In this document: piece by piece, positions 1 to 64,000 of the stretch
How the letters are laid out: the number at the start of each line of letters is the position of its first letter
Position numbering within the stretch: the stretch's first letter is position 1
Assembly (NCBI GenBank): GCA_964016885.1
Contig: OZ024742.1
Location: forward strand, 273,544,001 to 273,608,000
DNA: 64,000 bases
Source of the DNA: Eledone cirrhosa
Lineage: Eukaryota
Reading direction: 5' to 3'
Made by a program: the position numbers and the translations under genes
Notes under the pieces: generated by a model
What the model saw: only the letters and a program-made list of their open reading frames with translations
Told to the model about the DNA's origin: nothing
Databases searched by the model: none

Positions 1-2773
1 TGATCTGAATAGGCGACCGTTTTAAAAAGTGGACAGCCCACACTATTTCTATCTATTTTCCTAATGAAGATTATGTCTATATACGATCTAGATGACCCCA
101 TTCGGTTGGTCCATGTCCATACTGGTACATTGGGGAAATATAGTCGATACCTGTCAGACAGTTGGAACTGGCTGAGTAGGTGCTTGAGGCTTTTGCACCC
201 CCCCCCCCGGCTCCTATCGGCTACTCCCACACAATCCCAGCGTGCGTCTAATATGCCATTCCAGTCCCCCGCTAACAGTAAAGGGCGAGACGTACCCAGA
301 AAGGTCTCCAGGCGCCTAAAGATGTCAGGTCGTCCGGCCCCTGCAGGGGCGTAGACGGCCAGCAGTCTAAAGGCACCACCTTCGCTACTGCTCACATCCA
401 AGACCACCAACTTACCGTCCGGGTCCCGGAAGATCGACCTTACCTCGAGATCCAGTCCTTTCCTAAACAGCACTGCCACCCCACAGCCCATTCCCGGCCT
501 GCTAACAGATGCGAAGATCTGATAGTCGTCGAAAATGGGGGCTAGTGCGCGCGTGTCGGAAATTTTGGTCTCGCTTACGGCAATCACATCCATTTCCAGC
601 GACCGGAGGTCGTTGAGCAGGCGACCCTGCTTCCAGGGTGACACCAGGCCGCGAACAGTTAAACTTCCTACTCTTAATATGGCCATATTGGTAAGCTAAG
701 AGAGAGAGAGAGAAGGTTTACTTACCTCCCGGGTCTTGTGAAGGTTGGGTGGTTCGACCTCCATGGTTGGAGGGGTTTCTTTTGGGAACCCCTTTAAAAG
801 TCTTGATGTGGGTTTCACATTCGGGTTTCCCACGTCTTGAGGAAAGCTCTCTCGAATTTCTTTGAAGGAATTGAGTGACATTCGGACCAGAAGCAAATCT
901 TCTGGCACGCAAAATGTGCTCATTTCAAAAATCTACCCCTCTGTTTGAATGTCCTCGCTTCGCGCTAAGAGGGCCATCAGTTTATCGTTGCAATTTTAGT
1001 TATTTGTGTGTTTATTTGTACTTGTGTTTGTTTAGGTTGTTTGCGTTTCGGGGATCGTGGAGGTGGTGTCGATGTTGCTGATGGTGCTGATGTTATTGGG
1101 GAAGTGTTTGCGTTAGTGGTGTCTGTATTTTTTGTTGTGTGTGTTTTTGTGTTTTGTTGGGGCTTTTTTTTTTGTGAGTTTTCTCTGTTTTTTTTGCACT
1201 TTTGGGTTTTCCTTCATCTTCGCTGCTGGAAGACAAAGGGTCTGTGTCGGCGAGTGTCTCTGTGTCTGTGTGTGCGTTTATTTTATTTTTTTTACTATGT
1301 GTATAATTGGGGGGGGGGGGGAGCTTTCCTCGTTTTCTCCTTGGATTGGTTTTGGTGTTGGTGGTGATCCGGCTGCTTTTGATGTTGGTGTCCGTGTTTT
1401 TGTTGATGTTTTTGGTGGTGGTGGTGGTGCAGCTTTCCGTGCTGACACTGGCGCTGGCAACAAAGGGGTCTGCGACTCCTGCATTTTTGCGCTGGGGGCA
1501 GAAGGCTTGAAGATGCGTTGCTTCCCCGCAAACGAAGCAGCGTGGCCTTCTTCCGTCAATAATAAGTTGGATTGTTGTCCCGTCCTGCAGGCGGGCAAAA
1601 TCTGGGATGTTATTCATATCCTCCGGTTTCATTTGGAGAAGAATCTCCAAATCCATTCCGGACCAGTCCTCTCTCTCTGTCCTTTTGATGTCCAGGAGGG
1701 TGGTGTCTGTTCCCTCCTCGATTACGCATCCCAGCAGCCACCATATGTTCATTCCTTGTGGGATGCTGGGAATGCGTACCTTCACTGTCCTTTTACCCAT
1801 ATAGGACGGATGCATGATAATGCGTTCCGTTCTGCAGGGGGTCACCGAGTGCTTAATAGCGAGGGCCTCGGTCTTGATCAGTACCGAGATGGTACCTAAC
1901 TGTTTGCCTCTTGCTTTGTACTCTATGTTACTTCCGATGTACTCCAAAGCAGCCTCTACCTCTGCTTGGCTCGCAAATTCCACTTTCCGTGTCTGCACCG
2001 AAATACATCGAAAGAGCACCGTCCTCCTTTGCATGGCCGCTATTGCCTCGTCCGGGATGGTCAGGTTTGCTCAGGACTTCTCCCGTTTAATTAGCCTCCA
2101 CGCTTTGGCCAACTGTTCGTCTTTATCGCTAATATCAATATCAATATTCAATAAGCGCTTTGTTTTTGCTGCTGCTGCAGCAAATGTGGTGATTCTGATG
2201 CTTTTATTGCTGTTGTTGTCATTCTTGCTGTTGCCACCGCCATCCTTGTTTACATTGAAGCTGTCTGTGTTATTGTCGTTATTGCTCTGAGTTGTTGTTG
2301 TTGTTGTTGTTGTGGTGGTGGTGGTGGTGGTGGTGGTGGTGGTGGTGGTGGTGGTGGTGGTGTCAGTGATGGTGATGTCGTTTTCAGATGATACTGCTGC
2401 TATGGCAGCAGGTTGTTTTGCCTTCACGTTCAGTAGAGTGGATGACAGGCATGACTGTAGCCGTCGTAGTCGTGGTGAAATCTGCAGTGGCTGCCTTTAA
2501 ACTTTTGACCTGAACGTTGTTTACCGTTTCAAGGTCGAAAATTTCATAATATTCTTTTGGTGGGGAAGCGATTTTTTTCGAAGTTTAAAAAAAATAAATC
2601 TGAATATTCGGGCTTAAAGCCCGAATATTGAGAGGTATCCCTCTCTTTAAATCAAGATGTGTACCTTAAGTTTCGTTAATGACAAGAAAATACAAAAAAA
2701 AAGACACTTTAAAACAGCTTAAAGCTACGAATCTTTTCCCCCGCAGACTTGTCTGTCTTCACACATGTGCGGC
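1..2773 (-). mobile_element. L1/Tx1-type non-LTR retrotransposon, family A copy 1 (5' UTR, ORF1, start of ORF2; runs off the window start)
   Basis: ORF1 pieces (1093-2034, 2071-2427, 696-923) contain the gag-like knuckle CFVCGEATHLQAFC. ORF2 ATG at 686 leads into an APE endonuclease. Near-identical to 18580-21452. 5' end abuts (AAT)n at 2774. Confidence 0.9.
696..2548 (-). pseudogene. Disrupted ORF1 (CCHC zinc-knuckle, gag-like) of Tx1-type family A
   Basis: CX2CX4HX4C motif and Thr/Asn/Pro low-complexity tracts. Broken frame and an internal deletion near 990 relative to the copy at 19266-21237. Confidence 0.8.
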
Positions 2774-2802
<29 letters not shown>

Positions 2803-2804
<2 letters not shown>

Positions 2805-3137
2805 GAGAGTGCAAGAGTAGGAGAGGGAGAAAATTAACCGATATCAGGACTTAAAGTGGGAGGTAAAAAGCATTTGGAACTGCCATGAAGTCAAAGTGAT
2901 CCCGATTGTCATAGGCGCACTAGGGACTATCTCAAAAGGTTTCCAGGGATGGTTAAAAAAAATTGGCCCCTTCACGCTTTTTGGAACGCTTCAAGAGGTA
3001 TGCTTGCTGGGAACAGCAAGAACCCTCCGACACGTCCTGAATATCTGGGGCTGCAGGTAGTGGCTTGATATTCATTTCAACAAACTTTTCAGTTAACTAA
3101 CGTCAATGACTGAGACTCAAAGAACAATAATAATAAT
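2803..3137 (+). mobile_element. R4/Dong-type (RLE) non-LTR retrotransposon 3' fragment with (AAT)n tail
   Basis: Translates as EKINRYQDLKWEVKSIWNCHEVKVIPIVIGALGTISK...CLLGTARTLRHVL (RLE C-terminus). 3' UTR 'gcttgatattcatttcaacaaac...gactgagactcaaagaac' is shared with four other copies and followed by (AAT)n. Confidence 0.85.
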
Positions 3138-3200
3138 TGTTTCTACTTTAGGCACAAGGCCAGCAAATACCCAGTGCAATTGTTTTTACTTTTGGCACAA
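3133..3200 (-). mobile_element. SINE 3'-tail fragments
   Basis: Reverse complement matches the 'ccttgtgccaaaagtagaaacaattat' tail of the SINE at 36832-37009. The motif occurs twice here. Confidence 0.55.
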
Positions 3201-3209
3201 AGACAGCAA

Positions 3210-6200
3210 TTACCGCATTGGCCACAAGGGCTAACACGAAGAAAAACATTACAGGCGGCACAGAACAGTACAGGAAGATGCAAACTGGGTTTTGGTCGTG
3301 TAAACAAGTTATAACAAGATAGAAATCGGGATAGAAATTTAAACATAATTCAAACAACAGAAATTCCCCAAAAGGTGAAACGTCCGAGAGTCACTCGCGT
3401 CCAAAACCACACAAAAGACCACGGCCACCCTGACCACCAGGGCAAGCACCCTCTCTCAGTTTTCCAATCGTCAGTCTACAGGCGAATGCTCAGAGCGGCC
3501 CCGTTCACCCGGACCAGACTCGCTACTTTCACCCACCTTTCAAGAAACTTACTAGAAGACAGCATTTGCCTCTCCACCCTGATTTTCCTCTTCAAGTGAA
3601 ACTTGAAAACATTAATCATGTATTCGCCGGAGAGGAATGTGTTCATCTTCAAAACTTTCAAGCTTGTCAACTAAAAAATCTCTTTCGCCATGGTCACCAA
3701 GCAGATGAACATTGTGTGCCCTTCCTCCTCCATGAAGCAAGATAGTGGGGCTATCTTCACAATGGATTCAGTCGATAACCAGATCCGTCCTATACGCGAC
3801 AGCGACTGTTTGACATAGGACGGTTTACTCGTCCGGTGCACTTCTCGGACAGGCTCGGCTGACAACACCTCCATGCCTGTAAATCTTATTCCAAAGCCTG
3901 CAACGGTCCCCGCTAGCGCTGCCAGGTCAGGGATTTCTGGATGTTGTCCATAGGGTCCGGGCTGAAAGTTCTCTCGAAAAGAGCGAACAGCTGATCGTCT
4001 TCGACGCCCAGGGTCTCCCCGAGAATGACATCACTCTTCCCCTCCAACAGTCCTCTATAGAACGCCGAGGTGGATGTTCCACCGACAATAGTGTCCAGCT
4101 GGTAGAAGTCGTGAGCGCTTGGAGACATTCCAGCTACCAAACTCTATCCCTTGGTCTTTTTCTGATCCGGGAAAAGACGAGCTGGAGAAAAGTGAGTCAG
4201 GCAAATGGCGACCACAATTGTTCACCGTCAAAGAAGAGCCAGAGATGTCGCAGTCTCAAGCGTGTTTGCCTAGTCCTCCAAGCAATGGGTGTTGACAGCA
4301 GATGGATCGTCTGACCATGGGCGCACGTCCTTTTCACAAAAGATAAGGCGTACCATTATGGTCAGATTTGGGCGCGGGCAAGGTACGACGGTCAGGCGGT
4401 AGAAGATGACGGAAGCGATATATGCATTCGCCACCTCCGCCCGACCATTCAGAGACAGCTTCCTCTCATCCCATTTCTGGGTGAGATTGTCCACCCTGCT
4501 CATCACCTTACTCCAGTTTTTCTCCATCCGGACTGAACAAGAACCCGAGCAATTTAACCGGTTCTTCCGTCCAGTGCCCCACGAGGCTGTCGGATGGCAT
4601 GGACTTGCCTCTGCAGGTGACGAGTTGCAAGCCCACCGACTTTTTCTGGTTTATCTTTGCTCCTGTCACCGCCTCGTATTCCTTGAGAGCAGTGCCGAGC
4701 ATCTGGACGTGTTTGGTGCTCGGCACCCCCACGGTGACATCCTCGGCGTAAGCTGACACGGATCTCCCGCATCTCAGTTCGCGTAGGAACCCCTAAATCT
4801 TCTCCAATTTCCGCAGTAACGGCTCGCGGGCCAATACGTACAAGAAGTACGAGAGGAGAGAACCCTGGTGAACCGAGCGCATGTCCCTGAATGGCTGCGA
4901 CTGGTGATAATACACCCTCACAATCGAGCAGATGGCACTGTGCATCACAGCAATCCAGCCCCTAAAACCGGATACGAATCTGGCCGGCTCGAGGACCTAT
5001 CAAATGCTTTAGATTGATCCAAGTTGGGCAGGGACCCACACGTGCCAGGTTCCTTAACCACCCTCTCTATGATGTATATCATGAGACAGAGCTTGCGGTG
5101 GGTGTTTCTCTCCGGAATGTCGCATGTCTGTGCCTCTCCCACCAGATCACCGACAAAAAGAGCCGATCTCTTTGCTAACACATTTGACAAAATATCGAAC
5201 AATGCGTTTAGCAGAGTTATGGCCTGAATTTGTTTAGCACATTTATGGCCATAGTTATGGCATGATGCTGAAAGGCTGCGAAGGTGACCATTCACCCTTA
5301 AAATCGAAGCGATCCAGCTCCTGAAAATGGGCCCAAAACCCTCCCCCTCGAGGACCGCCACCAGGTACCGATGTTCTACCCTATCAAATGCCTTAGATTG
5401 ATCTAATTTGACCAGGGGCTCACTCATGTCAGGTTCCGTAAACACCCTCTCTATGATGTATCGGATGAAGTGGAGGTTGTTGTGGATGGATCTGTCTGGA
5501 ATGGCGCATGTCTGCGCCTTTCCTACCAGATTACCAACGACAAGTGCGAACCTCGTTGCTAACACTTTCGCCAAAATCTTGAAATCTGTGTTTAACAGGG
5601 TTATGGGCCTGAAATTGTCTATAACGTCCCCCTTGTTCGGGTCTTTTCTCAACAGCGCCACCGCTCCCCGGTTCACAAAACTGGAAATGTACCCGTTCTG
5701 CAAAGACGTCTGCCAAGAATTCGCCGGACAAGTCTAGCAATTGCGCATAAAGTTCGTAGGGTAGACCATCCAAAACTGGTGATTTGCCCCTCGTGCAATT
5801 ACACATCGCTTCCCATATTTGACCTGTTGTTATCGGCTTTTTAATTCACTGCGCTGCGGTCGGCGATAGCCGCTGCAGTCCGTCGAGGTATGTATAGAAC
5901 GCTATACTCCGAACCGGCCCGCCGCCTCCCCTGAACAATTGAGCAAATTGCTGTTGAAAAACCGCTCACATCTGCTCGGGATCGAGCAACATGCGCCCGT
6001 TTTAAATCATACAAAGACCGAGTTGTTGATTTGTTCCCACGTCGGTCCTCCACTACCCGGGCCCATTGAACGGGTTCGTCCCCTCGTGTCTCGGAGCAAT
6101 TGCTCTGGCTCTGAGAACGCAGCGCTCATGTTTTGCGTTGATGAATTGGTCGAGAGCCATTTTCGCCGCAAGCACTTCGGTTGTTATACCTGTCCTAAAC

Positions 6201-8440
6201 AGATCTTCTAGCTTTCTATCTATCTCACCCTCTACTCTATTCTCCTCTCTCACTATTATTTGCTGAACCTTATCGATTCTACTCTAATAGCCCTTTTCAG
6301 TGTAAACCACCACCTGTTGTTGACGATCGCACCCGTCAAAGCACGCTTAACTAATTCGCTAATTCGGTCTCTGTAAACTTTACGCCCCGAGAACGACGCG
6401 TTCAGCTTCCAGTAACCGGGTCCTTGCCTATGGAGTCTATCTAAGTCAACTTCACAGATCACAAGTTTGGTGTCTGTCCATATAGTCGACTACTTTAAAT
6501 TGTGGACAACCTACGCTAGCCTTATCTGTTTGCCTACAGAATACCTTATCTAAAAACGATCTGGATGACCCGATGCGGTTTGCCCATGTCCACATTGGCA
6601 CATTCGGATAATCCAGCCTGTACCTCTCTGAGAGTTCAAAATGTCTGAGCAGGTAGTTGAGGCTTTTACATCCCCCTTCCCTCTCTGCTATACCCACATA
6701 ATCCCAACGTGCATCTAAGATACCGTTCCCACTAACATTAAAGCGTGGGACGTTCCAAGAAAAGTCTCTTGACGTCTGAACAAATGTGACCGTCCTGCCC
6801 CCTTTGAGGCGTAGACGGCTACTAGCGTGAAAGCATTGCCTTCATGGCCGGATACGTCCACCACCAACGATTGCCTTCTGGGTCCAGGAAGATGGCCCGT
6901 ATGGCGAGATCCAAGTCTCTCAGAAAACGCGCCGCATCTCTTCCCACCGATCCCAGAAGGCTGGGAGATCCGTATGCATGGTGGCCGTGGAAAATGTGTG
7001 CGAAGGTAAGTGCTTTGGAGATTCTGGTCTCGCTGATGGCCACCACACCTATGTTTAGTGACCTGAGGCCGTTCAGCATGTGAGTAAGTGAGAAAGGATC
7101 ACTTACCTTGATCGTGTGGAGAAAAGACAGTAGAACCTTCACTTCAGCTGGTTATGGGTGTCTCCAAGATGATATCTGTGTAAATGCTTTTGGAGAGTGA
7201 CCATCTGAAATCCCCAACTGCTTTGAGGAATTTTTGTTTTAACTGTGTATAATCTTCCATTTTAATTTCGACAATGTTAATAGTGTTTAGTTATGTTCTT
7301 GGTGTTGGTGGGGTTTTGTAATTTATGTCTGTAATGTCTGTGTGTTGCTGTATAAGTTCCATTAATTGTTTGTTTGCGATGTTTATGGGCGTGTAATTTA
7401 TTTTCCTGGATTTTAGTATCGTTACTGATTTGTGCTGTTGCTGTTGTGTGTGTGTGTGCTTTGTTGTGCTTGCGATGTTGGTGTTGGTTGTGATGCTGGT
7501 TGTGGAGTGGTTACTGTTGATGGTGTTGGTTTTGGTGTGGTTGTTGTTAATGGTGATGCTGGTGGTGGTGTGGTTTTTATTTAGTGGTGTTGTTTATGGT
7601 GGTGTGGTTGTTGTTGGTTGTGATGCTGGTGGTCGTGTGGTTGTTGTTGGTGGTGTTGGCGTTGGTGTGGTTGTTGTTGGTGGTAATGCTGGCGGTGGTG
7701 TGGTTGTTCGTAGTGGTGTTGCTTGAGGTGGTGTGGTTGTTGTTGGTTGTGATGTTGGTGTTGGTGTGATTGTTGTTGTTGAAAATGATGCTTGATGTTG
7801 ATGGTGGTGGTGTTGCTGCGAGTCACCTTGCGGCTTTTTCCCCTCTTTCTTTGCCCTCGCATTTGGAGAGCGAAGCTGCGTTGCTTTTGCGTTTGTATTT
7901 GTTCTCTTGCAAACAGTTTTTCACTCCTCTGCCGCATCATGCTGCATGTCCGACTGTGATAGTTCGGGGAGGGCTATGAGATCTACCCTCACAGTTGAGT
8001 TTGTTGTTGTTGTTGGTGGTGGTGGGGGTACAGCCTAATCCGCCGTTCTTGGCACAGGTCAGCTAGTGCAATGGTTTCTTTTGCATGCAGTTGCCGTCGC
8101 TGTTTTTGGTGTCCGTGGTTTTGATCGTTGTCCTTCAAATCTATGCATACGCTCCCGATCATTTCGCTGTCAGCTCTGATTCAAATGGTAGTGGTTCTGG
8201 CGTTGGAAGGAGAGGGACCTTCGCTTTTGTTATTTTCTGTGGGCAGAAGGCCCTGAGGTGAGACTTCGATCCACAGTTGAAGAACTTCGGTCCTCTTCTT
8301 TCCACAGATAGGGAAGTTGGGAGACATTCCCAAGGTCTATTACGTCGTGAATAGAGCTGATGCAGTCCTGATCGGTTTGGATGGCATCTCCTCCATTCCA
8401 ATAACAGACCAGTCCTCTCTCCCCAAATTCTGTACTTGAT
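3210..8440 (-). mobile_element. Decayed L1/Tx1-type retrotransposon, family B
   Basis: APE remnants (6452-7142), RT remnants (FRPITLLNTDFKILAK, LDQSKAFDRV, SAYAEDVTV) and C-terminal remnants. ORF1 knuckle NCGSKSHLRAFC near 8240-8285. Many stops and frameshifts. 3' motif 'ggccacaaggg' resembles the other copies. Confidence 0.85.
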
Positions 8441-8444
8441 CCTC

Positions 8445-8504
8445 GATGGACCGCCTGATGGACCGCCTGATGGACCGCTTGATGGACCGCCTGATAGACC
8501 GCCT
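8445..8504 (+). repeat. Five copies of a 12-bp unit (gatggaccgcct) at an element junction
   Basis: Read directly. The unit is ORF2 sequence that occurs once in sibling copies (about 11290 and 16742). Confidence 0.85.
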
Positions 8505-10004
8505 CTATATCAGAGCGCCTCCCTTCTACAAAAGGCGAAAGAGCAAACGCTCCAGCGCAGTCAGGCGAGGCTTCGGACAAGGCACAGCGGCCGGGTGGTA
8601 TTAGATGATAGACAGGATGTACGCATTCACCACCTACGCTCGACCTTTCAGGGATAGCTTCCTCCCTGCACATTTCTGGGTGAGAGAAGCTAACCTGCTC
8701 GTCACCTCGTCCCAGTTTTTTGTCCGTCTGGAGATCCGGACCGAATCAGACCACTAGCAATTTAATCGGTCCGTCCGTCCAGCGTCTGCCGACGCTGTTG
8801 GACAGCATGGACCTGCCTCTCCGGGTGCTGAGCTGCAGGCCCACCGACTTTTCCTAGTTGATCATTGCTCCTGTCACCGCCTCGTATTCTCTTATTCGCG
8901 GCAGTCCATCGTGGTAGGCACTGAGGTCCATCCCTCTATCCGGCCCGCCGCTTCCCCCAAAAATCTGAGCGAAGTGTCTCTGAAAAGCTTCACACATTTG
9001 CTCGTTATCGAGCACCATGCGTACCTCGTGGTCCACCAAATACCGTATCAAGGCTTTGTTGCCACGACGTGCCTCCGCCACTCGGGCCCATTGAACGGCT
9101 TTCGTCCCCTCGTATCTGAGAACACGCACCCTAGCTCTGACACCGCAGCCTTCGTGCTTTGCATTGAAGAATTGGTCAAGGACCAAATTCGCCGGAAGTA
9201 CGTCGGTCGCGATGCCTTTACTAAGCGCCTCGTCCAATTTTCTAACTAGCTTTGCCTCTACTCTATTTTTCTCTATTGCTAAAGTCTTACTAAACCTAAT
9301 CAACTCTATTCTAATCGCTCTTTTCAGTGCTAACCCCCATTTGTTGTTGGCGATGGCCCCCGTCAACGCACGCTTAACTAGTTCGCTAATCCGTTCTCTG
9401 TAGGCCTTCTGCGCTGTTAATGACGTGTTTAGCTTCCAGTAGCCGGGTCCCTGTCTATGAAGCCTATCTAACTCAAACTCACAGATCACAAATTTGTGGT
9501 CCGTGTAGTCGACTATTTTGAATTGTGGACAGCCTATGCTAGACCTATCTATTTCCCTACAAAATACCCTATCTGTATATGATCTGGATGACCCAATGCG
9601 ATTTGACCATGTCCACATTGGCACATTCAGGATATCCAGACGGTACCTGTCAGACAGTTGAAACCGTCTGAGCAGGTTTGCAAGGCTTTTACACCCTCCT
9701 CCCTTATTCACTAATCCCAAACAGTCCCAGCGTGCATCTGAGATCCCGTTCCAGTCTCTCACTAACAATAAAGAGTGGGACGTTCCAAGAGAGGTCTCCA
9801 GACACCGGAAGAAATCAGGCCGCCCTTCTCCTGTTTGGGCATAGACGGCCACTAGACTGAACACTTGCCCGTCTCCGCTGGTCACGTCCAGCACCACCAG
9901 CTTACATTCTGGGTCCAGGAAGATGGCCCGTAGGGCGATATCCAAGCCTCTCCTAAATAGCACAGCAACTCCTCCTCCCGATCCAGGAGAGTTGGGAGAT
10001 GCGT
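8505..10004 (-). mobile_element. Internally deleted Tx1-type ORF2 fragment (APE and linker fused to the post-RT region)
   Basis: ORF 8854-10050 reads as APE and linker up to YHDGLPR, then jumps to IREYEAVTGAMIN, so the RT core is missing. Similar to family D (11310-11690 and 12530-13640). Confidence 0.8.
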
Positions 10005-10100
10005 ATACATCCTGAATATCTGAGTCTGCAGGTAGTGGCTTGATATTCATTTCAACAAACTTTCCAGTTACCTAACATCAATGACTGAGACTCAAAGAAC

Positions 10101-10145
<45 letters not shown>
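10005..10145 (+). mobile_element. R4/Dong-type extreme 3' fragment with long (AAT)n tail
   Basis: Same 3' UTR as 3040-3137 and 23630-23740, followed by about 15 AAT units. Confidence 0.85.
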
Positions 10146-10146
<1 letters not shown>

Positions 10147-13100
10147 TTTTCTTTATTAACCACAAGGGTTTACATAAAGTAGACATTAAGGACAGTACAG
10201 GACAATACAGGACGGTACAAAAGGGCATTTCTGCGTGTAAAAAAAACAGAGGTTGAAATAAAATAACAAAGAAAAATTCCCTAATAGGGGGGAGACTTCC
10301 GAGGGACATTTGTGGAGAAAGCCCATTAAAAGACCACAGTGGCCCTGACCACCAGGGCAAGTGCCCTCTCCCAGTTTTCCACCTTTAATTTACAGACACA
10401 TACTCAGAGAAGGCCCATTCATTCGGGCCATACTTGCTTCTCTCACCCATCTTTCAACAAAATGCTGGGAAGAGAGCACTTCCCTCTCTACCCTGATTTT
10501 CCTTTTCAAATGAAATTTGAAAAAGTTAATCAGGGCATCACCGAAGAGGTAAGTGCCCGTCTTCAGCCCTTTCAAACGTGCCCACCATACTATCTCTTTC
10601 GCCATGGCCACCAGACAGATAAAAACTGCTTGCCCTTCCCGGCTAAAGGAAGGGGGCGGGGCAATCCTCACGATGGACTCAGCTGATAGCTGGATCCATC
10701 CTACACCCGACAGCAGGTGTTCGACATAAACCCACAAGTCAGCAATTCTCGGACACTGGACGAGTGCGTGCAGGACGGTCGTCGCCGTGCACGCATCTTG
10801 GACATGCCCGGCTGACTTCAGCTCCGTGCCTGTAGAGTTTATTCTGAACTGGAAAAGCTCTTCGGTAGCACTGCCAGGCCAGGGATTTCTGGGAGTTGTC
10901 CATAGGCCCCGGCCCGAAAGTTCTTCCGAAGAGATTCGCTAGTTGATTTTCGTCGACGCCTAGAGTTTCCCCAAGTACGTCGTAGATCTTCCCCTCCACT
11001 AATCCTCTATAGAACGCCGAGGTGGAGTTTCCACCGATCACATTGCCCGATTGGTCGAGAGTGTGAGCGCCTGAAGACATTCCAGCCTCCAAGCGCTCTC
11101 TCTCGGTCTTCGCTTGACCCAGGACTGCAGCTCCGTCAAGTAGACGAGCTGGGGAAAGACGCATCTAGCAAACAGCGACCACGCCTGATCACCGTCGAGG
11201 AAGAGGTGGAGATATCGTAGCCTGAGCGTGTGTCTGCGCATCATCAGCCAGGGCATGCCCAGGCCTCCACGTAGCGGGTGTTGACAGCAGATGGACCGCC
11301 TGACCATCGGAGCGCGTCCCTTTCACAAAAAGCGAAAGAGCAAACGCTCCAGCGCAGTCAGTTGGGGTTTAGGACAAAGTACGACGACCAGGCGGTAGTA
11401 GATCACCGACGCGATGTACGCGTTAGCCACCTCCGCTCGACCTTTCAGGGATAGCTTCCTCTCCGCCCATTTCTGGGTGAGAGAGTACCACCCTGCTCGT
11501 CACCTCGTCCCAGAATTTATCCGTCTGGAGGTCCGGATCGAACAAGACCACTAGCAATTTAACCGGTCCTTCCGTCCAGCGCCCGGGACGCTGTTGGATG
11601 GCATGGACCTGCCTCTCCAGGTGCCGAGCTGAAGGCCCGCTGAATTTTCCTTGTTGATCATTGCTCCTGTCAGCGCTTCGTATTATCTTAGTGTAGAGCC
11701 GATCGCTTCGATGTGTTTGGCGTTCGACACCTCTACGGTGACATCGTCCGCATATGCTACACGGATCTTCCGCTTCCTAGTTCGCGCGAGAATCCCCTCA
11801 ACGTCTCCAGTTTGTGCACTAAGGGCTCGAGAATCAATACGTACAAGAGGAACGAGAGGGGACATCCTTGGCGGACCGAGCGCATGATGTTGAATAGTTC
11901 CAAAAGTGACCGTTCACTCTCACCACAGAGGAGATGTCGCTTTGCTGGCAGCGATCCAACACCTGAAGAGGGGACCAAAGCCAGCTGCCCTCAGGACTGC
12001 CGCTAGGTAATGATGGTCGACCCAATCGAAAGCTTTCGAAGGATCTAAATTGATCAAGGACCCACCCGTGCCAGGTTCCCTACCTACCCTCTCTACGATG
12101 TATCGCATGAGGTGGAGGTTCTCGTGGATGGATCTGTCGGGAATGGCGTATGTCTGCACCTCTCCCACCAGACCACTAACGACAAGCGCCAACCGCTTTG
12201 CTAGCACCTTGGCCAAAATCTTGAACTCTGTGTTTAGCAGGGTTATGGGCCTAAAATTATCTATGTTATCCCCCTTGTTCGGATCCTTTCTCAGCAGCGC
12301 CACAGCTCCTCGGCTCACAGAGCTGGGAATGCTCCTGTTCTGTTGCCAGTTGCAGTAGACGTCCGGCAAGAGGCCTCCAAACAAGTCTGGCATCTGTACA
12401 CAAAGTTCATAGAGCAGACCATCCAAAGCAGGCGATTTACCCCTTATGCAGCCAGTCATTGCCTCCCATACTTCAGCGGCTGTTATCGGCTTTTCGCAAC
12501 ACTCCGCCTCAGTGGCCGTGAGCCGCGGCAGTCCGTCGAGGTAGACACTAAAATCCATCCCTCGATCAGGCCCGCCGCTGCCCCCGAACAGCTGAGCGAA
12601 GTGTCGCTGAAAAACTTTACACATTTGCCCTAGATCGAGTAGCATGCGCCCGTCTTGGTCCACCAAAGACCGGATCGTGGCTTTGTTGCCACGACGCCCC
12701 TCCGCCACTCTGTCCCATTGAACGGCTTTCGTCACCTCGTGTCTGAGAGCACGCACCCTAGCTCTGACAACGCAGCCTTCGTGCTTTGCATTGAAGAATT
12801 GGTCAAGGGCCAATTTCGCCGCAAGTACGTCGGTCGCGATGCCTTTGCTCAGCGCCTCGTCTAATTTTCTAACTAGTTCTCCCTCTGCTCTATTTTTCTC
12901 TATTGCTAAAGCCTTACTAAACCTAATGGACTCTATTCTAATCGCTCTTTTCATAGCAAACCATCGCTTGTTGTGGACGATGGCCCCCGTCAACGCCCGC
13001 ACAACTCGTTCGCTAATCCGGTCTCTCTAAGCCTTACGCGCTGGTAAGGACGCGTTTAGCTTCCAGTAGCCGGGTTCTCGTCTATGAAGCCTATCTAACT

Positions 13101-15530
13101 CAAGCACACAAATCGCGAATTTGTGGTCCGTGTAGCTGATTGTCTTGAATTGTGGACAGCCTAAGGTAGACCTATCTATTTCCCTACAAAATATTCTATC
13201 TAGATATGATCTGGATGACCCTATGCTGTTTGTCCAAGTCCACATTGGCACATTCGGGAAATCCAATCGGTAACTGTCAGACAGTTCAAAACGCCTGAGC
13301 AGGTTGGTGAGGCTCTTGCACCCTCCTGCCCTATCCGCTAATCCCATACAGTCTCAGCGTGCATCTAAGATCCCGTTCCAGTCGCCCACTAACACTAAAG
13401 AGCGGGACGTTCCAAGAAAGGTCTCCAGACGCCGGAAGAAATCAGGCCGCCCTGCTCCTGTCGGGGCATAGATGGCCACTAGCCTAAAAGCTTGCCCGTC
13501 TCCGCTGGTCACGTCCAGCACCACCAACTTACATTCTGGGTCCAGGAAGATGGCCTGTATGGCGAGATCCAAACCTCTTCGAAAAAGCACAGCAACTCCT
13601 TCCCCCGATCCAGGACGGCTGGGAGATGCGTACATATGGTAGCCGCCGAGAACCGGTGCGAAGGCCCGTGCTTCGGAGATCCTGGTCTCGCTGATGGCCA
13701 CTACATCTATGTTTAGTGACCTGAGGTCGTTGAGCAGGTGGCCCTGCTTCCATGACGACCCCAAGCCACGCGCATTTATGCTGCCTCCTATTCTGAGTGA
13801 GGTCATGTTGAAATGGAGTGGAAAAGATGGGAAAGACCACTTACCTTACTTCTCGTAGAGGAAGGATGGTTTCTCCATCCTTTTCACCGAATGTGGCCTC
13901 CTCCGGAAGGATGTCCTTATAAATCCTCCTGGAGAGTGCTTATCGGAAATCTCCGATGTCTTTGGGGAATTTTTGTTTTAGTATCGTGTACGTTTTCTGT
14001 GATGCTGGTGTTGTGTTGGATGTAGTGTAATAATTGGTTGTTGTTCAAATTTAATGCTGTGTAGTGTGTATCGTTTTGGTTGTTTTTTTTTGTTTGCGTT
14101 TGTTGTGGATTTCTTTCTATTTCGCTTTTTGGTGACTTTTGTGGTGTTGGTGATGGTGGTGTTGGGGTTAATGATGGTGATGGTGTTGGTGTTTGTGGTG
14201 ATGGGGTTGGTGATGCTGGTGTGGATGGTGGCATAGCTGTCCTAACTTTTTTGTTTTATAGTTTATTTGTTTCCCTCTGTATTTTGTTTTTGGAGGGGGA
14301 AGGAATAGGATTTTTTTCTTTTTTGGTTTCTTTTTCTTTTTTTCTTTTTACATGATACCGTTTCCCACTCCTCGTCGTCACAATCTCTCTAGAGTTGCGA
14401 TAGGTCGGGGAGTGGAAAATCCTCCACAGGCGTTGGTTTTGGTTGTGGCGTGGTGTATGGTGTTGGCGCTGGTGCTTTTTCTGGGTCGTTGGGTGGTGGT
14501 GGTGTTGGTTTTGCTACTGTTGCTAGGGTTGTTGCTGTTACAGTTGCTTCTGTTGTTGCTGCTACAGTTGTTGCTGCCATTTCTGCTGCTGGTGGTCTTG
14601 ATGGTTGAGTCACTGGCGTGGGTAAGAGCGGTGGCCTCAACCTTTTAGCCTGAGGGCAGAAAGCCCTTAGGTGGGTTCCTTTACCACAATCGACACACCT
14701 AGGCATTCTTCCCTCGACGATTACGGTGAAGTTGCTGCCGTCAGTGAGGTCTATTACCTCTGGTATCTCCTGAATGCTTTTTGGTCCGCTTGGATCAGGA
14801 GCTCCATCCCAGATCCGGACTAGTTTCTCCTGCTGACCCTGTACCCATCTTTCTTTACCATTCTTTTGGCTTCTTCTAATTCCTCCTGAATTACCTGGAT
14901 TGCTTCGCACTTTTGCTACTCTGGCAAAAGACAGGGTGGCTTTCTTATTCTCATTGTTGCTGTTGTTGTTATCGTTATTTTTGTTATTGTTAACTTTAGT
15001 TTCAGTTGTGGTGGTGGTGGCGTCAGTAGTGTTCGGTGTGGAAGAGTTCATTCTCGGTGAATTAATTTCGATATCACGAGATAATTTATTTTTTCTTTTG
15101 TTCCTGTGTCGCTGTGGTAGTGGTGGGGTGGCGTCTTCAACACCTGCAGTCATTGGAAATGGCGGGAAATGAATGTCTGCCTGAGACAAATTAAAAATAT
15201 TGCACTGCTTATATATTTAGTGTTGGCAAACGTAGTAATATTTACGATGGTGGTGTCGCTGTGAGGTGTTAGTTTGTGAGGAATGCTCTCAGCTACTTGG
15301 TGCAGCTGTGAGTCGGACATGAATTTTCAAAGAAATTTTTTTTTAATAATTATGAAAGTTTAAATTTTGGGCTCAAGGCACCAATTTTTTGAGTGTCCTT
15401 TCAGAAAACAATGTATGTGCCCTGATATACAATTAACAATAAAAATGTTCCATAAATGGCAATTTTAAACAACTGAAAACAACAAACCTTTGCGGAGCTC
15501 ACGATAATACAATTTACTAGGTAGGTCGCC
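10146..15530 (-). mobile_element. Near full-length decayed L1/Tx1-type retrotransposon, family D
   Basis: ORF1 14389-15189 has CVDCGKGTHLRAFC. ORF2 starts at 13806 (SINARGLG...VVAISETR...GDWNGILD...YTDHK), then RT (RSVRQGCPLS, AYADDVTV) and a C-terminal CPRC zinc finger. Flanked on both sides by (AAT)n. AATAAA at the 3' end. Confidence 0.9.
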
Positions 15531-15838
15531 AATAATAATAGTAATAATAATAATAATAATAATGATTTCATTTATTAGCCACAAGGGCCGACATGTAGGG
15601 GACAATACAAAGACAGCGACAGTGGGGGTTTACAATAATGTCGAGTAAAAGTGCACAATGGCAAGACTAATTTAACAATGAAAATATAAAATATAAAATA
15701 AACTATGCAAAATATAACAAAATAAATTCCCCGATAGGGGGTGGACGACCCTGGGGTGATTCGGGTACCCCACCAACCTGAACCACTCTGAGCTTCTAGG
15801 GCACCCAGGAGAGCACCCCTCTCCTCAAGTTATCTAGC

Positions 15839-18800
15839 CTATAGGCGCATGGTCAGAGTAGGCCCATTCACACGAGCCATTCTCGCCACATTCACCCACC
15901 TTTTAGCAAATGTACTGGGAGCAGCACTTCTCTCTCCACCCTCACCCTCCTTTCCAGGTGAAACTTGAAGAAGTTGATGAGGGATTGGCCGAAGAGAAAA
16001 GTGTCTGTCTTTAGTCCTTTCAACCTGGTCCACCATATAATCTCTTTCGCAACTGCCACCAGACAGAGGAAAATGTCCTGCTCTTCCTGACCTAAGGAAA
16101 GTGCCGGCTCGATCTTCACTATGGACTCGGCCGATAACTGGATTCGTTCCACACGCGACAGTAGCTGTTCGACATAACTCCACAAGTCAGTAATGCACGG
16201 ACAATGGACAAGTGCGTGCAGAACGGTTTCGTCGTTCTGGCGTATATTGGGCAGGTCCGTCTGACAGCACTTCCGTGCCTGTAGAGTTTATCTCGAACCG
16301 GCAGTGCCCCTGGTAGCACTGCCAAGCGAGGGATTTCTGGAAATTGTCCATCGTCCCCGGCTCAAAAGTCCTCCGGTACAGACTGGTCAGTTCGACTTCG
16401 TCGAGGCCCAAAGCTTCTCCGAGTGCGTCATCGCACTTGCCCACCACTAATCCTCCATAGAACTCGAGAGTGGAAGTTCCACTGATCGCATTGCCCGCTT
16501 GGTAGAGGGCAGTGAGTGCCTGGCAACATTCCAGGTGCCAGTCACCCAGTCTCGGTCTCTTCTTGACCCAGGACTGCAGCTCAGTCAAAGAAATGAGCTG
16601 CGGAAAGGCCCGTCTGATAAACGGCGACCACACCTGTTCACCATTGAGGCAGAATATCTGGAGATGTCGCAGCCTCAACGCATGTCTGCGCATCATTAGC
16701 CACGGCATGCCCAGCCCTCCGCGTGGAGGGTGCTGGCAGCAGATGGACCGCCTCACCAACGGAACTTGTCCCCTCCACAAGAATTTGAAGAGGAGCCGTT
16801 CCAACTTGACGTGGCGCAGATGGGGGCAAGGCACGACGGTTAGGCGGTAATAGATGACGGACGCGATGTACGTATTCGCCACCTCCGCGCGACCTTTCAG
16901 TGATAGCTTCCTCCCAGCCCATATTTGGGTGAGACTGGCTACTCTGCTCGTTACCTCGTCCCAATTCTTTTCCACCTGGAGGTCTGGGCCGAACCAAACC
17001 CCAAGCAACTTTACTGGTCCGTCTGTCCAGCGCCCCACGACGCTGTTGGACGGCATGGGCTTGCCTCTCCAGGTTCCGAGCTGCAAACCCATCGACTTTT
17101 CCGGGTTAAGTTTGGCTCCTGTCAACCTTTCATATTCCTTCAATAAGGTGCCGACCACCTCGATTTCTGAGGTGTTCGACACCATCACGGTGATGTCGTC
17201 CGCATAAGCCGACACCGCCTTTCCACGTCCCGGTTCGAGCGGGATGCCCTGCAACAGCTCCAGCTTCCGCAGTAAAGGCTCGAGAGTCAATACGTACAGA
17301 AGGAAAGAGAGAGGGCACCCTTGACGGACCGATCGGGAGAGCCGAAATGGTTCCGAGAGGTGGCCATTAACTTTGACCACCGAGCGTGTGCCGCTGTGCA
17401 TTGCAACGATCCAGCTTCTAAAGATAGGGCCGAAGCCAGCTTCTTTGAGGACAAACTCCAGATACCGATGGTCGACCCTATCGAATGCTTTCGATTGATC
17501 TAAATTGATCAGTGCCCCACCGAAGCCAGGTTTACATCCTACCCTCTCTATGATGTATCGCATGAGGTGGAGATTGTCGTGTATGGACCTGGCTGGGATT
17601 GCGCAAGTTTGCGCCTCCCCAACCAAATCCTCGACGACAAGCGCCAATCTCTTTGCTAACACCTTGGCGAAAATCTTAAACTCTGTGTTGCGCAGAGTTA
17701 TGGGCCTGAAGTTGTCTAATGTATCCCTTTTGTTCTCGTCTTTCCTCATCAGCGTCCCCACTCCCCTGCTCACAGAACTGGGAATACTCCCTTTCTGCTG
17801 CCAGTTACAGTAGAGTGCTTCGAGGAGTTCGGAGAGCAAGTCTGGCATATTTACGTAAAGCTCGTAGGGCAGGCCATCCAAGCCGGGTGACTTGCGCCTC
17901 ATGCAGCCGACAAGGGCGTCCTGAATTTCGGCTGAAGTAATCGGCCTTTCGCAGCGCTCAGCGTCGACCGTCGAGATGCGCGGCAAGCCGTCAAGGTAGG
18001 GACTGAAATCCGCTACTCTCTCTGACCTGCCACTCTCCCCGAACAACCGAGCAAAGTGCTGGCGAAAGGCCTCACACATCCTCTTGGAATCGCTTATCTC
18101 GTGTCCGTTTCGGTCCGCCAAAGACCGAATTGTGGTTTTATTACCACGCTGCGCCTCCGCCACGCGGGCCCATCGAACAGCTTTAGTTCCCTCGTTTCTC
18201 AGCGCACGCGCCTTAGCTCTGACAATGCAACCTTCGTGTTTGGCATTGAAGAAATGGTCTAATGCCATTCTCGCCGCTTGCACGTCAGTTGCGATGCCAC
18301 TACAAATAGCCTCGTCTAACTTATCTAACAGCTCCCCCTCCTTTCTATTTTTCTCTAACGCTAGTTCTTTGCTGAACTCTATCGAAGTTACTCTAATCTC
18401 TCTTTTGAGAGCCCCCCACCATCTGTTTTTGATGATCCCCCCTGTCAACTTTTGCTTAACTAACTTATTGACTCGGTCCCTGTAAGCGTTACGTGCCGGA
18501 AATGACATGTTCAGCTTCCAGTAGCCCGCGCCTAACCTACGCGTTTTATTTAGGTCGACCGTACAGATCACACATTTGTGATCTGAATAGGCGACCGTTT
18601 TAAAAAGTGGACAGCCCACACTATTTCTATCTATTTTCCTAATGAAGATTCTGTCTATATACGATCTAGATGACCCCATTCGGTTGGTCCATGTCCAACT
18701 GGCACATTGGGGAAATATAGTCGATACCTGTCAGACAGTTGGAACTGGCTGAGTAGGTGCTTGAGGCTTTTGCACCCCCCGCTCCTATCGGCTACTCCCA

Positions 18801-19256
18801 CACAATCCCAGTGTGCGTCTAAGATGCCATTCCAGTCCCCCGCTAACAGTAAAGGGCGAGACGTACCCAGAAAGGCCTCCAGGCGCTTAAAGAAGTCAGG
18901 TCGTCCGGCCCCTGTAGGGGCGTGGCGGCCAGCAGTCTAAAGGCACCACCTTCGCTACTGCTCACATCCAAGACCACCAACTTACCGTCCGGGTCCCGGA
19001 AGATCGACCTTACCTCGAGATCCAGTCCTTTCCTAAACAGCACTGCCACCCCACAGCCCATTCCCGGCCTGCTAACAGATGCGAAGATCTGATAGTCGTC
19101 GAAAATAGGGGCTAGTGCACGCGTGTCGGAAATTCTGGTCTCGCTTACGGCAAACACATCCATTTCCAGCGACCGGAGGTCGTTGAGCAGGCGACCCTGC
19201 TTCCAGGGTGACCCCAGGCCGCGAACATTTAAACTTCCTACTCTTAATATGGCCAT
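15839..19256 (-). pseudogene. ORF2: apurinic endonuclease, reverse transcriptase and C-terminal zinc finger, with a few frameshifts
   Basis: MAILRVGSLNVRGLG...FAVSETR (APE). An 830-aa open stretch (16187-18679) has KSPGLDGLP, FRPITL, LDQSKAFDRV, RQGCPLS and YADD. Frame breaks near 18920, 18690 and 16300-16240 could be mutations or assembly indels. Confidence 0.9.
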
Positions 19257-19265
19257 ATTGGTAAG

Positions 19266-21237
19266 CTAAGAGAGAGAGAGGGAAGGTTTACTTACCTCCC
19301 GGGTCTTGTGAAGGTCGGGTGGTTCGACCTCCATGGTTGGTGGGGTTTCTTTTGGGAACCCCTTTAAAAGTCTTGATGTGGGTTTCACGTTCGGGTTTCC
19401 CACGTCTTGAGGAAAGCTCTCTCGAATTTCTTTGAAAGAATTGAGTGACATTCGGACCAGAAGCAAATCTTCTGGCACGCAAAATGTGCTCATTTCAAAA
19501 ATCTCCCCCTCTGTTTGAATGTCCTCGCTTCGCGCTAAGAGGGCCATCAGTTTATCGTTGGCCCTTCTGACAAACACGAAGTTTTTAACATTTTGTTGGT
19601 GTGGTTTTATTTGTTTTCGTTTTGGTGAAGGTGGTGGCGATGGTTTTGGTGGTGTTGTTTCGGGTATGTCTATGTTTTTTGTAGGTGTGGTGTCTGCAAT
19701 TTCAGGTATTTGTGTGTTTATTTGTACTTGTGTTTGTTTAGGTTGTTTGCGTTTCGGGGATTGTGGAGGTGGTGTCGATGCTGCTGATGGTGCTGATGTT
19801 ATTGGGGAAGTGTCTGCGTTAGTGGTGTCTGTATTTTTTGTTGTGTGTATTTTTGTGTTTTGTAGGGGCTTTTTTTTTTTTTGTGAGATTTCTCTGTTTT
19901 TTTGCACTTTTGGGTTTTCCTTCATCTTCGCTGCTGGAAGACAAAGGGTCTGTGTCTGTGAGTGTCTCTGTGTCTGTGTGTGCGTTTATTTTTTTTTGTC
20001 TATGTATATAGTTGGGGGGGGGGAGAGCTTTCCTCGTTTTCTCCTTGGATTGGTTTTGGTGTTGGTGGTGATCCGGCTGCTTCTGATGTTGGTGTCCGTG
20101 TTTTTGTTGATGTTGATTTTGGTGGTGGTGGTGGTGCAGCTTTCCGTGCTGACACTGGCGTTGGCAACAAAGGAGGTTTGCGACCCCCTGCATTTTTGCG
20201 CTGGGGGCAGAAGGCTTGAAGATGCGTGGCCTCCCCGCAAACGAAGCAGCGTGGCCTTCTTCCGTCAATCATTAGTTGGATTGTTGTCCCGTCCTGCAGG
20301 CGGGCAAGATCTGGGATGTTATTTATATCCTCCGGTTTCATTTGGAGAAGAATCTTCAAATCCATTCCGGACCAGTCTTCTCTCTCTGTCCTTTTGATGT
20401 CCAGGAGGGTAGTGTCTGTCCCCTCCTCGATTACGCATCCCAGCAGCCACCATATGTTCATTCCTGGTGGGATGCTGGGAATGCGTACCTTCACTGTCCT
20501 TTTACCCATATAGGACGGATGCATGATAATGCGTTCCGTTCTGCAGGGGATCACCGAGTGCTTAATAGCGGACGGCCTCGGATTTGAACAGTACCGAGAT
20601 GGTACCGAACTGTTTGCCTCTTGCTTTGTACTCTATGTTACTTCCGATGTACTCCAACGCAGCCTCTACCTCTGCTTGGCTCGCAAGTTCCACTTTTCGT
20701 GTCTGCACCGAAATACATCGAAAGAGCACCGTCCTCCTTTGCATGGCCGCTATTGCCTCGTCCGGGATGGTCAGGTTTGCCCAGGACTTCTCCCGTTTAA
20801 TTAGCCTCCACGCTTTGGCTAACTGTTCGTCTTTATCGCTAATATCAATATCGATATTCAATAAGCGCTTTGTTTTTGCTGCTGCTGCTGCTGCTGCAGC
20901 AAATGTGGTGTTTCTGATGCTCTTATTGTTGTTGTTATCATTCTTGCTGTTGCCAACACCATCCTTGTTTACATTGAAGCTGTCGGTTTTTGTCGTTATT
21001 GCTCTGAGTTGTTGTTGTGGTGGTGGTGGTGGTGGCGGTGGTGGTGATGTCGTTTTCAGATGATACTGCTGCTGTGCCAGAAGATTGTGATGGTAGCTTT
21101 TTAGTTTTGCCTTCACATTCAGTAGAGTGGATGACAGGCATGACTGTAGCCGTCGTAGTCGTGGTGAAATCTGCAGTGGCTGCCTTTAAACTTTTGACCT
21201 GAACGTTGTTTACCGTTTCAAGGTCGAAAATTTCCAT
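19266..21237 (-). pseudogene. ORF1 (zinc knuckle) of family A copy 2, frameshifted
   Basis: ORF pieces 20938-21237, 20562-21116, 20000-20554 and 19266-19925. CFVCGEATHLQAFC motif. Confidence 0.8.
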
Positions 21238-21480
21238 AATTTTCTTTTGGTGGGGAAGCGATTTTTTTCGAAGATTTTAAAAATAAATCTGAATATTCGG
21301 GCTTAAAGCCCGAATATTGAGAGGTATCCCTCTCTTTAAATCAAGATGTGTACCTTAAGTTTCGTTAATGACAAGAAAATACAAAAAAAAGACACTTTAA
21401 AACAGCTTAAATCTACGAAAATTTTCCCCCGCAGACTTGTCTGTCTTCACACAATAATAACGATAATAATAATAATAATA

Positions 21481-22855
21481 GTACCAACAGGTGAGATGAT
21501 AAATGAAATTGACACTGAAGAAGAATACAAATATTTAGGTGTTCTGGAGGCTGATGACATCAAGAAGAAAACAATGAAGGAATAGATAAGATCAGTGTGA
21601 ATTAGGAGAGTAAGGAGCGTATTAAAATCATATGTAAATAGTAGGAATGTCATAAGTGCAGTGAATGCCCGAGCTGTGTCTATTATCAGGTACAGTGCGG
21701 GAATTCTGAAATGGGATGTTGCTGAACAAAAAGAATTGGATAGGAAGACTAGGAGGCTATTGACTATCTACAACATGTTCCACAAGAGGAGTGATGTCGA
21801 TAGACTCTATTTAAAGAGATCTGACGGTGAAAGAGGTCTTATTAGCATAGAACACTCTGTTCAGATGGAGAAAAACAACCTGCACAAATATGTGACTGAC
21901 AGTAGGGAGCCAATGCTCAAAATTGTACTGAAGGAGAAGACAATAGACCAGGGGATGTCCAAGGAAGAAATAACAACAAGTAGGAAGAGCAGCCTTCATG
22001 TAAAATCCCTTTATAGCACCTTCTTTAAGAAAACGGAATTTAGAGATCCACAGACACGGATTTGGTTAACAAGAGGATACCTTAAAAAAGCTACAGAATG
22101 TATGCTAATGGCTTCACAAGACCAAGCCCTCAGAACGAAGTGTCTGAAACACCATATTTCCAAGTAGGAGGCTAGCCCACTCTGTAGGATCTGTGGAGAG
22201 AGAGAGGAGACTGTGGCTCACATTGTATCCGAGTGTAAACACCTAGACCAGTCTCACTATAAAGGCTGGAGACATAACGTGATAGGCAGGGTGATCCACT
22301 GGCATCTATGCAAAGTAAACAATTTACCACATTCTGAGACGAGGTATGAGCATAAACCAGAGTCGGTGATAGAAAACGATCAGGTGAAGGTGCTATGGGA
22401 TTTTAGGATACAGAAGGACAAAAAATTAGAACACAATAGGCCTGACCTGGTGGTTTGGGACAAGGAAAAAAGATCGTGCCTGATTGTAGATGTAGCCTTG
22501 TCATTTGACACGAGAGTGCAAGAAAAAGAGAGGGAGAAAATTAACCGATACCAGGGTTTATAGTGGGAGTTAAAAAGGATTTGGAACTGCCATGAAATCA
22601 AGGTCGTCCCGATTGTCATGGCCACACTAGGTACTATCTCAAAGAGCTTCCAAGGATGGTTAAAGAAGATTAGTCCAGCCCTGCTGTTTGGAACACTTTA
22701 AAAGGCATTCTTGCTTGGAACAGCAAGAACACTCCGATACGTCCTGAATATCTGAGGCTTGATATTCATTTCAACAAACTTTCCATTTAAATAACATCAT
22801 TGACTGACACTCAAAGAATAATAATAATAATAATAATGATGATAATAATAATAAT
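21481..22855 (+). mobile_element. 5'-truncated R4/Dong-type RLE retrotransposon
   Basis: RT end (EYKYLG), thumb, CCHC finger (CRICGEREETVAHIVSEC), RHN, and PD-D nuclease RPDLVVWDKEKRSCLIVDVA...KINRY. (AAT)n tail. Confidence 0.9.
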
Positions 22856-23744
22856 ACGTGGGATATAAATATTTAGGTGTTCTGCAGGCAGATGATATCA
22901 AGAACAAAAAATGAAGGAATTGATAAGATGTGAATACATAAGGAGAGTAAGGGTCATACTAAAATCACATCTAAATAGTAGGAATGTCATATGTACAGGA
23001 AATTCCCGAGCTGTGACTATTATGAGGTACAGTGCGGGAATTCTGAAATGGAATGTTGCTGAACAAAAAGAAATGGATAGGAAGACTAGGAAGCTAATCA
23101 CTATCTACAACATGTTCCACAAGAGGAGTGATGTCGATAGACTCTATTTAAAGAGATCTGAAGGGTGAAGAGGACTGTGTTCAGATGGAGAAAAACAACC
23201 TGCACACATGTGACTGAAAGTAGGGTGCCAAAGCTCAAAGTTGTCCAAGGAGGAAATAACGAGGAGGAGGAGCAGCCTTCATGAAAAATCCCTTCTTTAG
23301 CAATACTGAATTTAGAGATCCACAGACACGGAACTGGTAAAAAAGAGGATACCTTAAAAAAGCTACATACGGAATGGTAATGACTGCACAAGAGCAACCC
23401 CTCAGAACGAAGTGGGTAAAACACCATATTGACAAGGAGGAGGCTAAGTCACTGTGTAGGATCTGTGGAGAGAGGAGACTGTGGCTCACATTGTACCCGA
23501 GTATAGACACCAAGCCCGCACTAGGTACTATCTCAAAAAGTTTCCAGGGATGGTTAAAGAAAATTGGCCCCGCCACGCTTTTTGGAACGCTTCAAAAGGC
23601 ATGCTTGCTGGAAACAGCAAGAACACTCCAATACGTCCTGAATATCTGGGGCTGCAGGTAGAGGCTTGATATTCATTTCAACAAATTTTCCAGTTAACTA
23701 ACATCAATGACTGAGACTCAAAGAACAATAATAATAATAATAAT
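22856..23744 (+). mobile_element. 5'-truncated, internally deleted R4/Dong-type copy
   Basis: YKYLG...RYSAGILKW...FHKRSDVDRLYLKR, CRICGE finger, same 3' UTR and (AAT)n tail. Confidence 0.85.
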
Positions 23745-23756
23745 ATAAATAACAAA

Positions 23757-24320
23757 TAACACAAATATGTGACTGACAGTAGGGAGTCGATGCTCAAAAT
23801 TGTACTGAAAGAGTTGACAATAGACGAGGGGATGTCCAAGGAGGAAATAACAACATGGAGGAAGAGCAACCTTCATGAAAAATCCCTTCATAGCACCTTC
23901 TTTAAGAAAACGGAATTTAGAGATCCACAGACATGGAACGGGTTAAAAAGAGGAGACCTTAAAAAAGCTACAGAAGGAATGCCAATGACTGCGCAAGAGC
24001 AAGCCCTCAGAACGAAGTGCGTGAAACACCATATTGACAAGGAGGAAGCTAGCCCACTGTGTATGATCTGTGGAGAGAGAGGAGACTGTGGCTCACATTG
24101 TATCCGAGTATAGACACCAAGCCCAGACTCACTATAAAGACTGGTGACATGATATGACAGGCAGGGTGATCCACTGGCATCTATGCAAACTAAGCAATTT
24201 ACCACATTCTCAGAAGTGGTTTGTGTATAAGCCATAGTCGGTGATATTCATTTCAACAAACTTTCCAGTTAAATAACATCAATGACTGGGACTCAAAGAA
24301 CAATTATAATAATAATTATT
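23757..24320 (+). mobile_element. 5'-truncated, internally deleted R4/Dong-type copy
   Basis: LKRGDLKKATEG..AQEQALRTK...CMICGE, same 3' UTR and (AAT)n tail. Confidence 0.8.
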
Positions 24321-24400
24321 ATTTTTCTACTTTTGGCACAAGGTCAGCAATTACTCCAGTGCATTACTGCTGCTTTATTTCATCGACCCCGTAAGGATGA
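24315..24400 (-). mobile_element. SINE fragment (core and 3' tail)
   Basis: Reverse complement 'tcatccttacggggtcgatgaaataaagcagcagtaatgcactggagtaattgctgaccttgtgccaaaagtagaaa' matches 36925-37005. Confidence 0.7.
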
Positions 24401-24402
24401 GA

Positions 24403-24794
24403 ATAATAAATAAGAGAGACTGTTTTATGCGTACATTTTCATTTTATTAATTGAATTATCTAATTCAATTATTCGTATTTCAAAGGTGCAATGGTGATTA
24501 TATAATAACCCCCTAACACGTTTTCCTCAGATGGAGTGGGGGTATTTTCCTATCTATTGATATATTACTGATTTAACGTGCTATTAACATCGCTGGATAT
24601 GTGTCCTAGACAGCGATGTTAACAGCACCTGAAACCAGTAATATGTCAATGGATAGGAAAATATATCTCACTCCATCTAATGAAAACGTGGTAGGGTGTT
24701 ATTATATAACAATCCTTGCATCTTTGAAATGTGTACACTTGATTAGATAATAAAATGAAGATGTACAAATAAAACTGTCCCCCTTATTTATTAT
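24403..24794. repeat. Diverged inverted repeat (arms about 24403-24595 and 24611-24794)
   Basis: For example ttaacatcgctg/cagcgatgttaa, ttttcctatc/gataggaaaa and ataataaataag/cttatttattat. Confidence 0.8.
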
Positions 24795-24907
24795 ACTAAA
24801 CTCCGGGTGATACCTTACAGAGAAAATTCTAATGAATGCAAATAGTTGAGTGCTTTACAGCTTTTTACGAAAACGTTGGCAGATTATTTGATCAACCACA
24901 TTTCATC

Positions 24908-24958
<51 letters not shown>

Positions 24959-26266
24959 CTCTATTGATGAACGATTCCAACCGTGACCATCCCCACTGAA
25001 AATGTTCGTGAAATAGTCTTTTTAAGACTATATAGAGCATTTGTAGTTTTTCCAAATTGAAGGATGAGTATTTAATCTTTATTTTATTCAGAGTTAAGGC
25101 TCTATTGGTTTCTCCCTGGAATTCACAAAATCTGTGGATAAATCTGTCTTGATTTTTTTAAAATTGATTTTGAATTATTTTCCCACATCTTACGTTAATT
25201 ATTTTCCCATGTTGACGTTATAGTCACTTATATATTATGAAATACTGTTGGCTTCATACTCACAATAATTTCGATACTTTCATTTATATATATATATATA
25301 TTGGGGGAGGGGGTATGTGTGTGTGTATGTTTACGTATGCCTATGTGTATAGACTGGGTGGAACGGCACTTAATATATAGATTACTTGCTTACAACTTCA
25401 CACAAGGTGACACTCATAGTCCTGTTTTGGAGAATATATTGTGTACCATCTCATGCACAGAAACATCTCTGTATGATTAAAAAGTGAAGAGAGAGCGAGA
25501 GAGAGAGAAAGAGAGAGATGGGCGATCTCGTGTTAGAGTGTGCTTGCAGGTGTGCAAACACGGAAACACATCACATTCTTGCATAACGTAGAAAATAAAT
25601 AACCAATAACCAACAACGTCATTGTATGATTTCATGGCATATTCGATTTTTTTTCTTATAAATTTGATTTTGGTGAAGTCTATTGTAATTTTCAATATTT
25701 GTTCAGATTTTAAATGAAAATATGTACATGTCGTGTTATTTGTGACATGAAACCCTACACACGCAGTGACATACACACTCGTTTTGTGTACACTCTCACA
25801 CATACCAACAACTAGTGAAACAGTGACCCACGCAGATGCCCGCACACACAAACAAACATATATCGGCGCCTCATTTATTCATCTATGTATGTGTGGGATA
25901 CAGATAAAAAGAAAGAGTGAGGAAGTCAGTGATAGATAGAAGGATAGAGATAGAGATAAAAAGATGTCGCAAATCAGGCGACAATGCGATAAACCTGTGA
26001 AAAGTACATGCTTCTTACTTATTTTGTGCGATGTATGTATATATAAACATTGGATTAAAGGAAGAAACATTAGTTGATTTACAATATATGCCAAAGATAT
26101 ACTATATCGCTCAATATACACTGATGTACACAACCCTTTGTATGTGGAACTGTGCATATTCTGGAGTCTTAATATGTGTGTGGATGTATACGCGAAAACG
26201 TATATATATATATATATATATACGTACATACATAAACACAGACAAACACACGCATACAAACACACA

Positions 26267-26388
<122 letters not shown>

Positions 26389-26733
26389 AGTTTGTGTGCG
26401 TGTGTGTGTGTGTGTGTAACATGTATATATGAACATATGTATACAATGGTTTTGGTAATTGAAATTGTATCGATTTTCGTGTGAGCTACGCAAAGAACAA
26501 CATGTGTTCCTCTGTAAAGTGCTATTGTTAGATTGTGTTAGTTTACAATACCAGATTTCGAGAATTATACGTTGAAGGGAAAGACAATGGACTAATACAT
26601 ACCTATATATATATATATATACACACATACATATATACATACATATTTAAAGTTGTGTTTCAAAATTGAATAATCAATGGATACAATATTTTACGTCACC
26701 TTAATAAATATATATATATATGTGTAAATATAC

Positions 26734-26778
<45 letters not shown>

Positions 26779-26910
26779 ATGATATTATTTATAGTTATGT
26801 ATACACTATATACAACTATAAAGAGGAAACGTCAGAAATTTATTGCTACCTTATTATCAGTAAGAAAAAATAGCCCAATGTAAATACATGAGATGTTTTA
26901 CAGAGCCGGA

Positions 26911-27881
26911 ATATAAATTACACAATAATCAAAGCTATGTTCAAATCATTTTATTGCTGACAATCGTTTCTTCCAAACTATCGTTTGGAATCATCGGAGC
27001 AGTAGTAATGTTTGTACATATAATTAACCTCCTATCCAACTGAACAATCATATAGATACATGGAAATAAATCTTATCAACAGTTTCGTATTTACAAGGTG
27101 AAATGGATGCGACATAGAGTACAATAAATAAAATAGATCAAAATCACTTCCGGAAATTAAACCGTTATTAAAACCACTCCACAGAAACTTGAAAACCTGA
27201 TAGCATTATAATAGGACCGGTGTACAATCCATGGCTGTGACTGATTAAAAACATTCACTAAAATAAAACACAGCCAATGTAATGGAAAAGATAGCAATAA
27301 CATTGATGCTGTCAGCATATATACATTTGAACATTACAGAAAAAACAGTCACACTACATCCACCATAAACACATAGTTTTATTACAAAAACAGCTTTACC
27401 TGATATGCTTATTTCATGTGATACCTTTCCCTTGCAAAAAATTATATATGCCTAATAAAATTGCTTGTTTCCTACCTGTATATGACTAATGCATTTGCAC
27501 TCTCTTAACGCTTGCAAATGTACTGCTAGTAACCTTGTTTACGAGTAACTTTCTACCTTAGTGCCTTTTTAATTGTTATACTATTCCCTTATAATCTCTG
27601 TACATTTATAATTTTTAATTTTTAATTTGAAATATTTAATTTGTAATTTTAATTATTGTACAATTCCATTGTAATCTATGTCGCATCCATTTCACCTTGT
27701 AAATACGAAAATGTTGACAACATTAATTTCCATGTATCTATATGATTGTTCAGTTGAATAGGAGGTTAATTATATATACAAACATTGCTACTGTTCCGAT
27801 AAATCCAAACGATAGTTTGGAAGAAACGATCGTCAGCAATAAAATGATATGAACATGGCTTTGATTATTGTGTAATTTATA
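26911..27881. mobile_element. Inverted-repeat element (arms about 26911-27125 and 27668-27881) with a hammerhead-like motif; probable Penelope-like pseudo-LTR pair
   Basis: Arms are reverse complements. The right arm ends in (TA)n. Confidence 0.65.
26955..27001 (-). ncRNA. Type I hammerhead-like motif with CCGAUGA core; more decayed partner copy on + at 27792-27838
   Basis: ugcu-CCGAUGA-uuccaaac[gaua]guuuggaa-GAAAC gauu GUC-agca. Stem I, an 8-bp stem II and a short stem III all pair. Core U4 is replaced by C. Confidence 0.6.
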
Positions 27882-27903
27882 TATATATACACACACACAC
27901 ACA

Positions 27904-28038
<135 letters not shown>

Positions 28039-28090
28039 TTTCTGAATTTGTTTAGCAAGATTCTTTATCTGAAATCGTGTGTTGAAACCG

Positions 28091-29119
28091 ATATTGTTAT
28101 ACTTTAGGAGGGTCATGTTGCCAATAAGAAACACACGCACCAGTTGCTTTCACTTCAATTTATTATATATTTATAAATTCATAAATTTACAAATCTACAA
28201 ACTTATAAATTATAAATTTCTGTTTGGTTGGTTGGTTCCACAACCAGATAGTTGTTTATATATATAGTCATAGTCCTTTCGTCACACACTCTGTGACCTC
28301 TTCAGTGACTGGGGATTCCTTTCTTCGTTTCTGTGCCTTTTCTTTCTTCTATCCTACGCCATTTTGTTTCTGTGTGTGTGTTGTGTGCTCAGTTTGCGCA
28401 TGTGCCACATCCGGGTGTCTGTGTGTGTTTGTGTTCATTTTTCTATTTGTTTATTTATTTATTGTTGGTTGGTTGTTTGTTCTATGTGTGTGTGTGTTTT
28501 CATTTTGTCCTGTGTGTGTTTTCATTTTGTGTGTGTTTTCAATTGTAAGTTGTTTGTTCTATGTGTGTGTGTGTTTTCATTTTGTCCTTAATTGTAAGTT
28601 GTGATGTTGCTGTTCCACTCATATTTTCTATTTAATTTTGGTTTTAATTCTTTTAAGCTTACTGCCTCTTTAATTTGCAAATTACAGAAAATAAATAGAA
28701 AAATTACAGAAAATAAATAGAGAAATTACAGAAAATAAATAGAGAAATTACAGAAAATAAATAGAAAACAAATAGAAAAATGAACACAAACACACACAGA
28801 CACCCGGATGTGGCACATGCGCAAACTGAGCACACAACACACACACAGAAACAAAATGGCGTAGGATAGAAGAAAGAAAAGGCACAGAAACGAAGAAAGG
28901 AATTCCCAGTCACTGAAGAGGTCACAGAGTGTGTGACGAAAGGACTATGACTATATATATAAACAACTATCTGGTTGTGGAACCAACCAACAAACCAGAA
29001 ATTTATAATTTATAAGTTTGTAGATTTGTAAATTTATGAATTTATAAATATATAATAAATTGAAGTGAAAGCAACTGGTGCGTGTGTTTCTTATTGGCAA
29101 CATGACCCTCCCAAAGTAT

Positions 29120-29127
<8 letters not shown>
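28091..29127. mobile_element. Inverted-repeat element (arms about 28091-28460 and 28755-29127) with hammerheads; probable Penelope-like pseudo-LTR pair
   Basis: Near-identical reverse-complement arms between (TA)n tracts. A related terminus (gttatactt..gagggtcat) recurs near 63743. Confidence 0.7.
28908..28952 (+). ncRNA. Type I hammerhead ribozyme with minimal stem III; identical copy on - at 28266-28310
   Basis: aguca-CUGAAGA-g gucaca[gagug]ugugac-GAAA ggac UA-ugacu. Confidence 0.7.
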
Positions 29128-29197
<70 letters not shown>

Positions 29198-29228
29198 TTA
29201 TATATATATATACATTTATATGTATGTC

Positions 29229-29275
<47 letters not shown>

Positions 29276-29276
29276 C

Positions 29277-29462
29277 GAGGGAAATGTGGGAAGGAACCAG
29301 ATGGACCATAACGCATCAATACTTAGGGTAGTAGAGTGGGTAATAGGAACGAGTAGGACCCCGACGGCTGAGCTCAAGCCGTTTCGACGGCTAATTCTGG
29401 ACTCAAGAATTAGCCGTCGAATAAAAGTATAAAAGATACGGATACATATGATACAGACACAT

Positions 29463-29498
<36 letters not shown>

Positions 29499-29764
29499 AC
29501 ACACATGCGCATACATATATATATACATACATATATATATATATATACATACATATGCACGTGTGGGTGTTAATATATATATATATTATATATAACAAAC
29601 GAATTGTGGTAAGGAACCAGATGGACCATAACGCATCAGAGTACTCAATACTTAGGGTAGTATAGTGGGAAATAGGAAAAAGTATGTCCCCGACGGCAGA
29701 ACTCAAGCCGTTTCGACCGCTATTTCTGGAGGGCTTGAACTCTGCCGTCGGGGTCATACTTTTT

Positions 29765-29803
<39 letters not shown>

Positions 29804-29962
29804 TTATATATATATTTACATATATATATATATTAACACCCACACATGCATATATATGTATATATACATATATATACATGTGGGTGGACGCGCGCGCGCT
29901 CGTGTGTGTGTTTGTGTGTGTAAATATGTGTGTGTATTCATGTATATCCGTATCTTTTATAA
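29277..29962. repeat. Nested direct and inverted repeats with GC-rich hairpins
   Basis: Direct repeat starting aaggaaccagatggaccataacgcatca at 29291 and 29611. Hairpins at 29383-29421 and 29682-29759. About 29425-29580 is inverted relative to about 29820-29962. Confidence 0.7.
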
Positions 29963-32296
29963 TGCCTGCCTTGCTTATGAGTGAAATTGATTGATAGACT
30001 TAAACAAAAGCATGTATATATAGGACTGATGATGTGGGCTTTTATGTACAAAGTTGTTTTTCACAATTCAATAATCGATGGATACAATATTTTACGTCAC
30101 CTTAATACATTTGCTTATTGGGAGAATAGGACATCAGCATTTCATGCATCAAACGCTGATATTAATAGTCTATACACACACTACTCACCGAATCCCCCGA
30201 AACATACACACACACAAACACACACGCACAGACATACATATACACATATATAGAGTGATTATTTCGCTTTCTTCAAGTGAAGTAATGTTTACACAATTAA
30301 GTATACCGATGACTCTCAACAATACATACTTTTTAATTTTCACTTCGAATCTAAATAATAATATGTATGGCAATTGTATTCAACTGTATTAGGATCAAGT
30401 TCTTCAACTTGTTTCAATATATGACCGCAAATATTTTATCTCTGCTCCGTGATTTATAGATTAACATGTTAAACATACCTACGGAGTTCATCGTTATCAC
30501 TATAAAGAGCAGCTCTGTTTAATATTAAATAGATATTCTGTACAGTGAAATTGACTAATAAAAATAAAACAGGGGTAATATTGATACGCTTAATGCGTGA
30601 CATTTCCAGTCGTTCATCAAGTTGCAATTTCCTTTGAGGGGCATTCTGTGTTAATGGAAATTGCTTGGTGTCATGTACTATCACATCTCGAAATTTGATT
30701 TCTAGAATATTATTCCTGTTTTAAATGTCATACAAAGTTTGTCAGATTACGGTAGATGTTACGTAAATTATATTTCTCCTACGAAACGATGTTATTATAA
30801 ATCTTACTGATGCACGAAACATTAGCATGCATATTAAGTGTAAAATGAAACAGATTTAGATTTTAAATATTCACTTTAAATATTCACTTCGATTCGACTT
30901 GATTTTGTTAAGAGATATCTTTCAGAACTGAGGAACAATATACCAGCTGTTGTTGCTATAAGAGTCTCTGTAGTGGTGGGGTTGAGTGACTATGTCTCAA
31001 TTCGATCAGTAACCACTGACATAACATATTCAATAAACAACTTTCCCTCGGTTTCCACCTGTTCTGATTGTTGACTTTGGATTTATAATGATGTTATAAA
31101 CTTTTACAAACACCAGTCAGACAAGTACAATCTTCTTTTGGAGGCTCGCATAACTTCTTCGATGGTATCTCCATCTTCAATACCATGTGATGGGTTAGTG
31201 TGTTTATTAAACAAGTTGACTTGTGATTTCTAATGGTGATATATATAGAGTATATAATGGTGATATATATTGGGTATATATAGCCAATCGCTGTTAGAAT
31301 TATTCTGAAAAGGACTTACTAATTTGAATATAATTATCTATCACGTTGGTAAAAACAAGATGTATATTAATCAGCCGAAGGCTCAATAAAGTTATATCCG
31401 TCTGAGAATCAATTAAGGATGTATATCATGTTTCCAGTTTGCGGGAAATTCTTAATTTCTGGCATGTATAGATGCTTCCTATTAAGAATGTGTATATTTG
31501 TATACACATGCTGCAGTCCTGGTTACCTCCTTTGTATATACAGATACAAGTGTATCGTAAATTATGGCTGCTTAGCCAGGTTCGTAATATATATCTTAAT
31601 TAACAGGTAACACGTGAACTAATTGTATGCACATCTGTACGTCCATTTCAAAACGCTGCAAAGAGCAAATTGGTGTAAAGGCCCATCCAAAGCATGTATC
31701 CTTCAGTCTATTTGGATGAGATACACAGCTGTTGATGTGGGCCCAAGAAGGTCCAAAAATACATCAAAGGATTTGTTTCCCTCACATTATTATATATATC
31801 CCTATTACATAAGTGATATTTAAACACACACTGGCATAGTCACTGCTTTCCAGTCTATAAACACACGCACACATACATAGACACTCACACACGTGTGTGT
31901 ATGTGTATGTATAGAAAGATACATATACACATGCGTATATATTCACAAACATACGCACATATATATAAATTGAAAGGAACATACCCTGTGGATAATTCGT
32001 TGATAAATGAAGGAATATCTATAAAATACCTATTATTTAATAGTTTAATATTCACTTGATGTCGATATGCGCTTCAATAATATTCATATAAGGTATGCAT
32101 TGATATTGCTAATCGAAGAAATATTATGGAAAAGGCGTTAAAAGGTCTGCTTAATCTTGTTATAACACCTGATGCTCTTTAAACGCTACACTCAATTGCA
32201 CTAAAATGTAGTCTGCTTTGCAAAATACTACAATTGATGTTATTGATTCCACATCTATTTGTAGTGCAAAATTGACCTACGCACACACACACACGC

Positions 32297-32450
<154 letters not shown>

Positions 32451-32465
32451 ATATGCATTTATATA

Positions 32466-33457
32466 TAAAGAAGAAATTAAAAGATGGTTTAAAAAGTTTC
32501 ATATATTTTATTATGAGCATTTCGAAAACAACATCATCGTGGGACAAAAATTGTGTTCTCATCAGATAAAATAAGATATCATGATGAGGCCTAAAAACAC
32601 GTGTGAACAAGAAAGTGTACAGTCAACATATGACAAAAATATAAAAGAAGAGAGGAAAATAGGAAAAATGAAGAAAAGGAAAGAAGAAGGAAAAAGGAAA
32701 AAAGAAATAGAAGAGAGGAAAAAAGAAAGAAAGAAGGAGGAGAGAGAAAGAGAAACAGAGAGAGATAGATACTTTTGATCGGGAACACTGTCAAAAATGA
32801 ATAGACAGCTGTGAATAACGGCTAAAAAATATAGCAATAAAAATAAATAAATAAATAAATTGATGAGGTGAATGTGCTAGTATACAAATATCAGATGTCT
32901 AGAATAAAGAAACGGTATACTATTTAATATTGAGTTTGAATATTAAAAAATTGGATTAAAAAGTGTAAAACTGCATTAATAGTATAAAAATAAAATAAAA
33001 TAAAATAAAATAAAATAAAATAAAAATTAAATTTAAAATAATTATAATAATTATAAAAAAGGGGTTTATTAAAATAAACTAAAATAAAAAAAAAATAAAG
33101 TAAGATAGACTAGAATAAAAAATAAAAATAAGAATAGTATATCCATGACAAAATAAAAAATTACTTCCGTCTTTCTTTTTTCCTCTCTTCTATTTCTTTT
33201 TTCCTTTTTCCTTCTTCTTTCCTTTTCTTCATTTTTCCTATTTTCCTCTCTTCATTTTTACTATTTTCTTCACTTCTCTCATATTTTTGTCATGTGTTGA
33301 CATGAACACTTTCTTGTTCTCAAGTGTTTTTAGGCCTCATATCATGTTACCTTATTGTATCTGATGAGAACACAATTTTTGTCCCAGGATGAAGTTTTCG
33401 AAATGCTCATAATAAAATATATGGAACTTTTTTAACCATCTTGTAATTTCTTCTTTA
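32466..33457. mobile_element. Inverted-repeat element (arms about 32466-32731 and 33170-33457) with hammerhead motifs; probable Penelope-like pseudo-LTR pair
   Basis: Reverse-complement arms with (TA)n on or near both outer sides. Confidence 0.65.
32504..32573 (-). ncRNA. Type I hammerhead-like motif; partner copy on + at 33353-33419
   Basis: uauuuuau-CUGAUGA-gaa...uuc-GAAA ug cu ca UA-auaaaaua. 8-bp stem I and intact core. Stem II pairs only weakly. Confidence 0.6.
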
Positions 33458-33545
33458 TACATACTCCAGTTCTACCAACTGTCGAGTGCTACTTATCTGA
33501 TATATGCATAGTTTTATTATTCTACAATATTGCTCACATCCTACA

Positions 33546-33670
<125 letters not shown>

Positions 33671-34453
33671 CATATATACATACATATATATATATACATG
33701 TGTGTGTGTGTGTGTCTCTGTGTCTCTGTGCGTCTGTGTGTGTCTATGTGTCTGTGTGTATGTATAAATACATATACACATACATATACCTATACATACA
33801 CACGTAAGTGCATACACAGAAAAACATATAAATATATTAGCACTCACAAATATTCATACATATCTAAAAAATATGTTTAAGTATAATTGTAGAGAGGAAT
33901 TTTCTGGGCTGCAATTAGTGATGAGATAAGATTGGGCAAGCGTCATATATAAGTGTTATAAGTAAGTGGTATTATATATGTGTGTCAAATAGAAAGAAGG
34001 AGTGTTTCATGCGTCCAATAGATTACGCATGAGGAAGGAAATGAGAATAGTCAATATGTGAGTGTTATAGGTATAACAAAAAGCATGTAATCATGTAGTC
34101 AAAATGTGAGTGTCGTTTTTGTGCTATGGGTATAATTAAATATATGTTTTCATATTGAATATATGTTCAGGGTAGTTAGTAATAATGCTATTTCATAATT
34201 GAAATAATGTTCAGGGTGGTTGTGTAACCAAATTGATGCTATGTTTACTGAACGTTTCTGTTAGGATCGTGTACTTTCCTGAAACAGTTGGTAATGGAAT
34301 AGTTATATTGTGTTGTTCATTATGTAATCAAATAGCTCTGCACTATACATAGAGCACTCTTCTTTCCTTTATCTTTTCTACGGAAATACTTCATACACAC
34401 ACACACACATATATACATATACACATATGTTAATATATATATGTATGTATATC

Positions 34454-34534
<81 letters not shown>

Positions 34535-35581
34535 TATGGTATAAATGAAGTCGTAGAGTAATATTGTAATTTAGGAAACTGAATGATTTTCGGCTTCAGC
34601 AGAGTTATGAATAAAGTAAATAAATTAGTAGAACGAAAATGAGAGAGGTTATTGAAATCAACAATAATTAAATATGTACATACACGCATCCGCTGAAGCC
34701 CTGAAAATACTCTACGCCAATTATCAACAAAAGTTCTGAGGCAATTTCGGGTTGTAACCATAAATTGCATAAAACTTTCCTGTATTACAGCCCCACATTA
34801 TAACCTAACGGATAGTACGAACAATAGGCGGATAATTTACGTCTTGATGTGGTAGCTAAGTATATTTCAGGGTTATACCATTACTTATTTGTATAGGTTA
34901 GTATACCTTACCCGCATGTTTTCTGAAGGTACGTATAATTTCTCGTACGTATATTTGCTCGTATTTGTTATAGGTGTATATATTATATTATATACACTGG
35001 TTCATGTGTATATGGTTTGTGTGTGTATGCGTGTTTGCACGTATGTAAGGTATGTATATGTGTACTTAGTGTTTTGGATGACTACGTTTAGTGAACATGT
35101 GTGTATTTACCTGTAGGTATATGTGTGCGTGCGTTATGTACGTATTTATGTTTATATAATTATATGTATATACACACAAGCACACATATATATATTTTTT
35201 TATGTGTGCGGGTACAGGTGTCGCGCGGGTTCATGTATGTGTGCGTGTGTTTATGTTTTTGTGCTTGTATGTGCATGCATGGCGGGTGTTTCCGCGTAGG
35301 TATGTGTATATATGTATATAGATGCGTGTATGTATATATTTAATTATTGTTGATTTCAATAACCTCTGTCATTTCCGTTCTACTAATTTATTTACATTGG
35401 GGTTAACTCTGAAGCCAGAATCATTCGGTTTCCTAAATTAGAATATTAGTCTACGATCACAGAATAAAAGAGAATCAGTGTTGCGACGAATGGAATTTAT
35501 TGGACATATTACAACCGTTTCTCTGGCGACCAGCTCGAGGCACGATCGATGTGATGATCGAACATGACTCTGAAAATTGCA

Positions 35582-35648
<67 letters not shown>

Positions 35649-36082
35649 TACATATGTGAGCTTAAGTTTCAGTCATTCCGTAGAAAAGTGGTAAGGTACC
35701 AAATGTCACCAACCAATGCTAAAGCAGAGTATATATAATAGGAACAACGGTGGAAGTGTTACATCAAGAATGTATTGATCAGTCATGGGTATAATTGTTT
35801 CACAATGAATCGGCTCATGATTCCAGAGCAGATTCTAGATAAGCCTCGTCCTCAGACCAATCGTATCACAACAATATGTAAATTATATCTATGGCCAAAC
35901 CAGCCTGTCACAAACAAATGTAAAGAGATTGTCCAATCGGAAGCCCAGAATTCACAAGATGCAAATACACAATGCAGTCCTTACGTATAAGGTTATAATG
36001 ACAATTAAATAACCTATGTATACAAACGAATAAACATGCCCTCGCAAATAATTACGACTACACACACATATACATATATATA

Positions 36083-36110
36083 TTAGCAGTGTATCCCGCG
36101 TTGCACGGGT
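36083..36110 (-). mobile_element. Helitron-like 3' terminus (hairpin followed by CTRR)
   Basis: Reverse complement reads cccgtgcaacgcggg-atacactg-CTAA-T, a GC-rich stem-loop about 8 nt before CTRR. The upstream extent is not resolvable. Confidence 0.45.
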
Positions 36111-36831
36111 AAGAACATTGGTAATAGCACCTCCAATGGGGAACGTTTATTTGTGAGTGCCTGTTAAAAATCACGAAAATATACCGACAGGAAACTTGTT
36201 TTATTTGGAGAAAATTAAGAAGTTGAAAGTACAGTTTAGCTGTCTACGTGCATTGTTCATAGAAATATTGTTCAGTCCCTTCTTTTCATACTCCTCTGTT
36301 TTGGCCTTTTGGAGTAAATGTCAAAGATAATGTCACAGGTTACGTTGGCAGAAGGTTCCAGTGTCATTAACAGTAACGCGTAGGCTACTTAGCTCAGAAG
36401 TTCATTCGCACTCTTTCCACTAAATTACTCTTTCTCTCTATCCCTCTCGGTAAAGTCCCTTGCGAATTTCTCACGTAGGCCTGGTGTGGATTTGCACCCG
36501 ATCCATCTGCCCGATGCACATGTCCGCTTTGAACGGCTATGGAGGAATGAGTGCAGTACGTTGTTCGGTATTATTACGATAACGTGTAGCAGAGAATCCC
36601 GCGTGAACTAACAGCTCGGGAGGAAACTGCTTACCTCGAACATTCATTCGCCACCGTTCTTGTCAACTCCGTTTAGTTGGTATGTGTTGGTCTATAGTTA
36701 GATGAATGGCGCACAAATGGTTAATGTTCATTGGCAATAAGTTTTTTGAATAATAAAAGACGGGTTAAAGCGACCTACAATGTATCTACTCCACGCTCTC
36801 CCTAGAGCTTTTCCGTTATCTTCATTATTTA

Positions 36832-37009
36832 CAGTATCGGTAGAGGGTCGGACGCCATGCTTTGCAGCAAAGAGTTGCGGTCTTTATGGTCTGAGTTCAA
36901 ACACCGCCGAGGTTAACTTTGCCATTCATCCTTACGGGGCCGATAAAATAAAGTACCAGTAATACATTGGGATAATTGCTGCCCTTGTGCCAAAAGTAGA
37001 AACAATTAT
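36832..37009 (+). mobile_element. tRNA-derived SINE (cephalopod type, MetaSINE-like core)
   Basis: B-box-like 'gagttcaaacacc', core 'gaggttaactttgccattcatccttacggggccgataaaataaagtaccagt' and a tail shared with copies at 3133 and 24315. Confidence 0.7.
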
Positions 37010-37344
37010 CTTCATTACTGGTTGTAGTAAGACGCTAGAGAGAGATGGACACTGTCAGATAAAAATACCCAGAACACATTGGCTCCACTATGGCATCTCA
37101 CACTGGCTGAAGGCTCTCAGAATTGTCAGGCACTATTAATAAACCCACAAAAATAGACGGCACTCAATTTAGAAAATATTCAAAGGTACGAATTCCAAGT
37201 ACCTAAGAAACTGAGGGCGCATCTAAGCTAGAAAAAGAAGAAATGCATCTTTAAAATTTTACCAGTTTTACGTAACTTTCAATAAATTGTTGTTAGGTTG
37301 TTAAGGGCTTTCATTTGGGGCGGGCGGGGGGGGGGGGGGGTATT

Positions 37345-37455
37345 GGGTGACTCGTTAGAACATCGGATAGAATGTTTTGCCATATTTGTTCCAGTCAGCT
37401 TTCTGAGTTCAAATCCCATCGAGGTCAACTTAGCCTTCCAATCTTTCTGGAATCC
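37345..37455 (+). mobile_element. SINE 5' fragment of the same group
   Basis: 'tcgttagaacatcggatagaatg...ctgagttcaaatcccatcgaggtcaacttagccttcc' parallels 36832-36930. Confidence 0.55.
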
Positions 37456-37525
37456 ATTATTCCTTTAATTTTCTTCCTTACTTGCCTTCTCTTGCTTCCT
37501 CATTGTTCCATCTCTTTGTACTCCA

Positions 37526-37588
<63 letters not shown>

Positions 37589-37857
37589 CCCCCCCCCCCT
37601 CTCTCTCTCCGTGTGTACGTACGTGTTCGGCACTCAACTATTTTTTACACTGTCACTTTAATGTATATAATTATGCGGTTTTAACATAGACACAAAGCAA
37701 CCAACTTGAAAATGTGAGAATCCCAAATTCAGAAAATAACTGTAATAAGGGTTGATCACTATAAATAATAGTTGAGAAAATTGGGTAAATTATCCTTAGA
37801 GACGGAAAAAGGGATTATTCTCTGTTTGAGACTACAAGCGCTTTGAATATTCATAGA

Positions 37858-37960
<103 letters not shown>

Positions 37961-38108
37961 CTTTCTCTTCCCCCTCCCTCGCTCTCTCTTTTCTCTCTCT
38001 CTCTCCCGCTGTCCCCCTCTCTTTCTGGAAGAAATCGGCTGTGTTCAGATTTAACAACAAATGAGCTCCACCAAGTTAAAAAATGCCAAAGTCATGCCGT
38101 ATAATCTC

Positions 38109-38447
38109 TCACTACTCGAAAACAATAGCGTAAGGTCTTCGAAATGCTTTTAATTAAGCATACAGTGTATTGCAAAATACACTATATATACATTCATATA
38201 TATATCGCTATTTCAGAGCACCAATTCTATAAGAAACAAACATTCATGATTTTCAGTAAACAGGTGGAGTACATGGCTTTGATAAGTACCAAAAAGTACT
38301 AAACAGAGCTATGTCAGCTTTATCTCCCCTGTTTGCTGAAAATTTAAAATAGGTGAGACTGTCACTACTCTAAAACAATAGTGTAAGGTCTTCGAAATGA
38401 TTTTAATTAAGCATACTGTGTATTGCAAAATGCACTATATATACATC

Positions 38448-38450
<3 letters not shown>
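38109..38450 (+). mobile_element. Diverged 253-bp-period relative of the 310-bp retrozyme-like unit (about 1.3 copies) with a decayed hammerhead at 38249-38343
   Basis: Shares 'aggtcttc.aaatg', 'catac-hairpin' and 'atatatatcgctatttcagagca' with the 310-bp unit. 'tcactactc' at 38109 and 38362. Runs into (TA)n. Confidence 0.7.
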
Positions 38451-38527
<77 letters not shown>

Positions 38528-38530
38528 ATA

Positions 38531-38677
<147 letters not shown>

Positions 38678-39014
38678 CAAGTAAGAATATTTTCGAAACA
38701 GCGAGTTGAATTGAAATTATTAGAAATGTTAGCTATCGCCGTATTTTCATTAAAGCAATTAAAGAAATTATTTAGCCTGATAGTGGGGTTAAGAATCCTC
38801 GGAGAAATGGAAAAAGATGAGTATTGACGTACATGTACGTCAATACTCTGTGAGTGAACACCGTTAATTTTCTCCCTCATATCAAGGATTTGAAGACAAT
38901 TCATTTTCACCTGACGTGTTCAGTGATAATCGATCATGGCTACACGATCGATCTATTTCTTATTGAAACATGTGTCGTGATTAAAATGATTGGAAATGTA
39001 TACCATGCCTTCGG

Positions 39015-39064
<50 letters not shown>

Positions 39065-39293
39065 CCATTTGGCAATGCAGTTCGTCTTTGTTGATTTATT
39101 ATTTTAAATCGACATGGACAAACTGTAATATTATAATTAGTATACTTCATTCTGGCTAAATTTTCTTTTACAATATAAATACAGATGTGTTGGTATTTGT
39201 GTTTCATCATATATATTAGTTTATACACGGCTCAGAAATATTTATTTATTTCTTCGAGCTAATTCCATTGTAAAAAAATTCATTACACTTAAT

Positions 39294-39504
<211 letters not shown>

Positions 39505-39708
39505 ATTATTAAGTGTATATATGTATATATGTATATATATATATATATATATAAGTTATCGCTATATGTAATCCAGTTAGAGGTTGTGAGTGTTCTGCGT
39601 CGTGGATAGTTTTAACGTACGGCTTTTTTTGCCTCAACAAGATGTTTCCATAGTTATGCAACGAGTTCGCGATAATTTTTATGCAGGTTATACCTGGAGT
39701 AATAATAA

Positions 39709-40050
39709 TTAGAGAATGACGATTAACATGGTTGGCTGTACAATAAGTGCTTTATTTAAAGTACTGACAATTGTTTCGTTGATCATGTGGGTCTAGAGTT
39801 CGCTAATCGCTTGATGTTGTGTTATTCGATCTCCAATTCATTATTCACCTATAGTCAACACATCACAGCATGTAGATAGCATGTATCCACATGCTCTGAT
39901 GTGTTGACCATAGATGAATAATGTATTAGAGATCGAATAAAGCAACATCAAGTGATTAGCGAACTGTGGACCCACATGATCAACGAAACAATTGTCAGTA
40001 CTTAAAATAAAGCCCTTATTGTACAGCCAACCAGGTTAGTCTTCATTCTT

Positions 40051-40053
<3 letters not shown>
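39709..40053. mobile_element. Fold-back element (arms about 39709-39878 and 39884-40053) with a hammerhead-like motif whose stem II is expanded
   Basis: Arms are reverse complements. On + at 39892-40000: ugcu-CUGAUGU-guuga...ucaac-GAAAC aauu GUC-agua. Confidence 0.6.
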
Positions 40054-40097
<44 letters not shown>

Positions 40098-40100
<3 letters not shown>

Positions 40101-41772
40101 AATAATGATGGCTGCCCGTTGCAATTGGTGGTGCATATGAAAAAGTGAGTCCTTCATCAGTGACCCTCCAACCGTCCCAGGCATTTCATCGCTTTAAGGG
40201 CCATATGCCTCAGGTTGGTGCGAACAACGGCTAAACAAAGTCGTTGGGACACGTAAATAAAGGGGACGTTAGGGTAACAAACAAAATGGTTTAAGCAACG
40301 GAAAGTGAGAAGAAATAGACAAGTCCCAGATCTCTATGAATATAAACTCGGTGAAATCGTGAACAAGAGACAAAAGACCATCAAACCTGGTTGAAATGTG
40401 AGAAAGGAAGGAATTTCGCACAAGTCTAACGGGGGGGAAGAAGAAGAAGAAGAAGAAGAAGAAGAAGAAGAAGAAGAAGAAGAAGAAGGGGTCTGGTCTA
40501 CGAATTCGGTAAACATAAGTTTTGAGAAGTCGCAGACGAAAGAGAGAGAGAAAAAAAATTCCATACCAGCTTGACCAGGACGCGCGAGAAAATAATTTCA
40601 CACAGGTCAAACTTGAAGGAGGAGGAGGAAAGAGGAGGAGGAGAGGTAGTGACAGAGAACGAGTGAGTGAAAGTTGAGGAGGAGGCTAACAGAGAGAGAG
40701 ACTGCTAGAAAGGGTAAAAGGTACAAAGAACGAGAAAGGGTAAAGGTACAAAGGACGAAACGGACGGATGGCAGCAGAAGAAAAATTATGTGTAAATATG
40801 ATAATAATGATGGCTGCCCGTTGCAAATGGTGGTGCATATAAAAAAGTGAGTCCTTCATCAGTGACCCTCCAACCGTCCCAGGCATTTCATCGCTTTAAG
40901 GGCCATATGCCTCAGGTTGGTGCGAACAACGGCTAAAAAAGTCGTTGGGACACGTAAATAAAGGGGACGTTAGGGTAACAAACAAAATGGTTTAAGCAAC
41001 GGAAAGTGAGAAGAAATAGACAAGTCCCAGATCTCTATGAATATAAACTCGGTGAAATTGTGAACAAGAGACAAAAGACCATCAAACCTGGTTGAAATGT
41101 GAGAAAGAAAGGAATTTCGCACAAGTCTAACGGGGGGGAAGAAGAAGAAGAAGAAGAAGAAGAAGAAGAAGAAGAAGAAGAAGAAGAAGAAGAAGAAGAA
41201 GAAGAAGAAGAAGAAGAAGGGGTCTGGTCTACGAATTCGGTAAACATAAGTTTTGTGAAGTCGCAGACGAAAGTGAGAGAGAAAAAAAATTCCATACCAG
41301 CTTGACCAGGACGCGCGAGAAAAGAATTTCACACAAGTCCAACTTGAAGGAGGAGGAGGAAAGAGGAGGAGGAGAGGTAGTGACAGAGAAAGAGTGAGTG
41401 AAAGTTGAGGAGGAGGCTAACAGAGAGAGAGACTGCTAGAAAGGGTAAAAGGTACAAAGAACGAGAAAGGGTAAAGGTACAAAGGACGAAACGGACGGAT
41501 GGCAGCAGAAGAAAAATTATGTGTAAATATGATAATAATGATGGCTGCCCGTTGCAAATGGTGGTGCATATGAAAAAGTGAGTCCTTCATCAGTGACCCT
41601 CCAACCGTCCCAGGCATTTCATCGCTTTAAGGGCCATATGCCTCAGGTTGGTGCGAACAACGGCTAAAAAAAGTCGTTGGGACAAGTAAATAAAGGGGAC
41701 GTTAGGGTAACAAACAAAATGGTTTAAGCAACGGAAAGTGAGAAGAAATAGACAAGTCCCAGATCTCTATGA

Positions 41773-41775
<3 letters not shown>
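40098..41775. repeat. Tandem repeat, about 2.3 units of 702-731 bp with an internal (GAA)n, between (TA)n tracts
   Basis: 'gataataatgatggctgcccg' at 40098, 40800 and 41531. The period difference is mostly (GAA)n length. Confidence 0.9.
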
Positions 41776-41851
<76 letters not shown>

Positions 41852-42158
41852 TAGAAATGTTAGCTATCGCCGTATTTTGACTAAAGCAATTAAAGAAATT
41901 ATGTCTTTGCGTGAAATTGTTTTTCACCGCTCCTATTGATGACGTATTATTTTCGTTTTTTCCCGTTCTTTGCCAGGAAACGTTTCCACGAACCAAAGTA
42001 TCGTCTTCCTGTCGCAACGTTTGCAACGTTTTTTGAAATATCCACTTCTGCGTTTACAGATTGACTTTGTTAGTTTCAGAAGATCCCGTTAAAGGTGAAA
42101 GCAGCGATTCTTTGCTTAAACTTTAATCTGTTATTTTAATAAATATATATATATTATA

Positions 42159-42228
<70 letters not shown>

Positions 42229-42235
<7 letters not shown>

Positions 42236-44792
42236 ACATACAGAATATTTTCGAATATTCTATGTCTATATTCACATATATATCGCTATTTCAGAGCATT
42301 TATTCCAATTTCTAATTTCTGCCGGACCGGCAACCGCTCTTTCAAACCAGTTCCTGTACACAGCTAAGTATTCTATAAGTCTCTAGCTGTGTCATTCTCG
42401 ATAAAAGCACTGGATATGTAGTCCTGATGATTTCTAACAAGAATGAAACGCGTAGATTACTTCCCTTGCTTTTATCGAGAATCTAATTGTAATACGTGAC
42501 GTATTCTATTCTATAGCGATTAGGTCTTCAAAATGTTTATTATAAACATACAGAATATTTTCGAATATTCTATGTCTATATTCACATATATATCGCTATT
42601 TCAGAGCATTTATTCCAATTTCTAATTTCTGCCGGACCGGCAACCGCTCTTTCAAACCAGTTCCTGTACACAGCTAAGTATTCTATAAGTCTCTAGCTGT
42701 GTCATTCTCGATAAAAGCACTGGATATGTAGTCCTGATGATTTCTAACAAGAATGAAACGCGTAGATTACTTCCCTTGCTTTTATCGAGAATCTAATTGT
42801 AATACGTGACGTATTCTATTCTATAGCGATTAGGTCTTCAAAATGTTTATTATAAACATACAGAATATTTTCGAATATTCTATGTCTATATTCACATATA
42901 TATCGCTATTTCAGAGCATTTATTCCAATTTCTAATTTCTGCCGGACCGGCAACCGCTCTTTCAAACCAGTTCCTGTACACAGCTAAGTATTCTATAAGT
43001 CTCTAGCTGTGTCATTCTCGATAAAAGCACTGGATATGTAGTCCTGATGATTTCTAACAAGAATGAAACGCGTAGATTACTTCCCTTGCTTTTATCGAGA
43101 ATCTAATTGTAATACGTGACGTATTCTATTCTATAGCGATTAGGTCTTCAAAATGTTTATTATAAACATACAGAATATTTTCGAATATTCTATGTCTATA
43201 TTCACATATATATCGCTATTTCAGAGCATTTATTCCAATTTCTAATTTCTGCCGGACCGGCAACCGCTCTTTCAAACCAGTTCCTGTACACAGCTAAGTA
43301 TTCTATAAGTCTCTAGCTGTGTCATTCTCGATAAAAGCACTGGATATGTAGTCCTGATGATTTCTAACAAGAATGAAACGCGTAGATTACTTCCCTTGCT
43401 TTTATCGAGAATCTAATTGTAATACGTGACGTATTCTATTCTATAGCGATTAGGTCTTCAAAATGTTTATTATAAACATACAGAATATTTTCGAATATTC
43501 TATGTCTATATTCACATATATATCGCTATTTCAGAGCATTTATTCCAATTTCTAATTTCTGCCGGACCGGCAACCGCTCTTTCAAACCAGTTCCTGTACA
43601 CAGCTAAGTATTCTATAAGTCTCTAGCTGTGTCATTCTCGATAAAAGCACTGGATATGTAGACCTGATGATTTCTAACAAGAATGAAACGCGTAGATTAC
43701 TTCCCTTGCTTTTATCGAGAATCTAATTGTAATACGTGACGTATTCTATTCTATAGCGATTAGGTCTTCAAAATGTTTATTATAAACATACAGAATATTT
43801 TCGAATATTCTATGTCTATATTCACATATATATCGCTATTTCAGAGCATTTATTCCAATTTCTAATTTCTGCCGGACCGGCAACCGCTCTTTCAAACCAG
43901 TTCCTGTACACAGCTAAGTATTCTATAAGTCTCTAGCTGTGTCATTCTCGATAAAAGCACTGGATATGTAGTCCTGATGATTTCTAACAAGAATGAAACG
44001 CGTAGATTACTTCCCTTGCTTTTATCGAGAATCTAATTGTAATACGTGACGTATTCTATTCTATAGCGATTAGGTCTTCAAAATGTTTATTATAAACATA
44101 CAGAATATTTTCGAATATTCTATGTCTATATTCACATATATATCGCTATTTCAGAGCATTTATTCCAATTTCTAATTTCTGCCGGACCGGCAACCGCTCT
44201 TTCAAACCAGTTCCTGTACACAGCTAAGTATTCTATAAGTCTCTAGCTGTGTCATTCTCGATAAAAGCACTGGATATGTAGTCCTGATGATTTCTAACAA
44301 GAATGAAACGCGTAGATTACTTCCCTTGCTTTTATCGAGAATCTAATTGTAATACGTGACGTATTCTATTCTATAGCGATTAGGTCTTCAAAATGTTTAT
44401 TATAAACATACAGAATATTTTCGAATATTCTATGTCTATATTCACATATATATCGCTATTTCAGAGCATTTATTCCAATTTCTAATTTCTGCCGGACCGG
44501 CAACCGCTCTTTCAAACCAGTTCCTGTACACAGCTAAGTATTCTATAAGTCTCTAGCTGTGTCATTCTCGATAAAAGCACTGGATATGTAGTCCTGATGA
44601 TTTCTAACAAGAATGAAACGCGTAGATTACTTCCCTTGCTTTTATCGAGAATCTAATTGTAATACGTGACGTATTCTATTCTATAGCGATTAGGTCTTCA
44701 AAATGTTTATTATAAACATACAGAATATTTTCGAATATTCTATGTCTATATTCACATATATATCGCTATTTCAGAGCATTTATTCCAATTTC
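42229..44792 (+). repeat. 310-bp hammerhead-containing tandem array A (about 8.3 units, 8 ribozymes)
   Basis: 'tataaacatacagaatatt' at 42231, 42541 ... 44711. Only one variant seen (43662). (TA)n on both sides. Confidence 0.97.
42394..42482 (+). ncRNA. Type I hammerhead ribozyme (first of 35 copies; core 42418-42460; predicted cleavage after A42454)
   Basis: guaguc-CUGAUGA-u uucu[aaca]agaa u-GAAA-CGCG-UA-gauuac. Stem I continues past an internal loop as a perfect 16-bp helix (attctcgataaaagca/tgcttttatcgagaat). Stem III is the palindrome ACGCGU. Confidence 0.88.
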
Positions 44793-44800
44793 ATATTATA

Positions 44801-44853
<53 letters not shown>

Positions 44854-44922
44854 GTATATATATATTATATATATATTATATATATATATATATATTATGT
44901 ATATATATATTATATATATATT

Positions 44923-45028
<106 letters not shown>

Positions 45029-45039
45029 AATATATATAT

Positions 45040-46651
45040 CAAGATTGGGCCACTCTTCCATACAAACGGTTCATTAACCGAGAATACCCATAGATGAATT
45101 GGCTAGCAGTATAGTACTCAGGGAGCTGAAGGGGGCACAATATGCCCTATACACAAAGGATGTAGCAGAGTGGAGACCAAAAACTATAGGCCAGTCTCCC
45201 TGATTCGCATATCAGTAAGATCATGGAGCGAGTTGTCAGAAAGAAACTGATCATTTTCCTCGAGGAAAATGACCGGCTGTCTAGCACGCAGCATGGCCTC
45301 CGCCCAGGAAGAAACTGCCTTACACAACTTCTACATCACTACGACTGGGTACTGAAACAACTGCTAGACAGTTCACTTGTGGACGTGATATATATTGACT
45401 TTGCGAAGGCCTATGACAAGGTCGACGACGGAATGATATGTCACAAACTACACGGACTCGGCATAACTGGAAAAGTAGGTGAGTGGTTGCATGACTTCTT
45501 AAAGGACAGAAGCCAGACAGTCGCAGCAAACGGGGCCCTCTCAAAGGAAACATCAATAACAAGTGGAGTGCCCAAAGCGACAATCCTGGGACCACTAGTG
45601 TTTTTAGTGGCTCCCTCAGACATGCCCTCTGTAGTACATACAACGACATCCTTCACATAGCTATGCTGATCACACTAAGGTAGCACAGACAATCAAAAAC
45701 CCGGCTGACGCTGCCCTTTTACAAGATCTGGATGCCATATACAAATGGACGGACGAAAACAACATGCAGTTTAATGCTGGTAAATTCAAAGCCCTACAAT
45801 ACAAACCTGCAAACACAAATACAGTACAGCACAGCTACGCAAGAGCAGGAGGGACCGATATCCTCATGCCAAAATCTATACGAGACCTGGGCATAGACAT
45901 GAGCGATGATGCAGCTTTTTCCTCACACATCATGAAAGTGGCGACAATGTGCAGACGACTCGCTGGCTGGATCTTGCGGACTTTCCGGACAAGAGACGGT
46001 GACAACATGTTGACACTATGGAGGACATTTTTCCTAAGCCGCCTGGACTATTGCTCCCAATTGTGGTCACCCCATAATGTCAAACTAACCACAGTGGTTG
46101 AGGCAATCCAACGAAGCTACACCAAGAGGATTGCCACGATGAAGGAGATAAGCTACTGGGAGAGGCTAAAAGAACTGAACCTCTACTCATTGGAACGAAG
46201 AGAGGAGGGATACTCAGTGATCTACATGTGGAAAGTCTTGGGGGAACTAGCACCAAACTTTGGCATTGGGAGCTGGACCAACAGTCGAACAGGAAGTCAC
46301 TGTGTGGTGCCAAAAGTCCCGTCTTCCCCATCTAGAATAAGGAGCATATATTGCAATATCGTGGGTTTTAAGGGCGCTCAACTCTTCAACAAGCTGCCGA
46401 GGGATCTGAGTGATCTGTATGGTGTGGAGGTGGATGCCTTCAAGAAACATCTCGTCACCTTGCTATCCAGGATCCCGGATGAGCCTACAGCAAGGGACGG
46501 GGGAATCCTAAGGGCAGCAGCAACAAACTCCCTCTTACACCAGTGGCCAACCAATACAGGCTGGAGATAAAATGTGTAGCAACAAGGGCGGTGCCCCAGC
46601 ATGGCCTCTGCCGGATGGCTGGGACGGGTAAAAGGGTAAAAGAGTAAAAAA

Positions 46652-46652
<1 letters not shown>
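45040..46652 (+). mobile_element. 5'-truncated CR1/L2-group LINE (RT and C-terminal region), decayed
   Basis: QHGLRPGRNCLTQL, YIDFAKAYDKVD, SGVPKATILGPL, degenerate YADHTK, RDLG, RLDYCSQLWSP, SYWERLKELNLYSLERR. Short gggtaaaa-type 3' tail. Embedded in (TA)n. Confidence 0.9.
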
Positions 46653-46692
<40 letters not shown>

Positions 46693-46700
<8 letters not shown>

Positions 46701-47105
46701 TAGAATATTCGAAAATATTCTGTATGTTTATAATAAACATTTTGAAGACCTAATCGCTATAGAATAGAATACGTCACGTATTACAATTAGATTCTCGATA
46801 AAAGCAAGGGAAGCAATCTACGCGTTTCATTCTTGTTAGAAATCATCAGGACTACATATCCAGTGCTTTTATCGAGAATGACACAGCTAGAGACTTATAG
46901 AATACTTAGCTGTGTACAGGAACTGGTTTGAAAGAGCGGTTGCCGGTCCGGCAGAAATTAGAAATTGGAATAAATGCTCTGAAATAGCGATATATATGTG
47001 AATATAGACATAGAATATTCGAAAATATTCTGTATGTTTATAATAAACATTTTGAAGACCTAATCGCTATAGAATAGAATACGTCACGTATTACAATTAG
47101 ATTCT
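46693..47105 (-). repeat. Inverted block of the 310-bp unit (about 1.3 units, ribozyme at 46813-46855), 'gattgc' variant
   Basis: Reverse complement of the unit, joined head-to-head to array B at 47105/47106. Confidence 0.95.
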
Positions 47106-50100
47106 TCGAATATTCTATGTCTATATTCACATATATATCGCTATTTCAGAGCATTTATTCCAATTTCTAATTTCTGCCGGACCGGCAACCGCTCTTTCAA
47201 ACCAGTTCCTGTACACAGCTAAGTATTCTATAAGTCTCTAGCTGTGTCATTCTCGATAAAAGCACTGGATATGTAGTCCTGATGATTTCTAACAAGAATG
47301 AAACGCGTAGATTGCTTCCCTTGCTTTTATCGAGAATCTAATTGTAATACGTGACGTATTCTATTCTATAGCGATTAGGTCTTCAAAATGTTTATTATAA
47401 ACATACAGAATATTTTCGAATATTCTATGTCTATATTCACATATATATCGCTATTTCAGAGCATTTATTCCAATTTCTAATTTCTGCCGGACCGGCAACC
47501 GCTCTTTCAAACCAGTTCCTGTACACAGCTAAGTATTCTATAAGTCTCTAGCTGTGTCATTCTCGATAAAAGCACTGGATATGTAGTCCTGATGATTTCT
47601 AACAAGAATGAAACGCGTAGATTGCTTCCCTTGCTTTTATCGAGAATCTAATTGTAATACGTGACGTATTCTATTCTATAGCGATTAGGTCTTCAAAATG
47701 TTTATTATAAACATACAGAATATTTTCGAATATTCTATGTCTATATTCACATATATATCGCTATTTCAGAGCATTTATTCCAATTTCTAATTTCTGCCGG
47801 ACCGGCAACCGCTCTTTCAAACCAGTTCCTGTACACAGCTAAGTATTCTATAAGTCTCTAGCTGTGTCATTCTCGATAAAAGCACTGGATATGTAGTCCT
47901 GATGATTTCTAACAAGAATGAAACGCGTAGATTGCTTCCCTTGCTTTTATCGAGAATCTAATTGTAATACGTGACGTATTCTATTCTATAGCGATTAGGT
48001 CTTCAAAATGTTTATTATAAACATACAGAATATTTTCGAATATTCTATGTCTATATTCACATATATATCGCTATTTCAGAGCATTTATTCCAATTTCTAA
48101 TTTCTGCCGGACCGGCAACCGCTCTTTCAAACCAGTTCCTGTACACAGCTAAGTATTCTATAAGTCTCTAGCTGTGTCATTCTCGATAAAAGCACTGGAT
48201 ATGTAGTCCTGATGATTTCTAACAAGAATGAAACGCGTAGATTGCTTCCCTTGCTTTTATCGAGAATCTAATTGTAATACGTGACGTATTCTATTCTATA
48301 GCGATTAGGTCTTCAAAATGTTTATTATAAACATACAGAATATTTTCGAATATTCTATGTCTATATTCACATATATATCGCTATTTCAGAGCATTTATTC
48401 CAATTTCTAATTTCTGCCGGACCGGCAACCGCTCTTTCAAACCAGTTCCTGTACACAGCTAAGTATTCTATAAGTCTCTAGCTGTGTCATTCTCGATAAA
48501 AGCACTGGATATGTAGTCCTGATGATTTCTAACAAGAATGAAACGCGTAGATTGCTTCCCTTGCTTTTATCGAGAATCTAATTGTAATACGTGACGTATT
48601 CTATTCTATAGCGATTAGGTCTTCAAAATGTTTATTATAAACATACAGAATATTTTCGAATATTCTATGTCTATATTCACATATATATCGCTATTTCAGA
48701 GCATTTATTCCAATTTCTAATTTCTGCCGGACCGGCAACCGCTCTTTCAAACCAGTTCCTGTACACAGCTAAGTATTCTATAAGTCTCTAGCTGTGTCAT
48801 TCTCGATAAAAGCACTGGATATGTAGTCCTGATGATTTCTAACAAGAATGAAACGCGTAGATTGCTTCCCTTGCTTTTATCGAGAATCTAATTGTAATAC
48901 GTGACGTATTCTATTCTATAGCGATTAGGTCTTCAAAATGTTTATTATAAACATACAGAATATTTTCGAATATTCTATGTCTATATTCACATATATATCG
49001 CTATTTCAGAGCATTTATTCCAATTTCTAATTTCTGCCGGACCGGCAACCGCTCTTTCAAACCAGTTCCTGTACACAGCTAAGTATTCTATAAGTCTCTA
49101 GCTGTGTCATTCTCGATAAAAGCACTGGATATGTAGTCCTGATGATTTCTAACAAGAATGAAACGCGTAGATTGCTTCCCTTGCTTTTATCGAGAATCTA
49201 ATTGTAATACGTGACGTATTCTATTCTATAGCGATTAGGTCTTCAAAATGTTTATTATAAACATACAGAATATTTTCGAATATTCTATGTCTATATTCAC
49301 ATATATATCGCTATTTCAGAGCATTTATTCCAATTTCTAATTTCTGCCGGACCGGCAACCGCTCTTTCAAACCAGTTCCTGTACACAGCTAAGTATTCTA
49401 TAAGTCTCTAGCTGTGTCATTCTCGATAAAAGCACTGGATATGTAGTCCTGATGATTTCTAACAAGAATGAAACGCGTAGATTGCTTCCCTTGCTTTTAT
49501 CGAGAATCTAATTGTAATACGTGACGTATTCTATTCTATAGCGATTAGGTCTTCAAAATGTTTATTATAAACATACAGAATATTTTCGAATATTCTATGT
49601 CTATATTCACATATATATCGCTATTTCAGAGCATTTATTCCAATTTCTAATTTCTGCCGGACCGGCAACCGCTCTTTCAAACCAGTTCCTGTACACAGCT
49701 AAGTATTCTATAAGTCTCTAGCTGTGTCATTCTCGATAAAAGCACTGGATATGTAGTCCTGATGATTTCTAACAAGAATGAAACGCGTAGATTGCTTCCC
49801 TTGCTTTTATCGAGAATCTAATTGTAATACGTGACGTATTCTATTCTATAGCGATTAGGTCTTCAAAATGTTTATTATAAACATACAGAATATTTTCGAA
49901 TATTCTATGTCTATATTCACATATATATCGCTATTTCAGAGCATTTATTCCAATTTCTAATTTCTGCCGGACCGGCAACCGCTCTTTCAAACCAGTTCCT
50001 GTACACAGCTAAGTATTCTATAAGTCTCTAGCTGTGTCATTCTCGATAAAAGCACTGGATATGTAGTCCTGATGATTTCTAACAAGAATGAAACGCGTAG

Positions 50101-50575
50101 ATTGCTTCCCTTGCTTTTATCGAGAATCTAATTGTAATACGTGACGTATTCTATTCTATAGCGATTAGGTCTTCAAAATGTTTATTATAAACATACAGAA
50201 TATTTTCGAATATTCTATGTCTATATTCACATATATATCGCTATTTCAGAGCATTTATTCCAATTTCTAATTTCTGCCGGACCGGCAACCGCTCTTTCAA
50301 ACCAGTTCCTGTACACAGCTAAGTATTCTATAAGTCTCTAGCTGTGTCATTCTCGATAAAAGCACTGGATATGTAGTCCTGATGATTTCTAACAAGAATG
50401 AAACGCGTAGATTGCTTCCCTTGCTTTTATCGAGAATCTAATTGTAATACGTGACGTATTCTATTCTATAGCGATTAGGTCTTCAAAATGTTTATTATAA
50501 ACATACAGAATATTTTCGAATATTCTATGTCTATATTCACATATATATCGCTATTTCAGAGCATTTATTCCAATT

Positions 50576-50578
<3 letters not shown>
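47106..50578 (+). repeat. 310-bp hammerhead array B (about 11.2 units, 11 ribozymes), all 'gattgc' variant
   Basis: 'atgtagtcctgatga' every 310 bp from 47271 to 50371. Confidence 0.97.
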
Positions 50579-50619
<41 letters not shown>

Positions 50620-50620
50620 A

Positions 50621-50707
<87 letters not shown>

Positions 50708-50711
<4 letters not shown>

Positions 50712-53700
50712 TATAGACATAGAATATTCGAAAATATTCTGTATGTTTATAATAAACATTTTGAAGACCTAATCGCTATAGAATAGAATACGTCACGTAT
50801 TACAATTAGATTCTCGATAAAAGCAAGGGAAGTAATCTACGCGTTTCATTCTTGTTAGAAATCATCAGGACTACATATCCAGTGCTTTTATCGAGAATGA
50901 CACAGCTAGAGACTTATAGAATACTTAGCTGTGTACAGGAACTGGTTTGAAAGAGCGGTTGCCGGTCCGGCAGAAATTAGAAATTGGAATAAATGCTCTG
51001 AAATAGCGATATATATGTGAATATAGACATAGAATATTCGAAAATATTCTGTATGTTTATAATAAACATTTTGAAGACCTAATCGCTATAGAATAGAATA
51101 CGTCACGTATTACAATTAGATTCTCGATAAAAGCAAGGGAAGTAATCTACGCGTTTCATTCTTGTTAGAAATCATCAGGACTACATATCCAGTGCTTTTA
51201 TCGAGAATGACACAGCTAGAGACTTATAGAATACTTAGCTGTGTACAGGAACTGGTTTGAAAGAGCGGTTGCCGGTCCGGCAGAAATTAGAAATTGGAAT
51301 AAATGCTCTGAAATAGCGATATATATGTGAATATAGACATAGAATATTCGAAAATATTCTGTATGTTTATAATAAACATTTTGAAGACCTAATCGCTATA
51401 GAATAGAATACGTCACGTATTACAATTAGATTCTCGATAAAAGCAAGGGAAGTAATCTACGCGTTTTATTCTTGTTAGAAATCATCAGGACTACATATCC
51501 AGTGCTTTTATCGAGAATGACACAGCTAGAGACTTATAGAATACTTAGCTGTGTACAGGAACTGGTTTGAAAGAGCGGTTGCCGGTCCGGCAGAAATTAG
51601 AAATTGGAATAAATGCTCTGAAATAGCGATATATATGTGAATATAGACATAGAATATTCGAAAATATTCTGTATGTTTATAATAAACATTTTGAAGACCT
51701 AATCGCTATAGAATAGAATACGTCACGTATTACAATTAGATTCTCGATAAAAGCAAGGGAAGTAATCTACGCGTTTCATTCTTGTTAGAAATCATCAGGA
51801 CTACATATCCAGTGCTTTTATCGAGAATGACACAGCTAGAGACTGATAGAATACTTAGCTGTGTACAGGAACTGGTTTGAAAGAGCGGTTGCCGGTCCGG
51901 CAGAAATTAGGAATTGGAATAAATGCTCTGAAATAGCGATATATATGTGAATATAGACATAGAATATTCGAAAATATTCTGTATGTTTATAATAAACATT
52001 TTGAAGACCTAATCGCTATAGAATAGAATACGTCACGTATTACAATTAGATTCTCGATAAAAGCAAGGGAAGTAATCTACGCGTTTCATTCTTGTTAGAA
52101 ATCATCAGGACTACATATCCAGTGCTTTTATCGAGAATGACACAGCTAGAGACTTATAGAATACTTAGCTGTGTACAGGAACTGGTTTGAAAGAGCGGTT
52201 GCCGGTCCGGCAGAAATTAGAAATTGGAATAAATGCTCTGAAATAGCGATATATATGTGAATATAGACATAGAATATTCGAAAATATTCTGTATGTTTAT
52301 AATAAACATTTTGAAGACCTAATCGCTATAGAATAGAATACGTCACGTATTACAATTAGATTCTCGATAAAAGCAAGGGAAGTAATCTACGCGTTTCATT
52401 CTTGTTAGAAATCATCAGGACTACATATCCAGTGCTTTTATCGAGAATGACACAGCTAGAGACTTATAGAATACTTAGCTGTGTACAGGAACTGGTTTGA
52501 AAGAGCGGTTGCCGGTCCGGCAGAAATTAGAAATTGGAATAAATGCTCTGAAATAGCGATATATATGTGAATATAGACATAGAATATTCGAAAATATTCT
52601 GTATGTTTATAATAAACATTTTGAAGACCTAATCGCTATAGAATAGAATACGTCACGTATTACAATTAGATTCTCGATAAAAGCAAGGGAAGTAATCTAC
52701 GCGTTTCATTCTTGTTAGAAATCATCAGGACTACATATCCAGTGCTTTTATCGAGAATGACACAGCTAGAGACTTATAGAATACTTAGCTGTGTACAGGA
52801 ACTGGTTTGAAAGAGCGGTTGCCGGTCCGGCAGAAATTAGAAATTGGAATAAATGCTTTGAAACAGCGATATATATGTGAATATAGACATAGAATATTCG
52901 AAAATATTCTGTATGTTTATAATAAACATTTTGAAGACCTAATCGCTATAGAATAGAATACGTCACGTATTACAATTAGATTCTCGATAAAAGCAAGGGA
53001 AGTAATCTACGCGTTTCATTCTTGTTAGAAATCATCAGGACTACATATCCAGTGCTTTTATCGAGAATGACACAGCTAGAGACTTATAGAATACTTAGCT
53101 GTGTACAGGAACTGGTTTGAAAGAGCGGTTGCCGGTCCGGCAGAAATTAGAAATTGGAATAAATGCTCTGAAATAGCGATATATATGTGAATATAGACAT
53201 AGAATATTCGAAAATATTCTGTATGTTTATAATAAACATTTTGAAGACCTAATCGCTATAGAATAGAATACGTCACGTATTACAATTAGATTCTCGATAA
53301 AAGCAAGGGAAGTAATCTACGCGTTTCATTCTTGTTAGAAATCATCAGGACTACATATCCAGTGCTTTTATCGAGAATGACACAGCTAGAGACTTATAGA
53401 ATACTTAGCTGTGTACAGGAACTGGTTTGAAAGAGCGGTTGCCGGTCCGGCAGAAATTAGAAATTGGAATAAATGCTTTGAAACAGCGATATATATGTGA
53501 ATATAGACATAGAATATTCGAAAATATTCTGTATGTTTATAATAAACATTTTGAAGACCTAATCGCTATAGAATAGAATACGTCACGTATTACAATTAGA
53601 TTCTCGATAAAAGCAAGGGAAGTAATCTACGCGTTTCATTCTTGTTAGAAATCATCAGGACTACATATCCAGTGCTTTTATCGAGAATGACACAGCTAGA

Positions 53701-54099
53701 GACTTATAGAATACTTAGCTGTGTACAGGAACTGGTTTGAAAGAGCGGTTGCCGGTCCGGCAGAAATTAGAAATTGGAATAAATGCTCTGAAATAGCGAT
53801 ATATATGTGAATATAGACATAGAATATTCGAAAATATTCTGTATGTTTATAATAAACATTTTGAAGACCTAATCGCTATAGAATAGAATACGTCACGTAT
53901 TACAATTAGATTCTCGATAAAAGCAAGGGAAGTAATCTACGCGTTTCATTCTTGTTAGAAATCATCAGGACTACATATCCAGTGCTTTTATCGAGAATGA
54001 CACAGCTAGAGACTTATAGAATACTTAGCTGTGTACAGGAACTGGTTTGAAAGAGCGGTTGCCGGTCCGGCAGAAATTAGAAATTGGAATAAATGCTCT
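50708..54099 (-). repeat. 310-bp hammerhead array C (about 10.9 units, 11 ribozymes), 'gattac' variant
   Basis: 'agtaatctacgcgtt' every 310 bp from 50831 to 53931. Point variants at 51467, 51845, 51911, 52858/52864 and 53478/53484. Confidence 0.97.
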
Positions 54100-55381
54100 A
54101 TATTCACATATATATCGCTATTTCAGAGCATTTATTCCAATTTCTAATTTCTGCCGGACCGGCAACCGCTCTTTCAAACCAGTTCCTGTACACAGCTAAG
54201 TATTCTATAAGTCTCTAGCTGTGTCATTCTCGATAAAAGCACTGGATATGTAGTCCTGATGATTTCTAACAAGAATGAAACGCGTAGATTACTTCCCTTG
54301 CTTTTATCGAGAATCTAATTGTAATACGTGACGTATTCTATTCTATAGCGATTAGGTCTTCAAAATGTTTATTATAAACATACAGAATATTTTCGAATAT
54401 TCTATGTCTATATTCACATATATATCGCTATTTCAGAGCATTTATTCCAATTTCTAATTTCTGCCGGACCGGCAACCGCTCTTTCAAACCAGTTCCTGTA
54501 CACAGCTAAGTATTCTATAAGTCTCTAGCTGTGTCATTCTCGATAAAAGCACTGGATATGTAGTCCTGATGATTTCTAACAAGAATGAAACGCGTAGATT
54601 ACTTCCCTTGCTTTTATCGAGAATCTAATTGTAATACGTGACGTATTCTATTCTATAGCGATTAGGTCTTCAAAATGTTTATTATAAACATACAGAATAT
54701 TTTCGAATATTCTATGTCTATATTCACATATATATCGCTATTTCAGAGCATTTATTCCAATTTCTAATTTCTGCCGGACCGGCAACCGCTCTTTCAAACC
54801 AGTTCCTGTACACAGCTAAGTATTCTATAAGTCTCTAGCTGTGTCATTCTCGATAAAAGCACTGGATATGTAGTCCTGATGATTTCTAACAAGAATGAAA
54901 CGCGTAGATTACTTCCCTTGCTTTTATCGAGAATCTAATTGTAATACGTGACGTATTCTATTCTATAGCGATTAGGTCTTCAAAATGTTTATTATAAACA
55001 TACAGAATATTTTCGAATATTCTATGTCTATATTCACATATATATCGCTATTTCAGAGCATTTATTCCAATTTCTAATTTCTGCCGGACCGGCAACCGCT
55101 CTTTCAAACCAGTTCCTGTACACAGCTAAGTATTCTATAAGTCTCTAGCTGTGTCATTCTCGATAAAAGCACTGGATATGTAGTCCTGATGATTTCTAAC
55201 AAGAATGAAACGCGTAGATTACTTCCCTTGCTTTTATCGAGAATCTAATTGTAATACGTGACGTATTCTATTCTATAGCGATTAGGTCTTCAAAATGTTT
55301 ATTATAAACATACAGAATATTTTCGAATATTCTATGTCTATATTCACATATATATCGCTATTTCAGAGCATTTATTCCAAT
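54097..55381 (+). repeat. 310-bp hammerhead array D (about 4.1 units, 4 ribozymes), head-to-head with array C
   Basis: 'tagtcctgatga' at 54251, 54561, 54871 and 55181. The junction shares 'tct' microhomology at 54097-54099. Confidence 0.97.
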
Positions 55382-55400
55382 ATATATATATATATGTATG

Positions 55401-55496
<96 letters not shown>

Positions 55497-55499
<3 letters not shown>

Positions 55500-56933
55500 G
55501 AGTATATGTTCCTACACGCACAAGGCGCTAAGGGACACATGTATTGTCCAACCATATGCCAAACTTCTTCGGGACATGCAGACACCTCAGAGCCGGGACC
55601 TTCCTCAAGATGTATGGACAGTTACAACACAAGATGTGAACTCCCCTCAAGCTATAGGGACTTCTCCAGAACATGTAGACACCTCTCGGCCAGACCTCCC
55701 TTAAGCTATATGGGCAATAACAACACTCTAGTTTGAGAACTCCCCTGAAGCCATAGGGACCAACCCAGGCTGAGCTGATACCATGATAGCCTAGAGATTG
55801 ATTCGGACACAGCCATTATAATTTGGCCAACATCTTTATAACACAAACACATTTTATTTGATTATCTTATTCTTTTATTCTTTTACGATCTTGTCCTCAT
55901 AACAATCTATCCAACATATTTCTGACCTTGAGATTGGTTATAGCACACACATACTTTATCTTACTTTATTTCAATCTTAATTTTATTTTTCACCTCTCCA
56001 TATTCATTTTCATTACTTTTTCATTAATTTTTCATTTATTCTTTATTCTCTATTTATTATTCATTTTCTGTTTTCTTCATTTTATTGCCTTATATTTCTT
56101 CATATACATTGATCCCCCCTCCCATCACCGCCACCACCACCACCACCACGGGAGATGGTGGCAGGAGGGATGAAAAACACATACGCAGATACTTCTAAAT
56201 TGTCAGCAGCAGCAAGACATAAGCTGACCACAACACCAACAACACTACCAAAATAAAGGTAGAGGTCAGATGTACCTAACAATAGCAAACACAAACACTA
56301 CAGGGAGCCTCACCCTAGAAAGAATTTCTATAGACTTCGGACTGAGGAATGCTCTCAAAACTGGCCAATGGGAAGTTTGACATTTTTTTGTTATTTTGTT
56401 CCTTTACCATCTTATTCCTTCTACCCCTTTATCAATTTTTTCAGCTAACTCCAACAATAACAACACTACCAACACAAGAATTGAGGTCAGATGTACCTAA
56501 CAATAACAAGAACAACAACTACAGATTGGCTTGGCTCAGAACGAATTTCTATAGACTTTTGAATGAGCAATGTTCTAACAACTGACCAATGAGAGGAGAA
56601 GAGGCCCTTTGACACGTTTGTTTGACTTCATATGATTCCAGTTCCTCAGTGAAATAACAATCCAACCAGGAACTGGGCATATCAGAGTATTGACAATGTT
56701 ATACACCTCAACAACATATGTACTTGTCTATACCACACTAATTCGGACTGCCTGAAGAGGTCACAGCCAACGATGGCTGTCACCGAAATATATATAGCAG
56801 TAATAAACGAAGCTAAATTTTAAACATTTGACTTATTTATTTTATTTTACTCCGGAGTAACCAAACCAACCTGCGCACTTCGTTGAGTGCTTCAATCTGC
56901 ATACTGGGGTGTTGGTATACAACCAACATATAC

Positions 56934-56937
<4 letters not shown>
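55497..56937 (+). mobile_element. Penelope-like element 3'/pseudo-LTR region (non-coding) with a hammerhead
   Basis: The hammerhead and downstream tail (ttgacttat...actccgga...cttcgttgagtgct...gcatactg) are homologous to the reverse complement of 61100-61290. Flanked by (TA)n. Confidence 0.65.
56747..56801 (+). ncRNA. Type I hammerhead ribozyme
   Basis: acugc-CUGAAGA-ggu c acagcca[acga]uggcugu c acc-GAAA uauaua UA-gcagu. Palindromic AU stem III. Confidence 0.8.
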
Positions 56938-57017
<80 letters not shown>

Positions 57018-57295
57018 AAACAAGGAAAAGTGATTTTCTCTCAGAATAACATCAAATCATTTACTTACAAGATAGGGATTTCCGCATTTCATTGTGCCGG
57101 GTTTAGCTTTATATGCTTTTTCAACGACGGGAGTGTATTATACAATTAAATTGCATATTAGTAAGTATAATAAGAATATGGAGAACATTATTTTAGTTAT
57201 TTCATACATGTGAACCTGTCTCCCTAAATATGTATGTAAAATCTAAAATCTTTTCCTCCATATTCTTGTATGGTGTGCTACTTCTCTTCATTCCA

Positions 57296-61075
<3,780 letters not shown>

Positions 61076-61229
61076 TATATATATACATATATATACAGTA
61101 AGCAAAAAAGTGATGGTAAAATCCAGTACTTCAGTATGCGGATAGGGAGCACTCAACGAAGATATAAATTCCGGAGTTATAATAGTGAAAAAACATAAGT
61201 CAATTGTATGAATTCATAATCCTTTATTT

Positions 61230-61285
61230 ACCGCTATATATATTTCGATGATAGCCATTGTATGGCTATGACCTCATCAGGCAGT
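61230..61285 (-). ncRNA. Type I hammerhead ribozyme in the Penelope-like pseudo-LTR; partner copy on + at 63596-63651
   Basis: acugc-CUGAUGA-ggu c auagccau[aca]auggcuau c auc-GAAA uauaua UA-gcggu. Confidence 0.82.
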
Positions 61286-62635
61286 CAGTAAATTCTTAGA
61301 TATGCCAGCTCAGGGTTTTTGGTGTTGATGGTTTTAGAGCCTTGGCACATATGAGGTTGTTAGGGATAATTTAATGTTGTCAGCAGGAATTATCTTAATT
61401 CTCATTGGTCAGCTTGTAGATGCTAGTAGGATTGGTATTTGACCTCAAAGAGGTCAGTGGCGTTGTAAAGTTCAAACCGTCAGGCAAGATGGCAATAGTT
61501 CCATAAGACTGATTTTCCCAAAAAGCATTGCTGGTTACATATATATTCAATTGAGGTGTATAGTAGGAAATTCGATACTACATGGCATTCTTAAATGGAG
61601 GAATTTGTGTGGGGTGATAATACTGAATATTATGGTTAGAGTCAAATACTTAGAAAGTTTACATATAAAAATACTTATGTTGGTTGACTTGTACATGCAC
61701 TCACACCCACCCCTACAGACATACGCACACATCTACACACAAATCCATACAGATGCGTATATATATGAATATTCACACAAGTGCGTATATATATAGAAAA
61801 GAGGCCCCCCAATCCAAGCATATGGCAGACATAAAATGAGGTGGGTGTTATTTATAAAGGAAAGTAAAGTGGGTGTTTGCAAATAAGAAAAATGATTGTT
61901 TAGACTAGACAAAAGTAGGGTGTGATATATATCGTCACAGCACTAGCTTAGAGGCTTTGGAGCTTAGGCGATTCCCTTAGTACAGACATATACAGGTACA
62001 CGCAGCCACCCATACTTGTATACCCCTGGAGACGCGTGTATGTCTATATACACATGTGCATTCATACAAGAGAACATACACAAATATACTCTTAAGCATA
62101 GACTCGAACATTTTTCAAATGCAACCTGGGGTATTAGTATTTCGTTGCGTTCACATAAGTGCGTACATTCACCTAATCCTGGTATACAGAGTCAACGCAC
62201 GGTTCCAGGCACGCATTCATGTGTATAGGGTTAGTACCTTAGGATAATCGCTGTTCTTGTGTGGGACACTCACGAGGGGGGGGGGGGGTCATCAGCTTAA
62301 AAAAAACGTGGTTTTGCTGACTCCTAACCAGTAGATGATCTGGTGGACAATCCACCTTGGGGAACACAAGCTATGGGTGGATGTTGTTGCCCATTGGTCA
62401 TTGGTGCAGGGTGTAGGGAGCCCCACAGGGGGCGGGGTACCCTGCCAATTTCATGTATCTCGCCAGTTCATTAGAGCTTGCCCAGTATGTGAGGATCTAC
62501 GAGAGTGGGTCTATGGGGTCGGTGTGTGTGAAAAAGTAAAGAGTGGTGTTATTATAGGGGTGCCGAAATTACCAGTAAGGGGTGGTCGGCGCTTTAGGGG
62601 AGGGAAAGGGCGTTGTGGTAGGCCGTAAGTGGGGT

Positions 62636-62955
62636 TTAGCCATATAGCTTGAGGAAAGTTTCCGTCCTAAGGTGTCTGCAGTTGCCGAATAGGTCGGCCC
62701 TTCTGTTTAATAGCTTGGTTCTGCCATGAAGTATCTTGAGTGTCTCACTAAGACAGAGGTTGCAAATACCAGACCCACCTTTGTCTGGGGGAACCTTTCT
62801 AACAGCGGACCAGGCCAGAGAGTGCGGGACCCTTCAAGTTTGAGCTTCCAGAACAATTCAAAAAGGGCCGTAGATTTCCTCTTTTCTATTATGTTAAAGG
62901 AGTGGCGCTGGTTATACCACCTATCTTTGAAGATCGTCGCCGTGGATCCTATATA
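62636..62955 (-). pseudogene. Penelope-type GIY-YIG endonuclease C-terminal remnant (frameshifted)
   Basis: YIGSTATIFKDRWYNQRHSF...STALFELFWKLK, then after a frame change CNLCLSETLKILHGRTKLLNRRADLFGNCRH. Confidence 0.85.
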
Positions 62956-63717
62956 TATCACACCCTACTTTTTTCTAGTCTAAACAATAATTTTTCTTTT
63001 TTTCAAACATCCACTTTACTTTCCTTTAAAAATAACACCCACCTCATTTTATGCCATATGCTTGGATTTGGAGGCCTCTCTTGTATATATATACGCACTT
63101 GTGTGTACATACATATATATACGCATCTCTATGGATTTGTGTGTGTAGATGTGTGCGTGTGTCTGTGAGGGGTGGCTGTGAGTGTATGTACAAGTCAACT
63201 AACATAAGTCGTTTTATATGTAAACTTTCTAAGTATTTGACTCTAACCATAATTTTCAGTATTTCCACCCCACACAAATTCCCCTATTTAAGAATGCCAT
63301 GTAGTATCGAATTTCATACTATAAACCTCAATTTAATATATATCTGACCAGGAATGCTTTTTGTGAAAATCAGTCATATGGAACTATTGTCATCTTGCCT
63401 GACGATTCGAACTTTACAACACCACCGACCTCTTGGAGGTCAAATACCAAGCCTACTAGCATCTACAAACTGACCAATGAGAATTAAGATTATTTCTGCT
63501 GACAACATTAAATTATCCCTAACAAGCTCATATGTGCCAAGGCTCTAAAACAATCAACACCAAAAACCCAGAGTTGGCATATCTAAGATCTTCTGACTGC
63601 CTGATGAAGTCATAGCCATACAATGGGTATCATCGAAATATATATAGCAGTAAATAAAGGATTATGAGTTCATATAATTGACTTATGTTTCGTCGCTATA
63701 TATATATATATATATAT

Positions 63718-64000
63718 GAAATCTTGTGTCGAAACAAACTTAGTTATACTTGGAGAGGGTCATATTGTAATAATATGACCCATAAATAATAACAGTGTAC
63801 ACTCACTGTTTCGTTGGGTTTCGCTTGTGCATCTTTTATGTCTCCATAGTTACAAAAACCAAAACACATACACACACACCAAACATTATACACACACGCA
63901 AATGCATGCGCAGAGACGGAGACAAGATTAAATAAATAAATAAATAAAATAAAAGTGGCGTAGACATTACAATGCAATAGGAGGGAACATAATGGTAGTA
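63718..64000. repeat. Terminus of another (TA)n-adjacent repeat related to the 28.1-kb element
   Basis: 'tgaaatcttgtgtcgaaac...gttatacttggagagggtcat' resembles 'tgaaatcgtgtgttgaaac...gttatactttaggagggtcat' at 28070-28115. Confidence 0.45.

What the first reader, a model, noticed from the sequence alone, without database searches (positions are those of the whole stretch)
38109..38450. Older relative of the 310-bp unit shows compensatory base pairs and a UUCG-to-GCAA tetraloop swap
Seen: this 253-bp-period repeat aligns with the young unit. The hairpin agaatatt-TTCG-aatattct is replaced by agtgtatt-GCAA-aatacact (38164-38183), with two compensated pairs and one stable-type tetraloop exchanged for a GNRA. 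It also has a different-sequence 16-bp helix (attttcagtaaacagg/cctgtttgctgaaaat) enclosing a decayed hammerhead: ggcu-UUGAUAA-guac[caaaaa]guac-UAAAC-a..u-GUC-agcu. It ends in (TA)n in the same region of the unit as the young arrays. Inference: selection acted on RNA structure, and the conserved non-ribozyme hairpin near the 3' junction may be the signal recognised by the mobilising RT.
Basis: partly seen in the sequence, partly recalled or inferred. Interest (0 to 1): 0.75.

Follow-up and report, generated by a model that had tools for sequence, protein, structure and literature searches.

The report
Aged hammerhead retrozyme with conserved hairpins
This stretch is a worn copy of a small non-coding jumping repeat that carries a hammerhead (self-cutting RNA) fold and two small hairpins kept paired by matching mutations across related repeat families; it is a known kind of animal element, likely moved by Penelope-like retrotransposons, and the hairpins may be the handle that the copying enzyme grips.

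Summary
Window 38100-38457 is 1.4 units of a dispersed ~320-bp repeat, homologous over its whole length to the young 310-bp unit. This copy has lost 60 bp and ends in (TA)n.

The hairpin at 38164-38183 and the 16-bp helix are real and are compensated relative to the young unit. In larger samples, 28 of 31 pairs of the hammerhead domain and 5 of 8 pairs of the hairpin change on both sides while staying paired.

The "decayed" core is only partly decay. TAAAC (G12 to U) is private to this copy. UUGAUAA is the family's fixed state: the published U3-A8 covariant of C3-G8, reported active in vitro. Positions 3/8 read U-A in 45 and C-G in 14 of 61 distinct domains.

The UUCG/GCAA swap carries no signal, because 13 different loops occur among 31 representatives.

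Family copies end at two fixed points about 26-31 bp apart, lie in (TA)n and often abut inverted copies. That is the Penelope-like insertion signature, so this is an animal non-LTR retrozyme. The hairpin lies about 13 nt before the inner end point; a role as reverse-transcriptase signal is plausible but untested. No autonomous partner was found.

The scan has noted such elements elsewhere in this genome (e1-9507777, e1-9533222, e1-9530650, e1-9511136), but not this family by sequence.

The parts
38100..38358 (+). First unit of the older ~320-bp family: unit positions ~5-320, lacking unit 129-188
   Evidence: blastn against a full unit from L027: unit 5-128 at 97.6% and 189-320 at 92.4%. The 60-bp loss lies between two AATTCTA words of the family unit.
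38359..38457 (+). Partial second unit (unit 1-104), ending at the family's inner ('short') 3' terminus
   Evidence: 92% identical to 38106-38205; 93.3% to unit 1-104. In the family, 28 of 55 termini next to (TA)n end at unit 104.
38144..38161 (+). Hairpin A (atgctt-ttaatt-aagcat)
   Evidence: Folded in the MFE structure. Pair C-G here is U-A in the young unit and most other families. Its outer pairs were fixed by the search pattern in many sampled rows.
38164..38183 (+). Hairpin B (agtgtatt-GCAA-aatacact), the hairpin of the finding
   Evidence: Across 31 cluster representatives 88.3% of cells are paired against 78.1% shuffled and 25-61% slid; 5 of 8 pairs change on both sides.
38197..38229 (+). 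Inner end-point region (tatatatat) and the 'tail' up to the outer end-point motif AATTCTA; here internal because a further unit follows
   Evidence: Family termini cluster at unit 104 (28) and 130-135 (26) of 55. Young arrays in the window end at the same two places.
38228..38233 (+). TATAAG word conserved upstream of the ribozyme domain (possible TATA box; inferred)
   Evidence: TTCTATAAG is present in the old, young, fam3 and famT units. No test of promoter function.
38249..38343 (+). Hammerhead domain closed by the 16-bp helix (38249-38264 with 38328-38343)
   Evidence: Own covariance model R1: 97.5 bits on +, 26.2 bits on -. Covariation on 61 distinct domains.
38279..38285 (+). Core strand UUGAUAA (U3...A8 in place of C3...G8)
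   Evidence: Positions 3/8: U-A 45, C-G 14, A-G 1, C-A 1 of 61 distinct domains.
38300..38304 (+). TAAAC: G12 replaced by U, a private inactivating change of this copy
   Evidence: This triplet reads GAA in 55, AAA in 4, GTA in 1 and TAA in 1 (this copy) of 61 distinct domains.
38313..38315 (+). GUC triplet; predicted cleavage after C38315 in an intact family member
   Evidence: TGTC in 45 of 61 distinct domains at this place. Cleavage itself was not tested.
38417..38436 (+). Hairpin B of the second unit (tgtgtatt-GCAA-aatgcact): first pair broken, one U-G wobble
   Evidence: Read. The wobble pairs only on the + strand RNA.
38449..38677 (.). (TA)n into which the element's 3' end runs
   Evidence: TRF 38436-38677, period 2, 120.5 copies.

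Best explanation
Window 38100-38457 is a worn 1.4-unit copy of a ~320-bp non-coding repeat family that carries a hammerhead-ribozyme fold, and it was likely pasted into a TA repeat by the reverse transcriptase of a Penelope-like element.

Shown:
- The family is homologous to the young 310-bp arrays over the whole unit.
- Each unit holds a hammerhead three-way junction closed by a 13-16-bp helix. About 40 nt downstream lie two small hairpins (A and B).
- After them come two alternative 3' end points, about 13 nt and about 40-50 nt beyond hairpin B.
- The helices of the ribozyme domain and both hairpins stay paired through many double substitutions between families.
- The family core reads UUGAUAA...GAAAC...GUC, that is U3-A8 instead of C3-G8.
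- This particular copy is dead: G12 is U, one helix III pair is broken and 60 bp are deleted.

Inferred:
- Units are transcribed as multimers.
- The hammerhead of intact members cuts them to unit length. The U3-A8 form is reported active in vitro for other hammerheads.
- A Penelope-like reverse transcriptase starts copying at the two internal points and inserts the copy at a nick in (TA)n.
- Hairpins A and B, just upstream of the inner start point, position or recruit that enzyme. I give this last step about 0.35.
For: Family and anatomy:
- The own-genome DNA search gave 1666 first-look candidates, of which 40 were scored and 150 matches listed.
- A full 320-bp unit was read in L027.
- The old unit aligns with the young unit at 199 of 323 columns.

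Ribozyme domain:
- Model R1 found 97 matches, 61 of them distinct.
- 91.9% of cells are paired, against 82.0% shuffled (0 of 500 shuffles reach it) and at most 48.7% slid.
- 28 of 31 pairs change on both sides. Covariation score is 0.362 against at most 0.093 slid.
- Positions 3/8 are U-A in 45, C-G in 14 and other in 2 of 61. G12 is G in 56 of 61.
- U3-A8 sub-lineages (L004-type, L085, L136, L113) differ from each other by compensated changes in helices I, II, III and the outer helix.
- Rfam Hammerhead_HH9 scores 24.4-25.5 bits on the three L027 units and 19.2 bits on the young unit, all below the gathering score of 52.

Hairpins.

Insertion signature:
- Termini next to (TA)n fall at unit 104 in 28, at 130-135 in 26 and at 113 in 1 of 55.
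- Starts are variable and inverted copies abut.
- The young arrays are head-to-head with both 3' ends outward.
- The hairpin-A word occurs 28,945 + 1,015 + 1,131 times in the genome, against 3 + 2 + 23 for reversed controls.

Literature (passages or named sections read):
- Animal retrozymes: PMC7229834; bioRxiv 10.64898/2026.07.22.740005, section 14.
- PLE tail, (TA)n bias and inverted copies: PMC8557442.
- Reverse transcription starting at two internal sites in a stem-loop, with the tail between them: PMC11167929.
- U3-A8 natural and active in vitro: PMC3088659. U3-A8 in PLE hammerheads: PMC4209133.
Against: - No RNA data could be obtained, so transcription, cleavage and circles are unshown.
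- No Rfam hammerhead model reaches its gathering score, on this copy or on intact family members.
- In thermodynamic folds the minimum-energy structure of the family domain is not the hammerhead. It is a rod in which the U3-G5 strand pairs with the helix III strand (-38.2 against -35.3 kcal/mol for L027; -44.2 against -32.9 for the window copy).
- No autonomous Penelope-like element carrying the hairpin module or this ribozyme domain in cis was found among 30 + 16 GIY-YIG loci.
- In the one element tested in vitro, hammerhead cleavage was not needed for insertion (PMC11167929).
- The covariation alignments have limits. A5 was fitted to the model's structure. A2 rows came partly from pattern searches that fix the outer pairs of hairpin A and the first two 5' bases of hairpin B. 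Rows are related copies, not independent events.
- Fold energies do not tell the strands apart.
Confidence: 0.8

Rival explanations
1. The hairpins are conserved for the RNA's own life rather than for the reverse transcriptase. They could give a compact fold that protects a small circular RNA, help ligation by a host tRNA ligase, or time the hammerhead. The 3' end points would then be set by other means.
For: - Retrozyme RNAs are reported as abundant circles closed most likely by tRNA ligase (PMC7229834, abstract and passages).
- The whole unit folds into a branched, well-paired structure.
- The hairpins are shared by families whose ribozyme domains differ.
Against: - Hairpin B keeps a fixed distance of about 11-13 nt from the inner end point in families of different sequence.
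- The one Penelope-like enzyme studied starts copying in a stem-loop (PMC11167929).
- Neither point excludes this rival.
Confidence: 0.3
2. The two 3' end points are set by base pairing between the nicked (TA)n target and short UA-rich runs of the RNA (microhomology priming), not by a protein-hairpin contact.
For: - The inner end point of the old and young units lies at the unit's own tatatatat run.
- The outer one follows AATTCTAAT / CCAATTTC.
- Nearly all insertions seen lie in (TA)n.
Against: - In the famT families the inner end follows CAATA with little UA run in full-length units.
- This rival can coexist with a hairpin signal.
Confidence: 0.3
3. The U3-A8 hammerhead of the older family is catalytically dead. 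Only its helices are kept, for folding or enzyme binding.
For: - Rfam scores are far below gathering.
- A competing rod fold is slightly more stable.
- Penelope-type hammerheads show low activity in vitro, and cleavage is dispensable for insertion in vitro (PMC4209133, PMC11167929, passages).
Against: - Every other core position stays canonical in most copies: GAA in 55 of 61, and GUC kept.
- Positions 3 and 8 covary without U-G intermediates.
- U3-A8 hammerheads are reported active in vitro (PMC3088659, passage).
Confidence: 0.2
4. It is plain satellite DNA whose inverted repeats are kept at the DNA level or by chance, with no selection on RNA.
For: - The young family forms long, nearly identical arrays.
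- Both strands fold about equally well.
Against: - Double substitutions keep pairing in 28 of 31 pairs, and many cells are G-U, which would be C-A on the other strand.
- The hammerhead core reads on one strand only: 97.5 against 26.2 bits.
- Copies are dispersed with fixed 3' ends and variable 5' ends.
Confidence: 0.03

Closest known systems
Animal non-LTR retrozymes (Cervera and de la Pena 2020, PMC7229834; Li et al. 2026, bioRxiv 10.64898/2026.07.22.740005)
   Same: - Non-coding unit of ~300 bp with low G+C and a type I hammerhead.
- Tandem copies from dimers to long arrays.
- Helix III short and palindromic, so the ribozyme is expected to work as a dimer.
- A U-U mismatch at the base of helix II in the young unit, as described for an axolotl motif.
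- Proposed dependence on Penelope-like elements.
   Different: - The older family uses the U3-A8 core.
- The unit also carries a two-hairpin module next to two fixed 3' end points, shared by several families. I did not see this described in the passages I read.
- RNA circles are not shown here.
Hammerheads of Penelope-like element pLTRs, including the U3-A8 variant of Schistosoma mansoni Cercyon (Cervera and de la Pena 2014, PMC4209133); natural U3-A8 variants (Perreault et al. 2011, PMC3088659)
   Same: - Covariation of core positions 3 and 8.
- Palindromic helix III.
- High sequence variability with compensatory changes within one genome.
   Different: - Here helix III is 3-6 bp and helix I is extended by a long closing helix, not the 'minimal' form.
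- No reverse-transcriptase ORF adjoins.
Poseidon element PAc of Anolis carolinensis: internal initiation of reverse transcription (Frangieh et al. 2024, PMC11167929)
   Same: - Two adjacent start sites downstream of the hammerhead, with the 30-40-bp 'tail' between them.
- Start in or next to a stem-loop.
- AT-rich targets, with both DNA strands used.
   Different: - In PAc the sites lie inside the ORF and the stem-loop is AC-rich.
- Here there is no ORF, the hairpins are AU-rich and lie about 13 nt upstream of the inner site.
- Nothing was tested biochemically here.
SINE-LINE pairs that share a 3' stem-loop recognised by the LINE reverse transcriptase (recalled from memory, e.g. eel UnaSINE1/UnaL2; no paper read here)
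   Same: A non-autonomous element that carries a conserved 3' hairpin as the likely ticket for another element's enzyme.
   Different: - A different class of enzyme.
- The partner that shares the hairpin is not identified here.

Membership tests
Hammerhead ribozyme, type I | Three helices around the core C3U4G5A6N7G8A9 / G12A13A14 / A15.1-U16.1 / H17 | tested here: not met
   This refers to the window copy: G12 is U (38300) and helix III carries a mismatch. For the family the feature is met with the published U3-A8 covariant: 45 of 61 distinct domains U-A, 14 C-G; GAA in 55 of 61; GUC kept.
Hammerhead ribozyme, type I | Helices supported by covariation | tested here: met
   28 of 31 pairs change on both sides. 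91.9% paired against 82.0% shuffled and at most 48.7% slid. The alignment was fitted to the model.
Hammerhead ribozyme, type I | Reaches the curated score of an Rfam hammerhead model | tested here: not met
   No match at gathering in the window. HH9 scores 19.2 bits (young), 24.4-25.5 bits (L027) and 22.2 bits (L136) against a gathering score of 52. The window's old copy has no match at E up to 10.
Hammerhead ribozyme, type I | Self-cleavage at H17 | not testable with these tools
   No RNA holder was listed.
Animal non-LTR retrozyme | Non-coding tandem unit of about 170-400 bp with a type I hammerhead and low G+C | tested here: met
   Unit of 320 bp. There are 1.4 units here, 2.7 in L027 and about 9 domains in L083. 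G+C of the domains is 0.34-0.45 in the old family. No long ORF.
Animal non-LTR retrozyme | Expressed as linear and circular unit-length RNA | not testable with these tools
   One search listed no RNA run. The three runs laid are contigs that behave like genomic DNA.
Insertion made by an endonuclease-bearing Penelope-like element | Two alternative 3' ends 30-40 bp apart ('tail') | tested here: met
   28 termini at unit 104 and 26 at 130-135 of 55. Young arrays end at the same two places, 33-40 nt apart. The gap in the old family is 26-31 bp by alignment, and longer if the unit's own TA run is counted.
Insertion made by an endonuclease-bearing Penelope-like element | AT-rich or (TA)n target, variable 5' start, adjoining inverted 5'-truncated copy | tested here: met
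   for the families. The window's old copy itself has the (TA)n end but no inverted arm.
Insertion made by an endonuclease-bearing Penelope-like element | Reverse transcriptase plus GIY-YIG ORF in the element, or an identified partner sharing its ends | tested here: not met
   No ORF in the unit. The module and domain models found no cis-linked copy at 46 GIY-YIG loci. The RT fragment at 45107-46570 is LINE-like.

The most novel reading that the evidence does not exclude
The two-hairpin block (hairpins A and B with the invariant words around them) is the cis-acting handle by which a Penelope-like reverse transcriptase picks its template and sets its internal start points. Roughly 31,000 copies in at least half a dozen ribozyme-bearing families of this genome ride on that one signal. 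It would be the first sequence-defined trans-mobilisation signal for this class of retroelement.
Probability: 0.3. Interest if true: 0.65.

Novelty: new member of a known kind. Interest (0 to 1): 0.4.

Why it matters
How Penelope-like elements choose their RNA template, and how protein-free retrozymes borrow their machinery, is still open. Only one such enzyme has been studied in vitro. This genome offers a natural experiment: several families share a small, covarying hairpin block at a fixed distance from two fixed copying start points, while their ribozyme domains have diverged. That gives a concrete, short RNA element to test.

It also shows a hammerhead lineage that kept the U3-A8 core through later compensated changes. 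This argues that the variant works in an animal retroelement and is not merely tolerated.

The copy in the window itself is an ordinary dead insertion.

Tried and rejected
RNA evidence:
- No RNA holder was listed for the family.
- The three runs laid are short contigs that break at the repeat, with (TA)n loose ends. They say nothing on RNA.

Search for the autonomous partner:
- A Pfam GIY-YIG search of the own genome gave 10,598 first-look candidates.
- 30 loci with 1.5-kb flanks and 16 loci of 9.9 kb with open frames of about 400-1,100 aa were examined.
- These were scanned with blastn (30 loci only), the module HMM and model R1.
- The hits were independent insertions: L032, L092, L105; L055, L101 and L102 belong to another family.
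- ORFs near 90 module-bearing loci were listed by eye but not scanned against Pfam. Those that read like reverse transcriptase (LINE-like, plus one Penelope-like fragment in L123) were unlinked, and L123 proved to be an unrelated neighbour.
- A pattern for copies whose outer end reads on without the TAA gave 38 places, all ordinary copies in the five inspected.

Other dead ends and rejected ideas:
- Rfam at gathering found nothing.
- Look-ups of earlier notes by sequence found nothing.
- Rejected: selection for special tetraloops. 13 different loops occur among 31 representatives, and UUCG here lacks a C-G closing pair.
- Considered and left open: a 28-30-codon open frame runs from the ATG in hairpin A to the TAA at the outer end point in the old, young and fam3 units. 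The young unit reads it in another frame and famT has an early stop, so coding constraint is unlikely (my own reading of the sequence).
- Strand assignment by fold energy was not informative.

Full report
**What is there.** The window between 38100 and 38457 holds 1.4 head-to-tail units of a repeat. The hairpin agtgtatt-GCAA-aatacact sits at 38164-38183. The 16-bp helix pairs 38249-38264 with 38328-38343. The string ggct-TTGATAA-gtac-caaaaa-gtac-TAAAC-...-GTC-agct runs from 38275 to 38319. The copy ends in the (TA)n that TRF places at 38436-38677. All sequence statements of the finding are correct.

**The family.** A DNA search of the window's own genome (3.0 Gb, 1796 contigs) gave 1666 first-look candidates, of which 40 were scored and 150 matches listed.
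- In 30 fetched loci the normal unit is 320 bp, read from a 2.7-unit array in L027.
- The window copy lacks unit positions 129-188, a loss between two AATTCTA words. Otherwise it is 92-98% identical to the L027 unit.
- A full unit aligns with the young 310-bp unit over its whole length, at 199 identical of 323 columns. The match is about 79% in the hairpin block and about 52% in the ribozyme domain.
- The young arrays are 99-100% uniform. The two partial units here differ by 8%. "Older relative" is therefore fair for this copy.

**The hammerhead.**
- In the young unit: helix I is gtagtc/gattac, the core strand is CUGAUGA, helix II is uuucu-aaca-agaau with a U-U at its base, then GAAAC, and helix III is the palindrome ACGCGU with site GUA.
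- In the older family the commonest domain, identical in several loci such as L004, reads agcu-UUGAUAA-guac-caaaaa-guac-GAAAC-agagcucu-GUC-agcu. Helix III again forms a palindrome.
- The family therefore restores GAAAC but not CUGAUGA.
- I built a covariance model from six natural domains (A3, R1) and searched 51 sources (50 loci and the window). This gave 97 matches above 35 bits, 61 of them distinct.
- Positions 3 and 8 read U-A in 45, C-G in 14, A-G in 1 and C-A in 1. The G12 triplet reads GAA in 55, AAA in 4, GTA in 1 and TAA in 1, the last being the window copy.
- C3 and G8 pair in the active fold. Covariation to U3-A8 is reported in natural hammerheads, with such ribozymes said to be active in vitro (PMC3088659, passage). 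About 1,300 Penelope-type motifs of Schistosoma mansoni also carry it (PMC4209133, passage).
This copy also carries a C-to-A change that breaks a helix III pair, a variant shared with a few other copies (L008, L021).
- U3-A8 sub-lineages (L004-type, L085, L136, L113) differ from one another by compensated changes in helices I, II, III and the outer helix. The fold was therefore kept after the core switched.
- Rfam does not accept any of these. There is no match at gathering. HH9 scores 19.2 bits for the young unit, 24.4-25.5 bits for L027 and 22.2 bits for L136, against a gathering score of 52.

**Covariation.**
- On the 61 distinct domains, 91.9% of cells pair, against 82.0% after shuffling (0 of 500 shuffles as high) and 39.6-48.7% when partners are slid.
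- 28 of 31 pairs change on both sides. The covariation score is 0.362 against at most 0.093 slid.
- All 16 pairs of the outer helix change on both sides somewhere in the set. Between the old and young units, 8 of its 16 positions differ and all are compensated.
- Many cells are G-U, which would be C-A on the other strand. The model scores 97.5 bits on the + strand of the window copy and 26.2 on the - strand.
- Caveats: this alignment was fitted to the model's structure, and the rows are related copies.

**The hairpin block.** Pattern and profile searches showed that hairpins A and B belong to a block shared by families whose ribozyme domains differ.
- The hairpin-A word followed by CATAC occurs 28,945 + 1,015 + 1,131 times in the genome. 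Reversed controls give 3 + 2 + 23. Most copies belong to the young family.
- From 106 distinct block copies in the loci held, I took the 31 cluster representatives at 88% identity, with none dropped, and aligned them (A2).
- For both hairpins together: 91.2% paired against 84.6% shuffled and 22-51% slid, with 7 of 14 pairs changing on both sides.
- For hairpin B alone: 88.3% against 78.1% (0 of 500 shuffles) and 25-61% slid. Covariation is 0.334 against at most 0.060 slid. Five of 8 pairs change on both sides, but 120 of 500 shuffles reach that last count.
- Pair types include A-U, C-G and G-U at the first pair, U-A (13) against A-U (12) at the sixth, and C-G (15) against U-A (8) at the last.
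- Bias to note: two thirds of the rows came from a pattern that fixes the outer pairs of hairpin A and the first two 5' bases of hairpin B. Hairpin A's figures are therefore inflated.
- The loop of hairpin B is not kept. UUUA occurs 16 times, GCAA 2, AUCA 2, and GCCA, ACAA, GUCA, UUCG, ACCA and others once each. The UUCG-to-GCAA swap is real but tells nothing about selection for stable tetraloops.

**How copies sit in the genome.**
- Family insertions start at variable unit positions and often abut an inverted copy.
- They end next to (TA)n at two places. Among 55 termini, 28 end at unit 104, 26 at 130-135 and 1 at 113. A few loci overlap, so some termini are counted twice.
- The young arrays in the window end at the same two places: the outer one at 44792, 50578 and 55381, and the inner one at 50699 on the reverse strand. 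The arrays 50699-54099 and 54097-55381 meet head to head.
- Across the genome the young family forms minus-then-plus array pairs.
- Two end points a few tens of bases apart, (TA)n targets and adjoining inverted 5'-truncated copies are the described signature of endonuclease-bearing Penelope-like elements (PMC8557442, passages).
- For the Anolis element PAc, reverse transcription starts in vitro at two adjacent internal sites in a stem-loop downstream of the hammerhead, with the "tail" between them (PMC11167929, main text).
- Tandem ~300-bp non-coding units with type I hammerheads are the animal non-LTR retrozymes (PMC7229834, passages). These have been argued to derive from Penelope-like pLTRs (bioRxiv 10.64898/2026.07.22.740005, section 14).
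- The element here fits that class. Hairpin B ends about 13 nt before the inner end point in the old, young and fam3 units, and about 11-13 nt before it in the famT families.

**What is not shown.**
- No RNA run was available.
- The minimum-energy fold of the family domain is a rod that competes with the hammerhead fold. This is usual for such RNAs but leaves activity open.
- I found no autonomous element carrying the block or this ribozyme domain in cis at 46 GIY-YIG loci, nor by two other routes.
- The reverse-transcriptase fragment between the young arrays (45107-46570) is LINE-like.
- The role of the hairpins as enzyme signal therefore stays an inference. Rivals are a role in the RNA's own folding or ligation, and end points set by microhomology with the TA target.

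**Papers.** I read only the passages or sections named above. Supplementary figures of PMC4209133 and PMC7229834, and the supplements of the preprint, were not seen. They may show similar hairpins or U3-A8 retrozymes.

**Verdict.** The window copy is an ordinary dead member of a known kind. The family context adds a testable candidate signal and a well-kept U3-A8 hammerhead lineage.

Noticed in passing
window 45107-46650: 5'-truncated LINE-like retroelement (RVT_1 hit; C-terminal part with no Pfam match). It lies between two young arrays and ends at a (TA)n. It is not a Penelope-like element.
   Followed up: partly
window 39775-39988: A ~210-bp long hairpin-forming inverted repeat. It matches plant-type miRNA precursor models far below their gathering scores (56 bits against 140), so it is probably a foldback or MITE-like insert.
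   Followed up: no
window 38819-38848: A near-perfect 30-bp palindrome (agtattgacgtacatgtacgtcaatact) about 150 bp beyond the (TA)n.
   Followed up: no
window 38270-38315: Three differences of this copy from the commonest family sequence all strengthen the alternative rod fold that competes with the hammerhead: T to A and A to G in the helix I strand, and C to A in helix III. The fold energies are -44.2 against -32.9 kcal/mol. Two of the three also occur in other copies (L008, L015-type).
   Followed up: partly
window 38228-38233; young units e.g. 42371-42376: The word TTCTATAAG is conserved 14-17 nt upstream of the ribozyme domain in the old, young and fam3 units, and further upstream in famT. 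It may be a TATA box of an internal promoter.
   Followed up: no
window 38144-38229 and young units: A 28-30-codon open frame runs from the ATG in hairpin A to the TAA at the outer end point in the old, young and fam3 units. The young unit is in a different frame and famT has an early stop. It may be a relic of a parent element's ORF start, or chance.
   Followed up: partly
L078 about 1350-1450 (minus strand); L136; L085: Further families or sub-lineages with UUGAUAA...GAAA cores. L130 has a CUGAGAA core (C3 with A8), a possible intermediate or a decayed copy.
   Followed up: partly
L096 ~985, L091 ~9245, L100 ~7945; L101 8138-9707: Other hammerhead-bearing repeat families with their own two end points in (TA)n. 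One has a TATAAATA box about 35 nt upstream of the ribozyme. Another is a ~490-510-bp tandem array.
   Followed up: no
window 16187-18679, 11920-13002, 4945-5703: ORFs with reverse-transcriptase (RVT_1) matches, the longest 830 aa. These are other retroelements in the window.
   Followed up: no
window 40437-41489: (GAA)n runs and a 25-bp two-copy repeat recur about 730 bp apart (40437/41138 and 40707/41438), which suggests a local tandem duplication.
   Followed up: no

Follow-up and report, generated by a model that had tools for sequence, protein, structure and literature searches.

Two-armed insertions of a 310-bp hammerhead repeat in Eledone cirrhosa suggest double-primed reverse transcription by Penelope-like machinery

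Introduction

How do arrays of a non-coding repeat come to stand head to head, each with its sense 3′ end against (TA)n? The question is raised by a 64,000-nt stretch of Eledone cirrhosa DNA (assembly GCA_964016885.1, contig OZ024742.1, positions 273,544,001 to 273,608,000; hereafter the window), which carries two such composites of a 310-bp unit. For retrozyme arrays, copying of an RNA circle (PMC7229834) and later unequal crossing-over (bioRxiv 10.64898/2026.07.22.740005) are competing models, and they predict different outcomes for the 310-bp family, whose young insertions number well over a thousand. We argue that these insertions likely arose when the reverse transcriptase/endonuclease of a Penelope-like element (PLE), acting in trans, primed from both ends of a (TA)n target on one RNA monomer, probably a circular one.

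The repeat unit

The arrays have a period of 310 bp with 99-100% matches between copies, and the unit has 16,092 matches genome-wide and a G+C content of 106/310 (34%). From its sequence it is a predicted non-LTR retrozyme with a minimal type I hammerhead. A motif scan found the parts of the hammerhead in each unit (stem I, a CTGATGA core, stem II, GAAA, and a palindromic loop 3, ACGCGT); one copy lies at 47273..47315 on the plus strand, with its predicted cut after 47309. Unit positions (u) are counted from the base after this predicted cut (47309|47310 in the window). Rfam model HH9 scored the hammerhead at 15.6 bits, below its gathering threshold of 52, and no Rfam model matched at gathering score within the 64-kb window. 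There is no frame of at least 120 amino acids inside the arrays, frames that touch array ends extend into TA repeats, and the unit lacks an ORF for reverse transcriptase (RT) plus GIY-YIG. The unit strand is predicted to fold far more stably than shuffled sequence (z = −4.2) and contains an internal 16-bp inverted repeat. The palindrome in loop 3 predicts that cleavage would be assisted by dimers.

Arrays in the window

The array coordinates first proposed all stood on re-examination, and every array 3′ end in the window (A, B, C, and D) leads into (TA)n. The original prediction had these sense 3′ ends share one short window within the unit. Fixed ends they are, but at two sites rather than one, each used once per insertion: a short site (S) 122-139 nt past the predicted cut and a long site (L) 163-174 nt past it, with modes at u130 and u165.

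Array A (42228..44792, plus strand) is a single arm of 8.3 units that runs from a 5′ end at u84, abutting (TA)n directly, to an L end at u168. A short partner arm, if any, would be of zero length or indistinguishable from TA. A (TA)n tract follows (44793..45039), and then a 5′-truncated LINE fragment with an RVT_1 match (45040..46652, plus strand), which lies outside the element.

Insertion B begins at a (TA)n target tract (46653..46696) with a minus-strand S arm (46692/3..47105) of 1.3 units, whose 3′ end is at u126-127 and 5′ end at u24. A 1-nt overlap, ‘T’, joins it to a plus-strand L arm (47105..50578) of 11.2 units with its 5′ end at u106 and 3′ end at u169. The variant A5>G is carried by the S arm and by 11/11 units of the L arm. 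Near the end of the L arm lie the TA-like stretch of the unit in which short ends fall (u123-139; 50532..50548, plus strand) and the ‘tail’, as defined in PMC8557442 and PMC11167929, which is 35-42 nt long and present only on the long-end arm (50540..50578, plus strand).

A (TA)n tract (50580..50708) is common to the long end of B and the short end of insertion C/D. Here the S arm (C; 50708..54099, minus strand) has 11 units, a 3′ end at u130, and a 5′ end at u149, and carries the linked variants 144G and 150A in two units. The L arm (D; 54097..55381, plus strand) has 4.1 units, a 5′ end at u121, and a 3′ end at u165, and meets C in a 3-nt overlap, ‘TCT’. Beyond it is a further (TA)n target tract (55380..55496). 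The long end lies 42 nt past the short end in B and 35 nt past it in C/D. B and C/D differ in haplotype and count as two insertions.

One short and one long end per insertion

Across the genome we tallied 125 insertions. Two arms were present in 109, and these comprised 104 S+L, two S+S, no L+L, and three unclassified, so that S+L insertions make up 104/125 of the total. On C1 (1-111 Mb), coordinates alone gave S+L for 36/36 pairs of ends facing outward. A later sample of 40 regions gave S+L in 37 of 41 called insertions and again no L+L. In a sample drawn blind to the ends, seventeen loci comprised thirteen S+L composites, one composite with an atypical end, two single arms, and one locus at an assembly gap. 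Twelve of these thirteen S+L composites have TA-repeat flanks and the other (L150) has AT-rich flanks. An exact pattern of the long end plus (TA)6 had 713 forward matches and the short-end pattern 720, while reversed controls had none.

Checked genome-wide, arm ends were nonrandom and flanked by (TA)n, as had been anticipated: 134 of 144 fell within S or L, in a tally for which most loci were chosen by an end pattern, and 132/144 led into TA-rich DNA, compared with 5.7% of background window positions. A target-site duplication, which in non-LTR retrozymes exceeds 4 bp when present, would have its edges masked here, as both flanks are (TA)n.

Three other ways of setting the ends were considered and rejected. 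The first was a strand rule; sixty-one composites were 36 S-left and 25 L-left, so the occurrence of both short ends on the minus strand in the window is chance. The second was the ribozyme cut. Only 4/218 5′ ends lie near it, where seven are expected, in agreement with the earlier observation that array ends do not coincide with the cut. The third was inheritance with the haplotype; haplotype and end subtype vary independently (P = 0.45 and 0.93), and ends are therefore chosen anew at each insertion.

One haplotype per insertion

Some data were removed ahead of counting: L031, which is truncated by the border of its region; any arm shorter than 60 bp or less than 90% identical; 16 nt from each 3′ end and 6-10 nt from each 5′ end; and groups of at least three single changes lying within 20 nt of each other, which reflect misalignment at junctions. 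Locus L146 and loci L186-L190 were inspected but are outside the 125-insertion tallies.

Among composites with both arms over two units, the arms of the same insertion shared a haplotype in 63/69 cases, compared with about 16% (15.5%) between loci. The first sample contributed 37/41, with eighteen haplotypes among these forty-one, and the later one 26/28. The haplotype changes within an arm in L064 and L067. In L204 it switches in register in both arms, from 284A/294T in the outer two units to 287A deeper inside. A repair donor for L204 within the assembly was considered and rejected, the junction having no second copy there that could act as one.

Variants that run through whole arrays are enriched for A>G, which accounts for 18 of 44 distinct array-wide variants but only 9 of the 119 confined to one unit (Fisher P = 2 × 10−6). 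The enrichment holds for locus-private array-wide variants (10/24, P = 1 × 10−4), where private refers to the 125 insertions sampled, which are only a small part of the family. The ratio of A>G to C>T is 18:4 array-wide versus 9:22 in single units (P = 2 × 10−4); therefore structure-filtered DNA mutation alone is not a sufficient explanation. All eleven changes by which insertion L042 differs from its backbone are A>G, and in L038 every unit of both arms has the same four A>G changes. The variants 5G, 20G, 259G, and 276G are each found on more than one backbone. Judged from neighbouring bases, A>G variants fixed array-wide appear to sit in an ADAR-like context: G is rarer 5′ of these sites (1/25 versus 14/67, P = 0.06) and commoner 3′ (8/25 versus 7/67, P = 0.02), and ADAR prefers sites where G is rare 5′ and common 3′ (PMC4365171). 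The first sample gave rise to the A>G hypothesis; of the variants new to the later forty regions, only 2/7 were A>G, and earlier A>G sites recurred on new backbones.

These patterns bear on an alternative that keeps the same PLE double priming but takes as template a long, uncleaved read-through transcript of the parent array, copied linearly. A single-monomer circle does not predict the in-register switch in L204, and a linear multimer does. Uncleaved RNA was also the dominant substrate in a PLE in vitro assay (PMC11167929), a result that suits a linear template too. However, under linear copying, edits and mutations of the parent array should surface as changes in single units that the two arms, or other loci, have in common, and we found 2/79 common to both arms and 4/71 that recur at all. 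Single-unit variants show no A>G excess (nine A>G versus twenty-one T>C), new variants fixed in all units have no easy route under linear copying, and no run-off position stands out sharply among the 5′ phases of the arms (P = 0.6 for S and 0.02 for L). We consider linear read-through unlikely.

Arm length and later turnover

Arms had at least two units in 171/232 cases, with a median length of 3.6 units. A variant common to a subset of units was present in 11 of 143 arms of at least three units, and arm length was unrelated to single-unit variant load (rho = −0.02, n = 90). Because most arms have two units or more, few have subset variants, and length is unrelated to variant load, arms were probably born long. 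Lengths deviate from an exponential distribution (P = 0.04), and those of S and L arms neither differ (P = 0.44) nor correlate (rho = 0.08).

Local turnover can nevertheless lengthen and homogenise arms, since one arm of about 48 units has interspersed shared variants (81A and 84A in eight units, 113G in five). Subset-shared variants also occur in L104, L055, L032, and arm C of the window. Local expansion by unequal crossing-over has been proposed for retrozymes in bioRxiv 10.64898/2026.07.22.740005, and it suggests an alternative in which the PLE inserts arms of about one unit, each of which expands later. The subset variants of the longest arms fit this alternative, and a one-unit seed would likewise fix an edit in all units. 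Yet 132/143 arms lack a subset variant, the absence of a relation between length and variant load argues against it, each of the two arms would need to have grown on its own before nearly any mutation arose, and arms longer than one unit already require a template spanning the ribozyme site. Later expansion as the source of the arrays strikes us as improbable. The original prediction held that unequal crossing-over alone would not account for the arrays; it indeed cannot build the two-armed architecture, yet it does act later in some long arms.

Inversion junctions

The junctions between arms are locus-specific, rich in microhomology, and not palindromic. Overlaps of at least 2 nt were present in 28/47, versus 18% expected (P = 4 × 10−10), in a test that left out 19 of 66 junctions scored as inserts, some of which are artefacts of a nearby variant. 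The insert in L034 is a copy of that locus's own flank. An L1-like model, in which one arm is stopped where the other was primed, was rejected because the phases are spread.

Self-priming fold-back and template switching by the RT are another possible origin of the inversion and have been suggested for palindromic Penelope junctions (PMC3846280). A few junctions (L095 and L150) do use the internal 16-bp inverted repeat of the unit. However, near-palindromic junctions are not enriched (6/61 within 10 nt, P = 0.23; 9/61 within 20 nt, P = 0.42), on which palindromic fold-back was rejected. Phase differences between arms are uniform (P = 0.86), and by fold-back the second arm would have no fixed end of its own. 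We find an origin in fold-back or switching very improbable. Template switching, which had been offered beside double priming, is unneeded since each arm meets the target with a fixed 3′ end of its own.

Both window junctions are known from the assembly, where each occurs once in 3.0 Gb, and could in principle be assembly or long-read fold-back artefacts. In runs X12, X2, and X3 the LINE copies are several per cent off that of the window and no piece spans the B stretch, and run X21 yielded no reads. Against an artefact, junctions differ from locus to locus and are not palindromic, and an artefact could yield neither the S+L rule nor haplotype-matched arms of unequal phase. Contigs from the independent run X2 show opposite-strand unit joints at many phases, with TA-joined loose ends at S and L. 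An artefact is thus hardly credible.

Penelope-like machinery and a proposed mechanism

RT+GIY-YIG ORFs with a CxxxxCxxC motif are present elsewhere in the genome. We found 10,596 GIY-YIG candidates, of which 150 were scored. Autonomous Neptune-like PLEs have two end classes per family, and their head-to-head pairs L131 and L141 are short+long. A blastn search of the unit against seventy GIY-YIG loci (from the 150 scored of 10,596) found no autonomous PLE sharing DNA with it; matches were only to other non-coding families, none to ORF-linked ends. The 310-bp element behaves as a passenger of PLEs, and we do not class it among the autonomous ones. Horizontal transfer was not adopted for the seventeen organisms that carry the unit, as raw reads of one (run X12) matched nothing.

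The mechanism first suggested, in which both target strands at (TA)n prime reverse transcription of a circular or multimeric RNA, is supported by the fixed ends, the S+L pairing, the shared haplotype, and the lack of a pile-up at the cut. Arrays would be transcribed, self-cleave, and circularise, with some monomers undergoing A-to-I editing. A Neptune-type protein would nick both strands of (TA)n; from one end, priming would occur at the TA-like S site, probably with help from base pairing, and from the second end at L, 35-45 nt beyond S. Each RT may then run round the RNA again and again, for zero to over twenty units, passing the ribozyme site without stopping, before microhomology-mediated repair joins the two cDNA 3′ ends, sometimes with templated inserts. 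Some long arms might afterwards turn over like satellites. Our confidence is evenly divided on a fuller reading, in which each insertion records bidirectional rolling-circle reverse transcription by a PLE dimer of a single ADAR-edited circular RNA, with two obligatory sites and edits in every unit of both arms. If true, A-to-I edits would be a natural barcode for counting the template molecules per insertion, and much of the heritable variation in this satellite-like family would stem from editing, as one of its main sources.

Comparison with known systems

Animal non-LTR retrozymes have been described by Cervera and de la Pena 2020 (PMC7229834) and Li et al. 2026 (bioRxiv 10.64898/2026.07.22.740005). 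They share with the 310-bp family a non-coding tandem repeat of 150-450 bp, a type I hammerhead per unit, low GC (below 50%), thousands of copies, and PLEs in the same genome. The former paper proposes circRNA templates yielding tandem cDNA, and the preprint prefers local amplification as the origin of the tandem arrays. Two-armed inverted insertions, paired fixed ends, (TA)n targets, and editing footprints are undescribed for retrozymes in the available text of both, and ‘inverted’ and ‘microsatellite’ each occur zero times in that of PMC7229834.

In EN+ PLEs (Penelope/Poseidon, Neptune, and Naiad), an inverted 5′-truncated copy adjoins the main copy, with a 30-40 bp tail at one end, a bias to microsatellites or (TA)n, and a hammerhead in the terminal repeat (PMC8557442, PMC3846280, PMC11167929). 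A PLE protein assayed in vitro cleaved both strands and extended them, starting at two adjacent internal sites of the RNA that define the tail (PMC11167929). The origin of inverted, tailed PLE insertions has been called unresolved (PMC8557442, PMC11167929). The 310-bp insertions have the same inverted copy, one-sided tail, and (TA)n target, a published signature that the original prediction missed (PMC8557442, PMC11167929). Chlamys elements such as MRC1 are likewise non-autonomous, being PLEs with multicopy head-to-tail insertions, but canonical hammerheads are missing from them and their 3′ end usually resembles an autonomous family (PMC8557442), a resemblance absent from the seventy loci here. 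Unlike EN+ PLEs, the 310-bp unit has no ORF, both arms are multi-unit arrays, junctions are not palindromic, and those seventy loci hold no DNA-sharing autonomous partner. The tail is optional in PLEs, whereas S+L pairing is near-obligate here; the ‘optional tail’ becomes a one-short, one-long rule.

In L1 twin priming, both target ends prime cDNA, from a poly(A)-primed first strand and a variable internal second primer, and an inverted 5′ part is joined by microhomology to a direct 3′ part. The 310-bp insertions, in contrast, have no poly(A), their second priming site is fixed, their arms cover the same sequence many times, and inversion is the rule (104/125) and not, as in L1, a minority. 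In the literature searched, arms of one haplotype, locus-specific, microhomology-rich, non-palindromic junctions, and array-wide A>G enrichment in an ADAR-like context are without counterpart. The comparison ties a retrozyme to PLE machinery through the anatomy of its insertions and not through co-occurrence.

Insertions in the window

The window contains three insertions of the 310-bp repeat, with arrays at the coordinates assigned to them in the original prediction. Array A is a single arm whose 3' end lies at u168 (u denotes the position within the unit, numbering from the first base downstream of the predicted hammerhead cut). Array B has a plus arm ending at u169 and a minus arm ending at u126-127, and arrays C and D are the two arms of one insertion, with 3' ends at u130 (C, minus strand) and u165 (D). 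Every one of these ends runs into (TA)n. The ends are fixed, as had been claimed, but they fall at two sites (u165-169 and u126-130) and not in the single shared one proposed. The arms overlap by 1 nt at the B junction and by TCT at the C/D junction. A5>G is present in all twelve B units covering the site and absent from A, C, and D, so B and C/D represent separate events.

Each of the two junction sequences occurs once in the 3.0-Gb assembly, and the same kinds of joint and TA-joined end are present in X2, a public sequencing run from another organism or individual. An artefact is exceedingly improbable; two-armed insertions are real and general.

End sites across the genome

We labeled the two 3' sites S (short end, u122-139) and L (long end, u163-174). 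The long-end pattern has 713 forward matches and the short-end pattern 720, with none for the reversed controls. On C1 (1-111 Mb), outward-facing end pairs combine one long and one short end in 36/36 cases. Twenty-seven of the 99 ends there lack a partner by pattern, and most of these are composites (two head-to-head arms) in which the partner deviates from the exact pattern. The original prediction had proposed tabulating end positions across genomic arrays, and this shows them to be fixed rather than random: among 125 insertions, 104 have one arm of each type (S+L), two are S+S, none are L+L, three are unclassified, and sixteen are single-armed. Some of the single arms (L056 and L196) have a partner of just 12-30 nt. 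S+L was also found in 13/17 loci of an end-blind set. Arm orientation is free, with S or L on either side, and 5' ends are scattered across the unit (4/218 near the ribozyme cut, compared with seven expected).

Double priming of the type used by Penelope-like elements (PLEs), whatever its form, is very likely. In its most likely version, reasonably probable in our view, a Neptune-type protein would cut (TA)n, and the two ends of the cut would serve as primers at S and L on a single circular monomer. Each reverse transcription would then roll on for a variable length, and microhomology would join the resulting cDNA ends.

Junctions and arm length

Overlaps of at least 2 nt occur at 28/47 inversion junctions (18 per cent expected). 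Fold-back could also invert an arm, but near-palindromic junctions were tested for enrichment and none was found, which makes this origin highly unlikely. At locus L034, the junction insert is a copy of the locus's own flank, which we take to resemble polymerase-theta end joining. An unrelated 272-bp insert lies at another inversion junction (L057:4461-4735) and is unmatched among the loci sampled.

Arms might instead have grown by local expansion from a short seed. Among arms of at least three units, 132/143 have no variant common to a subset of units, and arm length does not follow variant load; the arms look to have been born long, and we regard expansion as improbable. Against this, one arm of about 48 units (G000:C1:97461510-97476087; loci L189 and L190) has interspersed shared variants of satellite type, and is an insertion turning into a satellite.

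Variants shared between arms

Both arms carry the same haplotype (set of unit variants) in 37/41 composites and in 26/28 of a later sample, compared with 15.5 per cent between loci. A>G accounts for 18/44 of the variants found in every unit of an insertion versus 9/119 single-unit variants (P = 2e-6), and the excess persists relative to C>T (P = 2e-4), a change that RNA structure would tolerate just as well. All eleven extra changes at L042 are A>G, and L038 has four A>G changes in every unit of both arms. Neighboring bases tend towards the ADAR preference given in PMC4365171 (P = 0.06 and 0.02). A point against the A>G signal is that it was first spotted in the first sample; among variants new in the later forty regions, 2/7 are A>G, and earlier A>G sites recur further. 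We infer that the template RNA was A-to-I edited. As the edits are in all units and not scattered, they point to one monomer copied repeatedly per insertion.

Against this reading, haplotype changes within an arm were seen at L064 and L067. At L204, the haplotype switches after two units in both arms, and a search of the assembly found no donor junction. This switch suits a linear multimer as template, which we consider rather unlikely overall.

The repeat unit and neighboring sequence

The unit holds a predicted minimal type I hammerhead whose loop 3 is palindromic; the motif scores under the Rfam threshold. It has a GC content of 34 per cent and a stable fold (z -4.2), and no ORF was found in it. 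A 19-mer from its middle has 16,092 exact matches. By the sequence features that PMC7229834 gives for non-LTR retrozymes, the unit is a putative member of that class.

Two more inverted-repeat pairs of unrelated sequence lie beside or within (TA)n at 39700-40060 and 39280-39520 (arm identity 89 and 93 per cent), and are probably other PLE-type passengers in the same tracts. A tandem repeat of about 700-730 bp with internal (GAA)n and flanking (TA)n occupies 40085-41777. On the minus strand, 1-21200 carries several degraded copies of non-LTR retrotransposons grouped in a cluster; they contain endonuclease- and RT-like frames of up to 847 aa (16187-18730). We take a frame at 57647-58270 to resemble Helitron Rep/helicase proteins.

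For 47310-47929, 0.70-0.87 of the unit words occur in twenty public runs from sixteen studies, coded as seventeen organisms. The unit differs at 1-2 positions in runs X12 and X3, compared with about 7-9 per cent for the LINE. Recent transfer, diet, and mixed samples may alike account for this.

Comparison with known elements

The 310-bp family is not a new element class; the retrozyme class and the PLE insertion signature are each already published. The open-access papers searched contain, in their available text, no report of the two combined, nor of near-obligate S+L pairing, a single template for each insertion, or the editing footprint. The supplements of bioRxiv 10.64898/2026.07.22.740005 and Supplementary Figure S9 of PMC7229834 (a life-cycle model) may bear on novelty. 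The unusually clean insertion record makes two open questions testable.

An older sister family (window 38040-38460, L126:332-705, L150:7630-8216; 69-79 per cent identity to the unit) likewise has short and long ends at the corresponding positions, running into (TA)n, and is conserved over u59-212, a block that may be a protein-binding site. Another tandem hammerhead family, of about 490 bp, is found at L136:8063-9600; its ribozyme core matches that of the unit, and the changes in stem II are compensatory.

PLE-type elements abound in the genome: there are 10,596 GIY-YIG candidates (150 scored), and ORFs combining RT and GIY-YIG are present. A search of seventy loci found no autonomous family that has DNA in common with the unit, so the unit's driver can only be inferred. 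Genomic PLE ORFs also encode CxxxxCxxC ahead of the nuclease, a motif that PMC8557442 gives for Neptune and Nematis. PLE copies in the genome have two alternative end points beyond a hammerhead-like motif, which in one family lie 74-76 and 141-143 nt from it. Among autonomous Neptune-like ORFs, two pairs are arranged head to head (L131 and L141), and each is short plus long. The insertion anatomy of the 310-bp unit is one already known for PLEs, for which PMC8557442 describes a copy that is inverted and truncated at its 5' end, a one-sided tail of 30-40 bp, and a bias towards microsatellites, and PMC11167929 a protein that cuts and extends both strands, with two adjacent internal RNA start sites defining the tail.
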